Shown piece by piece: positions 1 to 64,000 of a stretch of 64,000 bases of DNA (position 1 is its first letter; the number at the start of each line of letters is the position of its first letter). The position numbers and the translations under genes were made by a program. This DNA comes from a virus (lineage: Duplodnaviria; Heunggongvirae; Uroviricota; Caudoviricetes): positions 1 through 64,000 of the IMG/VR virus record IMGVR_UViG_3300035670_000138, one strand, 5' to 3'. The notes below the pieces were generated by a model that was not told the DNA's origin, searched no databases, and worked only from the letters and a program-made list of their open reading frames with translations.

Positions 1-1
1 A

Positions 2-85
2 CTAAATGAAGAAATTGTCGACCTTAAATCAGAAATATTTGCATTACAACTAACAATTGCTTACTATGAAAACAATAAAACTATT
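2..85 (+). CDS. 3' end of a CDS cut by the window start (coiled-coil-like C-terminus ...LNEEIVDLKSEIFALQLTIAYYENNKTI*)
   Basis: The reading frame is open from the first base to a TGA stop at 83-85, with no in-frame start inside the window. Confidence 0.25.
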
Positions 86-189
86 TGAAGTATTTATGTT
101 CCTAATGACACTTCCAATAACATCATACGGAATATTAATGTATATTATAAACTATTTACAATTAATATTCTCATTCATAAGGAGATGCT

Positions 190-384
190 ATGTTACGAAA
201 GTTTAGAGATGGACTTGCTTACTTTATAATGTCGAGAGAAACTGAGGAAGTTATAAACTCAGCATTGAGATACTACGATCAAATGTTAGCAATCCAAGAA
301 GAAATTACCAAAATGGAAAGTACTATGCAAGAGTCAATTAAAAATGGTTATCTAGATATAAATAAGACGGGAGTGTTACAATGA
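190..384 (+). CDS. hypothetical protein (64 aa)
   Basis: The ORF has an SD (taaggagat) upstream of an ATG. A 4-nt ATGA overlap couples it to the next gene. Confidence 0.45.
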   Translation: MLRKFRDGLAYFIMSRETEEVINSALRYYDQMLAIQEEITKMESTMQESIKNGYLDINKTGVLQ

Positions 385-827
385 GTGCGTTAACTAAGCT
401 AATATTACTGGTATTTTGTATAATATTCTATATTAGTCTTGCAGAAGCTCGGACATTAGACACAATAGTAGTTCACACTACTGACGCTAAGCCTGAATGT
501 GGAGCTAAATGTGTAGATGAATATCATAAGTCATTAGGTTGGGATTCTTGCGGATATCATTATATAGTACTAGCTGATGGCACTATCGAACCTTGTCGAG
601 AATTAGACCAAGTAGGAGCGCATGTTAAAGACCATAACGAGACTAGTATAGGGATTGCTTGGGCAGGGAATGATGTTCCAACTGAGATACAAAAGAAACA
701 TTTATTTTGGCTTGTAAAAGTTCTAAAAAAGTATTATAATATAACTGAGGTCAAAGGACATAATGAGTATAACTCAAATAAGACATGTCCTAAAATTGAT
801 ATAAGTGAATTGAAAAGTAACAAGTAA
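381..827 (+). CDS. N-acetylmuramoyl-L-alanine amidase (Amidase_2/PGRP, T7-lysozyme-like) with an N-terminal signal peptide; endolysin
   Basis: The hydrophobic N-terminus is LTKLILLVFCIIFYISLAEA. Amidase_2 motifs are present: VVHTTD, GYHYIV, GAHVKDHNETSIGIAW and VKGHNEY..CP, which include the Zn ligands H, H and C. Confidence 0.8.
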   Translation: MSALTKLILLVFCIIFYISLAEARTLDTIVVHTTDAKPECGAKCVDEYHKSLGWDSCGYHYIVLADGTIEPCRELDQVGAHVKDHNETSIGIAWAGNDVPTEIQKKHLFWLVKVLKKYYNITEVKGHNEYNSNKTCPKIDISELKSNK

Positions 828-843
828 AAAATAGGAGAGTTTT

Positions 844-1008
844 ATGATTTTCGTATTGTTAGTAGTTATAAGTTCAGAACCTAATGTTATATTAACACAG
901 GAATTTTCTAGTCAGGAAAGATGTATAAAGGCAGGGGAAGAGTTTGAGAAATTAACAGATGCTATTATCAAGAAGTCTTGGTTATCTTTTAAGTGTGTTG
1001 AGAAATAA
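844..1008 (+). CDS. small membrane protein (54 aa) just after the endolysin; holin/spanin-like candidate
   Basis: This ORF is not in the supplied track because it is under 60 aa. It starts at an ATG with SD aggagag. Its N-terminus MIFVLLVVISS is hydrophobic, and it is packed tightly between the amidase and the next gene. Confidence 0.3.
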   Translation: MIFVLLVVISSEPNVILTQEFSSQERCIKAGEEFEKLTDAIIKKSWLSFKCVEK

Positions 1009-1010
1009 AT

Positions 1011-1304
1011 ATGACTAAAAAAGAATTTTTGAAAAGAATTGATAAGGCAATTGAAACGATAAATAAAGAATATGAAGAATATTCATGTAACTCTATTAGA
1101 TGTTCATTTCCTTTACTGAAAGGTTTTTATAGTGTGGTTGAGGATACTTATAATATTTTATTTAATAATGAGAATAAAGTTTTTTGGCTTGATGATTATA
1201 TTTACCAAGAACAACCAAAATGGACTCCAGAAGAAGTCCGAATATTTTTCATTACAATGTTTGCTGAGTGGTGTTTAGTGCATAAAGAGTATAAGATGTT
1301 TTAA
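1011..1304 (+). CDS. hypothetical protein (97 aa)
   Basis: ORF in the compact + strand array. Confidence 0.4.
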   Translation: MTKKEFLKRIDKAIETINKEYEEYSCNSIRCSFPLLKGFYSVVEDTYNILFNNENKVFWLDDYIYQEQPKWTPEEVRIFFITMFAEWCLVHKEYKMF

Positions 1305-1322
1305 AGTGAAAAATGGGGTTGT

Positions 1323-1763
1323 ATGAGTGATAATAGAAAGCTGATTTTTACAAAATCAGGCTTTGGGGTAAAAGAAATATCCAAAGGAATTGGAATAAAA
1401 AGAAATCTAAAAACTTTAATTCATATATTAAAACAGAGTAGGAGTATGAAAATGAGTGAAAATGAGTTTGATAATTACGATAGTATGATGTTGCTAGAAT
1501 CTAAAATAGAAGAACTACAACAACAAATAAAAGAACGTGATGAGTTGATTTTGGAGCTTGAGAAGGTTAGAGAGTTTTATGGGGATAGAGATAATTGGAA
1601 ATTTCAATCTTATTCTAGTGACTGCAAGGACGTTATTTTTCGTGATACTGATTGTAAATCTATTGATGGGAAAGGGGAATTTGCTTGTTCTTCTGGCGGC
1701 AAACTAGCTCGCACACCATTAAAGAATCAAAAGTTATTAGATGAGATAAAGGGGAGAGTATGA
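1323..1763 (+). CDS. hypothetical protein with a coiled-coil (146 aa)
   Basis: ORF with SD gggg upstream. It contains the heptad-like segment LLESKIEELQQQIKERDELILELEKV. Confidence 0.45.
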   Translation: MSDNRKLIFTKSGFGVKEISKGIGIKRNLKTLIHILKQSRSMKMSENEFDNYDSMMLLESKIEELQQQIKERDELILELEKVREFYGDRDNWKFQSYSSDCKDVIFRDTDCKSIDGKGEFACSSGGKLARTPLKNQKLLDEIKGRV

Positions 1764-1811
1764 GCAATTCTTGTGAGCATGGAATATTATACTAAATAAT
1801 TGTGAGGCGAA

Positions 1812-2018
1812 ATGAAAAAAGAAAAGATTACAACAAAAAGAAGAAAACTCTTACATTTTGAAAAGCTTCCTACAGAAGAAGGGATTAAACAACTTAATGA
1901 TATAATTAGTGATTTATTATCACAACCATATGCTAACCAAAATGATAGTTTTATAAAAGACTTAAAACAACAAAGAGATGATCTTAAAAAAAAAATTAAA
2001 TCAAAGGGGAAAGTATGA
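1812..2018 (+). CDS. hypothetical basic protein (68 aa)
   Basis: ORF with SD gaggcg. The protein is Lys-rich. Confidence 0.35.
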   Translation: MKKEKITTKRRKLLHFEKLPTEEGIKQLNDIISDLLSQPYANQNDSFIKDLKQQRDDLKKKIKSKGKV

Positions 2019-2161
2019 ACGAACGACAAATTGTGGGCTATAGTTTTTTAACAATAGGATTAATTTTGATGTTGACAAATAATCATCTTCCTGCTATACT
2101 ATTCAACAGTATGGCTGTAGGTATTTTCTTAACAGATATGATTAACAAAAAGGAGAAATAA
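2015..2161 (+). CDS. small membrane protein (48 aa)
   Basis: Its ATG overlaps the upstream stop (ATGA). Two hydrophobic segments are present. It ends exactly where the RNR gene begins. Confidence 0.3.
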   Translation: MNERQIVGYSFLTIGLILMLTNNHLPAILFNSMAVGIFLTDMINKKEK

Positions 2162-4015
2162 TTGAACAAAAGTAATAAGTTACTATCGGACATTGTAGCA
2201 TTTAGAACGTACTCTAAGTACTTACCTCACGCAATGAGAAGAGAATCTTTAGAAGAAACTATTAATAGAAATATGACACAACATTTAGATAGATTTCCTA
2301 AACTATCTAGGGATATTATAAAAGCATATAAACAAGTGCATGATTTAAACCAAATGCCGAGCATGAGAGCTATGCAATTTGGAGGAGAAGCTATCCTAAA
2401 AAATAACGTAAGGCAGTACAACTGTAGCTTTGTTAACGTATCATATGTAAGATCTTTCCAAGAAATATTATTTATATTACTATCGGGTACAGGTGTGGGA
2501 TTTTCAGTTCAAAATAGACACATTAAGACTTTACCTTTAGTAAAAGCTCCGAAAGAAGAGGGAACATTTAAAGTACACGATTCAATCGAGGGTTGGGCAG
2601 ACGCATTAGGAGCATTAATGTCTGCATATTTCTATGGCGGAATTAGACCTCTATTCGATTTAACTGGTATTCGTGAGAAAGGATCTTATCTAGTTACTAC
2701 TGGTGCTAAAGCTCCCGGTCCTGAACCTTTAAGACAAATGTTAATTAAGGTAGAATCGCTTTTAAAACCGGCTTTAGGTAGAAAGCTAACAGACATAGAG
2801 GTACACGACATAATCTGTTTAATAGCCGATTGTGTGCTTTCTGGAGGCATTAGACGAGCTGCACTTATGTCATTGTTTGACAGAGACAGCAAAGCTATGC
2901 TTACCTGTAAACATGGAGAGTGGTGGAATAAACACCCTCACAGAGCTAGAGCTAATAACTCGGCAGTATTACCTAGAGGGGAAGTTAGTAAAGACGAATT
3001 TAAACACATTTATGATATGTGTATACAATCTAATGCAGGTGAGCCGGGATTTTTCTGGACAAATAATTTAGATTGGGGTACTAATCCTTGTGCAGAGATT
3101 GGGCTACAAACTAACCAATTTTGTAATCTAACCAGTACGAGCTTAACTGGTATTAAAAATAAGAAAGATCTACATAATAGAATATATGCTTCAGCTTTAA
3201 TTGGAACTCTCCAAGCAAGCTATACGGACTTTCCTTATCTATCAGATCAATGGAGAGAGACTACTGAGCGTGAAGCATTATTGGGTTGCTCTTTTACTGG
3301 AGTGGCAGATGCCGGAGCTATTAGTAAAGAAGACCTTAATGAAGCTGCGAAATTAGCATTAGATGTTAATGAAAAATATGCAAAGAAGCTAGGTATTAAT
3401 ATTTCAAATAGAGTTACTACTTTAAAGCCAGAGGGTACGGCTAGTTGTATCATTGGATCATCAAGCGGAATCCATGCTAGGCATGACGAGTACTATCTTA
3501 GAAGAATTAGAATGAATAAAGATGACGCTCTAGCTAAGTATTTAGCTGAGACTATTCCCAATTTAGTTGAGCAAGACTTATTTAGTCCAAGTGGAGTTGT
3601 AGTTACTATTCCGCAAATGAGTCCACAAGGATCTATTTTAAAGTCCCAAGAAACAGCATCTAGCTTGTTTAAAAGAACTATGTTTTTCTATGAAAATTGG
3701 GTACTTCCGGGGCATAGAGCAGGAGATAATACTCACAATGTATCTGTAACTATCTCATATAAGCCAGAAGAAATCGAAGGATTATTTAACGACTTATGGG
3801 ATAACAGACTAAGCTACGCTGCGGTTAGCTTACTTCCGTTCGACGGAGGATCTTATAAGCAAGCTCCTTTTGAATCTTGTGATAAAGAAACTTTTGATAA
3901 GTATGAGTTACTAGTTAGCGATATCGACCTAACTAAGGTTAAAGAATTAGCAGATTATACTGATAGACTTAAAAACGTAGCATGTGCCAATGGTGTATGC
4001 GAATTGGAGTTATAA
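2162..4015 (+). CDS. ribonucleotide reductase, single-chain; probably class II (adenosylcobalamin-dependent, NrdJ-like). TTG start
   Basis: The protein is 617 aa and carries the catalytic-loop motif NPCAEI (N-P-C-x-E) near residue 400, with RNR-like sequence throughout. No NrdB-type small subunit gene is adjacent. SD aaaggag sits 7 nt before the TTG. Confidence 0.75.
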   Translation: MNKSNKLLSDIVAFRTYSKYLPHAMRRESLEETINRNMTQHLDRFPKLSRDIIKAYKQVHDLNQMPSMRAMQFGGEAILKNNVRQYNCSFVNVSYVRSFQEILFILLSGTGVGFSVQNRHIKTLPLVKAPKEEGTFKVHDSIEGWADALGALMSAYFYGGIRPLFDLTGIREKGSYLVTTGAKAPGPEPLRQMLIKVESLLKPALGRKLTDIEVHDIICLIADCVLSGGIRRAALMSLFDRDSKAMLTCKHGEWWNKHPHRARANNSAVLPRGEVSKDEFKHIYDMCIQSNAGEPGFFWTNNLDWGTNPCAEIGLQTNQFCNLTSTSLTGIKNKKDLHNRIYASALIGTLQASYTDFPYLSDQWRETTEREALLGCSFTGVADAGAISKEDLNEAAKLALDVNEKYAKKLGINISNRVTTLKPEGTASCIIGSSSGIHARHDEYYLRRIRMNKDDALAKYLAETIPNLVEQDLFSPSGVVVTIPQMSPQGSILKSQETASSLFKRTMFFYENWVLPGHRAGDNTHNVSVTISYKPEEIEGLFNDLWDNRLSYAAVSLLPFDGGSYKQAPFESCDKETFDKYELLVSDIDLTKVKELADYTDRLKNVACANGVCELEL

Positions 4016-4084
4016 TATGAGCTGTCCATTTTGCACAACTCCTTGCGGAAATAATTGGTGTCCATATAACAAAGGAAATAAAAA

Positions 4085-4237
4085 ATGAAAGAAGAATTAA
4101 AACTTATCGAGAAAATTGGTAAATTGTTGACGTTAGAACCTCAAGCAAATCTGCGAGTATTAAATTACTTAATGTCGCTTGAACACGCTAAACAGTATAG
4201 ATCATATAATAATAATAATCAACTAGGAGAAGAATAA
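4085..4237 (+). CDS. small hypothetical protein (50 aa)
   Basis: ORF under 60 aa that the track misses. Its stop overlaps the next start (TAATG). Confidence 0.25.
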   Translation: MKEELKLIEKIGKLLTLEPQANLRVLNYLMSLEHAKQYRSYNNNNQLGEE

Positions 4238-4410
4238 TGAAATTATTACTTGTATTACTTATTGTTGGCTGTGCTAACAATACAATTGTTGACAAAAAGC
4301 ACAAATGTGTGGTAGAATTAGTTAAGGAAGGAGTTACCGCTAAGGAATCTGCCGAAGCCTGTAAATATACCTTTGATAACTCTGCTGTAAGATTAGACAT
4401 GAGGAAGTAA
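4237..4410 (+). CDS. small lipoprotein (57 aa)
   Basis: The sequence MKLLLVLLIVGCANN has a signal peptide and a lipobox L-I-V-G-C. Two further Cys residues follow. Confidence 0.4.
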   Translation: MKLLLVLLIVGCANNTIVDKKHKCVVELVKEGVTAKESAEACKYTFDNSAVRLDMRK

Positions 4411-4412
4411 TT

Positions 4413-5270
4413 ATGCTCGAAAAATTCTTAAACTATATCAAAGATTTTAACAATACTAAGGTAGTTGACTTAGATCCTATTTCATCTAGTCCCGAAGTCC
4501 TTACAGGCAATCCTCACCTTTGGAATGGTCAGTATTCACTTATTGTTCGTTATTTAGGATTAGCCGAGAATCTTAATCCTTTCACAAAATATCACGATCT
4601 TTGTGAAATTCCTAACCATGCAGGGATATATACTAGACTTCCTTTTGAATTAGAACAAAAGCTAGGCTTTGATGCTATTAGCTTTGATGAGCTAAACGGA
4701 ATTAGTTTTAGTTCTAGTGAGAAGGCTTGGAGAATCTGTAACTATGGTGAAAGAAATTCTTGGATCTTCGACGAGCTTAGACCTGACACTAAACCTAAGT
4801 TCACATTAAAGGATTACTTAGCTTTACCTAAAGTTATATTCAATGTTGTGAAAATGGCTATTCAAACTAAGAGGCTTGGAGGAAGTGGAGCTATCGATCA
4901 AGTTATATTCTCCAATCCAATAACTACATATTATTCTCGAAAAATGCAACCAAGACATGTATTTGTTTGGAAAATGTCAGCTAATAGGTTAAACGAGATT
5001 ACTTGGTTAGAAAAGCTACATTTTGTATTGAATACTTTGAGAAGTATAAAGACTCCGAAAACTAGCGGTAAGAATATGCATTTGTTCATCATACTGAAAA
5101 TGATGCTAATGAACTCGGCTTTGTTAAAAAACAAGCTAATTAAGTATGCTTGTAAAAAGTTCTTAAACGAAGTAAACCATGTTGAAAATGCTACAAAGTT
5201 TTACCCTGCAAATCACCCATTTATCGAAGCTATCGGTCTTATATCAGATAAAATGAAAAAAGAGTTATAG
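4413..5270 (+). CDS. hypothetical protein (285 aa)
   Basis: Long ORF with SD gaggaag. I recognise no motifs. Confidence 0.5.
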   Translation: MLEKFLNYIKDFNNTKVVDLDPISSSPEVLTGNPHLWNGQYSLIVRYLGLAENLNPFTKYHDLCEIPNHAGIYTRLPFELEQKLGFDAISFDELNGISFSSSEKAWRICNYGERNSWIFDELRPDTKPKFTLKDYLALPKVIFNVVKMAIQTKRLGGSGAIDQVIFSNPITTYYSRKMQPRHVFVWKMSANRLNEITWLEKLHFVLNTLRSIKTPKTSGKNMHLFIILKMMLMNSALLKNKLIKYACKKFLNEVNHVENATKFYPANHPFIEAIGLISDKMKKEL

Positions 5271-5271
5271 T

Positions 5272-5415
5272 ATGACACCTAATGAGTTATCTGCTAATTA
5301 TATAGTACTGAAAGATAGAGTTCGTCGATTAGAACAAGAGAATAATGAACTAAAAGAAGAAATTGTTAGACTTAAAGCTAAAATACTTCTTGACGAAAAT
5401 AAAAAATCAGAGTAG
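5272..5415 (+). CDS. small coiled-coil protein (47 aa)
   Basis: ORF under 60 aa. It contains the heptad segment LKDRVRRLEQENNELKEEIVRLKAKI. Confidence 0.25.
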   Translation: MTPNELSANYIVLKDRVRRLEQENNELKEEIVRLKAKILLDENKKSE

Positions 5416-5434
5416 TATATATCAGGAGGTTCTC

Positions 5435-5905
5435 ATGAACATATTTTTCACAGATCCCGATCCTGTTAAATGTGCCGAGTATCTAGACAACAAACGAGTA
5501 ATTAAGATGATTCTCGAATCCTGTCAAATGCTATCTACTGCAATAAATGAGTCTGGAGGGAAAGCTCCATACAAATCTACTCATAAAAATCATCCCTCAA
5601 ATGTTTGGGTTAGACAGTCTTACGATAACTTTAAATGGTTATGGAATCATATGTTAGCTTTAAACGATCAGTATTATACTAGATTTGGTAAGAATCATAA
5701 GTCTGCTGTTATATTTAAAAACTCCGACATTCTAGATCAAGCAGAAGCTTTACTTCCTAAAGTAGGGTTAACCAATAAGCCTAATTGTGCTGCTAATTCT
5801 GGGTTAGGAATATCATATAAACATGTTAGCGATATATACGAGGCATATAAACTATACTTGAATGATCGTTGGGAGAATGATAAAAATGATGTTAAATGGA
5901 GTTAA
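5435..5905 (+). CDS. pyrimidine-dimer DNA glycosylase-like (T4 endonuclease V superfamily) protein
   Basis: The SD aggagg precedes the ATG. The N-terminus MNIFFTDPDPVKCAEYLDNKRVIKMILESCQML..HKNHPSNVWV..NFKWLWNHMLALNDQYY resembles bacterial and phage PDG-family (Pyr_excise-like) proteins. I call the function from memory only. Confidence 0.4.
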   Translation: MNIFFTDPDPVKCAEYLDNKRVIKMILESCQMLSTAINESGGKAPYKSTHKNHPSNVWVRQSYDNFKWLWNHMLALNDQYYTRFGKNHKSAVIFKNSDILDQAEALLPKVGLTNKPNCAANSGLGISYKHVSDIYEAYKLYLNDRWENDKNDVKWS

Positions 5906-6251
5906 GCTTAAGAATGGAGATCTTCTTGTTAGAAACTCCTATTACCCCATAATAGAATCAAAGATTACAAGAAAATGTTTATTTAGATTTGAGGAATATA
6001 AAGGAGAATACTATTTATATTCTAATATTGAAGCTTTTTGGGGAGATTCAACTAAATATATCTCACTAAACTCTGATTATCCGAATTGTCATAATGAATA
6101 TACTAGATATATAAATTTACCTTTAGTAAACATACAAACATACTACACTCCGTATATGAAATGTTATCCAAATTCATCATTATACAAAACATTATATCCT
6201 AACGGTCAGGAAGACGGTAATTTTTGGAAGGTATTACAATGCGAAAATTAG
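5886..6251 (+). CDS. YPNG-tail family member 1 (C-terminus ...CYPNSSLYKTLYPNGQEDGNFWKVLQCEN)
   Basis: The conserved C-terminal module lies at the extreme C-terminus. SD gggaga precedes the ATG at 5886. Confidence 0.55.
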   Translation: MMLNGVKLKNGDLLVRNSYYPIIESKITRKCLFRFEEYKGEYYLYSNIEAFWGDSTKYISLNSDYPNCHNEYTRYINLPLVNIQTYYTPYMKCYPNSSLYKTLYPNGQEDGNFWKVLQCEN

Positions 6252-6496
6252 TTTATTGTATAAGAAATAAAAATCGTAAAGAGTTAGTTAAGAATAGAGC
6301 ATACTTAGCTATAGGATATAAAAAATTTAATGAGGGGTATCTTTTTACATTAGAAGGACATTCCACATTTGACTATTGCTGCACTAGATTTAAAGAAATT
6401 AGGCTATATCCCAACACTAAATTATTTCAACAATTATATCCAGACCATATATTATACCAAGGTAAACTAGGAGTTCTCAGTGAAATTAAGTTATAG
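6224..6496 (+). CDS. YPNG-tail family member 2, divergent (...LYPNTKLFQQLYPDHILYQGKLGV...)
   Basis: The ATG follows the ggaagg embedded in member 1's tail codons. The C-terminal module is present but degenerate. Confidence 0.5.
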   Translation: MEGITMRKLVYCIRNKNRKELVKNRAYLAIGYKKFNEGYLFTLEGHSTFDYCCTRFKEIRLYPNTKLFQQLYPDHILYQGKLGVLSEIKL

Positions 6497-7490
6497 TAAA
6501 GTTGAAAAATACAAACAATGTCCGGCTTCTTACGATTTTCATTACAATCAGAAGTTGCGAAATAAGTATATAGGATCTCCATTATTCTTCGGCACAGCAA
6601 TAGATGATGCGATTGGAGTATTAAAGCTACCATTGATTAAACAACTTACCGATAAACAGAAAGAACAGATAAAAGAAACTCCCGAGAATGTCTTTAAAAA
6701 AAGAATGACATATATGAATCATAACGGAGAAGAAATAAATATTAGAGAATTTCCCTTTATAAATTATTCAAAGTCAGATATAGATACTTCTATATTCTCC
6801 GAAGCTGATATAAAAGAAATCAATGATAAGTTTTTCGACAATCCTTTAACTAGTAAACAATTACAAGAATATGCAGAATTTATTGCAGATCAAAAAAGAT
6901 CTGAAAAAATAGTTGAAAAAAATGATTTTCTAGCTTACAATAGTATTTGTTGGCTATCTCTTTACAATAAGGGGATTATGATTATAGATTGCTACAGAAA
7001 AGAAATTATACCGCAAATATTGGAGATTGTTTCTATACAGGAAACTGTGAGTATTACTAATAATGATGGGGATGAAATTGTTGGATTTATCGACGATATT
7101 AGAATATACAAAGACGAGCCGAATGTTATGTACATAAACGATGATAAAACTAGCTCTAAGGCATATAAACAAGAACAGCTAGATGAAAGTCCTCAATTAT
7201 CGACATATGCTTGGTATAAGGATATTCCTAATATAAGCTATACTGTTATGGAAAAGTCAGTAAGAAAGAAAGAGCCGAGAATTAGGATTAATATATTGAA
7301 AGGCATTAGTTCAGATGATTATAAGGATAAAGTACTAGATGAATATGAGAATGTATTGCTAAAGATAAACAATAATGAGTATCCTAAAGACTTTAATTCA
7401 GGGTGCAAGTTTTATGGAGCTAAATGTTTGTATTACGATATTTGTCATAATGATACTATGCCTGAATATATTGTTGAAATGAAGAGGTAG
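6480..7490 (+). CDS. PD-(D/E)XK nuclease of the RecB/Cas4 family with a 4-Cys cluster. GTG start
   Basis: The N-terminus YSKVEKYKQCPASYDFHY carries the single N-terminal Cys typical of Cas4/AddB. The core has IVGFIDDI..DDKTSSKAYK..QLSTYAW (D, D/ExK and QxxxY). The C-terminus CKFYGAKCLYYDIC supplies the other three Cys. SD aggag precedes the GTG. Confidence 0.7.
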   Translation: MKLSYSKVEKYKQCPASYDFHYNQKLRNKYIGSPLFFGTAIDDAIGVLKLPLIKQLTDKQKEQIKETPENVFKKRMTYMNHNGEEINIREFPFINYSKSDIDTSIFSEADIKEINDKFFDNPLTSKQLQEYAEFIADQKRSEKIVEKNDFLAYNSICWLSLYNKGIMIIDCYRKEIIPQILEIVSIQETVSITNNDGDEIVGFIDDIRIYKDEPNVMYINDDKTSSKAYKQEQLDESPQLSTYAWYKDIPNISYTVMEKSVRKKEPRIRINILKGISSDDYKDKVLDEYENVLLKINNNEYPKDFNSGCKFYGAKCLYYDICHNDTMPEYIVEMKR

Positions 7491-7494
7491 AGCT

Positions 7495-7701
7495 ATGGAA
7501 TATAGATTGAAAGATAGATTAGATATGATGAAAGCAGATTTAACGAGGGAATTAGAGGAACTGATTTCTCGTAGAGATAGACTTTTGGTAAATTTAAAAT
7601 CATTCCAAAGTTCACTAAATGAATGTCAAAATCAAATTTTAGAAACACAATCAGCAATGGTTGAATTAGATAAACTACTGGAGGAAAAACAATGGAAATA
7701 G
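7495..7701 (+). CDS. hypothetical coiled-coil protein (68 aa)
   Basis: SD gaggtag precedes the ATG. Confidence 0.45.
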   Translation: MEYRLKDRLDMMKADLTRELEELISRRDRLLVNLKSFQSSLNECQNQILETQSAMVELDKLLEEKQWK

Positions 7702-8021
7702 ATTTAGGTAGAGACATTGATTCTATGAAAAAAGAGGCATTAGTGAAGTATGTTAGAGAATTAGTCGCACACATTAAAGGATTGACTAAAAAAGAACAAT
7801 CTTTAGAGAATGAAGAGAACTTACCTTATGATGCAGTTAGCGTTGTAGGTAAAAAGTTCGTCACTTTAAAGTTCGATCTTGAAAGCGGTAAAGCTAAGGT
7901 TGTTGACGTAAAGACTGACACAAGAGACATTAGAAACAACAACATGGCAGTATACTATGCTAACCACAAGTTACTGGAATTAGGGAAAAAACAAAAGGAG
8001 AAAGAAGATGAAAAAAATTAA
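7692..8021 (+). CDS. hypothetical protein (109 aa)
   Basis: SD ggagga precedes the ATG. Confidence 0.45.
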   Translation: MEIDLGRDIDSMKKEALVKYVRELVAHIKGLTKKEQSLENEENLPYDAVSVVGKKFVTLKFDLESGKAKVVDVKTDTRDIRNNNMAVYYANHKLLELGKKQKEKEDEKN

Positions 8022-8379
8022 TGGAAGTTTACTAAAGGCTAGAATGGACGATAAGCAATTATTAGTAAGCCAAGCTAGTTTTTTGGAGAATCTAGAAACA
8101 GCAGGAAAGGGTGCTAACGGTATTATTCAAGAAGCTAAGAAGTTTTTAGCAATTAACGAAGATGATAGCGTAATTGCATCAAATGCTGAAGTTATTAAGA
8201 TTTACAATAAGACATCAAATGCTGTTGTAAGTTTTGATAGAGCATTGCTCGCTTTAAAAGAGTTAGAGTTACTAGATAGTAATGAAACTCAAGTTTTAGA
8301 CAATTTACATAAAAAACTTGTTGAAAAAATTTGTGATTTATACGATATTAGTAATGACGAATTATTCTTGGAGGAATAA
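8008..8379 (+). CDS. hypothetical protein (123 aa)
   Basis: SD aaggag precedes the ATG. Confidence 0.45.
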   Translation: MKKINGSLLKARMDDKQLLVSQASFLENLETAGKGANGIIQEAKKFLAINEDDSVIASNAEVIKIYNKTSNAVVSFDRALLALKELELLDSNETQVLDNLHKKLVEKICDLYDISNDELFLEE

Positions 8380-8934
8380 ATGAAATCAAGTGAAAGTATT
8401 ATTAACATAGCAAAAGCTCTAAACAAAGCTCAAGCTGAATTAGGAAGTGTTGTAAAAGGAAGTAATAACCCTTACTACGACTCTAAATACGCCGATATTA
8501 ACGACGTAATTAAGACTATTAAGGAAACATTGAATAAGAACGATATCACGTTTATTCAGCCTTTAATGGTTAAAGAAGTGGCAGGACTTAAGGTTACTGT
8601 AGTTGAGACTGTATTGTTACACAATACGGGAGAATATATCTCAAGCGAAACTGAAGTTGTAACTAAAGACAATGGTGACGCTCAGAAATATGGAGCAGCG
8701 ATTACTTATAGTCGAAGATTTGGGCTACAATCAATCGTAGGATTACCTGCTGAAGACGATGATGGGAATACTGCAACAGGTAAAGCACCTAAGACTCCTC
8801 CGGCTACTGCTTCTACTACAAAAAACGAAGCTAAGTCTGACTCTCCTACAAAGTTTTCAAATAGAGGTCAAAAATTAACAAATACTGCACCAAGTAAACC
8901 TCAAGCTAACAAAGGAGATGACGATGATATCTGA
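8380..8934 (+). CDS. erf: Erf-family single-strand annealing protein (SSAP) with an SSB-like acidic C-terminal tip
   Basis: Erf signatures are ALNKAQAELGSVVKGSNNPYYDSKYADINDV, HNTGEYI, GAAITYSRRFGL and PAEDDDG. A low-complexity P/T/A linker ends in GDDDDI. Confidence 0.65.
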   Translation: MKSSESIINIAKALNKAQAELGSVVKGSNNPYYDSKYADINDVIKTIKETLNKNDITFIQPLMVKEVAGLKVTVVETVLLHNTGEYISSETEVVTKDNGDAQKYGAAITYSRRFGLQSIVGLPAEDDDGNTATGKAPKTPPATASTTKNEAKSDSPTKFSNRGQKLTNTAPSKPQANKGDDDDI

Positions 8935-9205
8935 TGAACAAAAAAAGGGAGAGAATCTTATAATGGATACCGTTCTTTCACTGAGAGAACAATTATGTGA
9001 TAAGATTTCGGGAATGGGTAAAAATAGCCTACAAAGAGTTATGAAATCTTGGGCTAAATTCCCTGAAACTCCAGAGATTAATAACTGGAATAAAGACGAA
9101 GTAGACGCTATTAATTTGGCTTTTAAACTAATCGATGCTCAAGTTTCAGCATCAATCATAGCAATTGGAAACAACCAATTAAACAAAGGGGAAGGAAATG
9201 AGTAA
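8918..9205 (+). CDS. hypothetical protein (95 aa)
   Basis: SD aaaggag precedes the ATG. Confidence 0.45.
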   Translation: MTMISDEQKKGENLIMDTVLSLREQLCDKISGMGKNSLQRVMKSWAKFPETPEINNWNKDEVDAINLAFKLIDAQVSASIIAIGNNQLNKGEGNE

Positions 9206-9512
9206 AGCAAAGTCAGTAGACCTTGGCACAGTCAGAAAAGGGAAGAATGGTCCGTATTTTACATTCGACACAAGTATTAAAAAAGTACAAATTACTAGAG
9301 AATTTCAAGGTAAGGACGGAACAGTTACGCAAGTATTAGAAGTTCCTCTAAACGAGAAAGGATATCTAGAGTCGGCGTTTATTAGTAAAATTGATGATTA
9401 TTTTTCTAATAAAGTTGACAGAAATTTTATGACTGCTGAAAAAGCAGAAAGTGCTAAGAAAAAATTAGCAGAAAAGGGCGTAAGCTCTATTTTCCAAGTT
9501 AAAGTAAAATAA
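9198..9512 (+). CDS. hypothetical protein (104 aa)
   Basis: SD gggaagg precedes the ATG. Confidence 0.45.
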   Translation: MSKAKSVDLGTVRKGKNGPYFTFDTSIKKVQITREFQGKDGTVTQVLEVPLNEKGYLESAFISKIDDYFSNKVDRNFMTAEKAESAKKKLAEKGVSSIFQVKVK

Positions 9513-9519
9513 CTACAAC

Positions 9520-9543
9520 GGAGGGACTTGTTCCCTCCATTTA
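9520..9543 (+). terminator. hairpin GGAGGGA-cttgt-TCCCTCC followed by ATTT; weak intrinsic terminator or RNA structure
   Basis: It is a perfect 7-bp GC-rich stem sitting between gene blocks. The following U-run is short. Confidence 0.4.
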
Positions 9544-9545
9544 AA

Positions 9546-9788
9546 ATGAAAATAAAACTAAGTAAAGAAATTGAGAAGAATTTAATATTGAAGCCTCAAA
9601 TTTTGAGACATTTTGAGACTAATGATCCGACACCTCAGAATATAGCTTCTTATTGTGCAATGGTTGGAGTTCCAATAGTTAGTACTTATTACTATTTAAT
9701 TACTGACAATAACAGAAAAGAATTGATTAAAGATTTAATTAGATTGTGCGAGTTTTACGATATGGAGGTTGATTGTGAGATTACCTAA
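9546..9788 (+). CDS. hypothetical protein (80 aa; alternative TTG start at 9528)
   Basis: ORF. The start is ambiguous because the hairpin overlaps the region just upstream. Confidence 0.35.
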   Translation: MKIKLSKEIEKNLILKPQILRHFETNDPTPQNIASYCAMVGVPIVSTYYYLITDNNRKELIKDLIRLCEFYDMEVDCEIT

Positions 9789-10041
9789 AGTCGGTGAATA
9801 TTGGAAAGGTCGAGACTTTTATGGTGAGATAGTTTCTGGTGAGGTAACTAAAGTAGGAAGTTCATATGAACCTGATATGCAATATATAAAAATAACTCGT
9901 GAAGATGTAGGTTTAGCTCTAGAATTACATTGGGTACTTGCTATTGAACCTGCATTTAGGGATTACCCCAACACTGAAATATTTCGTAAATTATATCCTA
10001 ATGGACAAGAATGTGCTAGATTTTGGAGGGTAAATGTCTAA
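9775..10041 (+). CDS. YPNG-tail family member 3 (...DYPNTEIFRKLYPNGQECARFWRVNV). GTG start
   Basis: The C-terminal module is present. SD ggagg sits 6 nt before the GTG. Confidence 0.5.
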   Translation: MRLPKVGEYWKGRDFYGEIVSGEVTKVGSSYEPDMQYIKITREDVGLALELHWVLAIEPAFRDYPNTEIFRKLYPNGQECARFWRVNV

Positions 10042-10318
10042 ATTTTACAATATAAAAATAAATACTTTAGTAGAGTGCATAGATACTTCAGATTTAATAG
10101 ATGCTGCAATTAAAGAAGGAAATAAATACATAGTATATCGTTATAATTATGATCCCTATATAGACACTGTTCACCTAAAATGTGTTATATCGGGAGAATT
10201 TTCCGGTCCTTATTTTGTTCACAGGTTTAAGTCAGTTAAATTTTATCCAAATACATCTCTTTTTAGAGAGTTGTATCCAAATGCAATTATTGAAAAAAAT
10301 TTCTTGAAAATAATTTAA
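10034..10318 (+). CDS. YPNG-tail family member 4 (...KFYPNTSLFRELYPNAIIEKNFLKII)
   Basis: The ATG follows the ggaggg embedded in member 3's tail codons. Confidence 0.5.
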   Translation: MSKFYNIKINTLVECIDTSDLIDAAIKEGNKYIVYRYNYDPYIDTVHLKCVISGEFSGPYFVHRFKSVKFYPNTSLFRELYPNAIIEKNFLKII

Positions 10319-10355
10319 AAACATTATATACTAAAAAAGACGGAGGTAAGAATTG

Positions 10356-12266
10356 ATGACATCATATTATAGAGTTTGTAACGGAGTAAAAGACAAAGGA
10401 ATATTTGTTTCAGAAGGCACTGATTTCAGTAAATATACTTCTGGAGAATTTTATGTATCGGTATTTAAGTACAATGAAGAACAAAAACAGAAATTTGAAC
10501 AAACAGGAACAGTTGCAGGAATACAAGATGTAACTGGAGATATATTATATTTTGATCTAGATTCTTCCGATCTAGAGCAAGCAAGAAAAGATACTATTAC
10601 TTTAGTAAATAGATTAGAAAAATATTTTCCCTCTGAAACTATCAATATTGCCTTGTCTGGCAATAAAGGGTTTCATGTGAGTGTTCACACTCAATCCTCC
10701 TTCAAATCAGAGGAAGCTAAGTCATTTGCAGTTAATTTATGTTCAGACTTGGCTTCTTTTGATTCTCGTATTTACAACGCAAATAGATTAATTAGAGTTG
10801 AAGGTAGTGTTCACCCTAAGACTAAACTCCGCAAAACTAGAATTAATAAGCAAGAGTTGATAAACGAGCCTATTTCGTACATGCAAGAGCTTTCTAAGGA
10901 TTTATATTCATATATTAAGCCAGTTAAAGCTAAATTAAGCAATGAAGTTATTGAGTTAATGAGTACTGTTGAAGTTAAAAAAGATGAAGTAACAATTACT
11001 GATAGTGTTGATTACTTCGCCAACCCATTACAGTTACAGCCTTGGAAGCTTGCAATTTCTCAAGGATTTTTCCCTAGCGGAACTAGAAGCGATTCATTGA
11101 TGATATTAGCTTCTACTCTAAAAAACCGAGGAATGAATGAGACACAATGTTATTACTATTTAAAAGCTGCTGCGGATTTACAGGCTACTAGGTATCAACA
11201 AGATAAATTTAGTAAAGATGAGATATGGAAAAATATCATAACTCAGGTATACAATCCTAACTGGAAAAATGGTTGTTATTCTGAAGAGAACTTTCCTGCA
11301 AAACTTAAGACATACTTCGAAGAATTAGGTATTCCTAGAAAGGAGTTTAAGGACGTTGCGGGAGAAGTCATCAAGATTGATGAACAATTCGACGACTTTG
11401 CTTCATATGCAATGGATATTGATAAATATACAATGAGATTCGGTATTCCAAGTTTAGACAAGAGACTTAAAGTAAGAAAAGGTCATCTTATCGGAATGTT
11501 AGCAGGACCGGGGGTAGGAAAGACCTCATTTGCGATAGAACTGTTAAACAATACTTCAAATGAAGGTATAAACTCAGTATTTGCATCATATGACATGTAT
11601 AAACATAATGTATACCAAAAATTAATTCAAAGGCATACAAAATATACTGAAGATGAGCTTTTTAACTTTTTTAAAAATAGAGATATGCAAAAAATCTCGG
11701 AGTTTAAGCAAATATTAACTGACAACTATAAAAATGTAGCGTTTTGTTTTAAGTCAGGACAATCAATTACTGAACTAAAAAAGACAATCAAGATGCAAGA
11801 AGAATCGACGGGCAAGAGTGTCGAGCTAGTTGTAGTTGACTATCTAGAGTTAATCCAAACAGATAAATCAGATCCTACAGCAAGTAGTGCTGAAGCTATT
11901 AATGGTTTAAGAGAAATTGCAAATGAGGGTAGAGTAGTTGTTACATTACTACAGCCTAATAAAATGAGCAGTAAGCCGGATGAGCCTATGTTAAGCTATA
12001 ATGCAGCTAAAGGTTCTTCGATGATTGCTCAAGCAGTAACTGCGATGTTTACTTGTAATAGACCGGGATATTCATCTGAAACTCCCGAGAATGATAAATT
12101 CTTCTCAATTAACTGTGTTAAGAATAGAAATGGTCCGCTATTTAGCTTAGACTTCGCTTGGGACGGTAAAACGCAAAGAATAAGCGAAATGGATAGCGAG
12201 CAAAGAGCTTGGTTAAAAATGTTAAGAGAATCTAAAATGGAGCAAGACGAGGAGGATGACATTTGA
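10356..12266 (+). CDS. primase-helicase: N-terminal archaeo-eukaryotic (AEP/PrimPol) primase fused to a DnaB-like SF4 helicase
   Basis: AEP motifs are I YFDLDSSD, II SGNKGFHVSV and III RIYNANRLIRVEGSVHPKT. The helicase has Walker A GMLAGPGVGKTS and Walker B LVVVDYLE. Confidence 0.75.
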   Translation: MTSYYRVCNGVKDKGIFVSEGTDFSKYTSGEFYVSVFKYNEEQKQKFEQTGTVAGIQDVTGDILYFDLDSSDLEQARKDTITLVNRLEKYFPSETINIALSGNKGFHVSVHTQSSFKSEEAKSFAVNLCSDLASFDSRIYNANRLIRVEGSVHPKTKLRKTRINKQELINEPISYMQELSKDLYSYIKPVKAKLSNEVIELMSTVEVKKDEVTITDSVDYFANPLQLQPWKLAISQGFFPSGTRSDSLMILASTLKNRGMNETQCYYYLKAAADLQATRYQQDKFSKDEIWKNIITQVYNPNWKNGCYSEENFPAKLKTYFEELGIPRKEFKDVAGEVIKIDEQFDDFASYAMDIDKYTMRFGIPSLDKRLKVRKGHLIGMLAGPGVGKTSFAIELLNNTSNEGINSVFASYDMYKHNVYQKLIQRHTKYTEDELFNFFKNRDMQKISEFKQILTDNYKNVAFCFKSGQSITELKKTIKMQEESTGKSVELVVVDYLELIQTDKSDPTASSAEAINGLREIANEGRVVVTLLQPNKMSSKPDEPMLSYNAAKGSSMIAQAVTAMFTCNRPGYSSETPENDKFFSINCVKNRNGPLFSLDFAWDGKTQRISEMDSEQRAWLKMLRESKMEQDEEDDI

Positions 12267-12598
12267 AAGACGACTTTGATGACTTCGGCATGATATTTAG
12301 AGATCCTGAGTATGTAGATTCTCAACAAGAGATTGCTCTACTAATATCTCAGGTAGAAAGATTGGACGATATGTCTTTATTAGACGAGATGACTGAAATA
12401 AATAGAGAAATATCAGATTATAAATTAAAAGATATTCTATTTGAATATAATACCTTCCTAAAGGAAGATAGTTATCAAAATTATATTCTTGATGATGATA
12501 ACAGAAAATATCTTGAAAATTTATATATTCTGTTTTATACTGAAATAACACTCCACGAACAAGAAGGAGCTAAATTTGTATACGAACCCAAGCTCTAA
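12263..12598 (+). CDS. hypothetical acidic protein (111 aa). TTG start
   Basis: SD ggagga sits 6 nt before the TTG. Confidence 0.4.
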   Translation: MKDDFDDFGMIFRDPEYVDSQQEIALLISQVERLDDMSLLDEMTEINREISDYKLKDILFEYNTFLKEDSYQNYILDDDNRKYLENLYILFYTEITLHEQEGAKFVYEPKL

Positions 12599-15065
12599 AG
12601 AAAAACTAATTGTCCAAGATGATAACGATTATTCCGAGTTTAAGAATTATTTATCAGGTAAGCAATATAGTTTAAATGGCACTACAATAGAAACCGATGA
12701 TTATATTATTGATCTTAATCCTAAATATCTAGATTCGTTCAAGGGAAAAAAATATGAAAATCCCATAATCTATGGCAAAGATCAGACGGAAAATATAGTC
12801 GCCGTTGAAGTAAAAGATGATAAATTGTGGCTTTTTAAGAACGATGACACTATCGAATGTAGACCCCTAGATTTGTGGATTACTTGTGCAAAAAAACCTA
12901 GCAGTAAGTGGGATACTCTCGGAGGATTTCAACATTATAGGTATATCAGACATTTTAATACTATCGAAGAATATAAAGAAACTAAGACTAAATTAATTCA
13001 AAGAAAGTTCGACTATTTCACTATAAATAATCTCGAAGAAAACGAGCTAATAACCAAAGGTATTACTTTATTTAAAGGACTCAAGGTTAACGAAGTGTCT
13101 AGACTAGGGTTCGATATAGAAGCTGACGGATTAGTGACCACTAGCAGTTCTATGGTATTTACTATAGCTAATACTTTTAGAAAAGACGGCATTGAAATCA
13201 AGAAAACTTTTAGGGTAGATCATTACGACAATAATCCTGCAGAAATGATTGATGATTGGTGCAAATGGGTTAGAGAACACAATCCAACCATAATGGTAGC
13301 ACATAATGGGTTCGGGTATGACTTGAAGTATTTAAACCATGTTGCTAAATTATATGGTACTAAGTTATATTTAGGTCGAGATGGTTCTGAAGTAACATTC
13401 TCGCATTATGCTAAAAATTACAGGTATGACGGTAACTCGTCTTGGGAATATACCGATTGTCGAGTATTTGGTCGCCATGTTGTAGATACTGCGTTTTTAG
13501 CGGTAAAATACGATATAGGTAGAAACTTCCCTTCTTGGGGATTAAAGCCTATTATAGACCATTTAGGGCTTGTTAAAGAAGGTCGTCAGTTTTATGATGC
13601 ATCTAAAATCCGTGAAAACTGGAAGAATCTAGTAGAACGTGAGAAGATTGTAGAATACTGTTCTGATGACGGTGATGACTGTTTAAATTTATATGAACTA
13701 ATGGTTCCATCTTTCTTTTATATGTGTCAGAATATACCTAAGCCGTTTCAGTTGATGTTACAAGGTGCGTCAGGTGGTTGGTTAAATAGTATGATGATTA
13801 GAGCTTATCTACAACAAGGTAAGTCTATTGCCAAGAAAAGCTCATTAGCTGAGGGTGAAAAGGTTTCTGGAGCTATTTCGTTTGGTATGGCAGGAATCCA
13901 TAAAAATGTATATAAAATCGACATTAAATCAATGTATCCTAGTATAATGCGCCAATGGAAATTGTCGGACAAGGATAAAGATCCCGATAATTATTTCTTT
14001 AATCTTGTTGAAACATTTACTTTAGAGAGGTTTAAAAATAAGGCTTTACATAAGCAAACAGGCGAGCAGTACTATGATGATATGCAGTCGTCACAAAAAG
14101 TATTTATTAACTCACTATATGGAATGTTAGGAGCTGAACTAAACTATAATAGTTATGTTAATGCAGACTTTGTAACAGGTATGGGTAGACAGATTATTCG
14201 TAAAACAATGGTTTGGGCTACAGGTAAAGATGTAGATTACTGGTTTCCTGAGTATGAATTTCCTAAAGATGTAAAATATAATAACATTCTCGATAAAATA
14301 GACTTGACAAAAACTCATAATTTTGTTATAGTAAATGCAGATACTGACTCTATCTCTTTTAGAAAGAATGATGGAGCCGAGTTTACCGAGGAAGAAATGA
14401 AATCTCTTTTAAAAGAAATAAATTCATTACTACCAGAGCTTCTTGAATATGAAGACGATGGGTACTTTGATAAAGTAGTTGTTGTAAAGGCTAAAAACTA
14501 CGTTTTAAAGCAAAAAGGTAAGGATAAGATTAAATATAAAGGATCTTCTTTAACTGACTCTAAGAAAGAACCTGCGTTAACTGAAATGTTGAAAGAAGTA
14601 ATTGAAAATTCTTTAATTCACGAAAAAGTCGACTATCTAGATATATATAATACTTATCTAAAAGAAGTAAAAGATATACAAGATATAAATAGATGGGCAG
14701 TTAAAAAGAGTATTAGTGAAAAGTTATTTGAAAGCGATCGACCTAATGAAACTAAGGTAATTGATGCTTTGAAAAATAGACCTGTTCAAGTTGGAGATAA
14801 GATATATCTATATAACGATATAGACGGACTTACTCCTGAGATCAAAAAAGGCGAGGTTGTTATTATTAAAAAAACTGGAGAGCCTAAAATGATCGAGAAT
14901 AGAGTATTAAGAATGGTCGAGGATTTTGAAGGATCATATGACATGTTCCATTATGTTGAAAGAGTATATAATACTATGAAGATTCTTGAAAATGTTATAG
15001 ATATGTCTAGGTTAACTAAATATCATCTAGTTGGTAATCAGAAAAAATTCGAGTCTTTATGTTAA
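12576..15065 (+). CDS. family-B DNA polymerase with a 3'-5' exonuclease domain. TTG start
   Basis: Exonuclease motifs are Exo I GFDIEADG, Exo II NGFGYDLKYL and Exo III YCSDDGDD. Polymerase motifs are A DIKSMYPSI, B KVFINSLYGMLG and C VNADTDSI. SD aaggag precedes the TTG. Confidence 0.85.
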   Translation: MYTNPSSKEKLIVQDDNDYSEFKNYLSGKQYSLNGTTIETDDYIIDLNPKYLDSFKGKKYENPIIYGKDQTENIVAVEVKDDKLWLFKNDDTIECRPLDLWITCAKKPSSKWDTLGGFQHYRYIRHFNTIEEYKETKTKLIQRKFDYFTINNLEENELITKGITLFKGLKVNEVSRLGFDIEADGLVTTSSSMVFTIANTFRKDGIEIKKTFRVDHYDNNPAEMIDDWCKWVREHNPTIMVAHNGFGYDLKYLNHVAKLYGTKLYLGRDGSEVTFSHYAKNYRYDGNSSWEYTDCRVFGRHVVDTAFLAVKYDIGRNFPSWGLKPIIDHLGLVKEGRQFYDASKIRENWKNLVEREKIVEYCSDDGDDCLNLYELMVPSFFYMCQNIPKPFQLMLQGASGGWLNSMMIRAYLQQGKSIAKKSSLAEGEKVSGAISFGMAGIHKNVYKIDIKSMYPSIMRQWKLSDKDKDPDNYFFNLVETFTLERFKNKALHKQTGEQYYDDMQSSQKVFINSLYGMLGAELNYNSYVNADFVTGMGRQIIRKTMVWATGKDVDYWFPEYEFPKDVKYNNILDKIDLTKTHNFVIVNADTDSISFRKNDGAEFTEEEMKSLLKEINSLLPELLEYEDDGYFDKVVVVKAKNYVLKQKGKDKIKYKGSSLTDSKKEPALTEMLKEVIENSLIHEKVDYLDIYNTYLKEVKDIQDINRWAVKKSISEKLFESDRPNETKVIDALKNRPVQVGDKIYLYNDIDGLTPEIKKGEVVIIKKTGEPKMIENRVLRMVEDFEGSYDMFHYVERVYNTMKILENVIDMSRLTKYHLVGNQKKFESLC

Positions 15066-15307
15066 AAATGAAAAAATATGTAGGACATGAGTTAGATACT
15101 GCGTTAGATCGTCGTTCTTGGTTAATTAACTATAGTAATAGCTGTATAAATGATACAATATATAGCTCTGCAGAAGAAGGACTATTAAATGATAGTATCG
15201 GAGAGGTAACTCAAAATGTTCTAAATGATTTTTATAGAAAAATAACTGAACCTGAGTTTAATTATGCAAGATATTACGGTTTAGATGAGGAAGATTTTGA
15301 AGATTAG
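15059..15307 (+). CDS. hypothetical protein (82 aa)
   Basis: ORF overlapping the polymerase stop. Confidence 0.4.
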   Translation: MLKMKKYVGHELDTALDRRSWLINYSNSCINDTIYSSAEEGLLNDSIGEVTQNVLNDFYRKITEPEFNYARYYGLDEEDFED

Positions 15308-15333
15308 GTAACAAAACGGTAAATGGGGGAATT

Positions 15334-16347
15334 ATGAACATTAAAGGAACATTCAAATTAAAAAGCTGTATAACTATTAAAGATATGGTCGAAAAACATG
15401 CTGACGGTCTAGAGGTTATTGTAAGTCCTTCAGATTTGGCCGTTCAAAATGAAACTCACTTACTTCAATTCGACTATCATTCTCCAAAAGGTGACGAGAA
15501 GAAGTATCTTATTAAAAAAGGTATATTTAACCTAGAGAAGGCATCCTCGGGGATTATATGTACTCCATTAGAAATGAAGCCTCTAAGACTACTTGATAAA
15601 AATAAAGCGTCACAAAGTATTTTAAATGAGTTTAACTTGTTTTTTAATAAACTAGATGTGTACGAAGAACTCGACCTTGTTAAGAAAAGAGGAATATTAC
15701 TATACGGTCCTCCGGGAACTGGTAAAACTGCTAATATTTCTAGAGCAGTAAATGAACTTACTAAAAACGACGATACAACTGTTATTAGTTGGAACGCATC
15801 TTCTATTAGATCTTCCGATATTCTCGACTTTTTCTCAACAGGGGTTGAATATGATACTGATGTTAAAAAGCTGATAATTATTATCGAAGATATTGGTATG
15901 GGAGTTGAGGGATATGGCGGACCTAGAGAAATCGATAGGAGCTTATTAAACTTACTAGATGGATCTGGAACGGTTGTGAAAGTTCCGACCTTGTTTATTG
16001 CAACTACAAATTATGCTCAAAATTTACCTGAACCTCTTATTAGACAGGGAAGATTTGACCAATGGGTTGAAGTATCTCCTCCTAATCCTGACGATAGAGT
16101 TGATCTATTTAAGTTTATTTCTAAGGAAGATAACCTTTCTGAAAAAGATATCGCAGTTTTAAAAGGTAAGGATCTTAATGGGTTTTCTGTTGCAGATCTA
16201 AAAGAACTGTCGATTAGATGTAGAAGAGACGGTATTACTGTATCTGAAGCGGTTAAACAATTAGCTGACCTTAAGAAGAGATTCTCTAAAGGATTCGAGA
16301 ATAAGAAAAGTGCAGGATTTATGAGATATGAAGATGACAGCTATTAA
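15334..16347 (+). CDS. AAA+ ATPase
   Basis: Walker A is GILLYGPPGTGKT, Walker B is LIIIIEDIG, and sensor/arginine-finger-like residues follow downstream. SD gggggaa precedes the ATG. Confidence 0.75.
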   Translation: MNIKGTFKLKSCITIKDMVEKHADGLEVIVSPSDLAVQNETHLLQFDYHSPKGDEKKYLIKKGIFNLEKASSGIICTPLEMKPLRLLDKNKASQSILNEFNLFFNKLDVYEELDLVKKRGILLYGPPGTGKTANISRAVNELTKNDDTTVISWNASSIRSSDILDFFSTGVEYDTDVKKLIIIIEDIGMGVEGYGGPREIDRSLLNLLDGSGTVVKVPTLFIATTNYAQNLPEPLIRQGRFDQWVEVSPPNPDDRVDLFKFISKEDNLSEKDIAVLKGKDLNGFSVADLKELSIRCRRDGITVSEAVKQLADLKKRFSKGFENKKSAGFMRYEDDSY

Positions 16348-16543
16348 AAAATTCAGCCTAGATGAAAATGAAACATACTTTGGACTTATTAAGATTACTT
16401 ATAAGAATGACGATACCGGAATAGTTAAAGCTAAAGGATTTTTCGCATATAAAAGAGGATTACTAAAAGATCAAATTGTAGAAGGTCCGAAAACATACGA
16501 ATTTCCGCTAGAAAATATGAAACATTGGAAGGAGATAAAATAA
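16328..16543 (+). CDS. hypothetical protein (71 aa)
   Basis: ORF overlapping the previous stop. Confidence 0.4.
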   Translation: MKMTAIKKFSLDENETYFGLIKITYKNDDTGIVKAKGFFAYKRGLLKDQIVEGPKTYEFPLENMKHWKEIK

Positions 16544-17034
16544 TGCCTTATCATTATTGGGGAGATGAAGATTTCGATTGGAATGCTTTATATAGTGCTG
16601 AGAAAGAAATTCGCAATATCTGTATGAAATATGCTAGAGTTTGTATTCTTTCTAAAGAGAAATATGGAACTATAAGATGGGAACATTTTGGAGTATGTGA
16701 CGATACTCTACATTCATTAACTCATCCCGGATATATGTATAGTCAATATCCTAAGTGGTTATGGAGTTTAGATCTGAAGATTAGACCTCTAAAGTTTGTA
16801 TATCCAATTATTAGATTTTGGCAAAGTTTAGTGATTCAGTATGCTTTTACTATAACTTGTTTAAAATACCCTCATATACAAAATGAAATTCTTTCAGATT
16901 GTCCTAGAGAAGTCCTACCTGTAGATCTTGCTATAAAGGCATCTACTGGTTGGTGTAATTCCTGTACTCATTGTAATAAATTGTCGAGCATTATAGAATA
17001 TGTATGTCCAAATTGCGGAAAGGAGAAAAGATGA
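16543..17034 (+). CDS. Cys-rich hypothetical protein with a C-terminal zinc ribbon (CNSCTHC...CPNCG)
   Basis: SD ggag precedes the ATG at 16543. The C-terminus carries CxxCxxC..CxxC. Confidence 0.45.
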   Translation: MPYHYWGDEDFDWNALYSAEKEIRNICMKYARVCILSKEKYGTIRWEHFGVCDDTLHSLTHPGYMYSQYPKWLWSLDLKIRPLKFVYPIIRFWQSLVIQYAFTITCLKYPHIQNEILSDCPREVLPVDLAIKASTGWCNSCTHCNKLSSIIEYVCPNCGKEKR

Positions 17035-17240
17035 CACCAGAACAATTTTGCTATTGGTTACAAGGATTAGTTGAAATAGGTAAACCTGAACAATTAAACA
17101 AAGAACAAATTCAAATTATCAAAGAACATCTAGACTTAGTATTTACTAAGGTAACTGGAGATCAAACTATAATTATTAGGGAAAATAGTCCTTGTGATAT
17201 TCAAATTCCTAATTTTCCTAAAACCGATATCTATTGCTAA
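17031..17240 (+). CDS. hypothetical protein (69 aa)
   Basis: SD aaggag precedes the ATG. Confidence 0.4.
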   Translation: MTPEQFCYWLQGLVEIGKPEQLNKEQIQIIKEHLDLVFTKVTGDQTIIIRENSPCDIQIPNFPKTDIYC

Positions 17241-17248
17241 TTAGTTGC

Positions 17249-17277
17249 TTGACATTTTCTTGGAATTGTGGTAATAT
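17249..17277 (+). promoter_or_regulatory. sigma70-like promoter: TTGACA, 17-nt spacer, TG-n-TAATAT
   Basis: It has a perfect -35 and an extended -10. It lies in a 55-nt gap ahead of the gene starting at 17296. Confidence 0.5.
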
Positions 17278-17295
17278 TATTTTGGAGGTAAGGGG

Positions 17296-17484
17296 ATGAT
17301 CGATTTAATCAAAAACTTTTTCATATTAATACTAAGATTACTTGGACTATATAGAACTAAAACTATATCTGAGAAGATTATTGACGATAAACTAGACAAG
17401 ATTAACGACAAACTGGAGGATATTGATGACCAAGATTTGGATGCTGACGAGCTTGCTGATGCTATTAATAAGCGTGACAAATAG
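17296..17484 (+). CDS. hypothetical acidic protein (62 aa)
   Basis: SD ggaggtaagggg precedes the ATG. Confidence 0.45.
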   Translation: MIDLIKNFFILILRLLGLYRTKTISEKIIDDKLDKINDKLEDIDDQDLDADELADAINKRDK

Positions 17485-17782
17485 TTTCGCTCAAGATTCT
17501 GTCGCAATTAAAAAAGGCGAACCTGCTCCGTTTTCTGGTAATCTGGTAAAAACTGAGCTTTTGCAGGAGTTTTTTAAGAGTCATCAAAAAGTACCCCTCC
17601 TAGAAGAGTCTATTGAGCTTCACAAGCAGAAACATGAGATATACAAGGAAAGTCTAAGGGAGTCTGAAAAACAGCTTTCTAGGGCTAATTTGAAGGCTAA
17701 TTTAGGCATGATTGGAGCATTTGCTCTAGGGGTAGTATTAACTGGTGTTGCAGCAAAAGCTGCGATTGAATCAACGAGGTAA
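17426..17782 (+). CDS. secreted or membrane-anchored protein with a signal peptide (MTKIWMLTSLLMLLISVTNSFAQD) and a C-terminal hydrophobic helix
   Basis: SD ggagga precedes the ATG at 17426. A signal-peptide-like N-terminus is followed by the C-terminal segment GMIGAFALGVVLTGVAA. Confidence 0.45.
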   Translation: MTKIWMLTSLLMLLISVTNSFAQDSVAIKKGEPAPFSGNLVKTELLQEFFKSHQKVPLLEESIELHKQKHEIYKESLRESEKQLSRANLKANLGMIGAFALGVVLTGVAAKAAIESTR

Positions 17783-17861
17783 AAATGAAAGACTGTACAG
17801 TATTGCTTTTAGCTTTTATTGTTATTCCACTAATTGTTGGATTATTGAACTGGAGAAACGG

Positions 17862-18068
17862 ATGAGAAGACCTCCAGAAGGTTTTGAGTTATATGTCGAA
17901 AAAGGATTTATTTTTATGTTAGTTTTAATAATGTTGGTAGTATTCTATTTTCTATTATTCAAATTTACTAAAATAACACTAATTGCAACTGGAGTTTTAT
18001 TATTAATACCTATTTCAGGTTATTTTATAGTAAAACTAGAAAAAAAGACAGGGAAGACAATACTATGA
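17862..18068 (+). CDS. small membrane protein with 2 predicted TM helices
   Basis: SD ggagaaacgg precedes the ATG. The hydrophobic segment is FIFMLVLIMLVVFYFLLF...LIATGVLLLIPISGYFIV. Confidence 0.4.
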   Translation: MRRPPEGFELYVEKGFIFMLVLIMLVVFYFLLFKFTKITLIATGVLLLIPISGYFIVKLEKKTGKTIL

Positions 18069-18268
18069 AAAAAGAATTATTAACAATTTTAGCAGTCATT
18101 CTACCGACAATATATATCATATCATTCTTTCATGGAATGAACGACGCTAACTTTAGATATATAGGGTACTGTAAGAAGAGTTCTACATATCTATTTCATT
18201 ATACAGGAATAGCTCAAGTTTACGACTTGGGATGTAAATTAGGTAGGAGGATTGATGAAGAGAAGTGA
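18065..18268 (+). CDS. small membrane protein (67 aa) ending ...IDEEK
   Basis: It has a hydrophobic N-terminus. Its stop sits inside the 19-nt junction repeat GATGAAGAGAAGTGAAATG. Confidence 0.4.
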   Translation: MKKELLTILAVILPTIYIISFFHGMNDANFRYIGYCKKSSTYLFHYTGIAQVYDLGCKLGRRIDEEK

Positions 18269-18551
18269 AATGATTCTAAATATAGCTATAGAGATGATGG
18301 GTAGACTTCCTGAATGGGAGAAACAAGAAAGGTTGAATTTTGCTGAGGAGGTACTTCAAGTTTTAGAGATAAATGGAATGTTACCTCCAAAGGATAATGA
18401 AGATTGGCTAGATTGGGTGGAGCATGAGGTGGAGAAAGAACATAAAGAAAATCATGGTTATGGAATAACAGCAAAGAGAAGACACTATGCAATAAGAGGA
18501 GCTATTCTGGCAATAAAAACTACATGGGATAACGAAGATGAAGAGAAGTGA
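18255..18551 (+). CDS. MKRSEM-family protein A (98 aa)
   Basis: It starts MKRSEM.., contains NGMLPP and has a W-rich acidic C-terminus. It is a paralog of 18538..18732. Confidence 0.45.
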   Translation: MKRSEMILNIAIEMMGRLPEWEKQERLNFAEEVLQVLEINGMLPPKDNEDWLDWVEHEVEKEHKENHGYGITAKRRHYAIRGAILAIKTTWDNEDEEK

Positions 18552-18732
18552 AATGCTAAAAGCCATACATGAAGCTTTAATGGATTATAAATTTAGAGAT
18601 GCTATAACTGGAGAAACATATTATACTGCTGATGATATTTTAGAAATAGTAGAATCTCTAGGAATGTTGCCTCCCCACGTTTTGGGAGCTAAACATTGGG
18701 ATGAGGATAACTATTGGGAGCCAGAAGAATAA
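18538..18732 (+). CDS. MKRSEM-family protein B (64 aa)
   Basis: It starts MKRSEM.., contains LGMLPP and ends YWEPEE. Its first 18 nt are identical to those of protein A. Confidence 0.45.
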   Translation: MKRSEMLKAIHEALMDYKFRDAITGETYYTADDILEIVESLGMLPPHVLGAKHWDEDNYWEPEE

Positions 18733-18953
18733 TGTTTATTGAACACTTTTTAACACCAATAGATGATTTGGAAGCTTTCTGTGAAAAATATGGTTTACAA
18801 GTAGACGAATACCCTTGTAAAAAATGTGGAAATATATTAAAAACAGATACTCCTTTTGTAACAAAAGAAATGCGAGGGTTGTATGCTAAGGAGTGTACTT
18901 GTGGCAACAAGAATACTCCTTTTAGTTACGTTATTGTAGAGGTGGAAAAATAA
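18732..18953 (+). CDS. small zinc-ribbon protein (CKKCG...CTCG)
   Basis: ORF with a Cys4 pattern. Confidence 0.4.
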   Translation: MFIEHFLTPIDDLEAFCEKYGLQVDEYPCKKCGNILKTDTPFVTKEMRGLYAKECTCGNKNTPFSYVIVEVEK

Positions 18954-18962
18954 GGAACCAAA

Positions 18963-19778
18963 ATGAACCAATACTCCGAATTAGTCAAAGATGTATTATA
19001 TAACGGCATTGAATCAAAAGACAGAACAGGTACCGGAACACTATCAGTATTTGGTCGCCAAGTTAGATATGACTTATCTAAGGGATTCCCACTTCTCACA
19101 TTAAAAAAGACATATTGGAAAGGTGTGCTAGTTGAACTACTGTGGATAATGAAAGGTAGTACAAATACTTCATTCTTGCAGAAGCATAATATTACTATAT
19201 GGGACGAATGGCAAGACTCCAACGGAGATCTAGGTCCTGTATACGGCAAACAATGGAGGAATTGGGATGGTAGGGATCAACTACAAGCTTTAATCTATGA
19301 CATTAAAAATAATCCGGATTCTCGAAGATTAATAATCTCAGCATGGAATGTCGGAGAATTAGACAAGATGGCTTTACCTCCCTGTCATTCTTTTGTTCAG
19401 TTCTATGTTCGTAATGGTAAACTAAGCTGTCAATTATATCAGAGATCTGCGGACTTATTCTTGGGAGTTCCTTTCAATATAGCGTCATACGCCTGTTTGA
19501 CGTATTTAATTGCTCATGAATGTGGACTAGAAGTTGGAGAATTTATCCATACATTCGGAGATCTACACTTGTATTTAAACCATATAGATCAAGCTAAGGA
19601 AGTTATTACTAGAGAAGAGTATCCTCTTCCTACTTTAAGTATAAACATACCTCAAGGAAAATTACTAGATTTTATAGACAATCAAGTAGAAAATATGAGT
19701 TGGGGAGATATTTCCAAAAGAATTGTCTTGCAAAATTATAAATCACATGCTACTATAAAAGCGGAGGTTAGTATATGA
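18963..19778 (+). CDS. thyA: thymidylate synthase (ThyA, folate-dependent)
   Basis: Similarity to ThyA runs the full length. Examples are DRTGTGTLSVFG, GDLGPVYGKQWR, the active site ALPPCH, FNIASY (the Asn gives dUMP specificity) and GDLHLY. Confidence 0.9.
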   Translation: MNQYSELVKDVLYNGIESKDRTGTGTLSVFGRQVRYDLSKGFPLLTLKKTYWKGVLVELLWIMKGSTNTSFLQKHNITIWDEWQDSNGDLGPVYGKQWRNWDGRDQLQALIYDIKNNPDSRRLIISAWNVGELDKMALPPCHSFVQFYVRNGKLSCQLYQRSADLFLGVPFNIASYACLTYLIAHECGLEVGEFIHTFGDLHLYLNHIDQAKEVITREEYPLPTLSINIPQGKLLDFIDNQVENMSWGDISKRIVLQNYKSHATIKAEVSI

Positions 19779-19893
19779 AGATTAAACCGCCGAAAGTTAG
19801 ACTTCCTATTGCTAACAAACCTAACTCTACTCACAAAGATAAGAGTAAGTATAATAGGAAGAGAGATAAGAAGGATAGAGAAAGGACTAGAGA

Positions 19894-20391
19894 ATGAGAA
19901 TGTCTCCATTTTCAGCAGTGCTAAGAATATTACTATTATTTAGTATTGTAAATAGCTGTGCTAGATTAAGTAAAATGGTCAGAATAGAGCCAACTCATAA
20001 TGGAATAGATCCTCGACTATCTTCGTATGTATCAGAAGTAAAACGACTGTCTAAAGGATGCTTAGGTAATGTTAAATATGCTGCGATAACTAATTTGAGT
20101 GAACAGTACGATCAAAGTCTCGCAGGAATGGCTAGTTATGTACTGCCTAATTTTAAACATCAGATAGAATTAGACGACTATTACTGGAAGAGAGTATCTC
20201 ATATACCGAGATTACTGACAGTAGCTCATGAACTATATCATATTGAAAATACTTACTTCTATCATATAAACGAAGTTGACGAATGGGGATGTGCTAAGCA
20301 TTTTATGTTCCATCAAGTTCAATCGTATTGGTGCGATGTATTTAACTTTGAAAAGTATGTTAAACAAATGCAGGATTGTCACGATGAGTAA
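19894..20391 (+). CDS. secreted protein with an HExxH zinc-metallopeptidase-like motif (VAHELYHIEN)
   Basis: A signal-like N-terminus MRMSPFSAVLRILLLFSIVNSCA is followed later by the HELYH motif. The motif alone is weak evidence. Confidence 0.3.
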   Translation: MRMSPFSAVLRILLLFSIVNSCARLSKMVRIEPTHNGIDPRLSSYVSEVKRLSKGCLGNVKYAAITNLSEQYDQSLAGMASYVLPNFKHQIELDDYYWKRVSHIPRLLTVAHELYHIENTYFYHINEVDEWGCAKHFMFHQVQSYWCDVFNFEKYVKQMQDCHDE

Positions 20392-20713
20392 GTATTTAGG
20401 TAAAAGAGTAAAGATTAACAAAACAGGTGAAACTGGAATTATAGTAGCGTTTGATAACTATGACGGAGATTATGTTTTTATATATGACGATCGTGATTAC
20501 AACCCAGATTCTGTTTTTATAGATGCCGACGATTATATATTTATTGGTAGCGGAGTTATTAGAGTAGATAATATAATGGATTATTTACGTAGAGAATATG
20601 ATTGGTTTTATTCTGTGGAATTTACCCCAATTAAATTATACCCTAATACGGAATTATTCAAAAAGTTATATCCTAACGGTACTGAAAAAGAAGGATTTTG
20701 GGAGGTTTGTTAG
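20384..20713 (+). CDS. YPNG-tail family member 5 (...KLYPNTELFKKLYPNGTEKEGFWEVC)
   Basis: It starts at an ATG with SD ggtaaaag. The C-terminal module is present. Confidence 0.55.
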   Translation: MSKYLGKRVKINKTGETGIIVAFDNYDGDYVFIYDDRDYNPDSVFIDADDYIFIGSGVIRVDNIMDYLRREYDWFYSVEFTPIKLYPNTELFKKLYPNGTEKEGFWEVC

Positions 20714-21072
20714 TGACAGAAGTTGAAGCAAAAAAATATATAGGTAAAAAAATTAAATGTACGATTAGACCACTTGTTGAAGGTATCGTTGTTGGATTTT
20801 CAATGAAGGAACAGGATTTTTTAATAGCACCACCCTTTCGAAAAATTTCTATTTCATTAGATGAATTTGTAAATGATATACACTCTAAACTTTATGGAAA
20901 TGAATCATATTGGTTTGATTTTGATTTATGTGACAAATTCAAGAATAGTGAATATGACTTTATACGGTTCGATAACGTGATATTATTATCTAAGTTTTAT
21001 CCTAACTCTACGTTATTTAAAACTATATATCCTAACGGTACTGAAGAAGATGGATTTTGGAGGGTAGATTAA
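20713..21072 (+). CDS. YPNG-tail family member 6 (...KFYPNSTLFKTIYPNGTEEDGFWRVD). GTG start
   Basis: The GTG lies 7 nt after the GGAGG encoded by member 5's FWEV codons. Confidence 0.55.
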   Translation: MTEVEAKKYIGKKIKCTIRPLVEGIVVGFSMKEQDFLIAPPFRKISISLDEFVNDIHSKLYGNESYWFDFDLCDKFKNSEYDFIRFDNVILLSKFYPNSTLFKTIYPNGTEEDGFWRVD

Positions 21073-21075
21073 GTT

Positions 21076-21468
21076 ATGAAATATAAATTGTTAAACACAG
21101 ACATATTATATTCCAAATCTGAGTTTAAAAAACTATACAGTATGTTAGGTAAAAAATACTTAATAGATGAATCTATAGTTAAGGTTGTAGGTTTAGATCT
21201 TGATGATAACGATTTGCTTTGCGTGGATGCAAATTCAAAACTTGACGAAACCCATTCGGAATATTCTTTTTTTAACGTTTATAATAATAAAAAAAATTAT
21301 AACATAATATTTGCTATTGATTCTGTTAAATTTGAACTAAATGAATGGGATTGGCATTATGGATCACACCTAGTTCCTTATGTGAAAAAATATCCCAAAA
21401 CTAAGCTATTCAAAAAGTTATACCCTCAAGGTAAATCTGTAAAAGGATTTTGGGAAGTCGAACAATGA
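21076..21468 (+). CDS. YPNG-tail family member 7 (...KKYPKTKLFKKLYPQGKSVKGFWEVEQ)
   Basis: The ATG follows the ggaggg embedded in member 6's tail codons. Confidence 0.55.
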   Translation: MKYKLLNTDILYSKSEFKKLYSMLGKKYLIDESIVKVVGLDLDDNDLLCVDANSKLDETHSEYSFFNVYNNKKNYNIIFAIDSVKFELNEWDWHYGSHLVPYVKKYPKTKLFKKLYPQGKSVKGFWEVEQ

Positions 21469-21686
21469 ATATAATTGAGAAAACCACTAGTACTTGTTAC
21501 TATAAGATAGATCTTTTATTCCCTAAGTTTATAATTCACAAGAAAGTAAATAGTGAATTTGGAGAATGTTACATAACTAAATTTGATTTATCAACAAAAT
21601 TAATGTTGCAAGATTACGAAAAACGTGTTATAATAGATTTTAGAATCCTCGGATTTGGTATACGAGGATATTTTAGTTGGAGTTAA
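21465..21686 (+). CDS. hypothetical protein (73 aa)
   Basis: The ATG follows the gggaag in member 7's tail codons. Confidence 0.35.
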   Translation: MNIIEKTTSTCYYKIDLLFPKFIIHKKVNSEFGECYITKFDLSTKLMLQDYEKRVIIDFRILGFGIRGYFSWS

Positions 21687-21842
21687 CCACTATGAAATAT
21701 TTTATTAACGTAATGAAGAATGGTAGAATCTTGGTAAAAAGTCATGATACTGGAGATACTAAAATATGCTCCAAACTAGAAGACGCTATAAACTTTATTA
21801 AAGAACAAGAAAGCAAAGATGAAGAATCTAAGGAGAAAATTT

Positions 21843-22790
21843 ATGAGTAGACCTGTAGAATGGGATAAGAAAATTATCGAAATGATAAAAGCTATGTATG
21901 CTAGATTTAGCTATAAAGAGATAGCTGACGCTGTTAACAAAGCTTTTGGTACAGAACACTCTCCAAATGCTATAAGAAAGGTTCATGAAAGGTATTATGT
22001 TGATCCCAAGCCTGAACATACATTTGCTAAGCCTAAAGTTCTATTAATTGACATTGAGACAAGTCCCATTATTGCTGCGGTATGGGCGGTCGGAGGAAAG
22101 CCTCAACACGTTCCTCTGGAGAATAAAATTAAAGATTGGGCTATCCTAAGTTTTTCAGCTAAATGGTTTGATAAAAAACCTGTAATGTATATGGACACTA
22201 GTAAAAAAGCAGATCCTTATGATGATAAAGAGTTATGTTTAAAGCTTAAAGAGTTATTAGATGAGGCTGATATTGTAATCTCACAAAACGGAAGAAAATT
22301 CGACGTTCCTAAAATCAATGCTCGACTTTTCGAACATAAAATCCCTAAGCCTACTAGTTTTAGACATATAGATACTTATTTAATTTCAAGATCACACTTT
22401 GCCTTTACTAGTAATAAGCTTGCATATTTAACATCTAAGTTTACTAAACATGAGAAACTTAAACACTCGAAATTTCCGGGAATATCTCTATGGTTGGAAT
22501 GTTGCTTGAATAAAAACAAGAAAGCATTTGCTGAAATGAAGAAGTATAATGTGATGGATACTGTAGTTTTACAGGAAATCTATGAATTACTAGCTCCTTG
22601 GGATAATTCTCTAAATTTTACAATGTATGGAGATAAAGAAACTTGCTCTTGCGGTAATTCTGAATTTAAAGCTTCAGGGTATTACTATACTAACTCTTGC
22701 GTATATCAGAAGTTTCAATGTACTAAATGTGGTAAAGAATATAGAGATAAGAAGAACTTAAAAACTTCAAGATTTGCGAATATAAAGTAA
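21843..22790 (+). CDS. RNase-H-fold 3'-5' exonuclease (PolB-exonuclease-like, RNase_H_2 type) with a C-terminal zinc ribbon
   Basis: SD taaggag precedes the ATG. Motifs are LLIDIETSP (Exo I-like DxE) and ISQNGRKFDVP (Exo II-like). The C-terminus has CSCG...CTKCG. Confidence 0.45.
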   Translation: MSRPVEWDKKIIEMIKAMYARFSYKEIADAVNKAFGTEHSPNAIRKVHERYYVDPKPEHTFAKPKVLLIDIETSPIIAAVWAVGGKPQHVPLENKIKDWAILSFSAKWFDKKPVMYMDTSKKADPYDDKELCLKLKELLDEADIVISQNGRKFDVPKINARLFEHKIPKPTSFRHIDTYLISRSHFAFTSNKLAYLTSKFTKHEKLKHSKFPGISLWLECCLNKNKKAFAEMKKYNVMDTVVLQEIYELLAPWDNSLNFTMYGDKETCSCGNSEFKASGYYYTNSCVYQKFQCTKCGKEYRDKKNLKTSRFANIK

Positions 22791-22801
22791 TTGAGGTACT
22801 T

Positions 22802-23377
22802 ATGAGTAATAAGCTAAACGATATAGTCGAACTCGCTCATGACTATCATATAAACTTATCCACTAAGACTACGTGGATTACTGGCGAAATTGATGAAGAA
22901 CAAGCCGATAGGTTAAGTAAGAACTTGTCAATTCTAGACAGTAATCAAAACAATAAGCCTATAACTATAATACTAGATTCGTCGGGTGGAGAAGTTAATC
23001 AGGGGCTTAGAATGTACAATCTTATATGTAATTGTACGAACGTGGTAAGGATTATTGTCGAGGGTAAGGCTGAATCTATGGCTAGTATTATACTACAAGC
23101 CGGAGATGAAAGGATTATGTTTGCAGACTCTCATTTAATGCTACATATAGGTACTGAAGCATTTGCCGAAGATCACCCTGAGAATGTTAAAAGATGGAAA
23201 GCTAAGGCAGAAATTGACACAAAAAGAACAGAAGACATATACTTAAGTCGGATTAAAGAAAAAAAGAAAAAATTTACAAGAAATCAGTTGAAAGAAATGT
23301 TAAACTTTGATACAATATTATCACCAAAGGAAGCAATGGAGCTTGGATTGGTAGATAGGATTGAAACAAATGTATAG
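22802..23377 (+). CDS. ClpP-family (S14) serine peptidase
   Basis: The segment ITIILDSSGGEVNQGLRMYN matches the ClpP oxyanion region. GKAESMAS carries the catalytic Ser and MLHIGT the His. Confidence 0.6.
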   Translation: MSNKLNDIVELAHDYHINLSTKTTWITGEIDEEQADRLSKNLSILDSNQNNKPITIILDSSGGEVNQGLRMYNLICNCTNVVRIIVEGKAESMASIILQAGDERIMFADSHLMLHIGTEAFAEDHPENVKRWKAKAEIDTKRTEDIYLSRIKEKKKKFTRNQLKEMLNFDTILSPKEAMELGLVDRIETNV

Positions 23378-23717
23378 CGAAAATGAAATCCTCGTATTAG
23401 TTGAAGACATAGGCGAAGAAGGTACTGATAAGTTCATTGCAAAAGGAACTGAGGTTATCTTTCTAAAAGTAATTGACAATCCTGCAGACCTTAGTAAAGC
23501 TATGGTTCATATAAAGCACGGTAAAAGAGGTCTAGTTGTTCCGGAAATAGCAGTTACGCCTAAAGATCGTAAGAAGCTAGTTAAAGCGTTAGACGAGTTT
23601 AACAAAGCGTTTCTAGAGCAAAATCCTGACCTTAAAAGGTATCACCCAAATATAATTTTAAGATACTATTATAGATTTATTCACTTCATCAAAGGATTGA
23701 TAAATGGACGAAATTAA
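23370..23717 (+). CDS. hypothetical protein (115 aa)
   Basis: ORF overlapping the ClpP stop. Confidence 0.4.
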   Translation: MYSENEILVLVEDIGEEGTDKFIAKGTEVIFLKVIDNPADLSKAMVHIKHGKRGLVVPEIAVTPKDRKKLVKALDEFNKAFLEQNPDLKRYHPNIILRYYYRFIHFIKGLINGRN

Positions 23718-23967
23718 GTATGTTAGATGGAAAAAACCTACCGATTTAAGAAGTAAATTCACTAAGGGAAAGAAGTATAGAGTTGAAATTCGATCTGCTA
23801 ATAGGATCAATATTTACGACGATGTTGGCAATTCTCGCCATTGTAATTTTGATGTTATTGAACAATACTTCGATTTATTCGATTATTTGCCAAATACTAA
23901 GTTATTTAGAGAATTACATCCAAATGCGTCTGTTGAGGGAAATAAACTTAAAGTATTAATTAAGTAG
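23704..23967 (+). CDS. YPNG-tail family member 8 (...DYLPNTKLFRELHPNASVEGNKLKVLIK)
   Basis: The C-terminal module is present. Confidence 0.5.
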   Translation: MDEIKYVRWKKPTDLRSKFTKGKKYRVEIRSANRINIYDDVGNSRHCNFDVIEQYFDLFDYLPNTKLFRELHPNASVEGNKLKVLIK

Positions 23968-23975
23968 GGGAATGT

Positions 23976-24245
23976 ATGAATATTAAAGTTGGAGATAAAA
24001 TCCGTTGGATATATTTAGAACATCGTAAAGATTTAACAATGAATAATGTATATACAGTTAATAGAGTAGAAAACAACGAAATATGGTTTCGTGACGATGG
24101 TGAGTGGGAACGCTTTGTGTACGACTATCAATTTCCTAATTGTTTTGAACTAGTTAACAAGTATTATCCTAATACTAGTTTATTTAGAAAACTGTATCCA
24201 GAAGGTAAAGAACAAGGTAAATTTATAGAGGTAACTCGTGAATAA
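23976..24245 (+). CDS. YPNG-tail family member 9 (...KYYPNTSLFRKLYPEGKEQGKFIEVTRE)
   Basis: SD gtagggg precedes the ATG. The C-terminal module is present. Confidence 0.55.
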   Translation: MNIKVGDKIRWIYLEHRKDLTMNNVYTVNRVENNEIWFRDDGEWERFVYDYQFPNCFELVNKYYPNTSLFRKLYPEGKEQGKFIEVTRE

Positions 24246-24276
24246 TTCTCCAAAAAAGTATAATAAAGGTAAACCT

Positions 24277-24594
24277 ATGATGAGTTTGATTCGTCCTGAA
24301 TTTCAAAAAGGATTGGCATCAGCTTTAACATATGGATATGAAAAGTATGGCGAGAGAAGAGGTGCTATCCAAAACTATTTAAAAGGGGAAGGATTTCATT
24401 ACTCTACAATATACGACTCTCTACAGAGACATTTAGGTGAGTGGTGGAGTGGTAATGATTTAGATGAAGAAAGTAAGATACATCATTTATATATGGCTGC
24501 GGCTAATCTTATGTTTTTAGCGACATATGAAATGTGTGATAAGGGAATTGACGATAGAATAAGCTTGGAGGATGAAGATGAAGTTGAAGATTAA
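24277..24594 (+). CDS. dATP/dGTP diphosphohydrolase N-terminal-domain-like protein (phage nucleotide-pool enzyme)
   Basis: The pattern LIRPEFQKGLASALTYGYEKYGERRG...LQRHLGEWWSGNDLDEESKIHHLYMAAANLMFLATYE resembles the phage dGTP_diPhyd_N family. I call this from memory. Confidence 0.35.
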   Translation: MMSLIRPEFQKGLASALTYGYEKYGERRGAIQNYLKGEGFHYSTIYDSLQRHLGEWWSGNDLDEESKIHHLYMAAANLMFLATYEMCDKGIDDRISLEDEDEVED

Positions 24595-25018
24595 ATTACT
24601 AAGTGAAAATGCAATAGTACCTGAATATAAAACCGAAGGTGCATCAGGGTTTGACTTTCATGCATTAGAGGATATATCAATATCTGCAGGACAGACAAAG
24701 CTGATAAAAACTGGACTATCTTTTGAAATTCCTAAAGGGTATGAACTACAAGTAAGACCTAGATCAGGGTTAAGTTTAAATACTAAGCTAAGAGTTTCTA
24801 ATTCTCCGGGAACTGTGGATCACGATTTTCGAGGCGAGGTATGTATAATTATGGATAATATCAGTGGTGCAGAAAGCGTTTTTTCAACAATAAAAATCAA
24901 AAAAGGAGATAGAATAGCTCAAGGGGTTATTTGCCCCGTAGTTAGAGCGGAATTTGATGTAGTAAATGATTTAAGTGAAACTAAAAGGGGTTCTGGAGGA
25001 TTTGGTTCTACTAACTAA
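24578..25018 (+). CDS. dut: dUTP diphosphatase (trimeric dUTPase)
   Basis: dUTPase motifs are GASGFDF, RPRSGL, GTVDHDFRGEV and a C-terminal RGSGGFGSTN. Confidence 0.85.
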   Translation: MKLKIKLLSENAIVPEYKTEGASGFDFHALEDISISAGQTKLIKTGLSFEIPKGYELQVRPRSGLSLNTKLRVSNSPGTVDHDFRGEVCIIMDNISGAESVFSTIKIKKGDRIAQGVICPVVRAEFDVVNDLSETKRGSGGFGSTN

Positions 25019-25027
25019 AGGATTAAA

Positions 25028-25417
25028 ATGAAACCTAAAAAGGTTCCTAGAAGAGAAGAAAAAGACGGACAATTAGATAAACTAAAAAATAGAGTGAGAA
25101 ATTTAGAAAAGGAAAATCACAGATTAAAATCTGAATTAAGAACATATGAACAGGCGTTTAAAAATACGACTAAATTTTTAAGAGATAATACTAAAGAGAT
25201 TAGCCTAGAAAAGCTAATAGATGCTGCGAAAAAAGGCGACTCATTAAAACAAGTTAGAGATAGCGAAGTTAAAAAAACATGTAAATTTTGCTTCTCAACT
25301 AACATTCATGTTGGCACTATACCGTCAGGTAAAATGATAATGTGTAGAGATTGTAGTAAAACGGAGGTAGAAAGAAATGATCGAGGGCAAATTAGCGAAC
25401 CAGATTCCGAGATGTAA
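25028..25417 (+). CDS. hypothetical coiled-coil protein with a Cys cluster (129 aa)
   Basis: ORF with the Cys pattern CKFCFS...CRDC. Confidence 0.4.
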   Translation: MKPKKVPRREEKDGQLDKLKNRVRNLEKENHRLKSELRTYEQAFKNTTKFLRDNTKEISLEKLIDAAKKGDSLKQVRDSEVKKTCKFCFSTNIHVGTIPSGKMIMCRDCSKTEVERNDRGQISEPDSEM

Positions 25418-25625
25418 GTTTAACACTAAATGTGAGAAATGTAATAAAATATTATCGTTTCCTAAAATAGATCACATTGTCGGAGAATCTAACACATATT
25501 ATGTATATAACTATCTAGATACTTCTAACTTCATATATGAGACTAGTTCAGGAAGTTCAGTTGTATACTGTAGTAAATATTGTCGCAATAAACATAACCA
25601 TAGGTTTAAAAATGCCAATAAGTAA
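25377..25625 (+). CDS. small Cys-rich protein (82 aa)
   Basis: ORF with CKFNTKCEKCN...CSKYC. Confidence 0.35.
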   Translation: MIEGKLANQIPRCKFNTKCEKCNKILSFPKIDHIVGESNTYYVYNYLDTSNFIYETSSGSSVVYCSKYCRNKHNHRFKNANK

Positions 25626-26016
25626 TAAAGTCCATTTAAAGAATAAAATCATAATGAAGCTACGCCAAATGACTTGGGAATGGCAACCTATTGTCAATGC
25701 TGAGAAGAGAACTAAGGTAGATAAGGCAACTAATGAATGTGAGTTGTGCGGGACATATGTATATACTGGATCTAGTAAAAAGAGTCACGAAGCTTTGATT
25801 GAGAAATATCCCGATAGAAATGTTATAATGGGGACTCTATACAAAGACCATATAAATCCTGTAGTTCCTATAGGTAAAACTCAGCAAGAAATGACTTATG
25901 ATGAAATTGTCGACAGTTTATTTTGCGAAGAAGATAATATTCAATGTATTTGTAAACAATGTCACGATATTAAGAGTAAGTCTGAAAATATTCAAAGAAA
26001 AGACTTGAAAAAATAA
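25612..26016 (+). CDS. HNH endonuclease-like protein
   Basis: The Cys/His pattern CELCG...KDHINPVVPIGKT...CICKQCHDIKS fits an HNH core. Confidence 0.45.
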   Translation: MPISNKVHLKNKIIMKLRQMTWEWQPIVNAEKRTKVDKATNECELCGTYVYTGSSKKSHEALIEKYPDRNVIMGTLYKDHINPVVPIGKTQQEMTYDEIVDSLFCEEDNIQCICKQCHDIKSKSENIQRKDLKK

Positions 26017-26043
26017 TATTTATTTGTTAATATAAAACTAGGT

Positions 26044-26235
26044 ATGTATAACTTTATACTATTTTATATTTATTTTGCGAGAATCATGACAAACGAATCA
26101 GTAAATTATGTTGAACCAATTCCTGTTGATAAATGTGAGTATTATGTTTGTCAATCTAGTACATATAGAGAGTGTCTAAAAGAGGAAATTGACTATAGGA
26201 TTCTTGAATGTTCTAACATAAGGATAGAAAAATAA
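26044..26235 (+). CDS. hypothetical protein (63 aa)
   Basis: ORF. Confidence 0.3.
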   Translation: MYNFILFYIYFARIMTNESVNYVEPIPVDKCEYYVCQSSTYRECLKEEIDYRILECSNIRIEK

Positions 26236-26576
26236 TGTTGAATCATCTAGTAAGAAGTCATTTCTTTGGAGAATTTGGTATTTATGAAATAATAGCAAGG
26301 TCTTCTAGTGAAGCATTGTTACTTTGTAGTGACAAAGAATATTCTCGACCTTTTAAATTAAATAAAACTATACTTAACGATATGAAAATAGCGGAGAGTT
26401 TAGGACAAATGACTATCTCTGAAAATATAGAAAAACATCTTAATAAACCTATAACTTGGACATGGTTAGAAATTGGCGGAAGTATTTGTACTAAATTTGT
26501 ACCTAATACTTCTCTATTTAGAGCTATGTATCCTGATGGTGTCGAGTTTGGTAATAAACTAAGGGTAATGAAGTGA
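26235..26576 (+). CDS. YPNG-tail family member 10 (...KFVPNTSLFRAMYPDGVEFGNKLRVMK)
   Basis: SD aaggatag precedes the ATG. The C-terminal module is present. Confidence 0.5.
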   Translation: MLNHLVRSHFFGEFGIYEIIARSSSEALLLCSDKEYSRPFKLNKTILNDMKIAESLGQMTISENIEKHLNKPITWTWLEIGGSICTKFVPNTSLFRAMYPDGVEFGNKLRVMK

Positions 26577-26800
26577 AAAGAAGTCAGTTTAAAGCTAAAA
26601 TATTAGACAAAATAAAAGATATTCCTCCCGAGGATAAGAGTTCTATAGCAGATGCATTCATTGATATTGTCGATGAAATGAAGATAGTTCCTACAGAAAG
26701 GTTTATCACTTGCGGAGAGTATTTCAATCTAGATAAAAATGATCCTAATTTCAACACCATCTATAGATTTAAAGTTAATAGATGGGACCCAGAAGAATAA
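26573..26800 (+). CDS. MKRS-family protein C (75 aa). GTG start overlapping the upstream TGA
   Basis: It starts (M)KRSQF and ends WDPEE. It is related to proteins A and B at 18255..18732. Confidence 0.4.
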   Translation: MKRSQFKAKILDKIKDIPPEDKSSIADAFIDIVDEMKIVPTERFITCGEYFNLDKNDPNFNTIYRFKVNRWDPEE

Positions 26801-26802
26801 TC

Positions 26803-26831
26803 TTGACAAATTTACAATTATAATATATACT
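26803..26831 (+). promoter_or_regulatory. sigma70-like promoter: TTGACA, 17-nt spacer, TATACT
   Basis: It has a perfect -35 and sits just ahead of SD aaggagg and the ATG at 26848. It shares ATTTACAATTA with the region upstream of the gene starting at 190. Confidence 0.45.
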
Positions 26832-26847
26832 AATTAAGGAGGTGTGT

Positions 26848-27087
26848 ATGTTACAAGTATTGATTGCATTGTGGATTGCTTTTTTAGTTATTTATCTAAT
26901 CAATAATTTAGTGATTAGTAAATACAAACAAGTTGAGGAAGATGAAGAATTAGAGGACATTATTGAGGATCAAGAATCATTAGAAAGACAGGCTAAGATT
27001 ATAGAGGAACAAGAAAAGAAATCCTCGTATTTTAGCAGATTAAGAAATAAGAAAAAAGTAGAGTCATTTAAAAAGGAGAAGAAATGA
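26848..27087 (+). CDS. small membrane protein (N-terminal TM, acidic coiled-coil tail), first gene of the SPFH cluster
   Basis: The segment LIALWIAFLVIYLINNLVI is hydrophobic. SD aaggagg precedes the ATG. Confidence 0.5.
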   Translation: MLQVLIALWIAFLVIYLINNLVISKYKQVEEDEELEDIIEDQESLERQAKIIEEQEKKSSYFSRLRNKKKVESFKKEKK

Positions 27088-28325
27088 GTTTAAAACAACA
27101 GTTTTTATTAGGAGTGGCAGTACTAGGTACAATTACAGTACTTGCACTATCGGGCAGCATTGTTGAAACAAACAATGAAGGTTACTATCAAATTAAACAA
27201 GCGTCGTTTACTGGAGACATGAGTGTTAGAAATACTCCGGGTATGTACTTCCAGAACTTCGGTAATATTTCTGATTACCAAATCTCAGACATGTACTATT
27301 TCGGTTCAAACGATAGCAGCGAACCTATCTTAGTAAGGTTTAACGACGGTTCAACAGCTAAGATTTCAGGTTCTATTAAGTTTAAACTGAGTCAAAAAGA
27401 AGAAGATCAACTTCTTTTACACAAAGATTTTAAGAACTATAACGCTGTAGTAAACGACTTAGTTAGACAGACGGTTGCCGAATCTCTAAAGCAAACAGCA
27501 TCTTTGATGAAAGCTGAAGAGACTTATTCTTCGAAAAGATCTGAGTTTGTATCACTATCTGAAGATCAAATCGCTAAGGGTATTTTCGCAACATCTGCTA
27601 AAGATATTGAAGTTGAAGATATCTCTGGTCAAAAGTTTATCCAAAGAGCAGTTGATGTTAAACTTGATGACAAAAACCAACCAGTTATTGAAAAGAACTC
27701 TCTGTTGAAGAGATACAATATCCAATTACTACAATTCGTAATTACCGATATTGACTTTGATGAAACTATCGATAAGTTAATTAACGAAAAGAAGAAGGCT
27801 GAGCAAGCTAAGGTTGTTGCTAAAGCTAAAGCTGAAGAAGCTAAGCAAGATGCGATTACAGCTAGAGAACAAGGTGCTGCAAGGATTGCTCAAGCTAAGG
27901 CTGATGAAGAAGTTGAGAAGATTAAAGAAGTAACTCAAGCTTTAAAAGCTAAAGAAGTTGCCGAGCTTGACGCTAAAAAACGTAAAGTTGTAGCAGAACT
28001 TGATGCTCAAAAAGAGTTCGAAGTTGCTAAACTAAACCGTCTTAAGGCTGAAGAAGAAGCTAACGCTAAACTTACTATTAAACAAGCTGAAGCTAAGGCT
28101 AACGAATTACTAGTTAAGGCAGGGTTAACTCCACTAGAAGCTGCTAAAATGGAAATGGAGACTAAAATTGGCATTGCTAGAGAGCTTTCTAATATTAAGT
28201 TACCAAGCACATTTATCGGAGCAGGTTCTGGAGCAGGTGGAGCAGCGTTAGATCCATTTACTGCTGTAGGGTTAGAATCGTTAATGAGAATTAATGAAAA
28301 AATGTCTGCAGGTAATAAAAAATAG
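27084..28325 (+). CDS. SPFH/band-7 (stomatin/HflKC/flotillin-like) membrane protein
   Basis: An N-terminal TM (LGVAVLGTITVLALSG) is followed by an SPFH-like core and a long A/K/E-rich coiled-coil (AKAKAEEAKQDAITAREQGAARIAQAKADEE...). Confidence 0.65.
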   Translation: MSLKQQFLLGVAVLGTITVLALSGSIVETNNEGYYQIKQASFTGDMSVRNTPGMYFQNFGNISDYQISDMYYFGSNDSSEPILVRFNDGSTAKISGSIKFKLSQKEEDQLLLHKDFKNYNAVVNDLVRQTVAESLKQTASLMKAEETYSSKRSEFVSLSEDQIAKGIFATSAKDIEVEDISGQKFIQRAVDVKLDDKNQPVIEKNSLLKRYNIQLLQFVITDIDFDETIDKLINEKKKAEQAKVVAKAKAEEAKQDAITAREQGAARIAQAKADEEVEKIKEVTQALKAKEVAELDAKKRKVVAELDAQKEFEVAKLNRLKAEEEANAKLTIKQAEAKANELLVKAGLTPLEAAKMEMETKIGIARELSNIKLPSTFIGAGSGAGGAALDPFTAVGLESLMRINEKMSAGNKK

Positions 28326-28326
28326 C

Positions 28327-28355
28327 TTGACTAAATTAAAAAAATAGAGTATTAT
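28327..28355 (+). promoter_or_regulatory. possible sigma70-like promoter: TTGACT, 17-nt spacer, TATTAT
   Basis: Good hexamers and spacing. It lies immediately upstream of a terminator-like hairpin, so its function is ambiguous. Confidence 0.3.
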
Positions 28356-28360
28356 GTAAG

Positions 28361-28385
28361 GGTGGAGAATAACTCCACCTTTTTT
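28361..28385 (+). terminator. intrinsic terminator: GGTGGAG-aataa-CTCCACC followed by TTTTTT
   Basis: It has a perfect 7-bp stem, a 5-nt loop and a 6-U tract. It sits between the SPFH gene and the NfeD-like gene. Confidence 0.6.
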
Positions 28386-28396
28386 AGGAGAAAAAA

Positions 28397-29206
28397 ATGA
28401 AATGGTTGTTATTGTTAATGTTGAGTATGACATATTCTCATGCTCTAGTTCTTGGAGAGAATAATACAGTATCTCTTAGGAACGAATATCGTTCTAATAC
28501 TGTATCAACGGTTATCCACAAGCTACAAAAAATTCACACTAATCTTCCAGAAGGTGCTGAAATTAACTTGTATTTAGACAGTCCGGGTGGATCGATTATT
28601 GCAGGTGAAGAATTAATCAAGTTTGTTAACTCTTTAAATCGTCCTGTGAACGTGATTTGCAACTTCTGTGCATCTATGGCTTTCCAAACCCTTCAAGGAA
28701 TTAACGGTAAAAGGTTAGTTACTAATATGGGTATTTTAATGTCACATAAGGCTTATGGAGGCTTTGACGGAGAATTTCCGGGGCAATTAGAAAACAGACT
28801 TAATTTCTGGTTAAAAAGGCTAAATAAGGTTGATGAAGCTGTTGTTAAGAGAACAAACGGAAAACAAACTTTAGAAACGTATAAAGAATTATACGAGAAT
28901 GAATATTGGTGTACAGATACTGATTGTATTAATGATGGATTTGCTGATGCAGTTGTTGACGTAACTTGTGATAAAACTCTTAACGGGATTGAAACACAGA
29001 TTGTCCAAGGATTCTTCGGTAATTTTGAGGTACATTTAAGTAAATGCCCTATAATCACTGGCGTAATAAAGTATAGATCTCTTGATAGTGACGGTGATCC
29101 TATTGGTCCATTTATTACAAATTCTGAAGACGATTTAATGGATCTATTACTGAAGGGCAAGTCTATCCAAGGTATTAATAGAATTAACTTAAACGATGTT
29201 AGATAA
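28397..29206 (+). CDS. NfeD-like / ClpP-class (S49/S14) secreted serine peptidase
   Basis: The signal peptide is MKWLLLLMLSMTYSHA. LYLDSPGGSIIAGEELIKF is a ClpP-like oxyanion segment, and CASMAFQ carries the catalytic Ser. The gene follows the SPFH gene, as in bacterial stomatin/NfeD operons. Confidence 0.55.
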   Translation: MKWLLLLMLSMTYSHALVLGENNTVSLRNEYRSNTVSTVIHKLQKIHTNLPEGAEINLYLDSPGGSIIAGEELIKFVNSLNRPVNVICNFCASMAFQTLQGINGKRLVTNMGILMSHKAYGGFDGEFPGQLENRLNFWLKRLNKVDEAVVKRTNGKQTLETYKELYENEYWCTDTDCINDGFADAVVDVTCDKTLNGIETQIVQGFFGNFEVHLSKCPIITGVIKYRSLDSDGDPIGPFITNSEDDLMDLLLKGKSIQGINRINLNDVR

Positions 29207-29558
29207 AAAATTAGATGAGTTACTAGATTTACTCCAAAAAGTTGAGGCTAAAGCTGAAGTTGAAAAAAGTGGATGTTCGTTCGAAAAGTTCGTATTGGAG
29301 TACGGGATACGTTCGGGATTAACTAGGGTCCCGAACTATCTCATTTATAGCTTGTATGATAGCAACTATAAAAATGCTTACGGAAAGAATCACTTTTTTA
29401 GATTAATGAGTTCGAGGTTTAAGTCTGTTAGAACAGGAAAACAACGAGCTTATTTACTTGACGGTTCATCTTTTGATTTATCTAGAGAAGGGAAATTAAA
29501 GGCTAAGCACTATGACAAAGAAAAAAGAATTGAAAAAAAGAGTAAGAAGGGAAGATAA
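29196..29558 (+). CDS. hypothetical basic protein (120 aa)
   Basis: ORF. Confidence 0.35.
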   Translation: MLDKKLDELLDLLQKVEAKAEVEKSGCSFEKFVLEYGIRSGLTRVPNYLIYSLYDSNYKNAYGKNHFFRLMSSRFKSVRTGKQRAYLLDGSSFDLSREGKLKAKHYDKEKRIEKKSKKGR

Positions 29559-30105
29559 GAAACACCCCTTTTTAGACAAGAGTTACAATTTGAAAAGCAG
29601 AAGAGATTACATTGACAATACTTATTACGTAAATGGCGTTAAAGACGTTAAAGGTAAGACGGTAATGAGAGAGTTAACCGAGGAAGAAAAAGACTTCCTA
29701 AACAAGTTTAATGCAGAATATTACTGCGCTTCTTTCGATAAGGACGACAATAATAATCTACATAAATATAAAGCAAGTAAAGACCAATTAAACGAAGTTA
29801 GAGAATATATTAAAGAACTTAAACAACACATAAAAACTTTAGAAAAAACAAATGCAAGCAAGGAAAAGCTAAGATCTTTATATAGAGAGGTTGAAGCTAC
29901 AAGGGAACAACTGTTAGAGTTAAATCCTAAATTAAAATGTACTGATGCTAATAATCTAAGAAATAATTGTTTACTGAATATAGGTAAGGCTAGAAATGAG
30001 ATTGAGTTTATACCTTGGGACGATCTAGATCAAGATGCTATAGGTACACCAGATGTTGAATTATTATATTTATTAAATGATATTGATTCGAAGATTAAGA
30101 AATAA
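29512..30105 (+). CDS. hypothetical basic coiled-coil protein (197 aa); last + strand gene
   Basis: ORF. Its 3' end overlaps the convergent - strand gene by 11 nt. Confidence 0.4.
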   Translation: MTKKKELKKRVRREDKKHPFLDKSYNLKSRRDYIDNTYYVNGVKDVKGKTVMRELTEEEKDFLNKFNAEYYCASFDKDDNNNLHKYKASKDQLNEVREYIKELKQHIKTLEKTNASKEKLRSLYREVEATREQLLELNPKLKCTDANNLRNNCLLNIGKARNEIEFIPWDDLDQDAIGTPDVELLYLLNDIDSKIKK

Positions 30106-30448
30106 ATAGTTTTACTATATCTTCATAGAAATTTATAACCGCAGTTAGAACCCCGACTATAGTTCCTATAAACCCTATTCTTATACTCCAAGTTTTGATC
30201 TTTTTAATATTTTCTTGTTTTAGACGTTTTTCGAATTGATATTGTTCGGCAATTTCGACAATAGTTGGAAGTTTTTCTAATACTGGTTGAAGTTCATTTA
30301 TTATCTTCTTATCTCCAGTAATATGATCTTCGAATATCTCCATCTTATTACTCATCTTCTCAGCATGTACTTTAAAGTCCGTTTTAAGTTCTGCTACATC
30401 TTCTTTAACTTTGTCAATTTTTTCTTCTAGTTTGTCGAACTTTTCCAC
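30095..30448 (-). CDS. coiled-coil protein with a C-terminal transmembrane helix (117 aa); last gene of the late operon
   Basis: The C-terminal segment is IGFIGTIVGVLTAVINFY. Confidence 0.45.
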   Translation of the reverse strand: MEKFDKLEEKIDKVKEDVAELKTDFKVHAEKMSNKMEIFEDHITGDKKIINELQPVLEKLPTIVEIAEQYQFEKRLKQENIKKIKTWSIRIGFIGTIVGVLTAVINFYEDIVKLFIS

Positions 30449-30462
30449 ATCAACTCTCCGTT

Positions 30463-33396
30463 TTAACTTGTTTTGGCGATTTTATCTAGTAATGACTTTA
30501 TTCTCTCAACATCTGAGAATGATTCAATTTGTACTACTTCGTTTTGTAAAGCTACTTTTTGTTCTTCAGGTATATTCATTTCGTTTATTCCTTGAAAAGC
30601 TCTTTCAATTTCATACTCAGGGGTTTCCATACCTGATGATTTCATCTTCATAATTTTGTTTAAATTTGACTTTATATTTTCAATAGGGGTATTAAACAAT
30701 TTTTTTTCTTGTTGTCTTCTTTGAATTAACCCGGGGTTAGGAACGCCATTTACCTTAACAACGTCCATATTATTGAATATACCTTTAACATCTTTATTCT
30801 CTAAAGCCCTTTTCAGCAATTTGTGCTCTACGTGTCCGGTATTATACCAATAACTAATTAAAGAAGCTATTTGATTATCATTCATAAATTCAGATAGATC
30901 AGCTTTAGCTATCTTTGATAATTCATTATACTTTTTATCTACATCTTCTTTCACTAGACCTGTAGCCTCTTCTTCAGATATACCTTCTTTATATATTTGA
31001 GACAATCTATCTTCAGGGATTCTACCTTTGAATAACTTGGTTCCATATGCTAAAGTATCTTCTCCTCCCTCAATACTTTTATGAGGTTTCCATCTATTTG
31101 TTTTTTTATCAAATCCGCTATTTTTAAAAGATTGATTATTTTCTAGTTTTTTAATCAATTCAATTGCTTTATTTTTAAAGTCTGGCGTTTTTTCTTGTTC
31201 TTCAGAATCCAAATCTGTAGTTATAAATTTATCAGATTTCTCGTTTGGAGGAATTGGAGAAGAATCTATATCATTTTCAAAGCTCGAAGTTTCTTCCTCT
31301 TCATACATTTCTTCTATAGATTTTCTAATAGCAGGTTGTTGAGATAATGACCAAAGTAAAGCATTTTTAAGAGGACCTTCTGCTTCCATAGCCTTTTTAA
31401 TATTGCCTCCGATACCTTGAAGTACTGCATTATTAGAATTGCTAAACTTATTACTAATTTTAGCTAACGATTCGTCAGACATTTTGTTTAACGATTGAAT
31501 AGCTTTTCCTGATTTATTTACTAAAGGTTTAACTGCTTTACCATATAAAGCACCTGCTACCTCAGAAGCTAAACCTGTAGCTTTTTGAGATACCCCTGCT
31601 TTAGTAAATTCGCCTGAAGGGCTATGAGAACCTTCTGTAATTCTATTTACTTCAGAAATTAAATCTATGTCTTTCATTTTCTTAGAAATAGGATCAGAGT
31701 CTTTTAATAAGTTTCTTTCAATATAGTCTTTTTCTGTTCCCATTTTATTAGGAAGTTTCTTCATAAGCTCTACCATATCTTGAGACATGTACTGAGAACC
31801 TTTCTGCATAATATCTTTATCTATACCAAGAATGTCGAGAATTGCATACATTTTAGCATATTCTTGTTTATTTTCAGATAAGTTTTCAATCATTTTAGGA
31901 ACAGTATTTCTTCCTAATTTCCATAGTTCTTTATATCTAGCTGCTGCTGCTCCGCCTTCTTCAAAAGCTTTCTTTTGTGCTGCAGCTAAGAAACTAAGCA
32001 TATCATCAATTGACATTTTCTTAAAGTTGATGTCTTGTACAGGGATATCTTTATATCTTTTATATACTTCACCTGTTGCTTCGTTTAAATAGCTACCAAC
32101 TAATTTACCATCTTCTTTAGATATGTTAATCTTAGAAGGTTGAAATGGAGTTACGTCTTCTAAGAACTTCTTTTGAGTATATTCTGCAACTTCTTCGCCT
32201 GTTTCAGGATCTATCACCATTTCTTTAAATTTAGCTTTTCCACCTTTGATTCTTCCGCCAACAGTTTCATAAGGCATTTCCGAAACTTGATCGTATGATT
32301 TATTCATATTTTCAATTTGTTCTAAACTAAGGTCTTTTTTCTCAGCTTCCATTACTGCTTTACCTTCAGCTTTCTTTTGAGAAGCTACATCTTTATTCTG
32401 AGATTTTTGTAGCTTAGTATTAATTTCAGATTGTAGTTCTTCTTCTAACTCTTTAGTTAATCTTTGTTCTATGTTAAATAAATCTTCAATTTCTTGAGCA
32501 AGTTTTTCAGCTTCAATCTTATCTTTACCTAATAAGTATTTAGCTTCTTCTTTAACTCGGTTAGATATAGATTGTAGATCGCCAGTTAAGTCAAACTCTG
32601 CGTTTAATTGAGCAGCTTTCTCTTCTGCAGTTTTTTTATCTAATCCTAGTTTTTGAAATTTAGCTTGAAATGAATCTAGTAGTTCTTTTATATCTTTTTC
32701 GAGAATTTCTCCTCTTTTCTTAGTACTAGTCATACCATATTTAGCAGCAAATTCGAACGGCTTAGTGATTGTAGGGAATTTCTCAGCAAGAGCTTCAGCA
32801 CCTTTTTTAAGCTGTCCTAGTCCCTTTCCTGCACCTTTAGCTACGGCAGGTAAAGCTACACCAGTTGCTGCTCCTAAACCTGCTCCCGTGGCTACATCTT
32901 TAGCTACTTCAGGAATATCTGTAATATTTTCAGTTCTACCTAATGCAGCGGCTGCTCCATATTTAGCACCAGTTTTAGCAAGTTCTTTTACAGATTGTTT
33001 TGCAGCAACTTTACCTAAATTAGCAGCGGCGGCAGCTCCACCTGAAAATAACGCAGGGACTACTCCTGATGCAATATCCGCCGCCATATACGTAGAAGGG
33101 TTAGCTTCTTCAGCTTTCTTGAATTTTTCACGTTCAATGTCTCTATACTTTTTGTATAACTGAGGTAAATCTTTTATTGTAGGCTCGCCTGTTGCAACAT
33201 CAACGGCAGCAGTTATCCCTCCAAGTATTTCATCTGCGAAATCAACTGTACCTCCTTGAACTCCGCCTCTCCAAGCAGATTCAAGTTTAGATACTTCGTC
33301 ATCACCAGATACTTCATCATCGAACCCTGATAGATCTAATTCTTGATTTTTTGATACTTCTTCGTCAAATGACGATAAATCTATTTTTTTAGTCAT
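30463..33396 (-). CDS. large virion-associated protein (977 aa) with a GH24 (T4-lysozyme-like) peptidoglycan-hydrolase domain; internal/ejection or tape-measure-like protein
   Basis: Residues around 700-850 read DTLAYGTKLFKG...NQIASLISYWYNTG...NGVPNPGLIQRRQQEKKLF, which matches phage lysozyme motifs. The rest is Gly/Ala-rich and coiled-coil. Confidence 0.55.
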   Translation of the reverse strand: MTKKIDLSSFDEEVSKNQELDLSGFDDEVSGDDEVSKLESAWRGGVQGGTVDFADEILGGITAAVDVATGEPTIKDLPQLYKKYRDIEREKFKKAEEANPSTYMAADIASGVVPALFSGGAAAAANLGKVAAKQSVKELAKTGAKYGAAAALGRTENITDIPEVAKDVATGAGLGAATGVALPAVAKGAGKGLGQLKKGAEALAEKFPTITKPFEFAAKYGMTSTKKRGEILEKDIKELLDSFQAKFQKLGLDKKTAEEKAAQLNAEFDLTGDLQSISNRVKEEAKYLLGKDKIEAEKLAQEIEDLFNIEQRLTKELEEELQSEINTKLQKSQNKDVASQKKAEGKAVMEAEKKDLSLEQIENMNKSYDQVSEMPYETVGGRIKGGKAKFKEMVIDPETGEEVAEYTQKKFLEDVTPFQPSKINISKEDGKLVGSYLNEATGEVYKRYKDIPVQDINFKKMSIDDMLSFLAAAQKKAFEEGGAAAARYKELWKLGRNTVPKMIENLSENKQEYAKMYAILDILGIDKDIMQKGSQYMSQDMVELMKKLPNKMGTEKDYIERNLLKDSDPISKKMKDIDLISEVNRITEGSHSPSGEFTKAGVSQKATGLASEVAGALYGKAVKPLVNKSGKAIQSLNKMSDESLAKISNKFSNSNNAVLQGIGGNIKKAMEAEGPLKNALLWSLSQQPAIRKSIEEMYEEEETSSFENDIDSSPIPPNEKSDKFITTDLDSEEQEKTPDFKNKAIELIKKLENNQSFKNSGFDKKTNRWKPHKSIEGGEDTLAYGTKLFKGRIPEDRLSQIYKEGISEEEATGLVKEDVDKKYNELSKIAKADLSEFMNDNQIASLISYWYNTGHVEHKLLKRALENKDVKGIFNNMDVVKVNGVPNPGLIQRRQQEKKLFNTPIENIKSNLNKIMKMKSSGMETPEYEIERAFQGINEMNIPEEQKVALQNEVVQIESFSDVERIKSLLDKIAKTS

Positions 33397-36266
33397 TATA
33401 ATTTTCCTGCTTCTTTCAACGCTTGTATAGCTTTTTCTCTAGATATTTTATTAGCTTTCATAACCTTCTCTATACCTCTTTCTTGAGATTCTGTATACCC
33501 TGATTGAGTTATGCTTTGCTCTTTACCAGTTTTAGCCATACCATATTTATCGTATGGGAATCCTTTATCAGATCCGTTTTTATTAACATACTCATAAAGG
33601 TCGTCAGAGAATTTTACTTTATTTTTAATAACTTTTTCCAACTCCTTAGCTCTTTTTAAATTTTCTTTTTCACTCAATTTTTCATTGTATTGAAGACTCA
33701 TTATTCTTTCGCCTTCTTTTTCAGTAAATTGAGCACCTAACGTTGGACGTAATGTTTCTTGGATAGCAGATTGAATTGAATCTCTAGCACTAATTGAATC
33801 CTCTGTTCTAATAGCATCTGGTAAATATCCTACAAATCCTCCACTAATAGAGTCTTTGCCTGATTTTAAAATATTAATACCTTTATTTATTTTATCTAAG
33901 TTAGATATTAATTGTGGTCTATCTTTAGTTTGATATTCTACTCCAGTTTTAGCTAATTGCTTCATCTTCTCTTTTTCAAATACCGAATCTTTGCTATCAC
34001 CGTATAATCTCTCAGCACCTTTATCTGTAACTCTAACTAGATCATTACCTACTTTGTAAATATTTTTACTAGAAGGAGTTTTAGCTCCTTGATATTTTGA
34101 TAGTAATTCTGCCATTTTACTTAATTGATCTAACTTTTGAGTTTTAGCTGTTGACTCTTTTTGTTCGATATTCTTAGCTAAATCCATATTTAATGGCTTA
34201 TAGTATGGGTTATAGTTCGCTGCAGCTCTATCCATAATGTCGGCAAATGTCGACCAATTCTTCATAGATTGACTTACTGGTTCTTCTTTATTATAATCTT
34301 TTACCATCTTATTATATTGAGATAATATTTTTTTATGTTCAGCAGCAGGATCAAATTCTTCCTCTTGTTCTTCTTTTGTTTGAAGATTTGGAGATTTTGC
34401 TTCCTGATTAACTTCTTGAACTGAAGCAGGTTGTCTTTGTAATGGTTGAGTTGTTGGTTCCATTTCTTCAGCTTCTTGCATAGCAGCTAATTCTGAAGCT
34501 TTTTGCATTTCTAATTCTTCATCAGAAAGAACTGTTCCTCCTCCGTTGAACTTAGCTTTAGCTTTTAATTGTTCTTGGTATTCTCTAGGAACACCTTCGA
34601 CAATGTCTTTATCACCTAGATCTTGTAAATCAGCTTTTCCTCTTAGAAGATCCATTAATCTTTGTTGTTGAGATACGTTTAATACCATTTCACCGGAATT
34701 AAGCTTTGCATCAACTCTATCGCCTGCATATGAATCTCCTTTAACCACATTTCCTTGGTTATTAGACTTATGCATTAGATCGCCATTTTCAGCTTTATAA
34801 TATGTTCCGCCATCTTGAGCAGCGAATGGATTAGCAAACTGTTGAGCTGCTTGTAATCTTTGAGCTAATACGTTTTCAGGTTGAGCAAACTGAACATTAG
34901 TATCTAACTTTAGTTCAGGTTTAGCTTGTGGTTTTTGAGAACTTAGAGAAGATACTATGTCGGTCATAGCCGATAGTTTATCTTTTGTATCATTACTTAA
35001 CCCCTCTACTTTTTTAGAAGGAGCTTTACTTTCTATTTTTTTACCTGAACCTCCCATTCCTCCATATTCAGGTCTAAATGGAATATCTGCAGATTCTTTA
35101 GTAACATACTCAGATCTTTGAGGATTAAATGTATTTTTTAATTCATTATCTGTTAATTTTTTACTAAATATATCAAGTCCTGAAGGTACTTTAGTTTGAG
35201 GTTGACTAACTGGAGGAGGTGTTAACATTGCAGGAGTTTCATTAGTTTGGAAAAGATCTGGTACTTGTGCCTCAGTATTTTGAGGTCTATATATCAATGC
35301 TCCACCATCTGCATGAATTACGTTACCGTCTTTTGCATGAATTACTCCGCCATCTTTAAATAGAGATCCAAATGCACCTCCCAATCCGGCTCCTGCTTTC
35401 ATACCTTCAGCAGCCCCTTTAGGACCACCTGCGTAAGCTCCGATTCCGGCTCCTATTAAAGTACCAATAGCCTGTCCTCCGCTTCCTTTTTGTGGCATAC
35501 TAGCTGCCATCTGAGCGTAAGCATTTGTAGCAGATTGTCCTGCTCCTGCTTTAGCTAATTGGTTTTGGAATTGCTGTTGATCTCTTCCAATATTGTACAT
35601 AGTTGATTGATTTTGTAATGCAGCTTTTTGATTTTCAATAGCCTGTCTAGCAGCAAGATTTTGCTGATTAGTTTGCATTCTAGCTGCAGTATTTGCTTGA
35701 GCAATTCTATCTTTAGCACTAGCTAAATTAGCTCCTCTCCCATAGTCAGCTTGTTCCATTTGTCCTGCCATACTACCCATTTGTTGAGCAGCTTGTGCTC
35801 TATTGGCACTAGATTGTGCAGCCATTTGCATAGCTTTTTGGCGAGCATTTGAAGCATCAGCTTGTTGACCTGATAAAGAAGCAGCTAATTGTGCTCCAGA
35901 ATCAAGAGTTCCTCTACTAGCCATTTCTTGCATTAAACCTTGTTGTCTAGACTTAGCAGAAGCATCTGCTTGTCCTAACATTTCTTCCATAGCTAATTTA
36001 TCTTCAGGAGTTAATCCTTTTTCAGATCTTTCTTTTATAGATTGCAATGCTTGCATCTGAGCTTGTTTTAAACGAGGATCTGTCTGTACGTCTTCTAATG
36101 CAGATGGTCCTAATTCTTCAGCTTCAAGTAATCCTACTAATTCTGGATTCTTTAATACTAATTCCTGAAGTTCCGGTAAAGGAAGTTTCTTTAGCATTTC
36201 CATTTGTTCAGCTTGTGCTGCCATTGCTGCTCTTTGTTCTGCAGGAATTTTTTGTTTCTTACCCAT
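33396..36266 (-). CDS. large Q/A-rich low-complexity virion protein (956 aa); putative internal/ejection protein
   Basis: Long Gln/Ala-rich tracts are present. Its start codon overlaps the stop of the upstream gene. Confidence 0.4.
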   Translation of the reverse strand: MGKKQKIPAEQRAAMAAQAEQMEMLKKLPLPELQELVLKNPELVGLLEAEELGPSALEDVQTDPRLKQAQMQALQSIKERSEKGLTPEDKLAMEEMLGQADASAKSRQQGLMQEMASRGTLDSGAQLAASLSGQQADASNARQKAMQMAAQSSANRAQAAQQMGSMAGQMEQADYGRGANLASAKDRIAQANTAARMQTNQQNLAARQAIENQKAALQNQSTMYNIGRDQQQFQNQLAKAGAGQSATNAYAQMAASMPQKGSGGQAIGTLIGAGIGAYAGGPKGAAEGMKAGAGLGGAFGSLFKDGGVIHAKDGNVIHADGGALIYRPQNTEAQVPDLFQTNETPAMLTPPPVSQPQTKVPSGLDIFSKKLTDNELKNTFNPQRSEYVTKESADIPFRPEYGGMGGSGKKIESKAPSKKVEGLSNDTKDKLSAMTDIVSSLSSQKPQAKPELKLDTNVQFAQPENVLAQRLQAAQQFANPFAAQDGGTYYKAENGDLMHKSNNQGNVVKGDSYAGDRVDAKLNSGEMVLNVSQQQRLMDLLRGKADLQDLGDKDIVEGVPREYQEQLKAKAKFNGGGTVLSDEELEMQKASELAAMQEAEEMEPTTQPLQRQPASVQEVNQEAKSPNLQTKEEQEEEFDPAAEHKKILSQYNKMVKDYNKEEPVSQSMKNWSTFADIMDRAAANYNPYYKPLNMDLAKNIEQKESTAKTQKLDQLSKMAELLSKYQGAKTPSSKNIYKVGNDLVRVTDKGAERLYGDSKDSVFEKEKMKQLAKTGVEYQTKDRPQLISNLDKINKGINILKSGKDSISGGFVGYLPDAIRTEDSISARDSIQSAIQETLRPTLGAQFTEKEGERIMSLQYNEKLSEKENLKRAKELEKVIKNKVKFSDDLYEYVNKNGSDKGFPYDKYGMAKTGKEQSITQSGYTESQERGIEKVMKANKISREKAIQALKEAGKL

Positions 36267-36270
36267 TCTA

Positions 36271-36615
36271 TTATTCTCCTAAAATATCGTAACAATAATT
36301 TTTTATATATGGTTCGTTCTCATCTCGTCCTGTAAACTTAAATCCGAGTTTAAGGTGAATTTCGTCACTTTTTTCAAAGCCAGATTTACGTTCAGAAGTA
36401 CTAGAGAACATATAATTATAACCTTTTTGTTTAAATTCTTCAATCATTTTTTTTAAGGTTCCTGTAACTTTTCCTTGACCTCTTATCTCTGGAATAGAAT
36501 ATACATCAAATATGTACACATTATCATTTTCAACTAAATAAGTAATAAAAAACTCATCGGTATATACACAATCAACATTTTCAGTTTCTTTAATATAATC
36601 TGCGTATAATTTCAT
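36271..36615 (-). CDS. GNAT-family N-acetyltransferase (114 aa)
   Basis: The acetyl-CoA-binding motif-A-like segment is IPEIRGQGKVTGTLKKMIEEF, and the rest of the sequence has the features of a GNAT β-sheet core. Confidence 0.5.
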   Translation of the reverse strand: MKLYADYIKETENVDCVYTDEFFITYLVENDNVYIFDVYSIPEIRGQGKVTGTLKKMIEEFKQKGYNYMFSSTSERKSGFEKSDEIHLKLGFKFTGRDENEPYIKNYCYDILGE

Positions 36616-38291
36616 TATTTAGTTCTCAATTTACTTAAAAGTTGAGTCATTTCATCTTGTGTTAATCTATCTCTAGTATTCTCTTTCATTAAGTCAGTTC
36701 CTTGAGTTCCTGCAAGCTTAGATAACGCCGAGTATCTTGCCATTTGTTCAGGACTTGCTAGTGACTCTCTTCTAATGTCAGCTCCAGATCTTAAGTCATC
36801 TAAACTTAGACCTCCCTGAACTCCTTCTAACTCTTTAGCCAGTAATTTATTATAATCGAAAGATTTAGCTCTAGAACCGATATCTGATATTTTATTTACT
36901 AAATCAGATACGTTAAATGTCGCTCTGTTATAAACGCCTAAAGTATTAGGATCTATTCCGCCGAATTTACCTGTGTCAGACATTCCTAAAAGAGCTAGGT
37001 CTTGTTGAGATAATTTACCTAATGCTGTATTTCCTATTGCAGCATTTAATCTAGCTTCTGCGTTCTTTCCACCAGTAAACTGTATTCCCTTAAGTTTAGC
37101 AGCGTCACCTGTTGATATATAATCTTTAAGGTTTTGTAACTGATTTATTTCTCCTGACCCTGAAACTCCTGTATTGAGTTGTTTTAATCTTTCAATTTGT
37201 TTATCAATATCTGCCATGTTTGAGATGCCGTATTGATTTCTACCAACATTGGTCATTCCCGTAAATAGATCCGACAATAATTGTTGTCTACCTTCAGCAG
37301 TTCCCATATTTAATTGATTCTGTAAAGCTTGCAATCTTTCTTGAGTACCTGTTTGTAATCCAGTTAACTCATCTAGCTGAGCTTTTCTTGCAGCTTGTTC
37401 TGCAGCTACTTGAGCGTCTAGATCTGTTATAACTTGTTTACTAGCACCAGTTGTCTGCTCTTGTAATCCAGTTCTAAAGTCCTGAGCACCTTGTTCGGCT
37501 CCTTGTAAAGCTGCTGCTTGTTCTTGTAAAGCACCTTGTATTCCTCCCTGAGCTTGTTTTGCAGCTCCTTGAGCCTGTTGAGCTAATGCTTGTCTAGCTC
37601 CTTGATCTGAACCTACAATAAGAGCATCTAGCCCTTGTTGTCCTTGAGTATATTGTTGTCCGCCTTGAGCGAATCTTTGTTTAAGTAATTCTCTTCTTCC
37701 TTCATCACTTGCAGATCTTCCTGCTTGTTGTTGAAGCCTTGCAGCTTCTGCTTGTTGAGGAGATAAGTTCATACTTTGAATTTGACCAAATCCCTCGTTA
37801 CCTGTAGCTAAGTTTCTAAATCTTCCCACATCAGTTTCAGACAGTTCTTGTCCTTGATTTGCAGCTTGGATTTGTTGATTAGCGAAATTCTTCGCAGCTT
37901 CCATTCTTGCATTGTACTGAGTTACTTGATTTTGCTGAGCTTGTTGTTGTTTAGCGACTTGCTCGCCAACATTACTTGCTTGCTTTTCTAAAACAGATCC
38001 TGCAGCTTTAGCCATATTTGCAGCTTGCGGTTGGTTAGCTTGTGCATACTTCTGAATGTTAGTAAACATTCCTGAAGAAGCTTTAGGCTGTTTGTTTTGA
38101 GATGGTTGAGCTTGTCCTGCTGCTTGTTGGGCGGTGTTTGCACCTGCTTGGATTGTTGCAGGTTGAGAGGGTGCGGACGCACCTGAATCGGTAGGTTGTT
38201 GGGTAGGAGCTGTCTGTCCACCTTGGCTAAGAGGTGTAGAAGAAGCTACCTGTTGTTGTTGATTGCCCGTATTTGAAGCATCGTAAGCCAT
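36615..38291 (-). CDS. Q-rich low-complexity virion protein (558 aa); first gene after a late-promoter motif
   Basis: The N-terminus is Gln/Ala/Thr-rich. The conserved motif lies 23 nt upstream of its ATG. Confidence 0.45.
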   Translation of the reverse strand: MAYDASNTGNQQQQVASSTPLSQGGQTAPTQQPTDSGASAPSQPATIQAGANTAQQAAGQAQPSQNKQPKASSGMFTNIQKYAQANQPQAANMAKAAGSVLEKQASNVGEQVAKQQQAQQNQVTQYNARMEAAKNFANQQIQAANQGQELSETDVGRFRNLATGNEGFGQIQSMNLSPQQAEAARLQQQAGRSASDEGRRELLKQRFAQGGQQYTQGQQGLDALIVGSDQGARQALAQQAQGAAKQAQGGIQGALQEQAAALQGAEQGAQDFRTGLQEQTTGASKQVITDLDAQVAAEQAARKAQLDELTGLQTGTQERLQALQNQLNMGTAEGRQQLLSDLFTGMTNVGRNQYGISNMADIDKQIERLKQLNTGVSGSGEINQLQNLKDYISTGDAAKLKGIQFTGGKNAEARLNAAIGNTALGKLSQQDLALLGMSDTGKFGGIDPNTLGVYNRATFNVSDLVNKISDIGSRAKSFDYNKLLAKELEGVQGGLSLDDLRSGADIRRESLASPEQMARYSALSKLAGTQGTDLMKENTRDRLTQDEMTQLLSKLRTK

Positions 38292-38314
38292 GAATGTCCT
38301 TTAATATATCATCT

Positions 38315-38334
38315 CTATATATAGTTGTTAATTT
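38315..38334 (-). promoter_or_regulatory. conserved late motif copy 1 (- strand: AAATTAACAACTATATATAG); putative late promoter
   Basis: It is one of four near-identical 20-mers, each upstream of a - strand gene start. Confidence 0.5.
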
Positions 38335-38384
38335 AACTAAGTAAAATTATTAAAAAAATTCAAAAAACGAATAATATCAATACA

Positions 38385-38789
38385 TTAGTAAAAAATGATT
38401 GTTAGTCTGTATTTATTGTTAGCTTGTAACCCTGTAATATTATTTACTTGTATAAATCCTCCGGCTAACCTAGTGAAACTTATGAAGGGTTGCTGAGTGG
38501 GATATATACTTGGATTTGAAAGGTTTATAGCATCAATTACTTGATGTCCTCTTACTGTACTTAAATCTGTGGCAATTTTATTGTTTAGTAAAGGTTTACC
38601 TGTAGAATCAACTGTTATATCTACAGTTTTGATATTCTCGACCTTATTTTCAAAGTCAATTCTTTTATCGGCTAATTCTACAACTTCTTGCATAAAGGAG
38701 TTTAATATCCCTCCTAATTGTCCCATAGGTTGCTGTAGTTCTTCAGGAAAGTCTTCGGCACGTATTTGCCTTACATTATTTAATTTCAT
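38385..38789 (-). CDS. hypothetical virion-module protein (134 aa)
   Basis: ORF. Confidence 0.45.
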   Translation of the reverse strand: MKLNNVRQIRAEDFPEELQQPMGQLGGILNSFMQEVVELADKRIDFENKVENIKTVDITVDSTGKPLLNNKIATDLSTVRGHQVIDAINLSNPSIYPTQQPFISFTRLAGGFIQVNNITGLQANNKYRLTIIFY

Positions 38790-38797
38790 CTTATATC

Positions 38798-41700
38798 CTA
38801 TTTATAGGCTCTAGAAGATACTGCTCTAACAACTCCTGAGATACCTAAAATTCTGAAGTATTCTCTAGCATTTTCATGAACGAAAGCTAAACTTAAGTAT
38901 CTACATCTTTGTTTAGTTCTAGGTACTATATCTCTGAAAGGTATGTCATTACCATCTCCTCCCCAAAAGTGGTTAGGATCTGACCAAGGCATGTCCCCGA
39001 AATAACCTATTCCCTTACCTTTAAAAGGAACTTCTTCGAAGTCTTGAGCAACATCTGAAGCATATTTAGCAATAGCATCATTGAAGTTATTTTGGTCGAA
39101 CATTATCGAGATTTCTCTAACCTGTTTTAAAGCAGAAGGATCGCCAAAATGTTGAGGATTCCACTCGATTTCTTTATCGAAGTGTTTGTATACCATAATC
39201 TCTCCTTCTAGGAAAGGTCTGGCAGTATGAACAGTTATTTCATTTGTCTGAACGTCTACTTCAGTAATATATGCTTCATATACAACAGTTTCTGGCTTTT
39301 TATAACTTTTTATCGAAGTTATTGTATCAGGGAAGTTAAGTTCGTCAACTAGAGTTTCGGTTAACGTTCTATAGTTAGTACTGTTAAAAACTTTAGCAGT
39401 TATATTTACGGCATCTAAAGTTACTAAATAGTCGTTTAAATTCTGGAGCTTCTCTGCAATATCATCTCCTGCAGATACTTTAAATGAATCATACATTGTC
39501 GAGCTTATTGGAGGTACAATCCCTGAATCAAATTTGTCCATTTTATTTAACAATCTATTATTAACATAAGTAATAGTTACTAATTGAGTTTGAGTAATAA
39601 CATCGCTAGTCTTAACATCAGTTAGACTTGATATTACCATTTTATTTTCAACAACAGTTCCTTCTGATATTGTTCTAGTAAACTCTCTATCTGCATGATC
39701 CGTTCTATTACTATTTTTTCTTTCTTGCATTAAATAGTTTCTAGTAGAACTTCCTAAATATAGTCGATCATCTCTTGTTGCAACATATCCACAATTAGCG
39801 TCTATTTCCCATCTAGTCCATGTTCTTTCAAATATGTTATATCTAAAGGCTTGAGTTGCATATGTATCTGTAGTTTTAGTTGGAGCAAACATGATATAAG
39901 CTCTATCGTTTTCATAAGCAATACCGAAAGATAATAACTTGTAGTCAACTCTATGGTTAGCAAATGCATCGATTAGATTCTCAATTCCTCCAGAAATAAT
40001 GCCTACACCCGAGTCAGTTATTGTAACAATTCCTTGCTCAGTTAAGCAATATATTTGGTTATTTAAAACTCTAGCAGTATCTGGAGCAATAATCCTAGTA
40101 TTGTCAAGAAGTCTTACTGAAAAGTTTGGAGCCGAAGTTCCTGAAACGATAAATACTCCGTCTTCTTTTAGTACGAATAAATTATCTCTTAGAGCCAATA
40201 TTCTCCATATTTCCGCATCTTTTCCGCCAACATCAATATAGTTAACTATAGGTACTGCCTCTGGTTCATTTACTTTTGAGAAGTATAATCTATTTTGAGA
40301 TTCTAGATTGTCAGACTCTAAATCTGCTGTAAAAATTGCACTATTATCTACTAAAAATCCGTTAGTCATGTCGTCGCTATCTATCGTTACAAGATTCGCA
40401 ACAGGTATAGTAAAGCTATTAGCATCAACTACAGTTATTGTAAATATTCCCGATATTTCAGCAGGAGCGTCTAAATCTAATGCATCAGGTAAGAAAGATA
40501 CAAATACTTCATCTCCAGTTGAATATCCATGACCTGTTAATGTTATCTTTGTGGCAGGTCCTGTTCCCTGTAATCTCTCCATAGGTTTAGAGAAAGGAAC
40601 TTCAGGGCTAAATTCAAGCCCAATGCTTGTGTTAGCAGGTTCATCTATTGAAATGTAAAATTGTTTATCTTCTAAGGTTTTATTCTCTAAAAGGATAATA
40701 CCCGGCAAATCAGTTGAGCCTGATAAATAATATGCGTTTACTGGAGAATTTGAATCTCTGTTTATCGTTTTTACTAAGCTTCTAGCAGTTTCATCGATAG
40801 ATTGAGCTACTGAGATTAACCCTGAAAGAAGTACATCTCCTCCGGCTTCTGTGTCAAAATCTTCACCAGAACCTTGAGTTGTTACTGATATAGACCATCC
40901 TGTACCGATGTCTGTAGCAGGAGTATTAGTTATAGTAGTTATATCGTCTACTGAGCCATTATTTGCATGTAGTATTCTAATTTGATTAGCAGCTACTGTT
41001 GAACCTGTATCAAACGGATTTGTGACAGTTTCAATTAAAAAGTCGAAATTATCATTTAAAGCGTCGTATATAGCATCAACTATTTCTTGTTGAGTCATTC
41101 CTGTTGTTAAAGATACTCTATAGCCGAGTCTTCCTTCAATTTCAGGGTTAGTCCCTGTCCCGTCCTTATCGAACCATAGGTAAAACTTTCTTTCGTTATT
41201 TGATGAGTTTAATAGAATATACGAACTATTCGCAGTATCCGCAAATGTACCTGCAGTAATTGTAGTGTCTTCAGCTACACCTACAAAAGTATAGTATCTA
41301 GTTGTGTCTTCATTTCCGACAATAAATCTTGTTGAACCGCTAACAAAGTCGTCAATTGATAGTATGTTAAATTGTAATCTATGTCTAGACTTAGTGTTAG
41401 CATAGAACATTGAGTTTCTAAATAGCTCCATATCTAGCGATATTGGAGGAGGTTCGTTTGATTGAAGTATCCCTTGACCTGTTACTTGGTTTGTATATAA
41501 CGGAGCTGATGATGCTCTAAAGCTCTCAGGAACATTGTCTACAAACGATATTTCACCATTAGTTATATCCGAATCAAGGATGCTAGATTCGTATACTAAA
41601 TTCATCTCATCGCCCGGATCTAGATCGGTTAGTTCTAATCCTTCGACAGATTCGATATATGCAGTTCTATAAATTTGATAAAAGTAAGAAGTGGTTATAT

Positions 41701-42751
41701 TGTTAGGAACAGTTAAAGTTACTTCAACATTAGCACTATTTCCAACAGTAACAGAGCCGTCATTTGTTTTAGTTACAGTTATATTCGGAGTTCCACCTGA
41801 AGCTTCGCTTATATCTTGAATGTCGCCTTCTTCACTATTGGTAATTATTACTTTAGTATTATCTCCAATATCAATTTCAGTTGTTATTTCAGGGATATTA
41901 GCGGCTAGATCGTTGGCGAGTATTGCTGCAACTACGTCATTAGCAGTAGATCCTCCTGTCTGAATCTTAATATAAGTAGTGCCAATAGTGTCGGCTTTTT
42001 TAGGAGGGGTAGCTGTTCCAGATACTTCGAAATATACTGTATACTTTAGTTCTAGAGTATTTAATAGAAAATAGTCACCATTAGCAATACCTGCAGCATT
42101 ATCTATTTTTACAGAAGATGCTTCTAACACTTTAACGTCATCAGAATAATTGGTTACTACATATCTTGCACTCGGAGATCCGAGAATTAAATTATTATTT
42201 TCATCTTTGGTTCCAAATAAAATTCTGTATGCAACTTTTGATTGTGGAGGTAAAAATCCTCCGCCTGTTGCAGGAACAGTAACTGCGAAGAGGTCTGAAC
42301 CTTTTATACCTCCGGCATCTGTTATATTTAATGTACTAGTTGAAGACATTCCTGAGTTATTTTTTAACGATATCTTCTTAATACCTTCAGCAGTAGTGAT
42401 GTACATATTACCGTTAGATTCTTCCCACTTAATTCTATAGTTTTGTAGAACTTCTTGGAAAGATCCTGATACTGGCTGAAAATCAGAGTTTTCATCTTCA
42501 AACTCAAACTTATCAGCATAATATCTGATTATTCTATTTTTGTATTCTATAATTTGTTTGATAGTATTGGCAGTTGATTCTGTTCCGCCTGTTGCTCCGC
42601 CAAAGTCATTAAGACCTCTTCTTGGAGTGATAACTCCGTCTTCGTCTACGTTAACGTTAGTTGCTTTACGTAGAGAACCTTCAGGGGTAGATAACTCCGA
42701 ACCATTAGTTACTAACCCGTGGCACTTTATAAGATTAGCTCTTTGTGACAT
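38798..42751 (-). CDS. giant structural protein (1317 aa); likely a tail or particle-associated protein
   Basis: It is the longest ORF in the window and sits in the late operon. I recognise no catalytic motifs. Confidence 0.45.
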   Translation of the reverse strand: MSQRANLIKCHGLVTNGSELSTPEGSLRKATNVNVDEDGVITPRRGLNDFGGATGGTESTANTIKQIIEYKNRIIRYYADKFEFEDENSDFQPVSGSFQEVLQNYRIKWEESNGNMYITTAEGIKKISLKNNSGMSSTSTLNITDAGGIKGSDLFAVTVPATGGGFLPPQSKVAYRILFGTKDENNNLILGSPSARYVVTNYSDDVKVLEASSVKIDNAAGIANGDYFLLNTLELKYTVYFEVSGTATPPKKADTIGTTYIKIQTGGSTANDVVAAILANDLAANIPEITTEIDIGDNTKVIITNSEEGDIQDISEASGGTPNITVTKTNDGSVTVGNSANVEVTLTVPNNITTSYFYQIYRTAYIESVEGLELTDLDPGDEMNLVYESSILDSDITNGEISFVDNVPESFRASSAPLYTNQVTGQGILQSNEPPPISLDMELFRNSMFYANTKSRHRLQFNILSIDDFVSGSTRFIVGNEDTTRYYTFVGVAEDTTITAGTFADTANSSYILLNSSNNERKFYLWFDKDGTGTNPEIEGRLGYRVSLTTGMTQQEIVDAIYDALNDNFDFLIETVTNPFDTGSTVAANQIRILHANNGSVDDITTITNTPATDIGTGWSISVTTQGSGEDFDTEAGGDVLLSGLISVAQSIDETARSLVKTINRDSNSPVNAYYLSGSTDLPGIILLENKTLEDKQFYISIDEPANTSIGLEFSPEVPFSKPMERLQGTGPATKITLTGHGYSTGDEVFVSFLPDALDLDAPAEISGIFTITVVDANSFTIPVANLVTIDSDDMTNGFLVDNSAIFTADLESDNLESQNRLYFSKVNEPEAVPIVNYIDVGGKDAEIWRILALRDNLFVLKEDGVFIVSGTSAPNFSVRLLDNTRIIAPDTARVLNNQIYCLTEQGIVTITDSGVGIISGGIENLIDAFANHRVDYKLLSFGIAYENDRAYIMFAPTKTTDTYATQAFRYNIFERTWTRWEIDANCGYVATRDDRLYLGSSTRNYLMQERKNSNRTDHADREFTRTISEGTVVENKMVISSLTDVKTSDVITQTQLVTITYVNNRLLNKMDKFDSGIVPPISSTMYDSFKVSAGDDIAEKLQNLNDYLVTLDAVNITAKVFNSTNYRTLTETLVDELNFPDTITSIKSYKKPETVVYEAYITEVDVQTNEITVHTARPFLEGEIMVYKHFDKEIEWNPQHFGDPSALKQVREISIMFDQNNFNDAIAKYASDVAQDFEEVPFKGKGIGYFGDMPWSDPNHFWGGDGNDIPFRDIVPRTKQRCRYLSLAFVHENAREYFRILGISGVVRAVSSRAYK

Positions 42752-43740
42752 TAGTATCCTTTTCTACGTCTTATATTTCTATTTATAAAAACGTCGGTTA
42801 ATGTTCCATGTCTTGGTTTGATCTTCTTAGGGGCTAATTCTACCCTATCGTCGACAATTTGAACTGTTGATGTAACCATACGATCTAATCTAACTTTAGC
42901 GTTATTTAATCCTTCAGTATCTCCCATTGCCTCTAAGATATGAACTGCAGTTAATTGTGCAAGAACTGGGTGCATTTCTGTTGGGATATTTGGTACTGGA
43001 CTTTCTTCAGCAAATGTGATATAATCACCTTGTTTTATGTTTACAAGTTGATCTTGAATATCCGAAGTATTAAACGATATAGTTTTTAAAGAAGAGTTAA
43101 CCGTTGTAGGTTGTAAATCCCAAGATAATATTTTGTTAGGACTTTTACTGTCAACAATGTCGTATTTAATAGTGCTTCCTAAACTTCCGTCTGTTAGCTG
43201 AAATTTATTGGGCATAGTTACAAATGTAAATGTAGTTATTCCTGTGTTTAGATCGTTATTAATAGTTTTAATAACCCCTGCTTCGCTAGTTTTAGTTAGA
43301 ACATTTGGTCTAATATAAAAGTATACTCTAACATATTCATAGCTTCTTGTAGGTTGGATTAACTTAATCTGATTTCCTTCAATATAGAATTTATCCATAC
43401 CGTAGTTGCTATAAGCTTCGTCGTGGTCAGGAAGTTCGGATATACCAATTTGAGTTAATTCCCAAACCTGACTAGATTCAATTAAGCTGATATCCATTAC
43501 TTTATTACCAATTGCTCTATCTGGAATATTGTAGATACCTTCATTATTAGCAGGAATATCGATATGAGTAGCTAAATGTCCCTCTTTTATCGACAATAAC
43601 TTATCTAATAATTGAACGTCCATTTCCTCATTGGCAATAGCCAAAATGTTTGTATCATCAAATGTTCGGTTGTCACTAGGAACCATTGCCCTATTTCTAA
43701 CCGATTCGATTAGCTTATCGCCAGTAAGTATTCTAGACAT
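42751..43740 (-). CDS. hypothetical structural-module protein (329 aa)
   Basis: ORF. Its stop overlaps the start of the next gene (ATGA). Confidence 0.45.
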   Translation of the reverse strand: MSRILTGDKLIESVRNRAMVPSDNRTFDDTNILAIANEEMDVQLLDKLLSIKEGHLATHIDIPANNEGIYNIPDRAIGNKVMDISLIESSQVWELTQIGISELPDHDEAYSNYGMDKFYIEGNQIKLIQPTRSYEYVRVYFYIRPNVLTKTSEAGVIKTINNDLNTGITTFTFVTMPNKFQLTDGSLGSTIKYDIVDSKSPNKILSWDLQPTTVNSSLKTISFNTSDIQDQLVNIKQGDYITFAEESPVPNIPTEMHPVLAQLTAVHILEAMGDTEGLNNAKVRLDRMVTSTVQIVDDRVELAPKKIKPRHGTLTDVFINRNIRRRKGY

Positions 43741-43743
43741 TTA

Positions 43744-44019
43744 TTACCCCAATATTTTCTTTTTGATAGCTTCTTTATCTACTGAACCACAAGCTTCGCA
43801 ACCTTTGCCTTCACATTTTGGACAAGATTCTTCCTCGCCGTTTTCCATTAGTTCTTCAGCCATCTCAAGACCTTCTTTAAGACCTTCCGGTGAAGAAGCT
43901 CCTACAGTTACTTGCATTGGCTTTTTAGGTAGAATAGATTTGAAATCTTCTCTACTTTTTTGTTTCATTTTCCCCTTAAGCATTTTAAGCATTTCTTTTC
44001 TTGCTTCTAATTTGTCCAT
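43744..44019 (-). CDS. small zinc-ribbon protein (CPKCEGKGCEACG); first gene after late motif copy 2
   Basis: It has a Cys4 pattern and an acidic region. The motif lies 27 nt upstream. Confidence 0.45.
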   Translation of the reverse strand: MDKLEARKEMLKMLKGKMKQKSREDFKSILPKKPMQVTVGASSPEGLKEGLEMAEELMENGEEESCPKCEGKGCEACGSVDKEAIKKKILG

Positions 44020-44046
44020 GTACTACCCCTTTCTTAAATAACCTAT

Positions 44047-44066
44047 CTATATATAGTTGTTAAATT
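44047..44066 (-). promoter_or_regulatory. conserved late motif copy 2 (- strand: AATTTAACAACTATATATAG)
   Basis: Same 20-mer as copy 1. Confidence 0.5.
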
Positions 44067-44115
44067 ATACCAAAAAAATGTAATAAATTTTCATTTTTCC
44101 AGTATTTCTAATATG

Positions 44116-44637
44116 TTATATTATACTAAAGATTGGATTAATTCCGTTTTTCTTAAGTATATTACGTATTTGTGACGGTTTTATTAAATCAGGGCTATAA
44201 CCTGAGTAATTCTTGCAAATATAAGGAATTACATCTCTATATACCAATTCTGAACAATTCTGTCCGTCCTTAAATGGGTTAGTCGATTTTATTCCCAATC
44301 TCTTTAATTTATCAACTATAAATATACCTATATTCTGCAACATTCCATAATGTTCGCCACAGTTATCAAGAAGGTTATTTCTCATTAAATTATATGTTTC
44401 ATCATCAAGACTTACTTCATATGATTCCATTATCTCATTTTTATTTAAAAAACGAGTAATTGATATAAAGCTAACTCCTGAGCCTATTACTGAATGATAA
44501 ATAAAGTTCTGGTTTAAATGAGGAGTATCAAACTCTATAGAAACATGAGATACAGGGATACCTTCATACCATTGTAAAAGCTTGGAGAATATAGCTCCTT
44601 GTTTATTTCTAGTAAAATGTATTTTAAATGTTTTCAT
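44116..44637 (-). CDS. permuted papain-like (NlpC/P60 superfamily, YiiX/YaeF-type) putative amidase/peptidase
   Basis: The order His then Cys fits the permuted family: GIPVSHVSIEF, then a C-terminal GQNCSELVYRDV (CSELV is the Cys motif). Confidence 0.4.
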   Translation of the reverse strand: MKTFKIHFTRNKQGAIFSKLLQWYEGIPVSHVSIEFDTPHLNQNFIYHSVIGSGVSFISITRFLNKNEIMESYEVSLDDETYNLMRNNLLDNCGEHYGMLQNIGIFIVDKLKRLGIKSTNPFKDGQNCSELVYRDVIPYICKNYSGYSPDLIKPSQIRNILKKNGINPIFSII

Positions 44638-44638
44638 A

Positions 44639-45376
44639 TTAAGCTTTATATAGATCCATTCTTATTTGTATTTTATGTGTAACACCTGCATCGTGTTTTA
44701 TTATATACTGAAATCTATTTGTAGGAAAAGGAACTCCTACGGTATTATATTTAATGTATTTAGAAGCTCTGCCATCAGTTTCAGACTCTTCGAAGTATCT
44801 AAGATTCATTCCTCCTTCAACAAAGCTAACTACGCTTATTTCACTGTAATTATTTAATTCGTTATATACTCCGGCAGTTACCCACATTCTAATATCAGAA
44901 GAAGCAGGGTTTATTTGAGATATTCTCCCCGATACTATTTCAAAATCAATCGCTCTTTTCATTGTTACTACAGTTTTAACTGTGTTTTCAGTAACGTTAG
45001 TTATTTGATTATTTGAGTCATATCTATGAACAACTATTTCATTTAAGTTATTACCATTTCTGTCGTGATTGTGGCAAGTACCTGTAGCAGTTTCTATTTC
45101 AAAAAAGTATGCTTGATAATGCCACCCCTTGTTGGTAGCGGCTAGTCTAGTAACCTGCCTTCCGTCACTATCTACTTCAATTGGTCTATTCCCTAAGCTT
45201 TTGTAATTAGCTTCAAACTCTGTAATATCTGCAGAATTAGGAATTAAATAACATTTTACAATAAGACCGTTATATGACACATATAATGAATAGGATAAAT
45301 CATCAGCCTGAACATACACCCAACCTATTGACGTACCTAATAATTGTTTAAATTCTGCCCAAGTTACTTCTATCAT
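44639..45376 (-). CDS. hypothetical structural-module protein (245 aa)
   Basis: ORF. Confidence 0.45.
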   Translation of the reverse strand: MIEVTWAEFKQLLGTSIGWVYVQADDLSYSLYVSYNGLIVKCYLIPNSADITEFEANYKSLGNRPIEVDSDGRQVTRLAATNKGWHYQAYFFEIETATGTCHNHDRNGNNLNEIVVHRYDSNNQITNVTENTVKTVVTMKRAIDFEIVSGRISQINPASSDIRMWVTAGVYNELNNYSEISVVSFVEGGMNLRYFEESETDGRASKYIKYNTVGVPFPTNRFQYIIKHDAGVTHKIQIRMDLYKA

Positions 45377-47082
45377 GTGTTTTCACCCCAAATTAAAGAC
45401 GCTGCTGCTGCAACCGTTCCGTTTGTAGCTCTTACTGAAATAGTTAACACATCATCGTTACTCATAATTAAATCAAATGGAGTTAAATCTATTGTAATAT
45501 TTGAACTTTTAGAAAGAGCTATTGTATATAGTATTTCGCCGTTAGTAACTGTACCTGAATCTGTCGCAGTTATCAGTGTAGTATCTTCATCTGTTGAAAA
45601 CCATTTCAATACTCCAGTAATTGAAGGATTTAATCTGAGTTCGAATATTACAGGGTTAGTAGCTTCAGATGATAAAGTCAGTCCTAGTAGTTTAACGTCT
45701 GAAATGTTTAAAACAGCCCCTGTTACTGTTATTTTTTTAAATGCAAGTAAGTTTGTTAATGAAGTTCCTATACCACTAGTTGATGATATATAAGAGTGGG
45801 TTTTACCCGGAAAGTCTGTTTGGTTTTCATTAAATGCTGACATTGATGCACAGCTAACACTTACATTAGTTGTACTACCCATACTTGCAGCAATAATTCC
45901 TAATTTAAAATGAGGAATATCTAATGATGGTGAAGTATTTGCGTTAGCATAATTTATTCTATGAACTAATATAAAATTTCCATTATTGGGATTTTCCACA
46001 TAAAATCGAATTGCTCCATATCCTAAATATTGTAACTGTATTTGATATACATTCCCTTTTTGTGGATTTAAAATAAAAGGATCGTCAGAAGTTGTTAGTG
46101 TTGTTATATTCCAGTTACTTTGCGAAATAAATTCTTCTATCTCAGTCAATCCTGCAGCAGTTTGTGCAAATGTACCTGCTAGGTTTCCCGTTGAAGTTAA
46201 TGAATAAGTGTTACTCTTTGCCCCTGTACCTGTACTCTGAAATAACACAGTACTTCCTATATTGTAAGCATTCCATCCTGTAAAAGAACCTTGAGCTATT
46301 TCATATGCGTTTTGTTCAATAGATGAGTTTGTTACTGATATATTATAAGCAACTCCATTTAATGTTACCGTTGCTGTTTGTGAGCTTGTTGCTCTTTGAG
46401 TTATTGTTAATGTTCTTATTTCTGGTCGTCCGCCTGTCTTTTTTAAGATACCAAATGTTGTTCCTGAATAACCAAAAGCTAATTCATTTCCAATATTATT
46501 AAATCCTGCTCTTAGTATTGAGTTTGCAACTGGAGTTGAGAATTTAGCAGTAAATCTAGCTAAGCTCCCGATACCTCCGTGATAGTCTAATACTTTTTTA
46601 CTTCTTAAAACTCCGTAACCTCCAACAGAGGTTCCAGATTCAACTTCGAACTCTCTTCCCGGAGCATGGTCATGAATACCTGCAAAAGATCCTGTTCCGC
46701 TTGTGTATGTCTCAATTGTTCTTTCAAGAAGACCTTTTGATGCACTAACGTTTACATATGGAGATAGTTGAGCGGTTAAAATTTCACCAAAAGCAGAGTT
46801 AGGTGTATCTATTTTTACAGGATTTGTTGTATCATTATTTATAGAGATAGATTGAGGAAATATTCCTTTAATTAAGTCTATACCGTCAGATATTGATAAG
46901 TCAAAAGATCCGTCGTTTACAACTAAATTACCTGCTCCAACTTCAGTTATAACATCACTAGATGCTGCCCAAAGTAAATAATCCTGTGGCGGTATTGTAT
47001 ACTGACTTGAATTGTTTATTGTTATACCTGTATCGCTTACTGTAATATTCGATCCTGAATCATTTTTTAATATTTTACTCAT
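45373..47082 (-). CDS. hypothetical structural protein (569 aa)
   Basis: ORF. It is S/T/N-rich and predicted β-rich. Confidence 0.45.
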   Translation of the reverse strand: MSKILKNDSGSNITVSDTGITINNSSQYTIPPQDYLLWAASSDVITEVGAGNLVVNDGSFDLSISDGIDLIKGIFPQSISINNDTTNPVKIDTPNSAFGEILTAQLSPYVNVSASKGLLERTIETYTSGTGSFAGIHDHAPGREFEVESGTSVGGYGVLRSKKVLDYHGGIGSLARFTAKFSTPVANSILRAGFNNIGNELAFGYSGTTFGILKKTGGRPEIRTLTITQRATSSQTATVTLNGVAYNISVTNSSIEQNAYEIAQGSFTGWNAYNIGSTVLFQSTGTGAKSNTYSLTSTGNLAGTFAQTAAGLTEIEEFISQSNWNITTLTTSDDPFILNPQKGNVYQIQLQYLGYGAIRFYVENPNNGNFILVHRINYANANTSPSLDIPHFKLGIIAASMGSTTNVSVSCASMSAFNENQTDFPGKTHSYISSTSGIGTSLTNLLAFKKITVTGAVLNISDVKLLGLTLSSEATNPVIFELRLNPSITGVLKWFSTDEDTTLITATDSGTVTNGEILYTIALSKSSNITIDLTPFDLIMSNDDVLTISVRATNGTVAAAASLIWGENT

Positions 47083-47567
47083 TATGATTGTCCTATTAGA
47101 GTAACGTCTACCCCTAAATTTTTAGCAGATCCTGCTGTTATTCTTACTGCTAATTGTCTTCCTTGGGTTGCTATTACTTCTCCAAAGTCTAGAACGGTAA
47201 AGCTTCCTGTTCTTGCTGAAACCACGCTTACTGTTGCTAATAACGTTAAGTTTATTTCATTACCTTCATGCTCATATATACCTATATCAAATGTGCTTAT
47301 GTCTTCATTACCTATATCTATTTGTTTTAGTTTAGGGTTATTTATACCCATTGTAACACCTGTTTTATTACTAGGAACGCTTCCTGTTCTAAGTAGCCAT
47401 GTTCCTGATGTTACGTTTCCTGATCTACCAAATCCGAATCCCGGGCTTGCAGATACTCCAATTTCTTCAATTGCATCTTGTACGTTTGTTGCTTCAAATT
47501 CATTAGTGGAATTATCAAACGGAGTACTTCTTGCAACTTGTGTGGACGCTCCTCTTCTTGTACTCAT
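47082..47567 (-). CDS. hypothetical structural protein (161 aa)
   Basis: ORF. Confidence 0.45.
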   Translation of the reverse strand: MSTRRGASTQVARSTPFDNSTNEFEATNVQDAIEEIGVSASPGFGFGRSGNVTSGTWLLRTGSVPSNKTGVTMGINNPKLKQIDIGNEDISTFDIGIYEHEGNEINLTLLATVSVVSARTGSFTVLDFGEVIATQGRQLAVRITAGSAKNLGVDVTLIGQS

Positions 47568-47852
47568 TTAAGATACCTCTGTAATTCGTACATCAATAGT
47601 TCCTGAAGCTGCGACAATCCATACCGGAAGTTCGTCTGTAGCCTCTAATGGGAATACTTGTCCTTGATATATTTTAGTCCCCGTTAAAGATGTAACTGAA
47701 TCACTATACCCGAAGTATACATCTCCGTTTAACGGCTGAATAGTTAAAACATTTCTTTCTTCAAGTCTAGAAGCTCCGACTTTAACTTCTTGCGGAGTTG
47801 TTGTAACAGATAATGCTCCATGTACTGCAGGACCATTTAAAGGTATAAACAT
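47568..47852 (-). CDS. hypothetical structural protein (94 aa)
   Basis: ORF. Confidence 0.4.
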   Translation of the reverse strand: MFIPLNGPAVHGALSVTTTPQEVKVGASRLEERNVLTIQPLNGDVYFGYSDSVTSLTGTKIYQGQVFPLEATDELPVWIVAASGTIDVRITEVS

Positions 47853-48073
47853 TACTTTTTAACCTTTTCTTTTTCAACTTTAGGTTCAATTACTCTTTTG
47901 ATTTCTAATATATTCGAATCTACTTTAGGTAGTAGATCTTTTTGCATATAACTTAATAGTCCGAAGTATTTAATAACTTCTTGAGTGTTCATTTCAAATT
48001 TAGCCTTTTGAGCTACAAAATTAAGAAACTCCACGATTTTTTCTTTGTCTTTATCGTTAAATTTATTTTCCAT
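47852..48073 (-). CDS. hypothetical protein (73 aa); first gene after an internal promoter
   Basis: ORF with SD aaggaa on the - strand. Confidence 0.4.
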   Translation of the reverse strand: MENKFNDKDKEKIVEFLNFVAQKAKFEMNTQEVIKYFGLLSYMQKDLLPKVDSNILEIKRVIEPKVEKEKVKK

Positions 48074-48093
48074 AATTTCCTTTTTTATTATAC

Positions 48094-48122
48094 ATTATAA
48101 CATAAAAGAGGGAGTTTGTCAA
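48094..48122 (-). promoter_or_regulatory. sigma70-like promoter on the - strand: TTGACA, 17-nt spacer, TATAAT
   Basis: Both hexamers are perfect. The -35 sits in the loop of the terminator hairpin. Confidence 0.45.
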
Positions 48123-48131
48123 CCCCCTCCC
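48101..48131 (-). terminator. intrinsic terminator (- strand: GGGAGgggg-ttgacaaa-CTCCC followed by TCTTTTAT)
   Basis: A GC-rich stem is followed by a U-run, immediately after the stop of 48141..49067. Confidence 0.5.
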
Positions 48132-48140
48132 TTAAATTAA

Positions 48141-49067
48141 TTAAGATAATTCTAGAGTTCTAATTTCTTGACCTAGAGTAGACGCTACAAATTCAATGTC
48201 AACAGAAGATCCTGCTCTCATTTCAAGCATAGCTTGTGGAGCTAAAGGAAATCCGTTAGCAGCAGTTACACCTGACTGACCAATGTATACTAATTTGTTT
48301 GAGTTATTCAATACAAATAAGTATTTTCTGTTAGCCAATGGTGAAGCGATGATGTTTTCAGCAACGTTAGCAGCATCTAAAGCGTTAGCTGTAGCTGCGA
48401 TAGCTGTGTTTGCAATAGCAACATCTTGAATTGATAGAGGTACTGATTGAACAATGTTAACGTCTAGAGCTTGATCTGCACCTACTAAAGTAGAAGTTAA
48501 CGCAGTTCCTGCACCGTCAAATAAGTGAGAAGCAACTGAATCTTGAGCAGCAGATAAATCTCTGATGTCTAAATCTGTAGCAGATACCACAGCGTTGATA
48601 GACCCGTCAACATTTACAGCTAAGAAGTCAGTACCATCACCAATTTTAATAGAATCGCTGACATGGCTAATGTCACGGATGTCTAAATCAGTAGCTTGTA
48701 CTGTCACAGTGTTTGTAATGCTGTCAATTGTCCATGTTCCACCTTGGTGAGCAGTTACTGAATCTGTTGCGAAAGCTAAGTCTCTGATGTCTAAATCTGT
48801 AGCAGTTACTACAGCATTAATAGATCCATCAACGTTAACTTCCATAAAGTCAGTCCCGTCGCCAATTTTAACTGAATCGTCTACGTGAGATAAGTCTACC
48901 TCAACGTTAACACCATCAGCAATACTAACGTCTAATGCTTTCTTTCCACCTACAGTACTATGCGTTAACAAAGTTCCGTCAGATGAACGTAAGAAAGCTC
49001 CTACGCTGTCACTTGCTGCAATAGTATCAACGTCTGTTACGTCAAATACTAATTTCATTTTACTCAT
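48141..49067 (-). CDS. structural protein with an internal tandem repeat (2x about 38 aa, KIGDGTDF-x-VNVDGSINAVV-x-ATDLDIRDL)
   Basis: Repeats lie at aa 60-97 and aa 134-171. The gene is followed by a terminator, which suggests high expression. Confidence 0.5.
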   Translation of the reverse strand: MSKMKLVFDVTDVDTIAASDSVGAFLRSSDGTLLTHSTVGGKKALDVSIADGVNVEVDLSHVDDSVKIGDGTDFMEVNVDGSINAVVTATDLDIRDLAFATDSVTAHQGGTWTIDSITNTVTVQATDLDIRDISHVSDSIKIGDGTDFLAVNVDGSINAVVSATDLDIRDLSAAQDSVASHLFDGAGTALTSTLVGADQALDVNIVQSVPLSIQDVAIANTAIAATANALDAANVAENIIASPLANRKYLFVLNNSNKLVYIGQSGVTAANGFPLAPQAMLEMRAGSSVDIEFVASTLGQEIRTLELS

Positions 49068-49099
49068 TATTTCCTCCTATAAACCCCTAACATTAGGGA

Positions 49100-50113
49100 T
49101 TATTTCCAAGTTACTATTTCCATTACCATGTTTGCTTTTGGTGCAGTAAAGTATAAAGTTTCTTTACCTGCAATTATTTGAAGATTATTCTCTTCATATA
49201 CAACACCATAACCTTTACTTAAATAAGCTCCTGCTGATACCCAAGACACTGTGTAAGTACTCTTACTGTCTCTAATATTCATTTGGAAGCGTTTAGTATC
49301 TAAAGGTAAAGCTAAGCTATATTCAGTTCCTGCAACAGGCATACTTACGTTATAAACCGAAGGATCTTTCGATATAATCGGATCAAGGCTTACAACCGAT
49401 GTTACAGTTATTTCATCTCTTTCTACGTCAAAACTTGCAGTATAAGGGTTATATAATAATCCCTTTAATTTATTCCCGTTATAAACAGGACTTCCATCTA
49501 AGTCGTAGGTTAATTCAACTTCGCCTACAAGGAAAGAACTTCCTTCTTTAAGTCTTGTTACTAAGAATCCTGTAGTACCTACGTCTAAAGGATCTGTCTC
49601 TCCAAACTGAAAATATTCTACATCTACTTTATTCGAGATTATTTCATCATTTATTACTACAAACTCTGTAGTATTGCTAATTACTGACTTTAACGTAAAT
49701 GCAACAAGTGCAGCAGGATCGTTATTATTTAAGTCTACTTGTATCTCTACATCTCCGATTCCGGGGGCTGTACCTACTCCTGATACCTTAAACCAAAATA
49801 CATAACTCTTTTTACTTATAGATTCCTGAAGAATCATATAAGTACCTGCTAAATCACCTCCAACATCAGCTCTAACCGTTATTCTGTCCTGAGTAGGATC
49901 GGTTGCCTGATAATATTCAACTTTTGTTGGTCTATCATTTACGTCCAATGTCTGAACGAAATGAGTATACGCATCTTTTAATATCGCATTAGTATCATAC
50001 TGTCTATAAGCAGACTGAAGCTCCGAGAATGCCATCTTCTGCGTCTGTGAGCCGTCAAATTGCGAGTTTTTGACGTTTCTAAAGTCTAACTTATTGTCCT
50101 TCTTATTGCTCAT
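49100..50113 (-). CDS. hypothetical structural protein (337 aa)
   Basis: ORF. Confidence 0.45.
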   Translation of the reverse strand: MSNKKDNKLDFRNVKNSQFDGSQTQKMAFSELQSAYRQYDTNAILKDAYTHFVQTLDVNDRPTKVEYYQATDPTQDRITVRADVGGDLAGTYMILQESISKKSYVFWFKVSGVGTAPGIGDVEIQVDLNNNDPAALVAFTLKSVISNTTEFVVINDEIISNKVDVEYFQFGETDPLDVGTTGFLVTRLKEGSSFLVGEVELTYDLDGSPVYNGNKLKGLLYNPYTASFDVERDEITVTSVVSLDPIISKDPSVYNVSMPVAGTEYSLALPLDTKRFQMNIRDSKSTYTVSWVSAGAYLSKGYGVVYEENNLQIIAGKETLYFTAPKANMVMEIVTWK

Positions 50114-52155
50114 TAAATCCCCGTAACAGCAGCTCTAAATTTTACATCCATCGAAACGAACCCCGTGTAAATAGGGCTAGAGTAAATAATTTGTCCTGAA
50201 TTGTTTATGTTAAAATCAACGTTAGTATCATCACCTCTTGACTCTACAGTAATTTCCCAAGAAGCACCTTTCTGTATACCTCTTATTTCAAATTCTTCGT
50301 ATAAATCAGTGTCTGCATCAACTACAACGCTAACTTGAGCGTTAAACGATCGTACAGAGCCATTTGCAAAAGCGAACCCTGTAACGTTAGCTGAAGATGC
50401 TCCAGATGCTCCCGAGAATGATGTTTCACTTAAGTCGCCTGAACTAGATAATGAAATCCCTGATAAGAAATTAGCTCTTGTCATCTTCTTTCTAGCAGAA
50501 GCTGAATTATCCCAAATTAAGATCTCATCGGCATTGTCGGCAGAAGTTTCAGCAGTAGTTCCGTTAATATCAACAACTAAAGATCTAGTTGCAGTTATGT
50601 TACCGCCACCAGATAGTCCGGAATTTGCAGCCGTTTGAATTTCAACAGTACTATGATCTACGTGTTCATTAGATACAAAGTCTGCTAAAGAATCGTGACT
50701 AACCCCTGCAGGAATAACTGCAGCAGTAATTGTGTTATTTACGTCGTCATATGTTAAGTCGACGCTCGAAGAATCTACAAGTATTCCTCCTACAGCATCT
50801 TGAGCTTTTTCATTTGTGAAGTATAAATTAGTACCTTCAGCAATATCTGTTGTACTTTTTGTAGCTAATCTTGTGTCAAAATCTCCGTTAAAATTAGCTG
50901 CGATATATTTTTCACTATCTAATTCATTTAATGCAGCTTGAACGTCTGTAGCCACTAAATTTCCTGACGGAACATTTGAGATAGCCGAAGCATCATGAGC
51001 ATCTACTGCGTCGTTAATATGGTTAGTTAAGTCTGAAGCTAACGCTCTAGTATCAATGTCTGATTGTAGTTCATTTAACGCAGCTTGAACGTCTGTTGCT
51101 GCTAAATTACCTGCCGGAGTATTATTAATCTGAGCTGCACTATGCTTGCCCGGATCAGTGTCTATATGGTCCGCTAAAGTAGACTCTGCTGTATCTAGCC
51201 TACCTTCTACTTCGTCTATTGCAGTTTGAACGTTAGTTGCTACTAATCCCGAGCTTATATTACTATAAGATATCTCAGAAGCTTGATCTTTTGTAGCAAT
51301 TTGATCATTTATGTAAGTTTTAATAGCCTGAGATGAAGCTAGATTTGTATCACTAACTGCTCCAGAAATATCTGTCTGGATTACTCCTGCTTTAAAATTA
51401 TCTGTTTCAATATTTGACAATGTGTTATCGTCAACATTGATTGTTTTGTTTAGTAAGGTTTGAGTATGTTGAGTTGTAACTATCTCATGAGCACTTCCTA
51501 CTTCCCCTGCCTTAAATTTCGACTGTAGAGTAGAGTCATACCCAATTAAAGCATCTGTTGCGTCAGACATTTCAATAGTAATACCTGCGTCTTGAGTATC
51601 TGCAGAAGCTTGTGTTCCGTTTTTATTTAGTACTATATTACCATCTTCAACGTCTAAAGTTGTAGAGTTTACTGATGTAGTTGTTCCATTTACAGTTAAA
51701 TTACCATCAATTGTAAGGTCATTAATTCCTGTTACGTTATTTAGATCGTCGACAGTAATAGCAGTAGCTTCAACGTCTATTCCCGAAGTTCCTACCGACT
51801 TAACAAGTTTATTGTCAGTCATAGGTAACGCTGCGTTAATTTTAGTATCTAGTTCATCTTGGATCTTTTGAGAAGACCATAAAGATGAGCTTGTAGTGCT
51901 TGCATCATCTAACGGAGCGTGTTCATCAGCTTCGTAATTAAGCAATGCATCATGGTTGATATTTGCTTCATTAACGTCAATTTCTAGAGTCTCATTTCCG
52001 CCCGGATTAGCTGTAGTTACTGAAACTTTACTAGATCCTTCGACAATTTTATCTTCTAAAAAGCCGGACAATGTATCATCTGCTGACACCTTAGCTTTCT
52101 TATCGTCTGATCCGCTTCCGCCTTCAAATATGGTGATTTTTTTGTAAATACCCAT
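50113..52155 (-). CDS. tail-fibre-like protein (680 aa), modular paralog of 59646..61586
   Basis: It shares the modules TQTLLNKTINVDDNTLSNIETDNFKAGV and ATDVQAALNELQSDIDTRALASDLTNHINDAVDAHDASAISNVPSGNL (the latter twice) with the 646-aa protein. It is T/S/N/D-rich. Confidence 0.55.
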   Translation of the reverse strand: MGIYKKITIFEGGSGSDDKKAKVSADDTLSGFLEDKIVEGSSKVSVTTANPGGNETLEIDVNEANINHDALLNYEADEHAPLDDASTTSSSLWSSQKIQDELDTKINAALPMTDNKLVKSVGTSGIDVEATAITVDDLNNVTGINDLTIDGNLTVNGTTTSVNSTTLDVEDGNIVLNKNGTQASADTQDAGITIEMSDATDALIGYDSTLQSKFKAGEVGSAHEIVTTQHTQTLLNKTINVDDNTLSNIETDNFKAGVIQTDISGAVSDTNLASSQAIKTYINDQIATKDQASEISYSNISSGLVATNVQTAIDEVEGRLDTAESTLADHIDTDPGKHSAAQINNTPAGNLAATDVQAALNELQSDIDTRALASDLTNHINDAVDAHDASAISNVPSGNLVATDVQAALNELDSEKYIAANFNGDFDTRLATKSTTDIAEGTNLYFTNEKAQDAVGGILVDSSSVDLTYDDVNNTITAAVIPAGVSHDSLADFVSNEHVDHSTVEIQTAANSGLSGGGNITATRSLVVDINGTTAETSADNADEILIWDNSASARKKMTRANFLSGISLSSSGDLSETSFSGASGASSANVTGFAFANGSVRSFNAQVSVVVDADTDLYEEFEIRGIQKGASWEITVESRGDDTNVDFNINNSGQIIYSSPIYTGFVSMDVKFRAAVTGI

Positions 52156-52164
52156 TGATTCTCC

Positions 52165-52518
52165 TTAGTGTCTCTTTCTTCCGCTGTAGTTAGCACCTGT
52201 AACGTCTATGCTTCCAGTTCCTGCAAATCTTAATCTAAGATAGCTTGGACCCATTCCTGCAATATCGTATATGATAGTATCAGATGCATTTGTTAGTAAT
52301 TGATCACTATCTGTTACGTCAACAAAAGAGATACCATCTACAGATGTTTGAACATATACTGTTAGGTTTGGAGATATTCCGTTAACATAGTCGATTTGTA
52401 TACCAAATTCAGCTTCTCTATTGTCGATTGTTATAGTCTTTGAAACATAACCATCTTCAACAGTAACAGGACCTTCTATCAGTTTTATCTTTAATATAGC
52501 GTCTAAAACAAATCCCAT
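52165..52518 (-). CDS. hypothetical protein (117 aa)
   Basis: ORF. Confidence 0.4.
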   Translation of the reverse strand: MGFVLDAILKIKLIEGPVTVEDGYVSKTITIDNREAEFGIQIDYVNGISPNLTVYVQTSVDGISFVDVTDSDQLLTNASDTIIYDIAGMGPSYLRLRFAGTGSIDVTGANYSGRKRH

Positions 52519-52520
52519 TT

Positions 52521-53123
52521 TTACTCCAATATTTTGTTAATTTTATCGTTAATCTTTTTAGTTTTACTTATTATACTATTACTTACTTCTATATATTTCT
52601 TTCTGTAAAATTGTTCGAAGTTTTGAAGCTTTAATTTAGTAATTGACTTTAATGTTTCGCCTTTACTAAAGTTTCTAAGATACTCTCTATATTCCCTGAA
52701 AAGCTTCTTAATTTCGGGTTCTAGAGGACAGTCGGCTATTTGCGTAAAATCTGTCTTTTCTAGTATCAAATCTCTTTTATCAGTTAGTAACCTTAGATAT
52801 TCTTCCGGTTCTAATGATGTCTCAGTTTCTTCTATTGTGTAACTATATTCCGGAGGATATGTTACTAAATACTCAATTCCTTCAACTACTGGTAGACCTA
52901 AATCGTCTAGTACTATTTCATATGTAGAAGGATCAAATTTGTATTTCTCAACTTCTTTATATTCAAGGTTTACAGGTTTATTTTCCTGTCTAACCTCTCT
53001 AGCATTTTTACCAAAGTTCTCTTTATTTATATGACCTTGTAGCCAATTTTCAGCGTCAACTTTATTCTCGAACTTTGCCGAGAATTGTCTTCCGTGAATA
53101 TTACTTACCTTTACGTGGAACAT
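52521..53123 (-). CDS. hypothetical protein (200 aa from the ATG; the track's alternative TTG start is at 53150)
   Basis: ORF lying between fibre genes. It may be a fibre assembly factor. Confidence 0.4.
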   Translation of the reverse strand: MFHVKVSNIHGRQFSAKFENKVDAENWLQGHINKENFGKNAREVRQENKPVNLEYKEVEKYKFDPSTYEIVLDDLGLPVVEGIEYLVTYPPEYSYTIEETETSLEPEEYLRLLTDKRDLILEKTDFTQIADCPLEPEIKKLFREYREYLRNFSKGETLKSITKLKLQNFEQFYRKKYIEVSNSIISKTKKINDKINKILE

Positions 53124-53255
53124 TCTTGTCTCTGTTCTTAAAAAATTCAATCTGAGATAATCTACGCAAAGCCTCTTTTTTAGTGTTATAGTCTGAACCG
53201 AGATTTTTTCCCGATTCAGACATCACTTTAAATTTATCGCCTTGTTTCTTTATCA

Positions 53256-55343
53256 TTATTTAATTCTTGCTATTGAGAAAGTGTTATTCGTTCCAGTTGT
53301 TACAGGAGTTACAGGTGCTCCCACTGTATTTCGTATTGTTATCTGTTGACCTTTTTGAGCGTATCCTACATACGAAGTTTGAGCTATAGCTTGTGACGAT
53401 ATTATTAGACCATCCGATTTTTGAGTTGAATCTATAAATATTGCAACTGCTAAACTTACACTAGCATTAGGTCTTGCTGATGCTCGAATTAAGTAATATC
53501 CACTAACAGGTATTGTATAAACTCCTGTGGAGGTGTTATAAGAATTGTGAGTATCAAAATCTTTAGTTTCATATATAAAATTAGATCCGTTGCCAACACT
53601 TGCACCACTTGTATTAGAATAACTAGCAGCAACAGTTTCTGTTTCCAATATTGTTTGCGGTTGAGCTAGTTTTTGGATATGGATGTGATGATACTGGGTT
53701 GTATTTGAAAGAGTTAAAGAATTTGCCGCTCTAAAGCTTAAAACTTGTCCTTTTGTTAATCTAAAGGTACCACTTATCTGATGTTCTGCTACTGTCGATC
53801 CTGCGAACCCTACAGCTTTATTTAATGTACCATCAATGTATGCATTAATTACTGTATTTGAAGATGTTGTAAAGTTCACAAACCCTTTAACATCGTAATC
53901 CCCTGTCTCAGGAGCAGTAAATTGCGTCCCATTCCATGAACCAGTTGTATCTTCAACCTCTGTAAAATCAATATTAGTTGTGTTAGCAGTTATAGCTGTT
54001 CCACCATTTCCTGCACCCCTTACTCTCACTTCTCTATTGCCAATATCTTCTGATTGGACAGAATTTGATGACCAACCTTGGACGGGTATTTCAAATTGAC
54101 CTGTTACTCCAAAAGGTGCTCCACCAAAAGACACGAAGCTAGATGACCAAAGATTGTATGAATATTGTAAAGCACTTCCTGAATTAGTTACAAATTGTAC
54201 CAACAACCTACTGTTATCATTAACGTCGACAGTAACAAATCCATGTCTTTCAACTCCACCATTTTCATTTGTAATAACTGTACCGACATTAGCGCTAACA
54301 TAAGAAGCGTTGGATGGTGTCTTTGATAAATCGACCTTGATTCCAGTAGGTAAATTAATTACATAAGTGCCACTTCCTGCTGTTCCCACACTAGATTGTA
54401 TAAAATCTAATCTACCTATAAATGAACTCCCTACTCTTTTTCCGTGAAATTTATCAACAACTATAGTACCCTTTGTTGGATTAGTTGTTGTTCCAGATAT
54501 AGGTATTGATCCATAATCTATCCAATCAGTCATAGCTGACCCATAACTAACTTCTCTAGGTCCCACTTGTACATTATCTAAGTTGACCGTATATGCACTT
54601 GCATTAGTTGAACTAACGTGCAATATTAATCTGTATGAAGTAGAAGTGGCATCAGATTGGAACCACGCTAAATGAGTTCCTTGCGTCCCCTTTAAATCTT
54701 CTCCATTACAGCGAATTAATCTTGAATTAGTTACGTCATAAATCTGTACTCTTATATCATTATCGTCATAATCAGCCGAAGTTAAGTAATCAAAGCTAAT
54801 ATATAATTTCTTAGATAAGTCAGCTTTTTCAATTGTGAAAGGTATACTAACACCTTCACCTTGTCTGTTTACTGCAGTTTTAGTCAATAAAAAGTCGGCA
54901 GTATCTCTCAAAGGAGTTGTCGTATTTCTAGTAAATGTGATGTTTGGAGATCCACCAGTTCCATCTACAGCGTTAGCTCCTGCTGCGTCAGCATATGTAG
55001 ACCACCCGTCAGTATTTAACTCAGCGTCAGGATTACTAATATAGTTAATTCCGCCTTGTCCAGATCCCACTTCCGCTAAAGCTGCATCTAAAACTTGATA
55101 CATCTTTTTAGCGTCTGTTGCGAAGCATAGTTGACCGTTTGAAGCAGTCAAAGCATAAGTTTGAAGGTTTGATAAAGTATCTTTCTTTACGTCGGCTCTA
55201 ACCGGACTTTGGATTGATGCAGAAATTACATCTGATCCATTTATGTCACATGTCGAGTCTAATGTCTTATTTTCGAGAGTCTGTGAACTATCTAAGTCCG
55301 TAACTCCCGTTGGTTTTTGTCCTGATGCTAAACTAGTTGCCAT
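53256..55343 (-). CDS. tail-fibre/receptor-binding-like protein (695 aa) with a C-terminal C1q/TNF-like pattern
   Basis: It shares the N-terminal module SIQSPVRADVKKDTLSNLQTYALTASNGQLCFATDAKKMYQV with the 646-aa fibre. The C-terminus is GVYTIPVSGYYLIRASARP... Confidence 0.5.
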   Translation of the reverse strand: MATSLASGQKPTGVTDLDSSQTLENKTLDSTCDINGSDVISASIQSPVRADVKKDTLSNLQTYALTASNGQLCFATDAKKMYQVLDAALAEVGSGQGGINYISNPDAELNTDGWSTYADAAGANAVDGTGGSPNITFTRNTTTPLRDTADFLLTKTAVNRQGEGVSIPFTIEKADLSKKLYISFDYLTSADYDDNDIRVQIYDVTNSRLIRCNGEDLKGTQGTHLAWFQSDATSTSYRLILHVSSTNASAYTVNLDNVQVGPREVSYGSAMTDWIDYGSIPISGTTTNPTKGTIVVDKFHGKRVGSSFIGRLDFIQSSVGTAGSGTYVINLPTGIKVDLSKTPSNASYVSANVGTVITNENGGVERHGFVTVDVNDNSRLLVQFVTNSGSALQYSYNLWSSSFVSFGGAPFGVTGQFEIPVQGWSSNSVQSEDIGNREVRVRGAGNGGTAITANTTNIDFTEVEDTTGSWNGTQFTAPETGDYDVKGFVNFTTSSNTVINAYIDGTLNKAVGFAGSTVAEHQISGTFRLTKGQVLSFRAANSLTLSNTTQYHHIHIQKLAQPQTILETETVAASYSNTSGASVGNGSNFIYETKDFDTHNSYNTSTGVYTIPVSGYYLIRASARPNASVSLAVAIFIDSTQKSDGLIISSQAIAQTSYVGYAQKGQQITIRNTVGAPVTPVTTGTNNTFSIARIK

Positions 55344-55359
55344 ATTATTCTCCTATTAT

Positions 55360-55593
55360 TTACCCGTTATATTTAAGCCATTTTTGTAAAGGACATTCTT
55401 CTTGTCTAAATTTCGTTTTAGCTGATAAAAAACATCCACATTTCGAACATTGATTTGTAGTTTTTATCCTATATTCACAATCATTACATATATCTTGTCT
55501 TTGACTTGATACTATTTCCGGTACGCTTTGATCTACACCTTTAGCAGCATTAGCTGCAATTGTGAATAAACTTTTCATTCCAGATTTAAGCAT
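55360..55593 (-). CDS. small Cys-rich protein (77 aa)
   Basis: It carries about 8 Cys in C-x2-C spacing: CNDCEYRIKTTNQCSKCGCF...EEC. Confidence 0.4.
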   Translation of the reverse strand: MLKSGMKSLFTIAANAAKGVDQSVPEIVSSQRQDICNDCEYRIKTTNQCSKCGCFLSAKTKFRQEECPLQKWLKYNG

Positions 55594-56086
55594 TAGCTAC
55601 CTCTTCCTTTTGCATTTTCTGAATATTCTCCAGAATTTGATCAAGCATTGGTAAGTTAAATCCGTCTACTTTTCCTAAAAATCCATACTCATTTTCAGCG
55701 TCTATACTAGATCCGTGAAACACGAAGAATTTAGGTACTTGTATTGGAGCTTTTAAAACTAACTCTCCATTTTCATCTCTAGCAAGTCTTGTTAAAGCCT
55801 TACCTTTAGCATCATAAATTACGTCACCATCTTCATCTTTTATTTCTTCCATTACTGGTTGTTTTTCAGTAAAGTTAGAATAGAAATCGTAAACAGCTTG
55901 GTTATTTAGTTCCATTTCAAAAAACTTGTAATCTTGGAACTTTTTAGGCAGTTCTGCATATCCTTCTTTTGCTTCAGAACATGCAGAACACCCATTAACC
56001 CAAATCATTAGTACTGATAATTGATCTTTTTTAAGTTCGTCTAAATTTTCAACTTGTAGCGTATTAACATTCACGTTAGACTCCAT
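55586..56086 (-). CDS. thioredoxin-fold protein with a CxxC motif (WVNGCSACS)
   Basis: The CSAC motif follows a W. A downstream VPKFFVF resembles the Trx cis-Pro strand. Confidence 0.4.
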   Translation of the reverse strand: MESNVNVNTLQVENLDELKKDQLSVLMIWVNGCSACSEAKEGYAELPKKFQDYKFFEMELNNQAVYDFYSNFTEKQPVMEEIKDEDGDVIYDAKGKALTRLARDENGELVLKAPIQVPKFFVFHGSSIDAENEYGFLGKVDGFNLPMLDQILENIQKMQKEEVANA

Positions 56087-56091
56087 TTATT

Positions 56092-58617
56092 TTACCATTC
56101 GTCTGTTTCTATGTAGTTGTCTGGAAGTTCACATATTTTTAAATAAGATGCACTAGTTGGAGGAGTTTGACCATTCAAAATAACATTCGTCATATCTGTC
56201 AGGTCAACTCTTATTGTTGAATTTAAAGGTTGAAATGGCCCAAATGTTTCACTGAATGAATCCCTAAATAGCACCAAGTTGCTAGCTCCCCCAATCACCA
56301 CAGCAATGTCAGTGCCGTCACCATATTCAACTCTGGCAGTAAATGTTTTTTGATTATTTACCACTGTAGACTCTAAAACTTGAAATCTGTACGCTAATGT
56401 GTATTTTTTTGTTAAATCCAAATTGTTAAAAGTTAACGCTGAAACGATGCCAGTGCTACTTGTAGTTGAAGTCATGTATTTTGTCTGACATTTCACGTTT
56501 TTATTATCATTCAAATTTTTAACAATGCCTGCTAGATCAGGTTCTTGCTTAATTGTTAGCCAATGTAAATTGGATAAGTTTTGAACTGTAAATCCTGTGT
56601 TTGATCTAATAGCAAGTTTATCTCCTGCGTTTAAATAAACGACACCTTGAATATGATGAGATTGAGCTGCACCAATATTTCCACTTAATGAAATGCTTTG
56701 GTTAAACCCTAATCCTGTATCTATATATGCATAAAATACTGGATCAATACTCCCTGCTGCTCTAATATTACCAGATATAGAATAGAACCCTGCTCCATCG
56801 CTAGGTACAGTCATATATCTATTAGCAGAATCCCATATTGAAAAAGGATCAGATAGTTCATTAAACTGGATATTTCCTGTATTTGCTGCAATTATGCTTG
56901 CATTATCATTTCCGTCTAGTCTGACATTATAAAGCTCAGTACTCTTAATCTGCTCGAATTGTCCGACAATCATTGTAGATTTTGATGTAGGTTTATAATC
57001 TACAGTAATATCAGCTCTTAAGTTACTGCCTGTATAAGGCATATTTACTAATTCACAAGCACCCGCTCCTGCGGTTAATGCTACACTTTGTAAATCAAAT
57101 TTAGTAGCAGAACTTAAATCTGATGATAAGTTTAATACAAAAGTTTTGGAACTATCCCAATTATCTCCGTTTGGGATATAACTAGCACTCACAGACGTGT
57201 GGTTAGTTGAGCCGTCGCTATATCTCCATAAGCAAGCACTATTCACAGTGTTAAAAACATTAACAAATCCTCCATTTACAGTTATATGATACTGTCCTGC
57301 TTTACTTCCGGCAGGTAAAATAAAATGTGGAGTTTTTGTCCCATCGTGACTAATATCTATATTTAAAGATGAAGTAGGATTATTACAATCCGCATCTGCT
57401 ACATATGATTGCCACGAGGTAGTCTTGGTATTTGACCAAATACAATTTGCAGAAGGAGCAAATGTTAAAGTTCCTAATGTTCTTGCTAATTCTGTAGTTT
57501 GTTGTGTTACAATTGTAGTTTTTGGAGGGTAGTAATAAACTGATGCAGTTAATTTTCCTTGAGTTGGAGAATTTATGATTGTTGCGTTTAATCCTGTTGT
57601 TTGAGTTATTGCTCCCAATTGAAATTGTTTCAAACTAGCGGAACTACTATTTGCAACAAATGTTATACTAGCTTCACTTCCTTGAGTTGAAACTCCTCCT
57701 GTATCAAAATAAATACCCCCGCCGTAAAAAGTATTACTACCGTCACTGATATACTGATACAGCCTACCAGTGGCACTATAATTACTCGTAAATGATCCAT
57801 TGAATACTATCTTATAACTTCCAATTTTTGTATTTAACTGAAAAGCCGGAATTTTAGTAGACGGAGCAATTAAATCTCCTGTCACCGATGGAGTAGGACA
57901 GTCTGCATCGGCAGTATATCCAGTAAAAGTTGAATTAGATGTAGTTTGACCCCAATCACAATTTGTAGTTCCTGCCCATGTAATAGTTCCGACCAATTCA
58001 CCTTGAGCAACTTCAAATCCATAAGAACTCGGAGTCAACCCTACGAAAGGCTGATCAATATATACATCACCAGTTACTCCAATTGTAGACTCTACTATAA
58101 AGCCCATTTCAGTTCCGCCGATAACTACTGGTAGCTCATATTGCTTCCACTTATTAGTAGCTGATACTGGTAGCGTAGATAACTTAACTCCATCTTGAAC
58201 TGAAGATATTTGTAAGTTTTGAACACTAGTTCTAATCCATACTGAAACAGTACCTTGAATCTCATGTAATGATGAATCAACTGGAGCTTGGAATTGAATA
58301 GATCCTACTGATCCAGAAAATGTAGCTTTGATTGATTTATTGTTATCGTCAATTGGTAAGAATGTTACTGTATCAACAGCAGAAGTTACGTTAACTAAGT
58401 CTGGAGTTAGTTTTTCAAACTCAGGCATTAAGTTACCACCAATTCCTGCTGATCCGCCTACACTAGACCAATCTGCTGAAGTAGCATCATAACGCTTTAT
58501 CTTGTTATCGTCAGTTGAATCTGCAATTAAATCCCCTGCTTCAGGGTTTACAATTTCTGAAGGGTCTATCGGATTTAACGTAAGACCGTTTTTTACTTTA
58601 AAGCTATTTTTACTCAT
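56092..58617 (-). CDS. tail-fibre/spike-like protein (841 aa)
   Basis: The N-terminus reads FKVKNGLTLNP. It is S/T/N/G-rich and β-rich, and its C-terminus resembles that of the 695-aa protein. Confidence 0.45.
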   Translation of the reverse strand: MSKNSFKVKNGLTLNPIDPSEIVNPEAGDLIADSTDDNKIKRYDATSADWSSVGGSAGIGGNLMPEFEKLTPDLVNVTSAVDTVTFLPIDDNNKSIKATFSGSVGSIQFQAPVDSSLHEIQGTVSVWIRTSVQNLQISSVQDGVKLSTLPVSATNKWKQYELPVVIGGTEMGFIVESTIGVTGDVYIDQPFVGLTPSSYGFEVAQGELVGTITWAGTTNCDWGQTTSNSTFTGYTADADCPTPSVTGDLIAPSTKIPAFQLNTKIGSYKIVFNGSFTSNYSATGRLYQYISDGSNTFYGGGIYFDTGGVSTQGSEASITFVANSSSASLKQFQLGAITQTTGLNATIINSPTQGKLTASVYYYPPKTTIVTQQTTELARTLGTLTFAPSANCIWSNTKTTSWQSYVADADCNNPTSSLNIDISHDGTKTPHFILPAGSKAGQYHITVNGGFVNVFNTVNSACLWRYSDGSTNHTSVSASYIPNGDNWDSSKTFVLNLSSDLSSATKFDLQSVALTAGAGACELVNMPYTGSNLRADITVDYKPTSKSTMIVGQFEQIKSTELYNVRLDGNDNASIIAANTGNIQFNELSDPFSIWDSANRYMTVPSDGAGFYSISGNIRAAGSIDPVFYAYIDTGLGFNQSISLSGNIGAAQSHHIQGVVYLNAGDKLAIRSNTGFTVQNLSNLHWLTIKQEPDLAGIVKNLNDNKNVKCQTKYMTSTTSSTGIVSALTFNNLDLTKKYTLAYRFQVLESTVVNNQKTFTARVEYGDGTDIAVVIGGASNLVLFRDSFSETFGPFQPLNSTIRVDLTDMTNVILNGQTPPTSASYLKICELPDNYIETDEW

Positions 58618-58655
58618 TTTATTCTCCTAAGTTCACTTTCCGTTAGGTTTGTATA

Positions 58656-58856
58656 TTATAATTTTGGTTGTATTACATTATCAATAATTTCTAGTTCAGG
58701 CTTTAATACTGATACCCACTGGTTATCAATAAAAGCTATTGTATATTGCTCAGTAATTTCAGGTAAGTCACCTGAAACAGAGTTTTCTGGTTGTTCGTCA
58801 GTTTCTACTGACTCTATGAAAATTTTTGTATCTGCATCAAATTTATGAAATAACAT
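58656..58856 (-). CDS. hypothetical small protein (66 aa)
   Basis: ORF. Confidence 0.35.
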   Translation of the reverse strand: MLFHKFDADTKIFIESVETDEQPENSVSGDLPEITEQYTIAFIDNQWVSVLKPELEIIDNVIQPKL

Positions 58857-58863
58857 ATATCTC

Positions 58864-59643
58864 CTATAACTTTATGATGTAATTAACTAATGAATTTTGT
58901 GGTCTTGTTTCGGTTACTATGCCTGTATTGTTTGCTGTACTCTTAGTATAGGTCCCAAGTAATCCTCCCCCGTCGCCATCTGGAGCTAAACACTGAGAAC
59001 CGCCTCCTGCTCTTGTGTTATAGTTGTGACTTATATTATGTCCGTGAGCCTTTATTGCTTCATCTTGAACCGAACCTACATTGTTACCACTATTACCTCC
59101 AACTCCGTTAACAGTTCTACTGGATGCATCTGGATCTTCATATTGAATAATAACTGCACTATTTGTTCCTGAAATAGCTATTTTAGTCCCAGCTAAAGCA
59201 TTAGCTTTAGACGTAGCGAAAGCTAGTGTATTTGAATTAATTACTATAGCATAATAATCAATACTAACTGCTAAACCAGTTAAAGTTCCACTTGATAATC
59301 TTACTTTAAATCCTGTTCTATTTATACCGTGGTTAGTAAATGTTGCATTATTAGAAGAAGGAGTCCCTGAACCTGAAACAGTTGATATATCCACCTTACC
59401 TCTAAGAAAGCTACCTCTAAGGTCCGGTAAGTTAAAAGTAGTACTACCATCCCCATTACCCCAAGAAGTTCCTATAGCAGCAAATAATGCAGCATATGTA
59501 CTTCTACTTAAAGTAGTTCCGTTACACAAAACCCATCCCTCCGGTGCAGTAGCTCCTGCAAAAGGAACCACAGTTCCCGAAGGAAACTGAACAGGGAATA
59601 AAGCTAATTCATTTGTTGATTTTCTTTTAGTTCCGCTTGCCAT
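58864..59643 (-). CDS. tail-fibre protein with a phage tail-collar domain and a Gly-rich C-terminus
   Basis: The segment PEGWVLCNGTTLSRSTYAALFAAIGTSWGNGDGSTTFNLPDLRGSFLRG matches the tail-collar (T4 gp12-type) domain. Confidence 0.65.
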   Translation of the reverse strand: MASGTKRKSTNELALFPVQFPSGTVVPFAGATAPEGWVLCNGTTLSRSTYAALFAAIGTSWGNGDGSTTFNLPDLRGSFLRGKVDISTVSGSGTPSSNNATFTNHGINRTGFKVRLSSGTLTGLAVSIDYYAIVINSNTLAFATSKANALAGTKIAISGTNSAVIIQYEDPDASSRTVNGVGGNSGNNVGSVQDEAIKAHGHNISHNYNTRAGGGSQCLAPDGDGGGLLGTYTKSTANNTGIVTETRPQNSLVNYIIKL

Positions 59644-59645
59644 TA

Positions 59646-61586
59646 TTATACCTCAAATAAGTTTTTAATATCTAGTTGTAATTTACTAACATAACCCGTT
59701 CCTGCTAAGTTCGAGCTTGTATATAACAATTGTCCCGTTACGTCTATACTAAAAGTAACTCCTGCATCATCTCCTGAAAAATCGTCAGATAATGACCAAG
59801 TGTTAGCTGTAGTTTTATATGATAATCTTAACTGACCGACTTGAGAAGCCTCATTTGAATCAGTTGATCTATAAATGCTATAATTAATTATCGCTGCTCT
59901 GAACCCATCAAAAATCGCTCCAGTTACTGCCGTAGGAGAAGCTTGGTTATTTGTGATAGTTGCTCCACTTATAGTAACTTCTCTGTTAAATTCAGCAGAA
60001 GCTGCTAAGTCTGGTAGAACTAAAATTTCAGTAGCAGATATTGCTTTACCTAAAATAATTTGGTAAGTATTTGTTTGAGTAGGCTTAGGTTGAACATAAT
60101 TGCCGGGAGTTGAAGGATCTGCATAAACAAATTCTCCTGCTGTTAATCCCGAGAATCCACCTAATTTACCTGAGATAACAATATCTACTGGAGCAGCTCC
60201 GGCAGTTGCCTCTCTTGTAAAACCAATAAATTCAATCTTAGCATCATCAGTACAATCTAATTTATTTACTTGACCGATTGAGCTAATATATACTGCAGTT
60301 CTAATTGCCATCGGCTCGTTTGCAGTAATTGTAACAACTTGTTCTTGAACAAAAGCTCCATTCCAAGTTGAACCATTTTTCTGTAAGAATTGTTTATCTT
60401 CAGAAGCTGAAACATCAACATCGGCAAGATCGTTTAACGGAGTTTGTTCTCCAACAACGCTAGGTCTATAAACCATAACTTGTAAAAAGTTAGCACTTTC
60501 TACGAAGAATAAAGGGTTAGAATAATCAGTTGTTGGTTCAGTCGATGTCGGCTGTCCTAACACTGAGTTAGATAGAAAGTAGTACTGTCCTACTGTAAAT
60601 CCGTGAGCAGGAACTTCTACTCTACCGAATTGGTAAGCAACAAAGCTATCTACATCAGGAACTTCAGTAACTACGAAAGTAGCAAGAGTTGCGCCTGAAT
60701 TAGCTTGTCCTTTAACCCAAGAAGTACCATTGTGATAAATACCGTTACCAACAGATAGTCCGTGAGCAACTTGATCTATTTCAATAGTGGTTCCACCTGC
60801 TCCGCCTACTGGCTGAAGTTCGTTTGCAATAATTTGGAACATTTTAAGTTCGTCTGTTGCAAATACTAACTGTCCATTAGTTGCAGTTAATGCATATGTT
60901 TCTAAGTTAGCTAAAGTATCTTGTTTTACGTCCAATCTTGTTGGAGTTTGGATACTAGCATTTGTAATTGTTCCGTTATTTGCTAACGCTCTTGTATCAA
61001 TGTCTGATTGTAGCTCGTTTACAGCTCCCTGAAGGTCTGTAGCAGCTAAATTGCCTGAAGGTACGTTAGATATAGCTGAAGCGTCGTGAGCGTCTACAGC
61101 GTCGTTTAAGTGGTTAGTAAGGTCACTAGCTAAAGCTTTTGTTTGTAAAGCAGCGTCAACATCATCTAAAGCTGTCTGAAGGTTACTACCTAGTACTTCA
61201 ACATTACCTGTTGGATCATAAGCTATTTCAGAAGCTTCGTTTTGTCCTGCTAATCCGTTATCAATATAAGTCTTTACTGCTAAAGCTGAAGGGATTTGAG
61301 TGTTTGATGCACCTGATAAACCCGTGTCGGTGTTCAACACCCCAGACTTTAGATTATCTGTTTCTAAATTACTAACAGTGTTATTATCAGCATCGATTGA
61401 TTTATTAGTTAATGTCTGAGTTTGATTCTCAGTAACAACAGATCTGTCTGCTGCATTTAAACGTATTTTGAGTTTGTTATCATTACTGTCAACTGACATT
61501 TCACCGTCAGATGAGTGAGTATTTACAGTCAAGTCGGTTGGCTTTAACTTGACTCCTATATCTAACTTTTTTCTAACTTTAGCCAT
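59646..61586 (-). CDS. tail-fibre-like protein (646 aa), modular paralog of 50113..52155 and 53256..55343
   Basis: It shares modules with both paralogs (see findings). Confidence 0.55.
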   Translation of the reverse strand: MAKVRKKLDIGVKLKPTDLTVNTHSSDGEMSVDSNDNKLKIRLNAADRSVVTENQTQTLTNKSIDADNNTVSNLETDNLKSGVLNTDTGLSGASNTQIPSALAVKTYIDNGLAGQNEASEIAYDPTGNVEVLGSNLQTALDDVDAALQTKALASDLTNHLNDAVDAHDASAISNVPSGNLAATDLQGAVNELQSDIDTRALANNGTITNASIQTPTRLDVKQDTLANLETYALTATNGQLVFATDELKMFQIIANELQPVGGAGGTTIEIDQVAHGLSVGNGIYHNGTSWVKGQANSGATLATFVVTEVPDVDSFVAYQFGRVEVPAHGFTVGQYYFLSNSVLGQPTSTEPTTDYSNPLFFVESANFLQVMVYRPSVVGEQTPLNDLADVDVSASEDKQFLQKNGSTWNGAFVQEQVVTITANEPMAIRTAVYISSIGQVNKLDCTDDAKIEFIGFTREATAGAAPVDIVISGKLGGFSGLTAGEFVYADPSTPGNYVQPKPTQTNTYQIILGKAISATEILVLPDLAASAEFNREVTISGATITNNQASPTAVTGAIFDGFRAAIINYSIYRSTDSNEASQVGQLRLSYKTTANTWSLSDDFSGDDAGVTFSIDVTGQLLYTSSNLAGTGYVSKLQLDIKNLFEV

Positions 61587-61601
61587 TATATTCTCCTAAA
61601 T

Positions 61602-62072
61602 TTATAGTGCAGATTCGTCGATAATTGCTTTAGCTTTATACTTAATGCTAAGACCGTTTGGAGCATCATCAGGATCAGCAACAGTTTCAAATCTAAACTG
61701 ACCTCCGACTGTATCAAATGAAACATTGGTATCTTCTCCAACAAATTCTGAGTTTATTAAAAATACAGAACCGTTATAGACTCCTTCAATTGTAAATGAT
61801 TCATATTTTGTAGGATTTACATTGAACTCTCTAGTAATCATTCCTTCGATAAAAACTCTTTGAACAAAGCTTGTATCAAATTGAAGACCTGATATATCAC
61901 CAGAAGTACCTGCTAATATTGTTTCAGTTGTAGATATGTCTCCGGGACCTTTTACTTCTTTTAAAGCGTCGGTTACAGCTTCTGCCCATCCTGTAGCTTC
62001 TTCACCATAGTTAGAAGATCCAGTGACGGGGTATTCAAAAATCTCTTCTCCGACCTGTAAATTTTTAGACAT
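61602..62072 (-). CDS. hypothetical structural protein (156 aa); first gene after late motif copy 3
   Basis: The motif lies 8 nt upstream of its ATG. Confidence 0.45.
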   Translation of the reverse strand: MSKNLQVGEEIFEYPVTGSSNYGEEATGWAEAVTDALKEVKGPGDISTTETILAGTSGDISGLQFDTSFVQRVFIEGMITREFNVNPTKYESFTIEGVYNGSVFLINSEFVGEDTNVSFDTVGGQFRFETVADPDDAPNGLSIKYKAKAIIDESAL

Positions 62073-62080
62073 AATTACCT

Positions 62081-62100
62081 CTATATATAGTTGTTAATTT
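62081..62100 (-). promoter_or_regulatory. conserved late motif copy 3 (- strand: AAATTAACAACTATATATAG)
   Basis: Same 20-mer as copies 1 and 2. Confidence 0.5.
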
Positions 62101-62151
62101 TTCAGAAGAAAAAATAAAAAAAAATGGTTTTTCCAACAATTACAACCAGTT

Positions 62152-62195
62152 ATAATAAAAAAGCCCCATCAGAACGACAGGGCTAAAAGGAAGGA
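62152..62195 (-). terminator. intrinsic terminator after the capsid gene (- strand: AGCCC-13 nt loop-GGGCT followed by TTTTTTATTAT)
   Basis: A stem and U-run lie 20 nt after the stop of 62214..63488. Confidence 0.4.
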
Positions 62196-62213
62196 TTTTA
62201 TGATTACATCAAA

Positions 62214-63488
62214 TTATGAAACTGCGATGTATCTTAATTGACAGATAGAAGCAGGTCTAGATGTGAAAAGAGCTTGGTCAGTATGACATCTCATTTCAAC
62301 ACCATGATATCCTTCTAGTAACTCTAAGTATTCCTCACCATCTGGTCTTTTGAAAGTAACTTCTTGAGAACCAATTCTCTTGAAATCTTTTTCACAGATT
62401 AAGTAAGAATACCCTTCTTTTACGAAAGTAGAAGCAACAACTTTGATAATCCCGTTTTGTCCGTAGAATTGTAATTCTCTAGCACCTGAGATTTCTTTGT
62501 TAGGGTTATAAGATGAGTCAGAAACTCTCTTAGCATCTTGTTCAGTTAAAAGGTCATTCCACTGCTTAGGGTTAACATAGCAAGTAACTTCTTCTTCCAT
62601 TAAACCTTTTTCAACCATTGCTTCAATACCTTCTTCGATTTTAGCAAGCGAAAGAACTGCAGGAGTTACGTCAGTACCTACGTCAACGATAGAACCTTGG
62701 AATAATGGCTCATTAGCATTTGCAATACCAAATAGAGAAGTTCTTTCTTGAGCGATACCGTGGATACCGATAAACTCGTTCTTCTCTGGAGAAGAAATAT
62801 CTTCTTTGGCAGCACCTTTGAAGAAAATTAAATCGTTAGCAACAATTTCAGCTACACCAAAGTTACCTGCTGACTTCTTTAAAGTAACAGTTTTATCTTT
62901 TAAAGAATAACCTTGGATAGTATAAATACCTCTCTTAGTAGCTAAGTTTGAAGAGAAAACTTCAACTTCAGCACCAGTTGTACCGTTCCAAATACCTGCA
63001 GCCCATTCAGCATCTTTAATTTCAATGTCGGCAGTAGGTGCACCATCTATGTTATTAGTTTTAACTACGCCAATACCTGATTGTCCGTAGAACATTTGTA
63101 CTTCTAATCTGTGGTACATAGACTTAAGCATGTTACCAACCATTAGGTCCATTGCTTTTTCGATTGATTGAGAGCTATCTTTTGATCTCGATAAAGCACC
63201 GATAGAAATAGCTGATCTTAAAACTAACTCTCTAGCTTTAATTAAAGCTTCTTGCATTTTAAATTCTTTTACTTGATTAAGTTCGAAAAGTGATCCACTT
63301 TCCCCTGCGTATGTAAATCCCGATTCAAGAGATAAAATTACAGGTTCATTGTACGATTTACCCATTTTTTTAGATGAATCGAATTTAATAGCGTTAAATA
63401 ATTTTACATGGTCTGGAACTAATTTAGCAACTTTGTCGCTATATCTTTCCTTAAAAAGACCGTTTAGTGTACTTACTTGGTTTGACAT
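62214..63488 (-). CDS. putative major capsid protein (424 aa)
   Basis: The call rests on context. It follows a scaffold-like ORF and a late motif, it is followed by a terminator, and its size fits HK97-fold capsid proteins. I recognise no diagnostic motif. Confidence 0.45.
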   Translation of the reverse strand: MSNQVSTLNGLFKERYSDKVAKLVPDHVKLFNAIKFDSSKKMGKSYNEPVILSLESGFTYAGESGSLFELNQVKEFKMQEALIKARELVLRSAISIGALSRSKDSSQSIEKAMDLMVGNMLKSMYHRLEVQMFYGQSGIGVVKTNNIDGAPTADIEIKDAEWAAGIWNGTTGAEVEVFSSNLATKRGIYTIQGYSLKDKTVTLKKSAGNFGVAEIVANDLIFFKGAAKEDISSPEKNEFIGIHGIAQERTSLFGIANANEPLFQGSIVDVGTDVTPAVLSLAKIEEGIEAMVEKGLMEEEVTCYVNPKQWNDLLTEQDAKRVSDSSYNPNKEISGARELQFYGQNGIIKVVASTFVKEGYSYLICEKDFKRIGSQEVTFKRPDGEEYLELLEGYHGVEMRCHTDQALFTSRPASICQLRYIAVS

Positions 63489-63678
63489 TTTGTATTCTCC
63501 TTAGAATGTTTATTTTTTTAGTTTTGTCAAAGATTTTTGTTGCTAAAAACTTTATAATATGGTATTCTCTAACAGAGCTTCAATCTTAATAAAGGTATGA
63601 AGATGTTACAAGAAGCCTTTTTTACATTGCTTTTAATGTTCAAAAGTCTTTAAACCGGAGAAGTAATTATACCTCTCC

Positions 63679-63698
63679 GATATATAGTTGTTAATTTT
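63679..63698 (-). promoter_or_regulatory. conserved late motif copy 4 (- strand: AAATTAACAACTATATATCG), followed by a hairpin and a roughly 190-nt leader
   Basis: One mismatch to the other copies. It lies upstream of the capsid gene. Confidence 0.45.
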
Positions 63699-63757
63699 TC
63701 AAGCTAAATAATTAAAATTTTTACAAAAAAATTCAGATTTGCAATAATATCAATTAC

Positions 63758-63997
63758 TTATTTGATCTTAGATCTGCCCGAAAGTAGATCTGAGATCTTA
63801 ATTCCCGGACCATCGTCTTTCTTAGATTCGACAACAGTTTTGCTAACGTCAGTCTTTAAGTTCTTAACGCTTGCAATTTTCTTAGCCTGTTCAATTCTTT
63901 CTTCTCTTAACGAGTTCAGTACATCATCGCCTAAAATAGACTTTAATGCATCTTTACTTTTTAAGCTAGAAATAGACTTCTTGAATCTAGAAATCAT
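63758..63997 (-). CDS. Lys-rich helical protein, possibly a scaffolding protein; its 5' end may extend past the window edge
   Basis: Its composition is scaffold-like. It sits immediately upstream of the capsid gene. The ORF reaches the last codon of the window. Confidence 0.3.
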   Translation of the reverse strand: MISRFKKSISSLKSKDALKSILGDDVLNSLREERIEQAKKIASVKNLKTDVSKTVVESKKDDGPGIKISDLLSGRSKIK

Positions 63998-64000
63998 TTT

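What the first reader, a model, noticed from the sequence alone, without database searches (positions are those of the whole stretch)
50113..61586. Three large fibre-like genes are mosaics that share N-terminal sequence modules but have different C-termini
Proteins 59646..61586 (646 aa) and 50113..52155 (680 aa) share an approximately 30-aa module, TQTL[LT]NK[TS]I[ND][VA]D[DN]NT[LV]SN[IL]ETDN[FL]K[AS]GV. They also share an approximately 50-aa module, ALASDLTNH[IL]NDAVDAHDASAISNVPSGNL.ATD.Q.A.NELQSDIDTRALA, which appears twice in the 680-aa protein. Proteins 59646..61586 and 53256..55343 (695 aa) share SIQ[TS]P.R.DVK.DTL.NL.TYALTA.NGQL.FATD..KM.Q. The DNA of the shared modules is roughly 80% identical, for example around 50990..51120 versus 60930..61140, while the C-terminal halves are unrelated. 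This is the pattern expected for receptor-binding proteins that swap distal domains by recombination at conserved proximal modules. A single virion with three or more distinct fibres suggests multiple receptors or a broad, switchable host range.
Basis: seen in the sequence. Interest (0 to 1): 0.55.

Follow-up and report, generated by a model that had tools for sequence, protein, structure and literature searches.

The report
Mosaic tail-fibre genes, uncultured aquatic phage
An uncultured aquatic phage encodes at least five fibre-like virion proteins assembled from a shared kit of sequence modules that related phages combine differently; this is a well-documented new example of the known mosaic evolution of phage host-recognition genes, not a new kind of system.

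Summary
The shared modules are real. p646 and p680 match at E=2e-38 and p646 and p695 at E=2e-19, against at most 25 bits in 200 shuffles. Three details need correcting. DNA identity is 60-63% over the modules; only one 76-nt core reaches 84%. In p680 the module is central, not N-terminal. The C-termini are not all unrelated: p646, p680 and the stand-alone p156 share a ~100-aa jellyroll domain (K) that resembles T4-type baseplate protein gp9, and p695 shares a C1q-like domain with p841.

Codon choice at identical residues is at chance level (40 same codons, 41.9 expected). The paralogous modules are therefore old and protein-constrained, not recently exchanged inside this genome.

Shuffling is clear across relatives. 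Homologues join the p680 head to a p646 body, the p646 head to a p695 body, and p646 to Collar or p841 parts. A2 copy number ranges from 1 to 6. Break-points fall at predicted domain linkers. About 3,200 cluster representatives carry the A1-A2-B block.

Fibre identity is inferred from a Collar protein, C1q-like domains, a chaperone and a cultured-phage fibre match. No inversion switch was found. Multiple receptors remain untested. This is a new member of a known kind.

The parts
61602..62072 (-). p156: 156-aa stand-alone protein directly downstream of the capsid gene. It is homologous to the C-terminal K domain of p646 and p680 and has a gp9-like jellyroll fold.
59646..61586 (-). p646: fibre-like protein that links all the modules (N646-A1-A2-B-C646-K).
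   Evidence: AF2 mean pLDDT 83 with confidence dips at module borders.
61440..61586 (-). N646 head (aa 1-49): position-specific N-terminal module with a marginal colinear match to the p841 N-terminus.
   Evidence: Conserved in orthologues at the syntenic position. N646 HMM vs p841 aa1-45, E=0.012. In the exhaustive search the A block usually starts at residue ~33-40.
61242..61439 (-). Module A1 of p646 (aa 50-115, TQTLTNK...KTYI).
   Evidence: HMM E=5e-32. 57% identical to HMO-2011 gp43 'tail fiber protein' aa216-285 and 45% to HTVC104P gp73.
60987..61241 (-). Module A2 of p646 (aa 116-200): two ~49-aa units (H-x7-H-D-A-S-A-I ... A-T-D-[VL]-Q-x-A-[LV]-N-E-L), each a loop plus a helix.
   Evidence: Helices 136-161 and 185-199 in the AF2 model.
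60792..60986 (-). Module B of p646 (aa 201-265), shared with the N-terminus of p695.
   Evidence: BLASTP E=2e-19. B HMM E=1.9e-36 for p646 and 2.4e-29 for p695.
59982..60791 (-). C646 (aa 266-535): two beta-rich domains separated by a low-confidence linker at about aa 373-400.
   Evidence: AF2 model. Break-points of homologues at aa ~401-417.
59649..59981 (-). K domain of p646 (aa 536-646), gp9-like jellyroll.
   Evidence: pLDDT above 90. K HMM E=5e-43. Foldseek hits of the p646 model to KP1 gp9 chain and T4 gp9.
58864..59643 (-). p259: protein with a Phage Tail Collar domain. It is fused to p646- or p695-type parts in some relatives.
   Evidence: Pfam PF07484 E=2e-26 and tail-fibre PHROGs. 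Fusions P0113 and P0102.
56092..58617 (-). p841: fourth large fibre-like protein. Its N-terminal ~58 aa are conserved in relatives on a different body. A C1q-like domain at aa 550-691 (56545-56970) is shared with p695.
   Evidence: E=3e-11. L009 and L010 635-aa genes combine the p841 N-terminus (41-64% identity) with a p695-type body.
53256..55343 (-). p695: module B at aa 11-98 (55050-55313), a 314-aa unassigned domain, then two tandem C1q/BclA_C-like domains (aa 413-560 and 561-695).
   Evidence: BclA_C E=8e-4; C1q E=0.003, both below Pfam cut-offs. Orthologues carry precomputed C1q/BclA_C hits.
52521..53150 (-). p209: putative tail-fibre assembly chaperone downstream of p695.
   Evidence: phrog_4912 'tail fiber assembly' E=2e-5. 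27-28% identical to syntenic 177-aa proteins annotated PF16778 Phage_tail_APC.
50113..52155 (-). p680: N680 head (aa 1-206, 51538-52155), A1 (aa 225-290, 51286-51483), three A2 units (aa ~280-432, 50860-51318), M680 (aa 433-585), K domain (aa 586-680, 50116-50400).
   Evidence: phrog_697 'structural protein' for aa131-207. The position of A1 matches that in HMO-2011 gp43.
47082..47567 (-). p161: small protein with one weak A2-type motif near its N-terminus. It lies in a second variable cassette (p161-p569-p245).
   Evidence: Motif scan. A2 HMM E=0.007. The cassette has no nucleotide match in close relative L015.

Best explanation
The region is the host-recognition gene cluster of an uncultured aquatic phage with a P22-type portal. 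The phage is probably short-tailed, because no sheath or tube genes were recognised. The cluster encodes at least five fibre-type proteins (p646, p259, p841, p695, p680), a small gp9-like protein (p156) and a fibre chaperone (p209).

The large proteins are built from a common kit of parts:
- short position-specific N-terminal heads (N646, N841, N680), which are inferred to dock each protein at its own site on the virion;
- shaft modules A1 (~65 aa), A2 (a ~49-aa loop-helix unit present in 1-6 copies) and B (~65 aa);
- interchangeable distal blocks (C646; M680; an unassigned domain followed by tandem C1q-like domains);
- a terminal gp9-like jellyroll, the K domain.

Shown here. The modules are homologous. 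The paralogues within this genome are old and kept similar by selection on the protein, not by recent DNA exchange. Related phages carry the same modules in different combinations and copy numbers, with junctions at domain linkers or at A2 and B units.

Inferred. New combinations arise by occasional recombination between co-infecting relatives, using short homology or illegitimate joins at module borders, possibly helped by homing endonucleases seen in relatives' clusters. Only joins at domain borders fold and survive. Different distal blocks are inferred to confer different receptor specificities.
For: Homology of modules.

Old paralogy. Same-codon counts are at expectation (40 vs 41.9; 18 vs 17.6). 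K domains sort by orthology (48-82% between orthologues, 23-36% between paralogues). The longest exact matches are 20 nt and 11 nt.

Shuffling in relatives:
- N680-A1-A2-B-C646-K (P0168, P0105, P0201, P0226);
- N646-A-B joined to a p695 body (P0083, P0107, L004, L005);
- p646 aa1-405, one A2 unit, then a p695 body (P0042, P0030, P0055);
- a chimera with p841-type parts (P0099) and chimeras with Collar parts (P0113, P0102);
- A2 present six times (P0080);
- the p841 head on a p695 body in L009 and L010;
- the shaft replaced between conserved ends in L015, which is ~77% identical in nucleotides in the flanks.

Break-points cluster at aa ~47, 116, 200, 265 and 401-417 of p646. These coincide with AF2 confidence dips at 200-220, 262-264 and 373-400.

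Spread. 3,182 cluster representatives of 241-2,939 aa carry the block, which mostly starts at residue ~33-40.

Fibre or tail identity: Collar domain E=2e-26; tail-fibre PHROGs; C1q/BclA_C-like domains; Phage_tail_APC chaperone; A1 in HMO-2011 gp43 'tail fiber protein'; gp9-, tailspike- and tail-fibre-type fold of p156 and K. Synteny is conserved.
Against: No virion proteomics or imaging exists, so the fibre and tail assignments rest on domain similarity and on annotations that are themselves inferred.

The C1q/BclA_C hits in the window proteins are below Pfam cut-offs.

Modules A1, A2, B, C646, N680 and M680 match no Pfam family.

The p646 model also gives weak Foldseek hits to capsid decoration proteins and the phi29 head fibre (E=0.01-0.2), and p156 and p646 lie directly after the capsid gene. 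A head location for some of these proteins is therefore not excluded.

A2 unit 2 of p646 is closer to unit 3 of p680 in the same genome (85%) than to its orthologues (50-76%). That could be an old conversion event or a shared constraint.

The break-point census includes p680-family hits that share only A1-A2, which inflates the peaks at ~47 and ~200.
Confidence: 0.72

Rival explanations
1. Recent recombination or gene conversion between the paralogous fibre genes inside this genome keeps the modules similar and drives domain swapping.
For: There is an 84% identical 76-nt core containing a 20-nt exact match. A2 unit 2 of p646 is 85% identical to unit 3 of p680, more than to its orthologues. The p680 internal repeat (15 same codons vs 10.8 expected, P=0.06) and the K ends (12 vs 7.4, P=0.017) show slightly more same-codon use than expected.
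Against: Same-codon counts at identical residues are at chance for module A (40 vs 41.9), its core (17 vs 17.4) and module B (18 vs 17.6). Whole-module nucleotide identity is 60-63%. K domains sort strictly by orthology. The two nominally low P values come from 16-24 codons and do not survive correction for six tests.
Confidence: 0.08
2. Some of these proteins, especially p156 and p646 next to the capsid gene, are capsid-attached decoration proteins or head fibres and not tail fibres. The K jellyroll would then be the capsid-binding domain.
Confidence: 0.12
3. The similarity is a by-product of biased T/S/N/D-rich composition or of a generic coiled-coil or repeat signal, not true homology.
For: The proteins are rich in T, S, N, D and A, and contain short repeats.
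Against: Composition-adjusted E-values are 2e-38 and 2e-19 and do not change with SEG masking. Shuffled controls reach at most 25 bits, against 138 and 79 bits observed. Module HMMs built from hundreds of homologues recover the same segments at E=1e-21 to 1e-43.
Confidence: 0.01

Closest known systems
Mosaic tail-fibre and tailspike genes of cultured phages: T-even gp37/gp38, the P2/Mu/P1/lambda side fibres (from my own knowledge of the classical literature), and E. coli tailspike modularity (PMC10408124)
   Same: There is a conserved virion-proximal part and exchangeable distal receptor-binding parts. Junctions lie at conserved motifs or domain borders. Exchange occurs between otherwise divergent phages.
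   Different: The modules here (A1, A2, B, N646, N680, C646, M680) belong to no catalogued family. Shaft segments and N-terminal heads are exchanged as well as distal ends. The phage lineage has no cultured relative: terminase is at most 29% identical and capsid 23.5% identical to any reference phage.
Branched multi-tailspike complexes of Ackermannviridae (TSP1-4 linked by T4 gp10-like XD domains; PMC11414711, PMC8432352) and dual receptor-binding-protein Klebsiella podoviruses (PMC13579863; Kp9 gp42, PDB 7xy1)
   Different: Here the jellyroll sits at the C-terminal end of two fibres and also as a separate 156-aa protein, not near the N-terminus of a tailspike. There are no beta-helix depolymerase domains. 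No protein-protein contacts have been shown.
T4 gp9, the baseplate protein that connects the long tail fibres (PDB 1qex), and its KP1 homologue (9f4a_LA)
   Different: Sequence identity is 6-13% and there is no detectable sequence homology. p156 covers only one gp9-size domain. The host phage has no recognisable contractile-tail baseplate.
Puniceispirillum phage HMO-2011 gp43 'tail fiber protein' and Pelagibacter phage HTVC103P/104P gp73
   Same: They carry module A1 (45-57% identity over ~65-100 aa) at about residue 200-285, the same position as in p680.
   Different: BLASTP detects nothing else in common. Those genomes are ~55 kb and have different capsid genes.

Membership tests
Phage tail fibre / receptor-binding protein (functional class) | Structural component of the virion tail | not testable with these tools
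   Indirect evidence only: location in the late structural block beside a Collar protein and a fibre chaperone.
Phage tail fibre / receptor-binding protein (functional class) | Elongated multi-domain, usually trimeric, architecture with a distal binding domain | tested here: inconclusive
   The monomer AF2 model of p646 has a string of separate confident domains with low pTM of 0.35. That fits an extended protein, but no oligomer was modelled.
Phage tail fibre / receptor-binding protein (functional class) | Sequence or fold similarity to established fibre or spike proteins | tested here: met
   A1 matches HMO-2011 gp43. K and p156 match gp9, tailspikes and Kp9 gp42. p259 matches Collar PF07484 at E=2e-26.
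Mosaic (recombinationally shuffled) fibre genes | The same module is found joined to different partners in related genomes | tested here: met
   Architecture census and junction maps. L015 shaft replacement.
Mosaic (recombinationally shuffled) fibre genes | Nucleotide-level evidence of recent exchange between the paralogues of this genome | tested here: not met
   Same-codon counts are at expectation. The longest exact match is 20 nt.
T4 gp9 / gp10-like jellyroll connector domains | Jellyroll fold superimposable on gp9 | tested here: met
T4 gp9 / gp10-like jellyroll connector domains | Detectable sequence homology to gp9 or gp10 | tested here: not met
   No PDB sequence hit for p646 or p680. 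No Pfam or PHROG hit for p156.
T4 gp9 / gp10-like jellyroll connector domains | Acts as a docking site for another fibre protein | not testable with these tools
   The only hint is that relatives carry covalent fusions of p695- or Collar-type parts in place of K.
C1q / BclA_C (TNF-like) globular domain | Score above the Pfam gathering threshold | tested here: not met
   p695 aa451-559 scores 19.7 bits on BclA_C (cut-off 38). p695 aa561-695 scores 18.2 bits on C1q (cut-off 23.7). Orthologues have precomputed weak or unmarked C1q/BclA_C hits, so the domain is C1q-like but membership is unproven.
Phage Tail Collar domain (PF07484) | Score above the Pfam gathering threshold | tested here: met
   p259 aa23-79 scores 92.1 bits against a cut-off of 24.
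Programmed host-range switches (invertible fibre segments; diversity-generating retroelements) | Inverted repeats flanking fibre 3' ends, or a template/variable repeat pair with a reverse transcriptase | tested here: not met
   No inverted repeat of 20 nt or more in 44000-62100. The self-BLAST of the window shows only the module repeats and short intergenic repeats. No invertase or reverse transcriptase appeared among the 19 larger proteins scanned against Pfam, but that scan was not exhaustive.

The most novel reading that the evidence does not exclude
The gp9-like jellyroll (K) may be a socket that chains fibres together. On this reading, the stand-alone p156 would be the socket on the virion, and the K domains at the ends of p646 and p680 would hold the N-terminal heads of further fibre proteins (p259, p841, p695). 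The result would be a serial or branched fibre network in a short-tailed aquatic phage. In relatives the same connections would have become covalent, as p646 joined to a p695 body or to a Collar part exactly where K would be. That would make it a C-terminal-socket version of the branched receptor-binding complexes known from Ackermannviridae and Klebsiella phages. It would also explain why so many distinct fibre genes coexist, and why one A2 unit of p646 and one of p680 are more alike within the genome than across genomes.
Probability: 0.2. Interest if true: 0.55.

Novelty: new member of a known kind. Interest (0 to 1): 0.3.

Why it matters
Mosaic receptor-binding genes are the main route by which phages change hosts. 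This cluster extends that picture to an abundant, uncultured aquatic lineage in which about 3,200 protein clusters carry the shared block. It defines uncatalogued modules (A1, A2, B, K) with mapped junctions. Those could improve annotation of tail fibres in metagenomes and guide chimeric-fibre design. It also shows that moderate DNA identity between paralogous modules can follow from protein constraint plus codon bias, so on its own it is not a sign of recombination. If the socket idea for the K domain holds, it would add a new way of assembling multi-fibre adsorption devices.

Tried and rejected
- Near-identity DNA search of the whole cluster against reference phages found nothing.
- Sequence searches of p646, p680 and p695 against PDB chains gave only noise.
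- Pfam and PHROGs were uninformative for most of the large proteins, and relaxed Pfam scans of single domains gave only sub-threshold C1q/BclA_C hits.
- I considered that p156 and the K domain might be a capsid decoration fold, because the p646 model hit decoration proteins. I modelled p156 separately, and its best matches were baseplate gp9, tailspikes and a tail fibre, with no decoration proteins. I therefore lowered that reading but did not exclude it.
- The intragenomic gene-conversion reading was tested with a same-codon test and rejected.
- A search for an inversion switch found no inverted repeats.
- BLASTP of neighbours of HMO-2011 gp43 and HTVC104P gp73 against window proteins found nothing beyond module A1.
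- p166 has a CxxC motif, but a thioredoxin assignment got no Pfam support.
- The literature look-up for domain boundaries of Kp9 gp42 led nowhere. I therefore could not determine which domain of the tailspike and fibre structures the K fold aligns to, because the fold-search output gives no residue ranges.
Full report
**What is there.** All genes from about 30.4 kb to the end of the window lie on the minus strand and form the late, structural block. The plus-strand half encodes replication and nucleotide-metabolism functions: class II ribonucleotide reductase, a PD-(D/E)XK nuclease, primase-helicase, family B DNA polymerase and thymidylate synthase. Downstream of the capsid-like gene (62214..63488) the order is:
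- p156 (61602..62072)
- p646 (59646..61586)
- p259 (58864..59643)
- p841 (56092..58617)
- p166 (55586..56086)
- p695 (53256..55343)
- p209 (52521..53150)
- p117 (52165..52518)
- p680 (50113..52155)
- then p337, p308, p94, p161, p569 and p245.

The window has no tRNA genes and no near match in reference phages. The capsid protein is 23.5% identical to its only reference hit. The terminase of a syntenic relative is at most 29% identical to any reference phage. This is therefore an uncultured lineage. The same sequence occurs on JGI and Logan metagenome contigs of up to 76.7 kb, and relatives occur on contigs of 75-95 kb, including a TARA ocean sample.

**Check of the observation.** The three ORFs and the shared modules are real. 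p646 aa36-199 aligns with p680 aa207-429 (43% identity, 138 bits, E=2e-38), with one extra repeat unit in p680. p646 aa176-265 aligns with p695 aa11-98 (48% identity, 79 bits, E=2e-19). p680 and p695 share nothing significant. SEG masking leaves the E-values unchanged, and 200 shuffles of the partner sequence give at most 25 bits.

Four details need correcting.
- The '~80% identical DNA' holds only for a 76-nt core (51038-51113 vs 60982-61057, 84%) and, more weakly, a 103-nt stretch of module B (72%). Codon-aligned identity over whole modules is 62.6% for A and 59.8% for B.
- In p680 the shared block is central, behind a 206-aa head.
- The C-termini are not all unrelated (see the K domain below).
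- A fourth large protein belongs to the set: p841 shares a C1q-like domain with p695 (E=3e-11).

**Module anatomy.** I defined modules from the pairwise alignments, built HMMs from the homologues returned by the deep searches, and scanned every ORF of at least 50 aa in the window.
- A1 (~65 aa, 'TQTLTNK...KTYI') is in p646 and p680. A fragment (SQTLENKTL) is in p695.
- A2 is a ~49-aa unit of the form H-x7-H-D-A-S-A-I-S-x-x-P-x-G-x-L-x-A-T-D-[VL]-Q-x-A-[LV]-x-E-L. It is present three times in p680 (aa 280-325, 329-373, 377-432) and twice in p646 (aa 110-150 weak, 157-202). One weak copy lies at the N-terminus of p161 (E=0.007).
- B (~65 aa) is in p646 and p695 (E=1.9e-36 and 2.4e-29).
- K, the last ~100 aa, is in p646 (5e-43), p680 (1.7e-21) and the stand-alone p156 (6.8e-10). 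A profile-profile comparison of the p156 family with the p646 family independently gives probability 89% and E=2.4e-6. A p156 homologue from locus L004 hits both K domains directly (E=7e-12 and 2e-8).
- The N-terminal ~45 residues of p646 and p841 align colinearly but only marginally (E=0.012).

None of A1, A2, B, C646, N680 or M680 matches a Pfam family.

**Structure.** An AlphaFold2 model of p646 built on 120 homologues is confident (mean pLDDT 83) but has low pTM (0.35), which indicates a string of independent domains. The model shows:
- a short beta N-terminus;
- helices in A1 and A2 (aa 101-115, 136-161, 185-199);
- a small alpha/beta B domain;
- two beta domains in C646;
- a very confident K domain (aa 538-645).

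Confidence dips fall at aa 200-220, 262-264, 373-400 and about 535, which are the module borders.

Foldseek of this model against the PDB finds a Klebsiella phage KP1 baseplate chain, T4 gp9 (the long-tail-fibre connector), Kp9 tail fibre gp42 and Acinetobacter tailspikes (E=1e-4 to 2e-3). More weakly (E=0.01-0.2), it finds capsid decoration proteins and the phi29 head fibre.

**Are the modules exchanged inside this genome?** If the paralogous modules had been homogenised recently, identical amino acids would tend to use identical codons. They do not. The counts below are same codons among identical degenerate positions, against the number expected from the block's own codon usage:
- module A: 40 of 92, expected 41.9 (simulation P=0.69);
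- its best-conserved core: 17 of 39, expected 17.4;
- module B: 18 of 37, expected 17.6.

The longest exact nucleotide matches are 20 nt (A core) and 11 nt (B). K domains sort cleanly by orthology across four genomes: orthologues are 48-82% identical and paralogues 23-36%. The paralogues are therefore old. Their residual DNA similarity is what protein conservation and an AT-rich codon bias produce.

Two small deviations remain. The p680 internal repeat has 15 same codons against 10.8 expected (P=0.06), which would fit a lineage-specific tandem duplication, since most orthologues are 580-640 aa. A2 unit 2 of p646 is more similar to unit 3 of p680 in the same genome (85%) than to its orthologues (50-76%). 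I cannot explain the latter, though a shared partner or an old conversion event are possible.

**Are the modules exchanged between genomes?** Yes. Gene order is conserved in relatives: terminase, P22-type portal, scaffold, capsid, p156-like, p646-like, Collar protein, two C1q-type proteins, Phage_tail_APC chaperone, p117-like, then a p680-like protein of 592 to at least 1,102 aa. Within this frame the parts differ.
- In L009 and L010, the gene at the p841 position has the p841 N-terminal ~58 aa (41-64% identity) on a p695-type body.
- In L004 and L005, the gene at the p646 position joins p646 aa1-200 to a p695-type body.

A census of 239 homologues, with junction maps, shows the following combinations:
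- N680-A1-A2-B-C646-K (P0168, P0105, P0201, P0226);
- N646-A1-A2-A2-B joined to p695 aa20-695, with B as the junction (P0083, P0107);
- p646 aa1-405, one A2 unit, then p695 aa99-695 (P0042, P0030, P0055);
- a p646/p695/p841 chimera (P0099);
- p646/p695 parts fused to the Collar protein (P0113, P0102);
- A2 present in one to six copies (P0080).

Ends of best alignments cluster at p646 aa ~47, 116, 180-220, 265 and 401-417, and at p680 aa 360-460. These positions match the predicted linkers. The peaks at ~47 and ~200 are inflated by p680-family hits that share only A1-A2.

The clearest nucleotide-level case is L015. Its flanking genes are ~77% identical to the window. Its p680 orthologue keeps aa1-109 (78%) and aa411-679 (83%), but the A1/A2 shaft is replaced and lengthened, and there is no nucleotide match to window 50912-51530. 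The exchangeable piece is therefore not always the distal end.

An exhaustive search of 1.84 billion cluster representatives finds the A1-A2-B block in 3,182 of them (1,201 at E<=1e-10). The proteins are 241-2,939 aa long, the block usually starts at residue ~33-40, and up to 12 matched stretches occur in one protein.

**What the proteins are.** The evidence for fibre or receptor-binding identity is indirect but consistent.
- p259 has a Phage Tail Collar domain (E=2e-26) and many tail-fibre PHROG hits.
- p695 has two tandem C1q/BclA_C-like domains. These are below the Pfam cut-offs here, but the same families are recorded for orthologues.
- p209 resembles tail-fibre assembly chaperones.
- A1 occurs at the same position as in p680 in the HMO-2011 gp43 'tail fiber protein' and in pelagiphage structural proteins.
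- K and p156 have the gp9, tailspike and tail-fibre fold.

A P22-type portal, a 977-aa protein with a C-terminal lysozyme domain and the absence of recognisable sheath or tube genes suggest a short-tailed virion. This is an inference.

**How it most likely works.** Each large gene has a position-specific N-terminal head, conserved among syntenic orthologues even when the rest differs. By analogy with other phages, the head docks the protein at its own site. The shaft is built from A1, A2 and B units. A single A2 or B unit often sits exactly at chimera junctions, so these units may act as structurally neutral joints. The distal blocks, which probably bind receptors, are interchangeable.

New combinations most likely arise in co-infections between relatives whose orthologous modules are much more alike than the paralogues within one genome. 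GIY-YIG and NUMOD3 homing-endonuclease genes lie between fibre genes in L009 and L010 and may stimulate such events. The homology, the old paralogy, the recombinant architectures and the junction positions are shown. The docking role of the heads, the receptor-binding role of the distal blocks and the recombination mechanism are inferred. I found no inverted repeats or other sign of a programmed switch.

**Comparison with what is known.** The phenomenon is the classical mosaicism of phage tail-fibre and tailspike genes. Modern examples are E. coli tailspike modularity (PMC10408124) and swappable receptor-binding modules on conserved N-terminal structural domains in Ackermannviridae (PMC8432352, PMC11414711). 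The latter papers describe T4 gp10-like jellyroll domains that link several receptor-binding proteins into a branched complex, and that gp10 contacts gp9.

The present cluster resembles these systems in logic. It differs in three ways. The modules are uncatalogued. Heads, shafts and ends are all exchanged. A gp9-like jellyroll is placed at the C-terminus of two fibres and also exists as a separate small protein.

The most novel reading not excluded is that K and p156 are sockets that chain fibres, with the covalent fusions in relatives as 'Rosetta stone' evidence. I give this about 0.2 probability, because no interaction was tested and K could equally be a distal binding knob.

**Verdict.** It is wrong about what the DNA identity signifies, and it is unsupported on 'switchable' host range. 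This is a well-documented new member of a known kind, of modest interest (0.3). The main residual value is the definition of new fibre modules and the open question of what the gp9-like K domain does.

Noticed in passing
window 44639-47567 (p161, p569, p245): This looks like a second variable cassette. The close relative L015 is ~77% identical in nucleotides on both sides but has no nucleotide match here. It carries 145-aa and 260-aa genes in place of p161, p569 and p245. p569 hits phrog_1645 'virion structural protein', and p161 has a weak A2 motif. These may be further host-recognition proteins.
   Followed up: partly
window 48141-49067 (p308), repeats 48525-48657 and 48747-48879: p308 contains an internal direct repeat (78% identity over 133 nt) that encodes 'DSVKIGDGTDF.EVNVDGSINAVV.ATDLDIRDL' units. 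The L004 homologue has three such units. It matches no family.
   Followed up: no
window 55586-56086 (p166): This small ORF between p841 and p695 has a CxxC motif (WVNGCSACSEAK) reminiscent of a thioredoxin fold, but it has no Pfam hit. No BLASTP match to it was found in the fetched relatives (L001-L010); it is present in the loci that carry this same phage sequence (L011). It lies next to the cysteine-rich body of p841. It may be a dedicated folding helper.
   Followed up: partly
L009 12560-13132; L010 9309-9998 and 18037-18618: GIY-YIG and NUMOD3 homing-endonuclease genes are inserted between fibre genes in relatives, at different positions in each. None is present in the window's cluster. 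They could promote exchange of neighbouring fibre modules.
   Followed up: no
window 38317-38381 and 63680-63754: A ~70-nt element (75% identical) lies upstream of both the capsid gene and p558 on the minus strand. It may be a shared late promoter or leader.
   Followed up: no
window 6164-6233, 20632-20706, 20991-21066, 21407-21458: A family of ~55-75-nt direct repeats (74-80% identical) lies in intergenic parts of the early, plus-strand region. These may be regulatory elements.
   Followed up: no
window 30463-33396 (p977): This 977-aa protein at the end of the late block has a C-terminal phage lysozyme domain (PF00959, E=3e-10). Together with the neighbouring 956-, 558- and 1,317-aa proteins, it resembles the large ejection or internal proteins of short-tailed phages.
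   Followed up: no
p646 aa159-167; p680 aa68-79, 330-338, 379-387: A pair of histidines spaced 7-10 residues apart (H-x7-H-[DS]-A in the A2 units) precedes each full A2 unit and is present in the family consensus. It may be a metal site on a trimer axis, as in T4 fibre proteins.
   Followed up: no
p646 aa590-646 vs p680 aa625-680 (window 59649-59819 vs 50116-50283): The extreme C-terminal ends of the two K domains use the same codon at 12 of 16 identical residues, against 7.4 expected (P=0.017 before correction for six tests). The sample is too small to interpret.
   Followed up: no
window ~30100-30460: The strand switch between the early (plus) and late (minus) gene blocks coincides with a sign change of GC and AT skew.
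   Followed up: no
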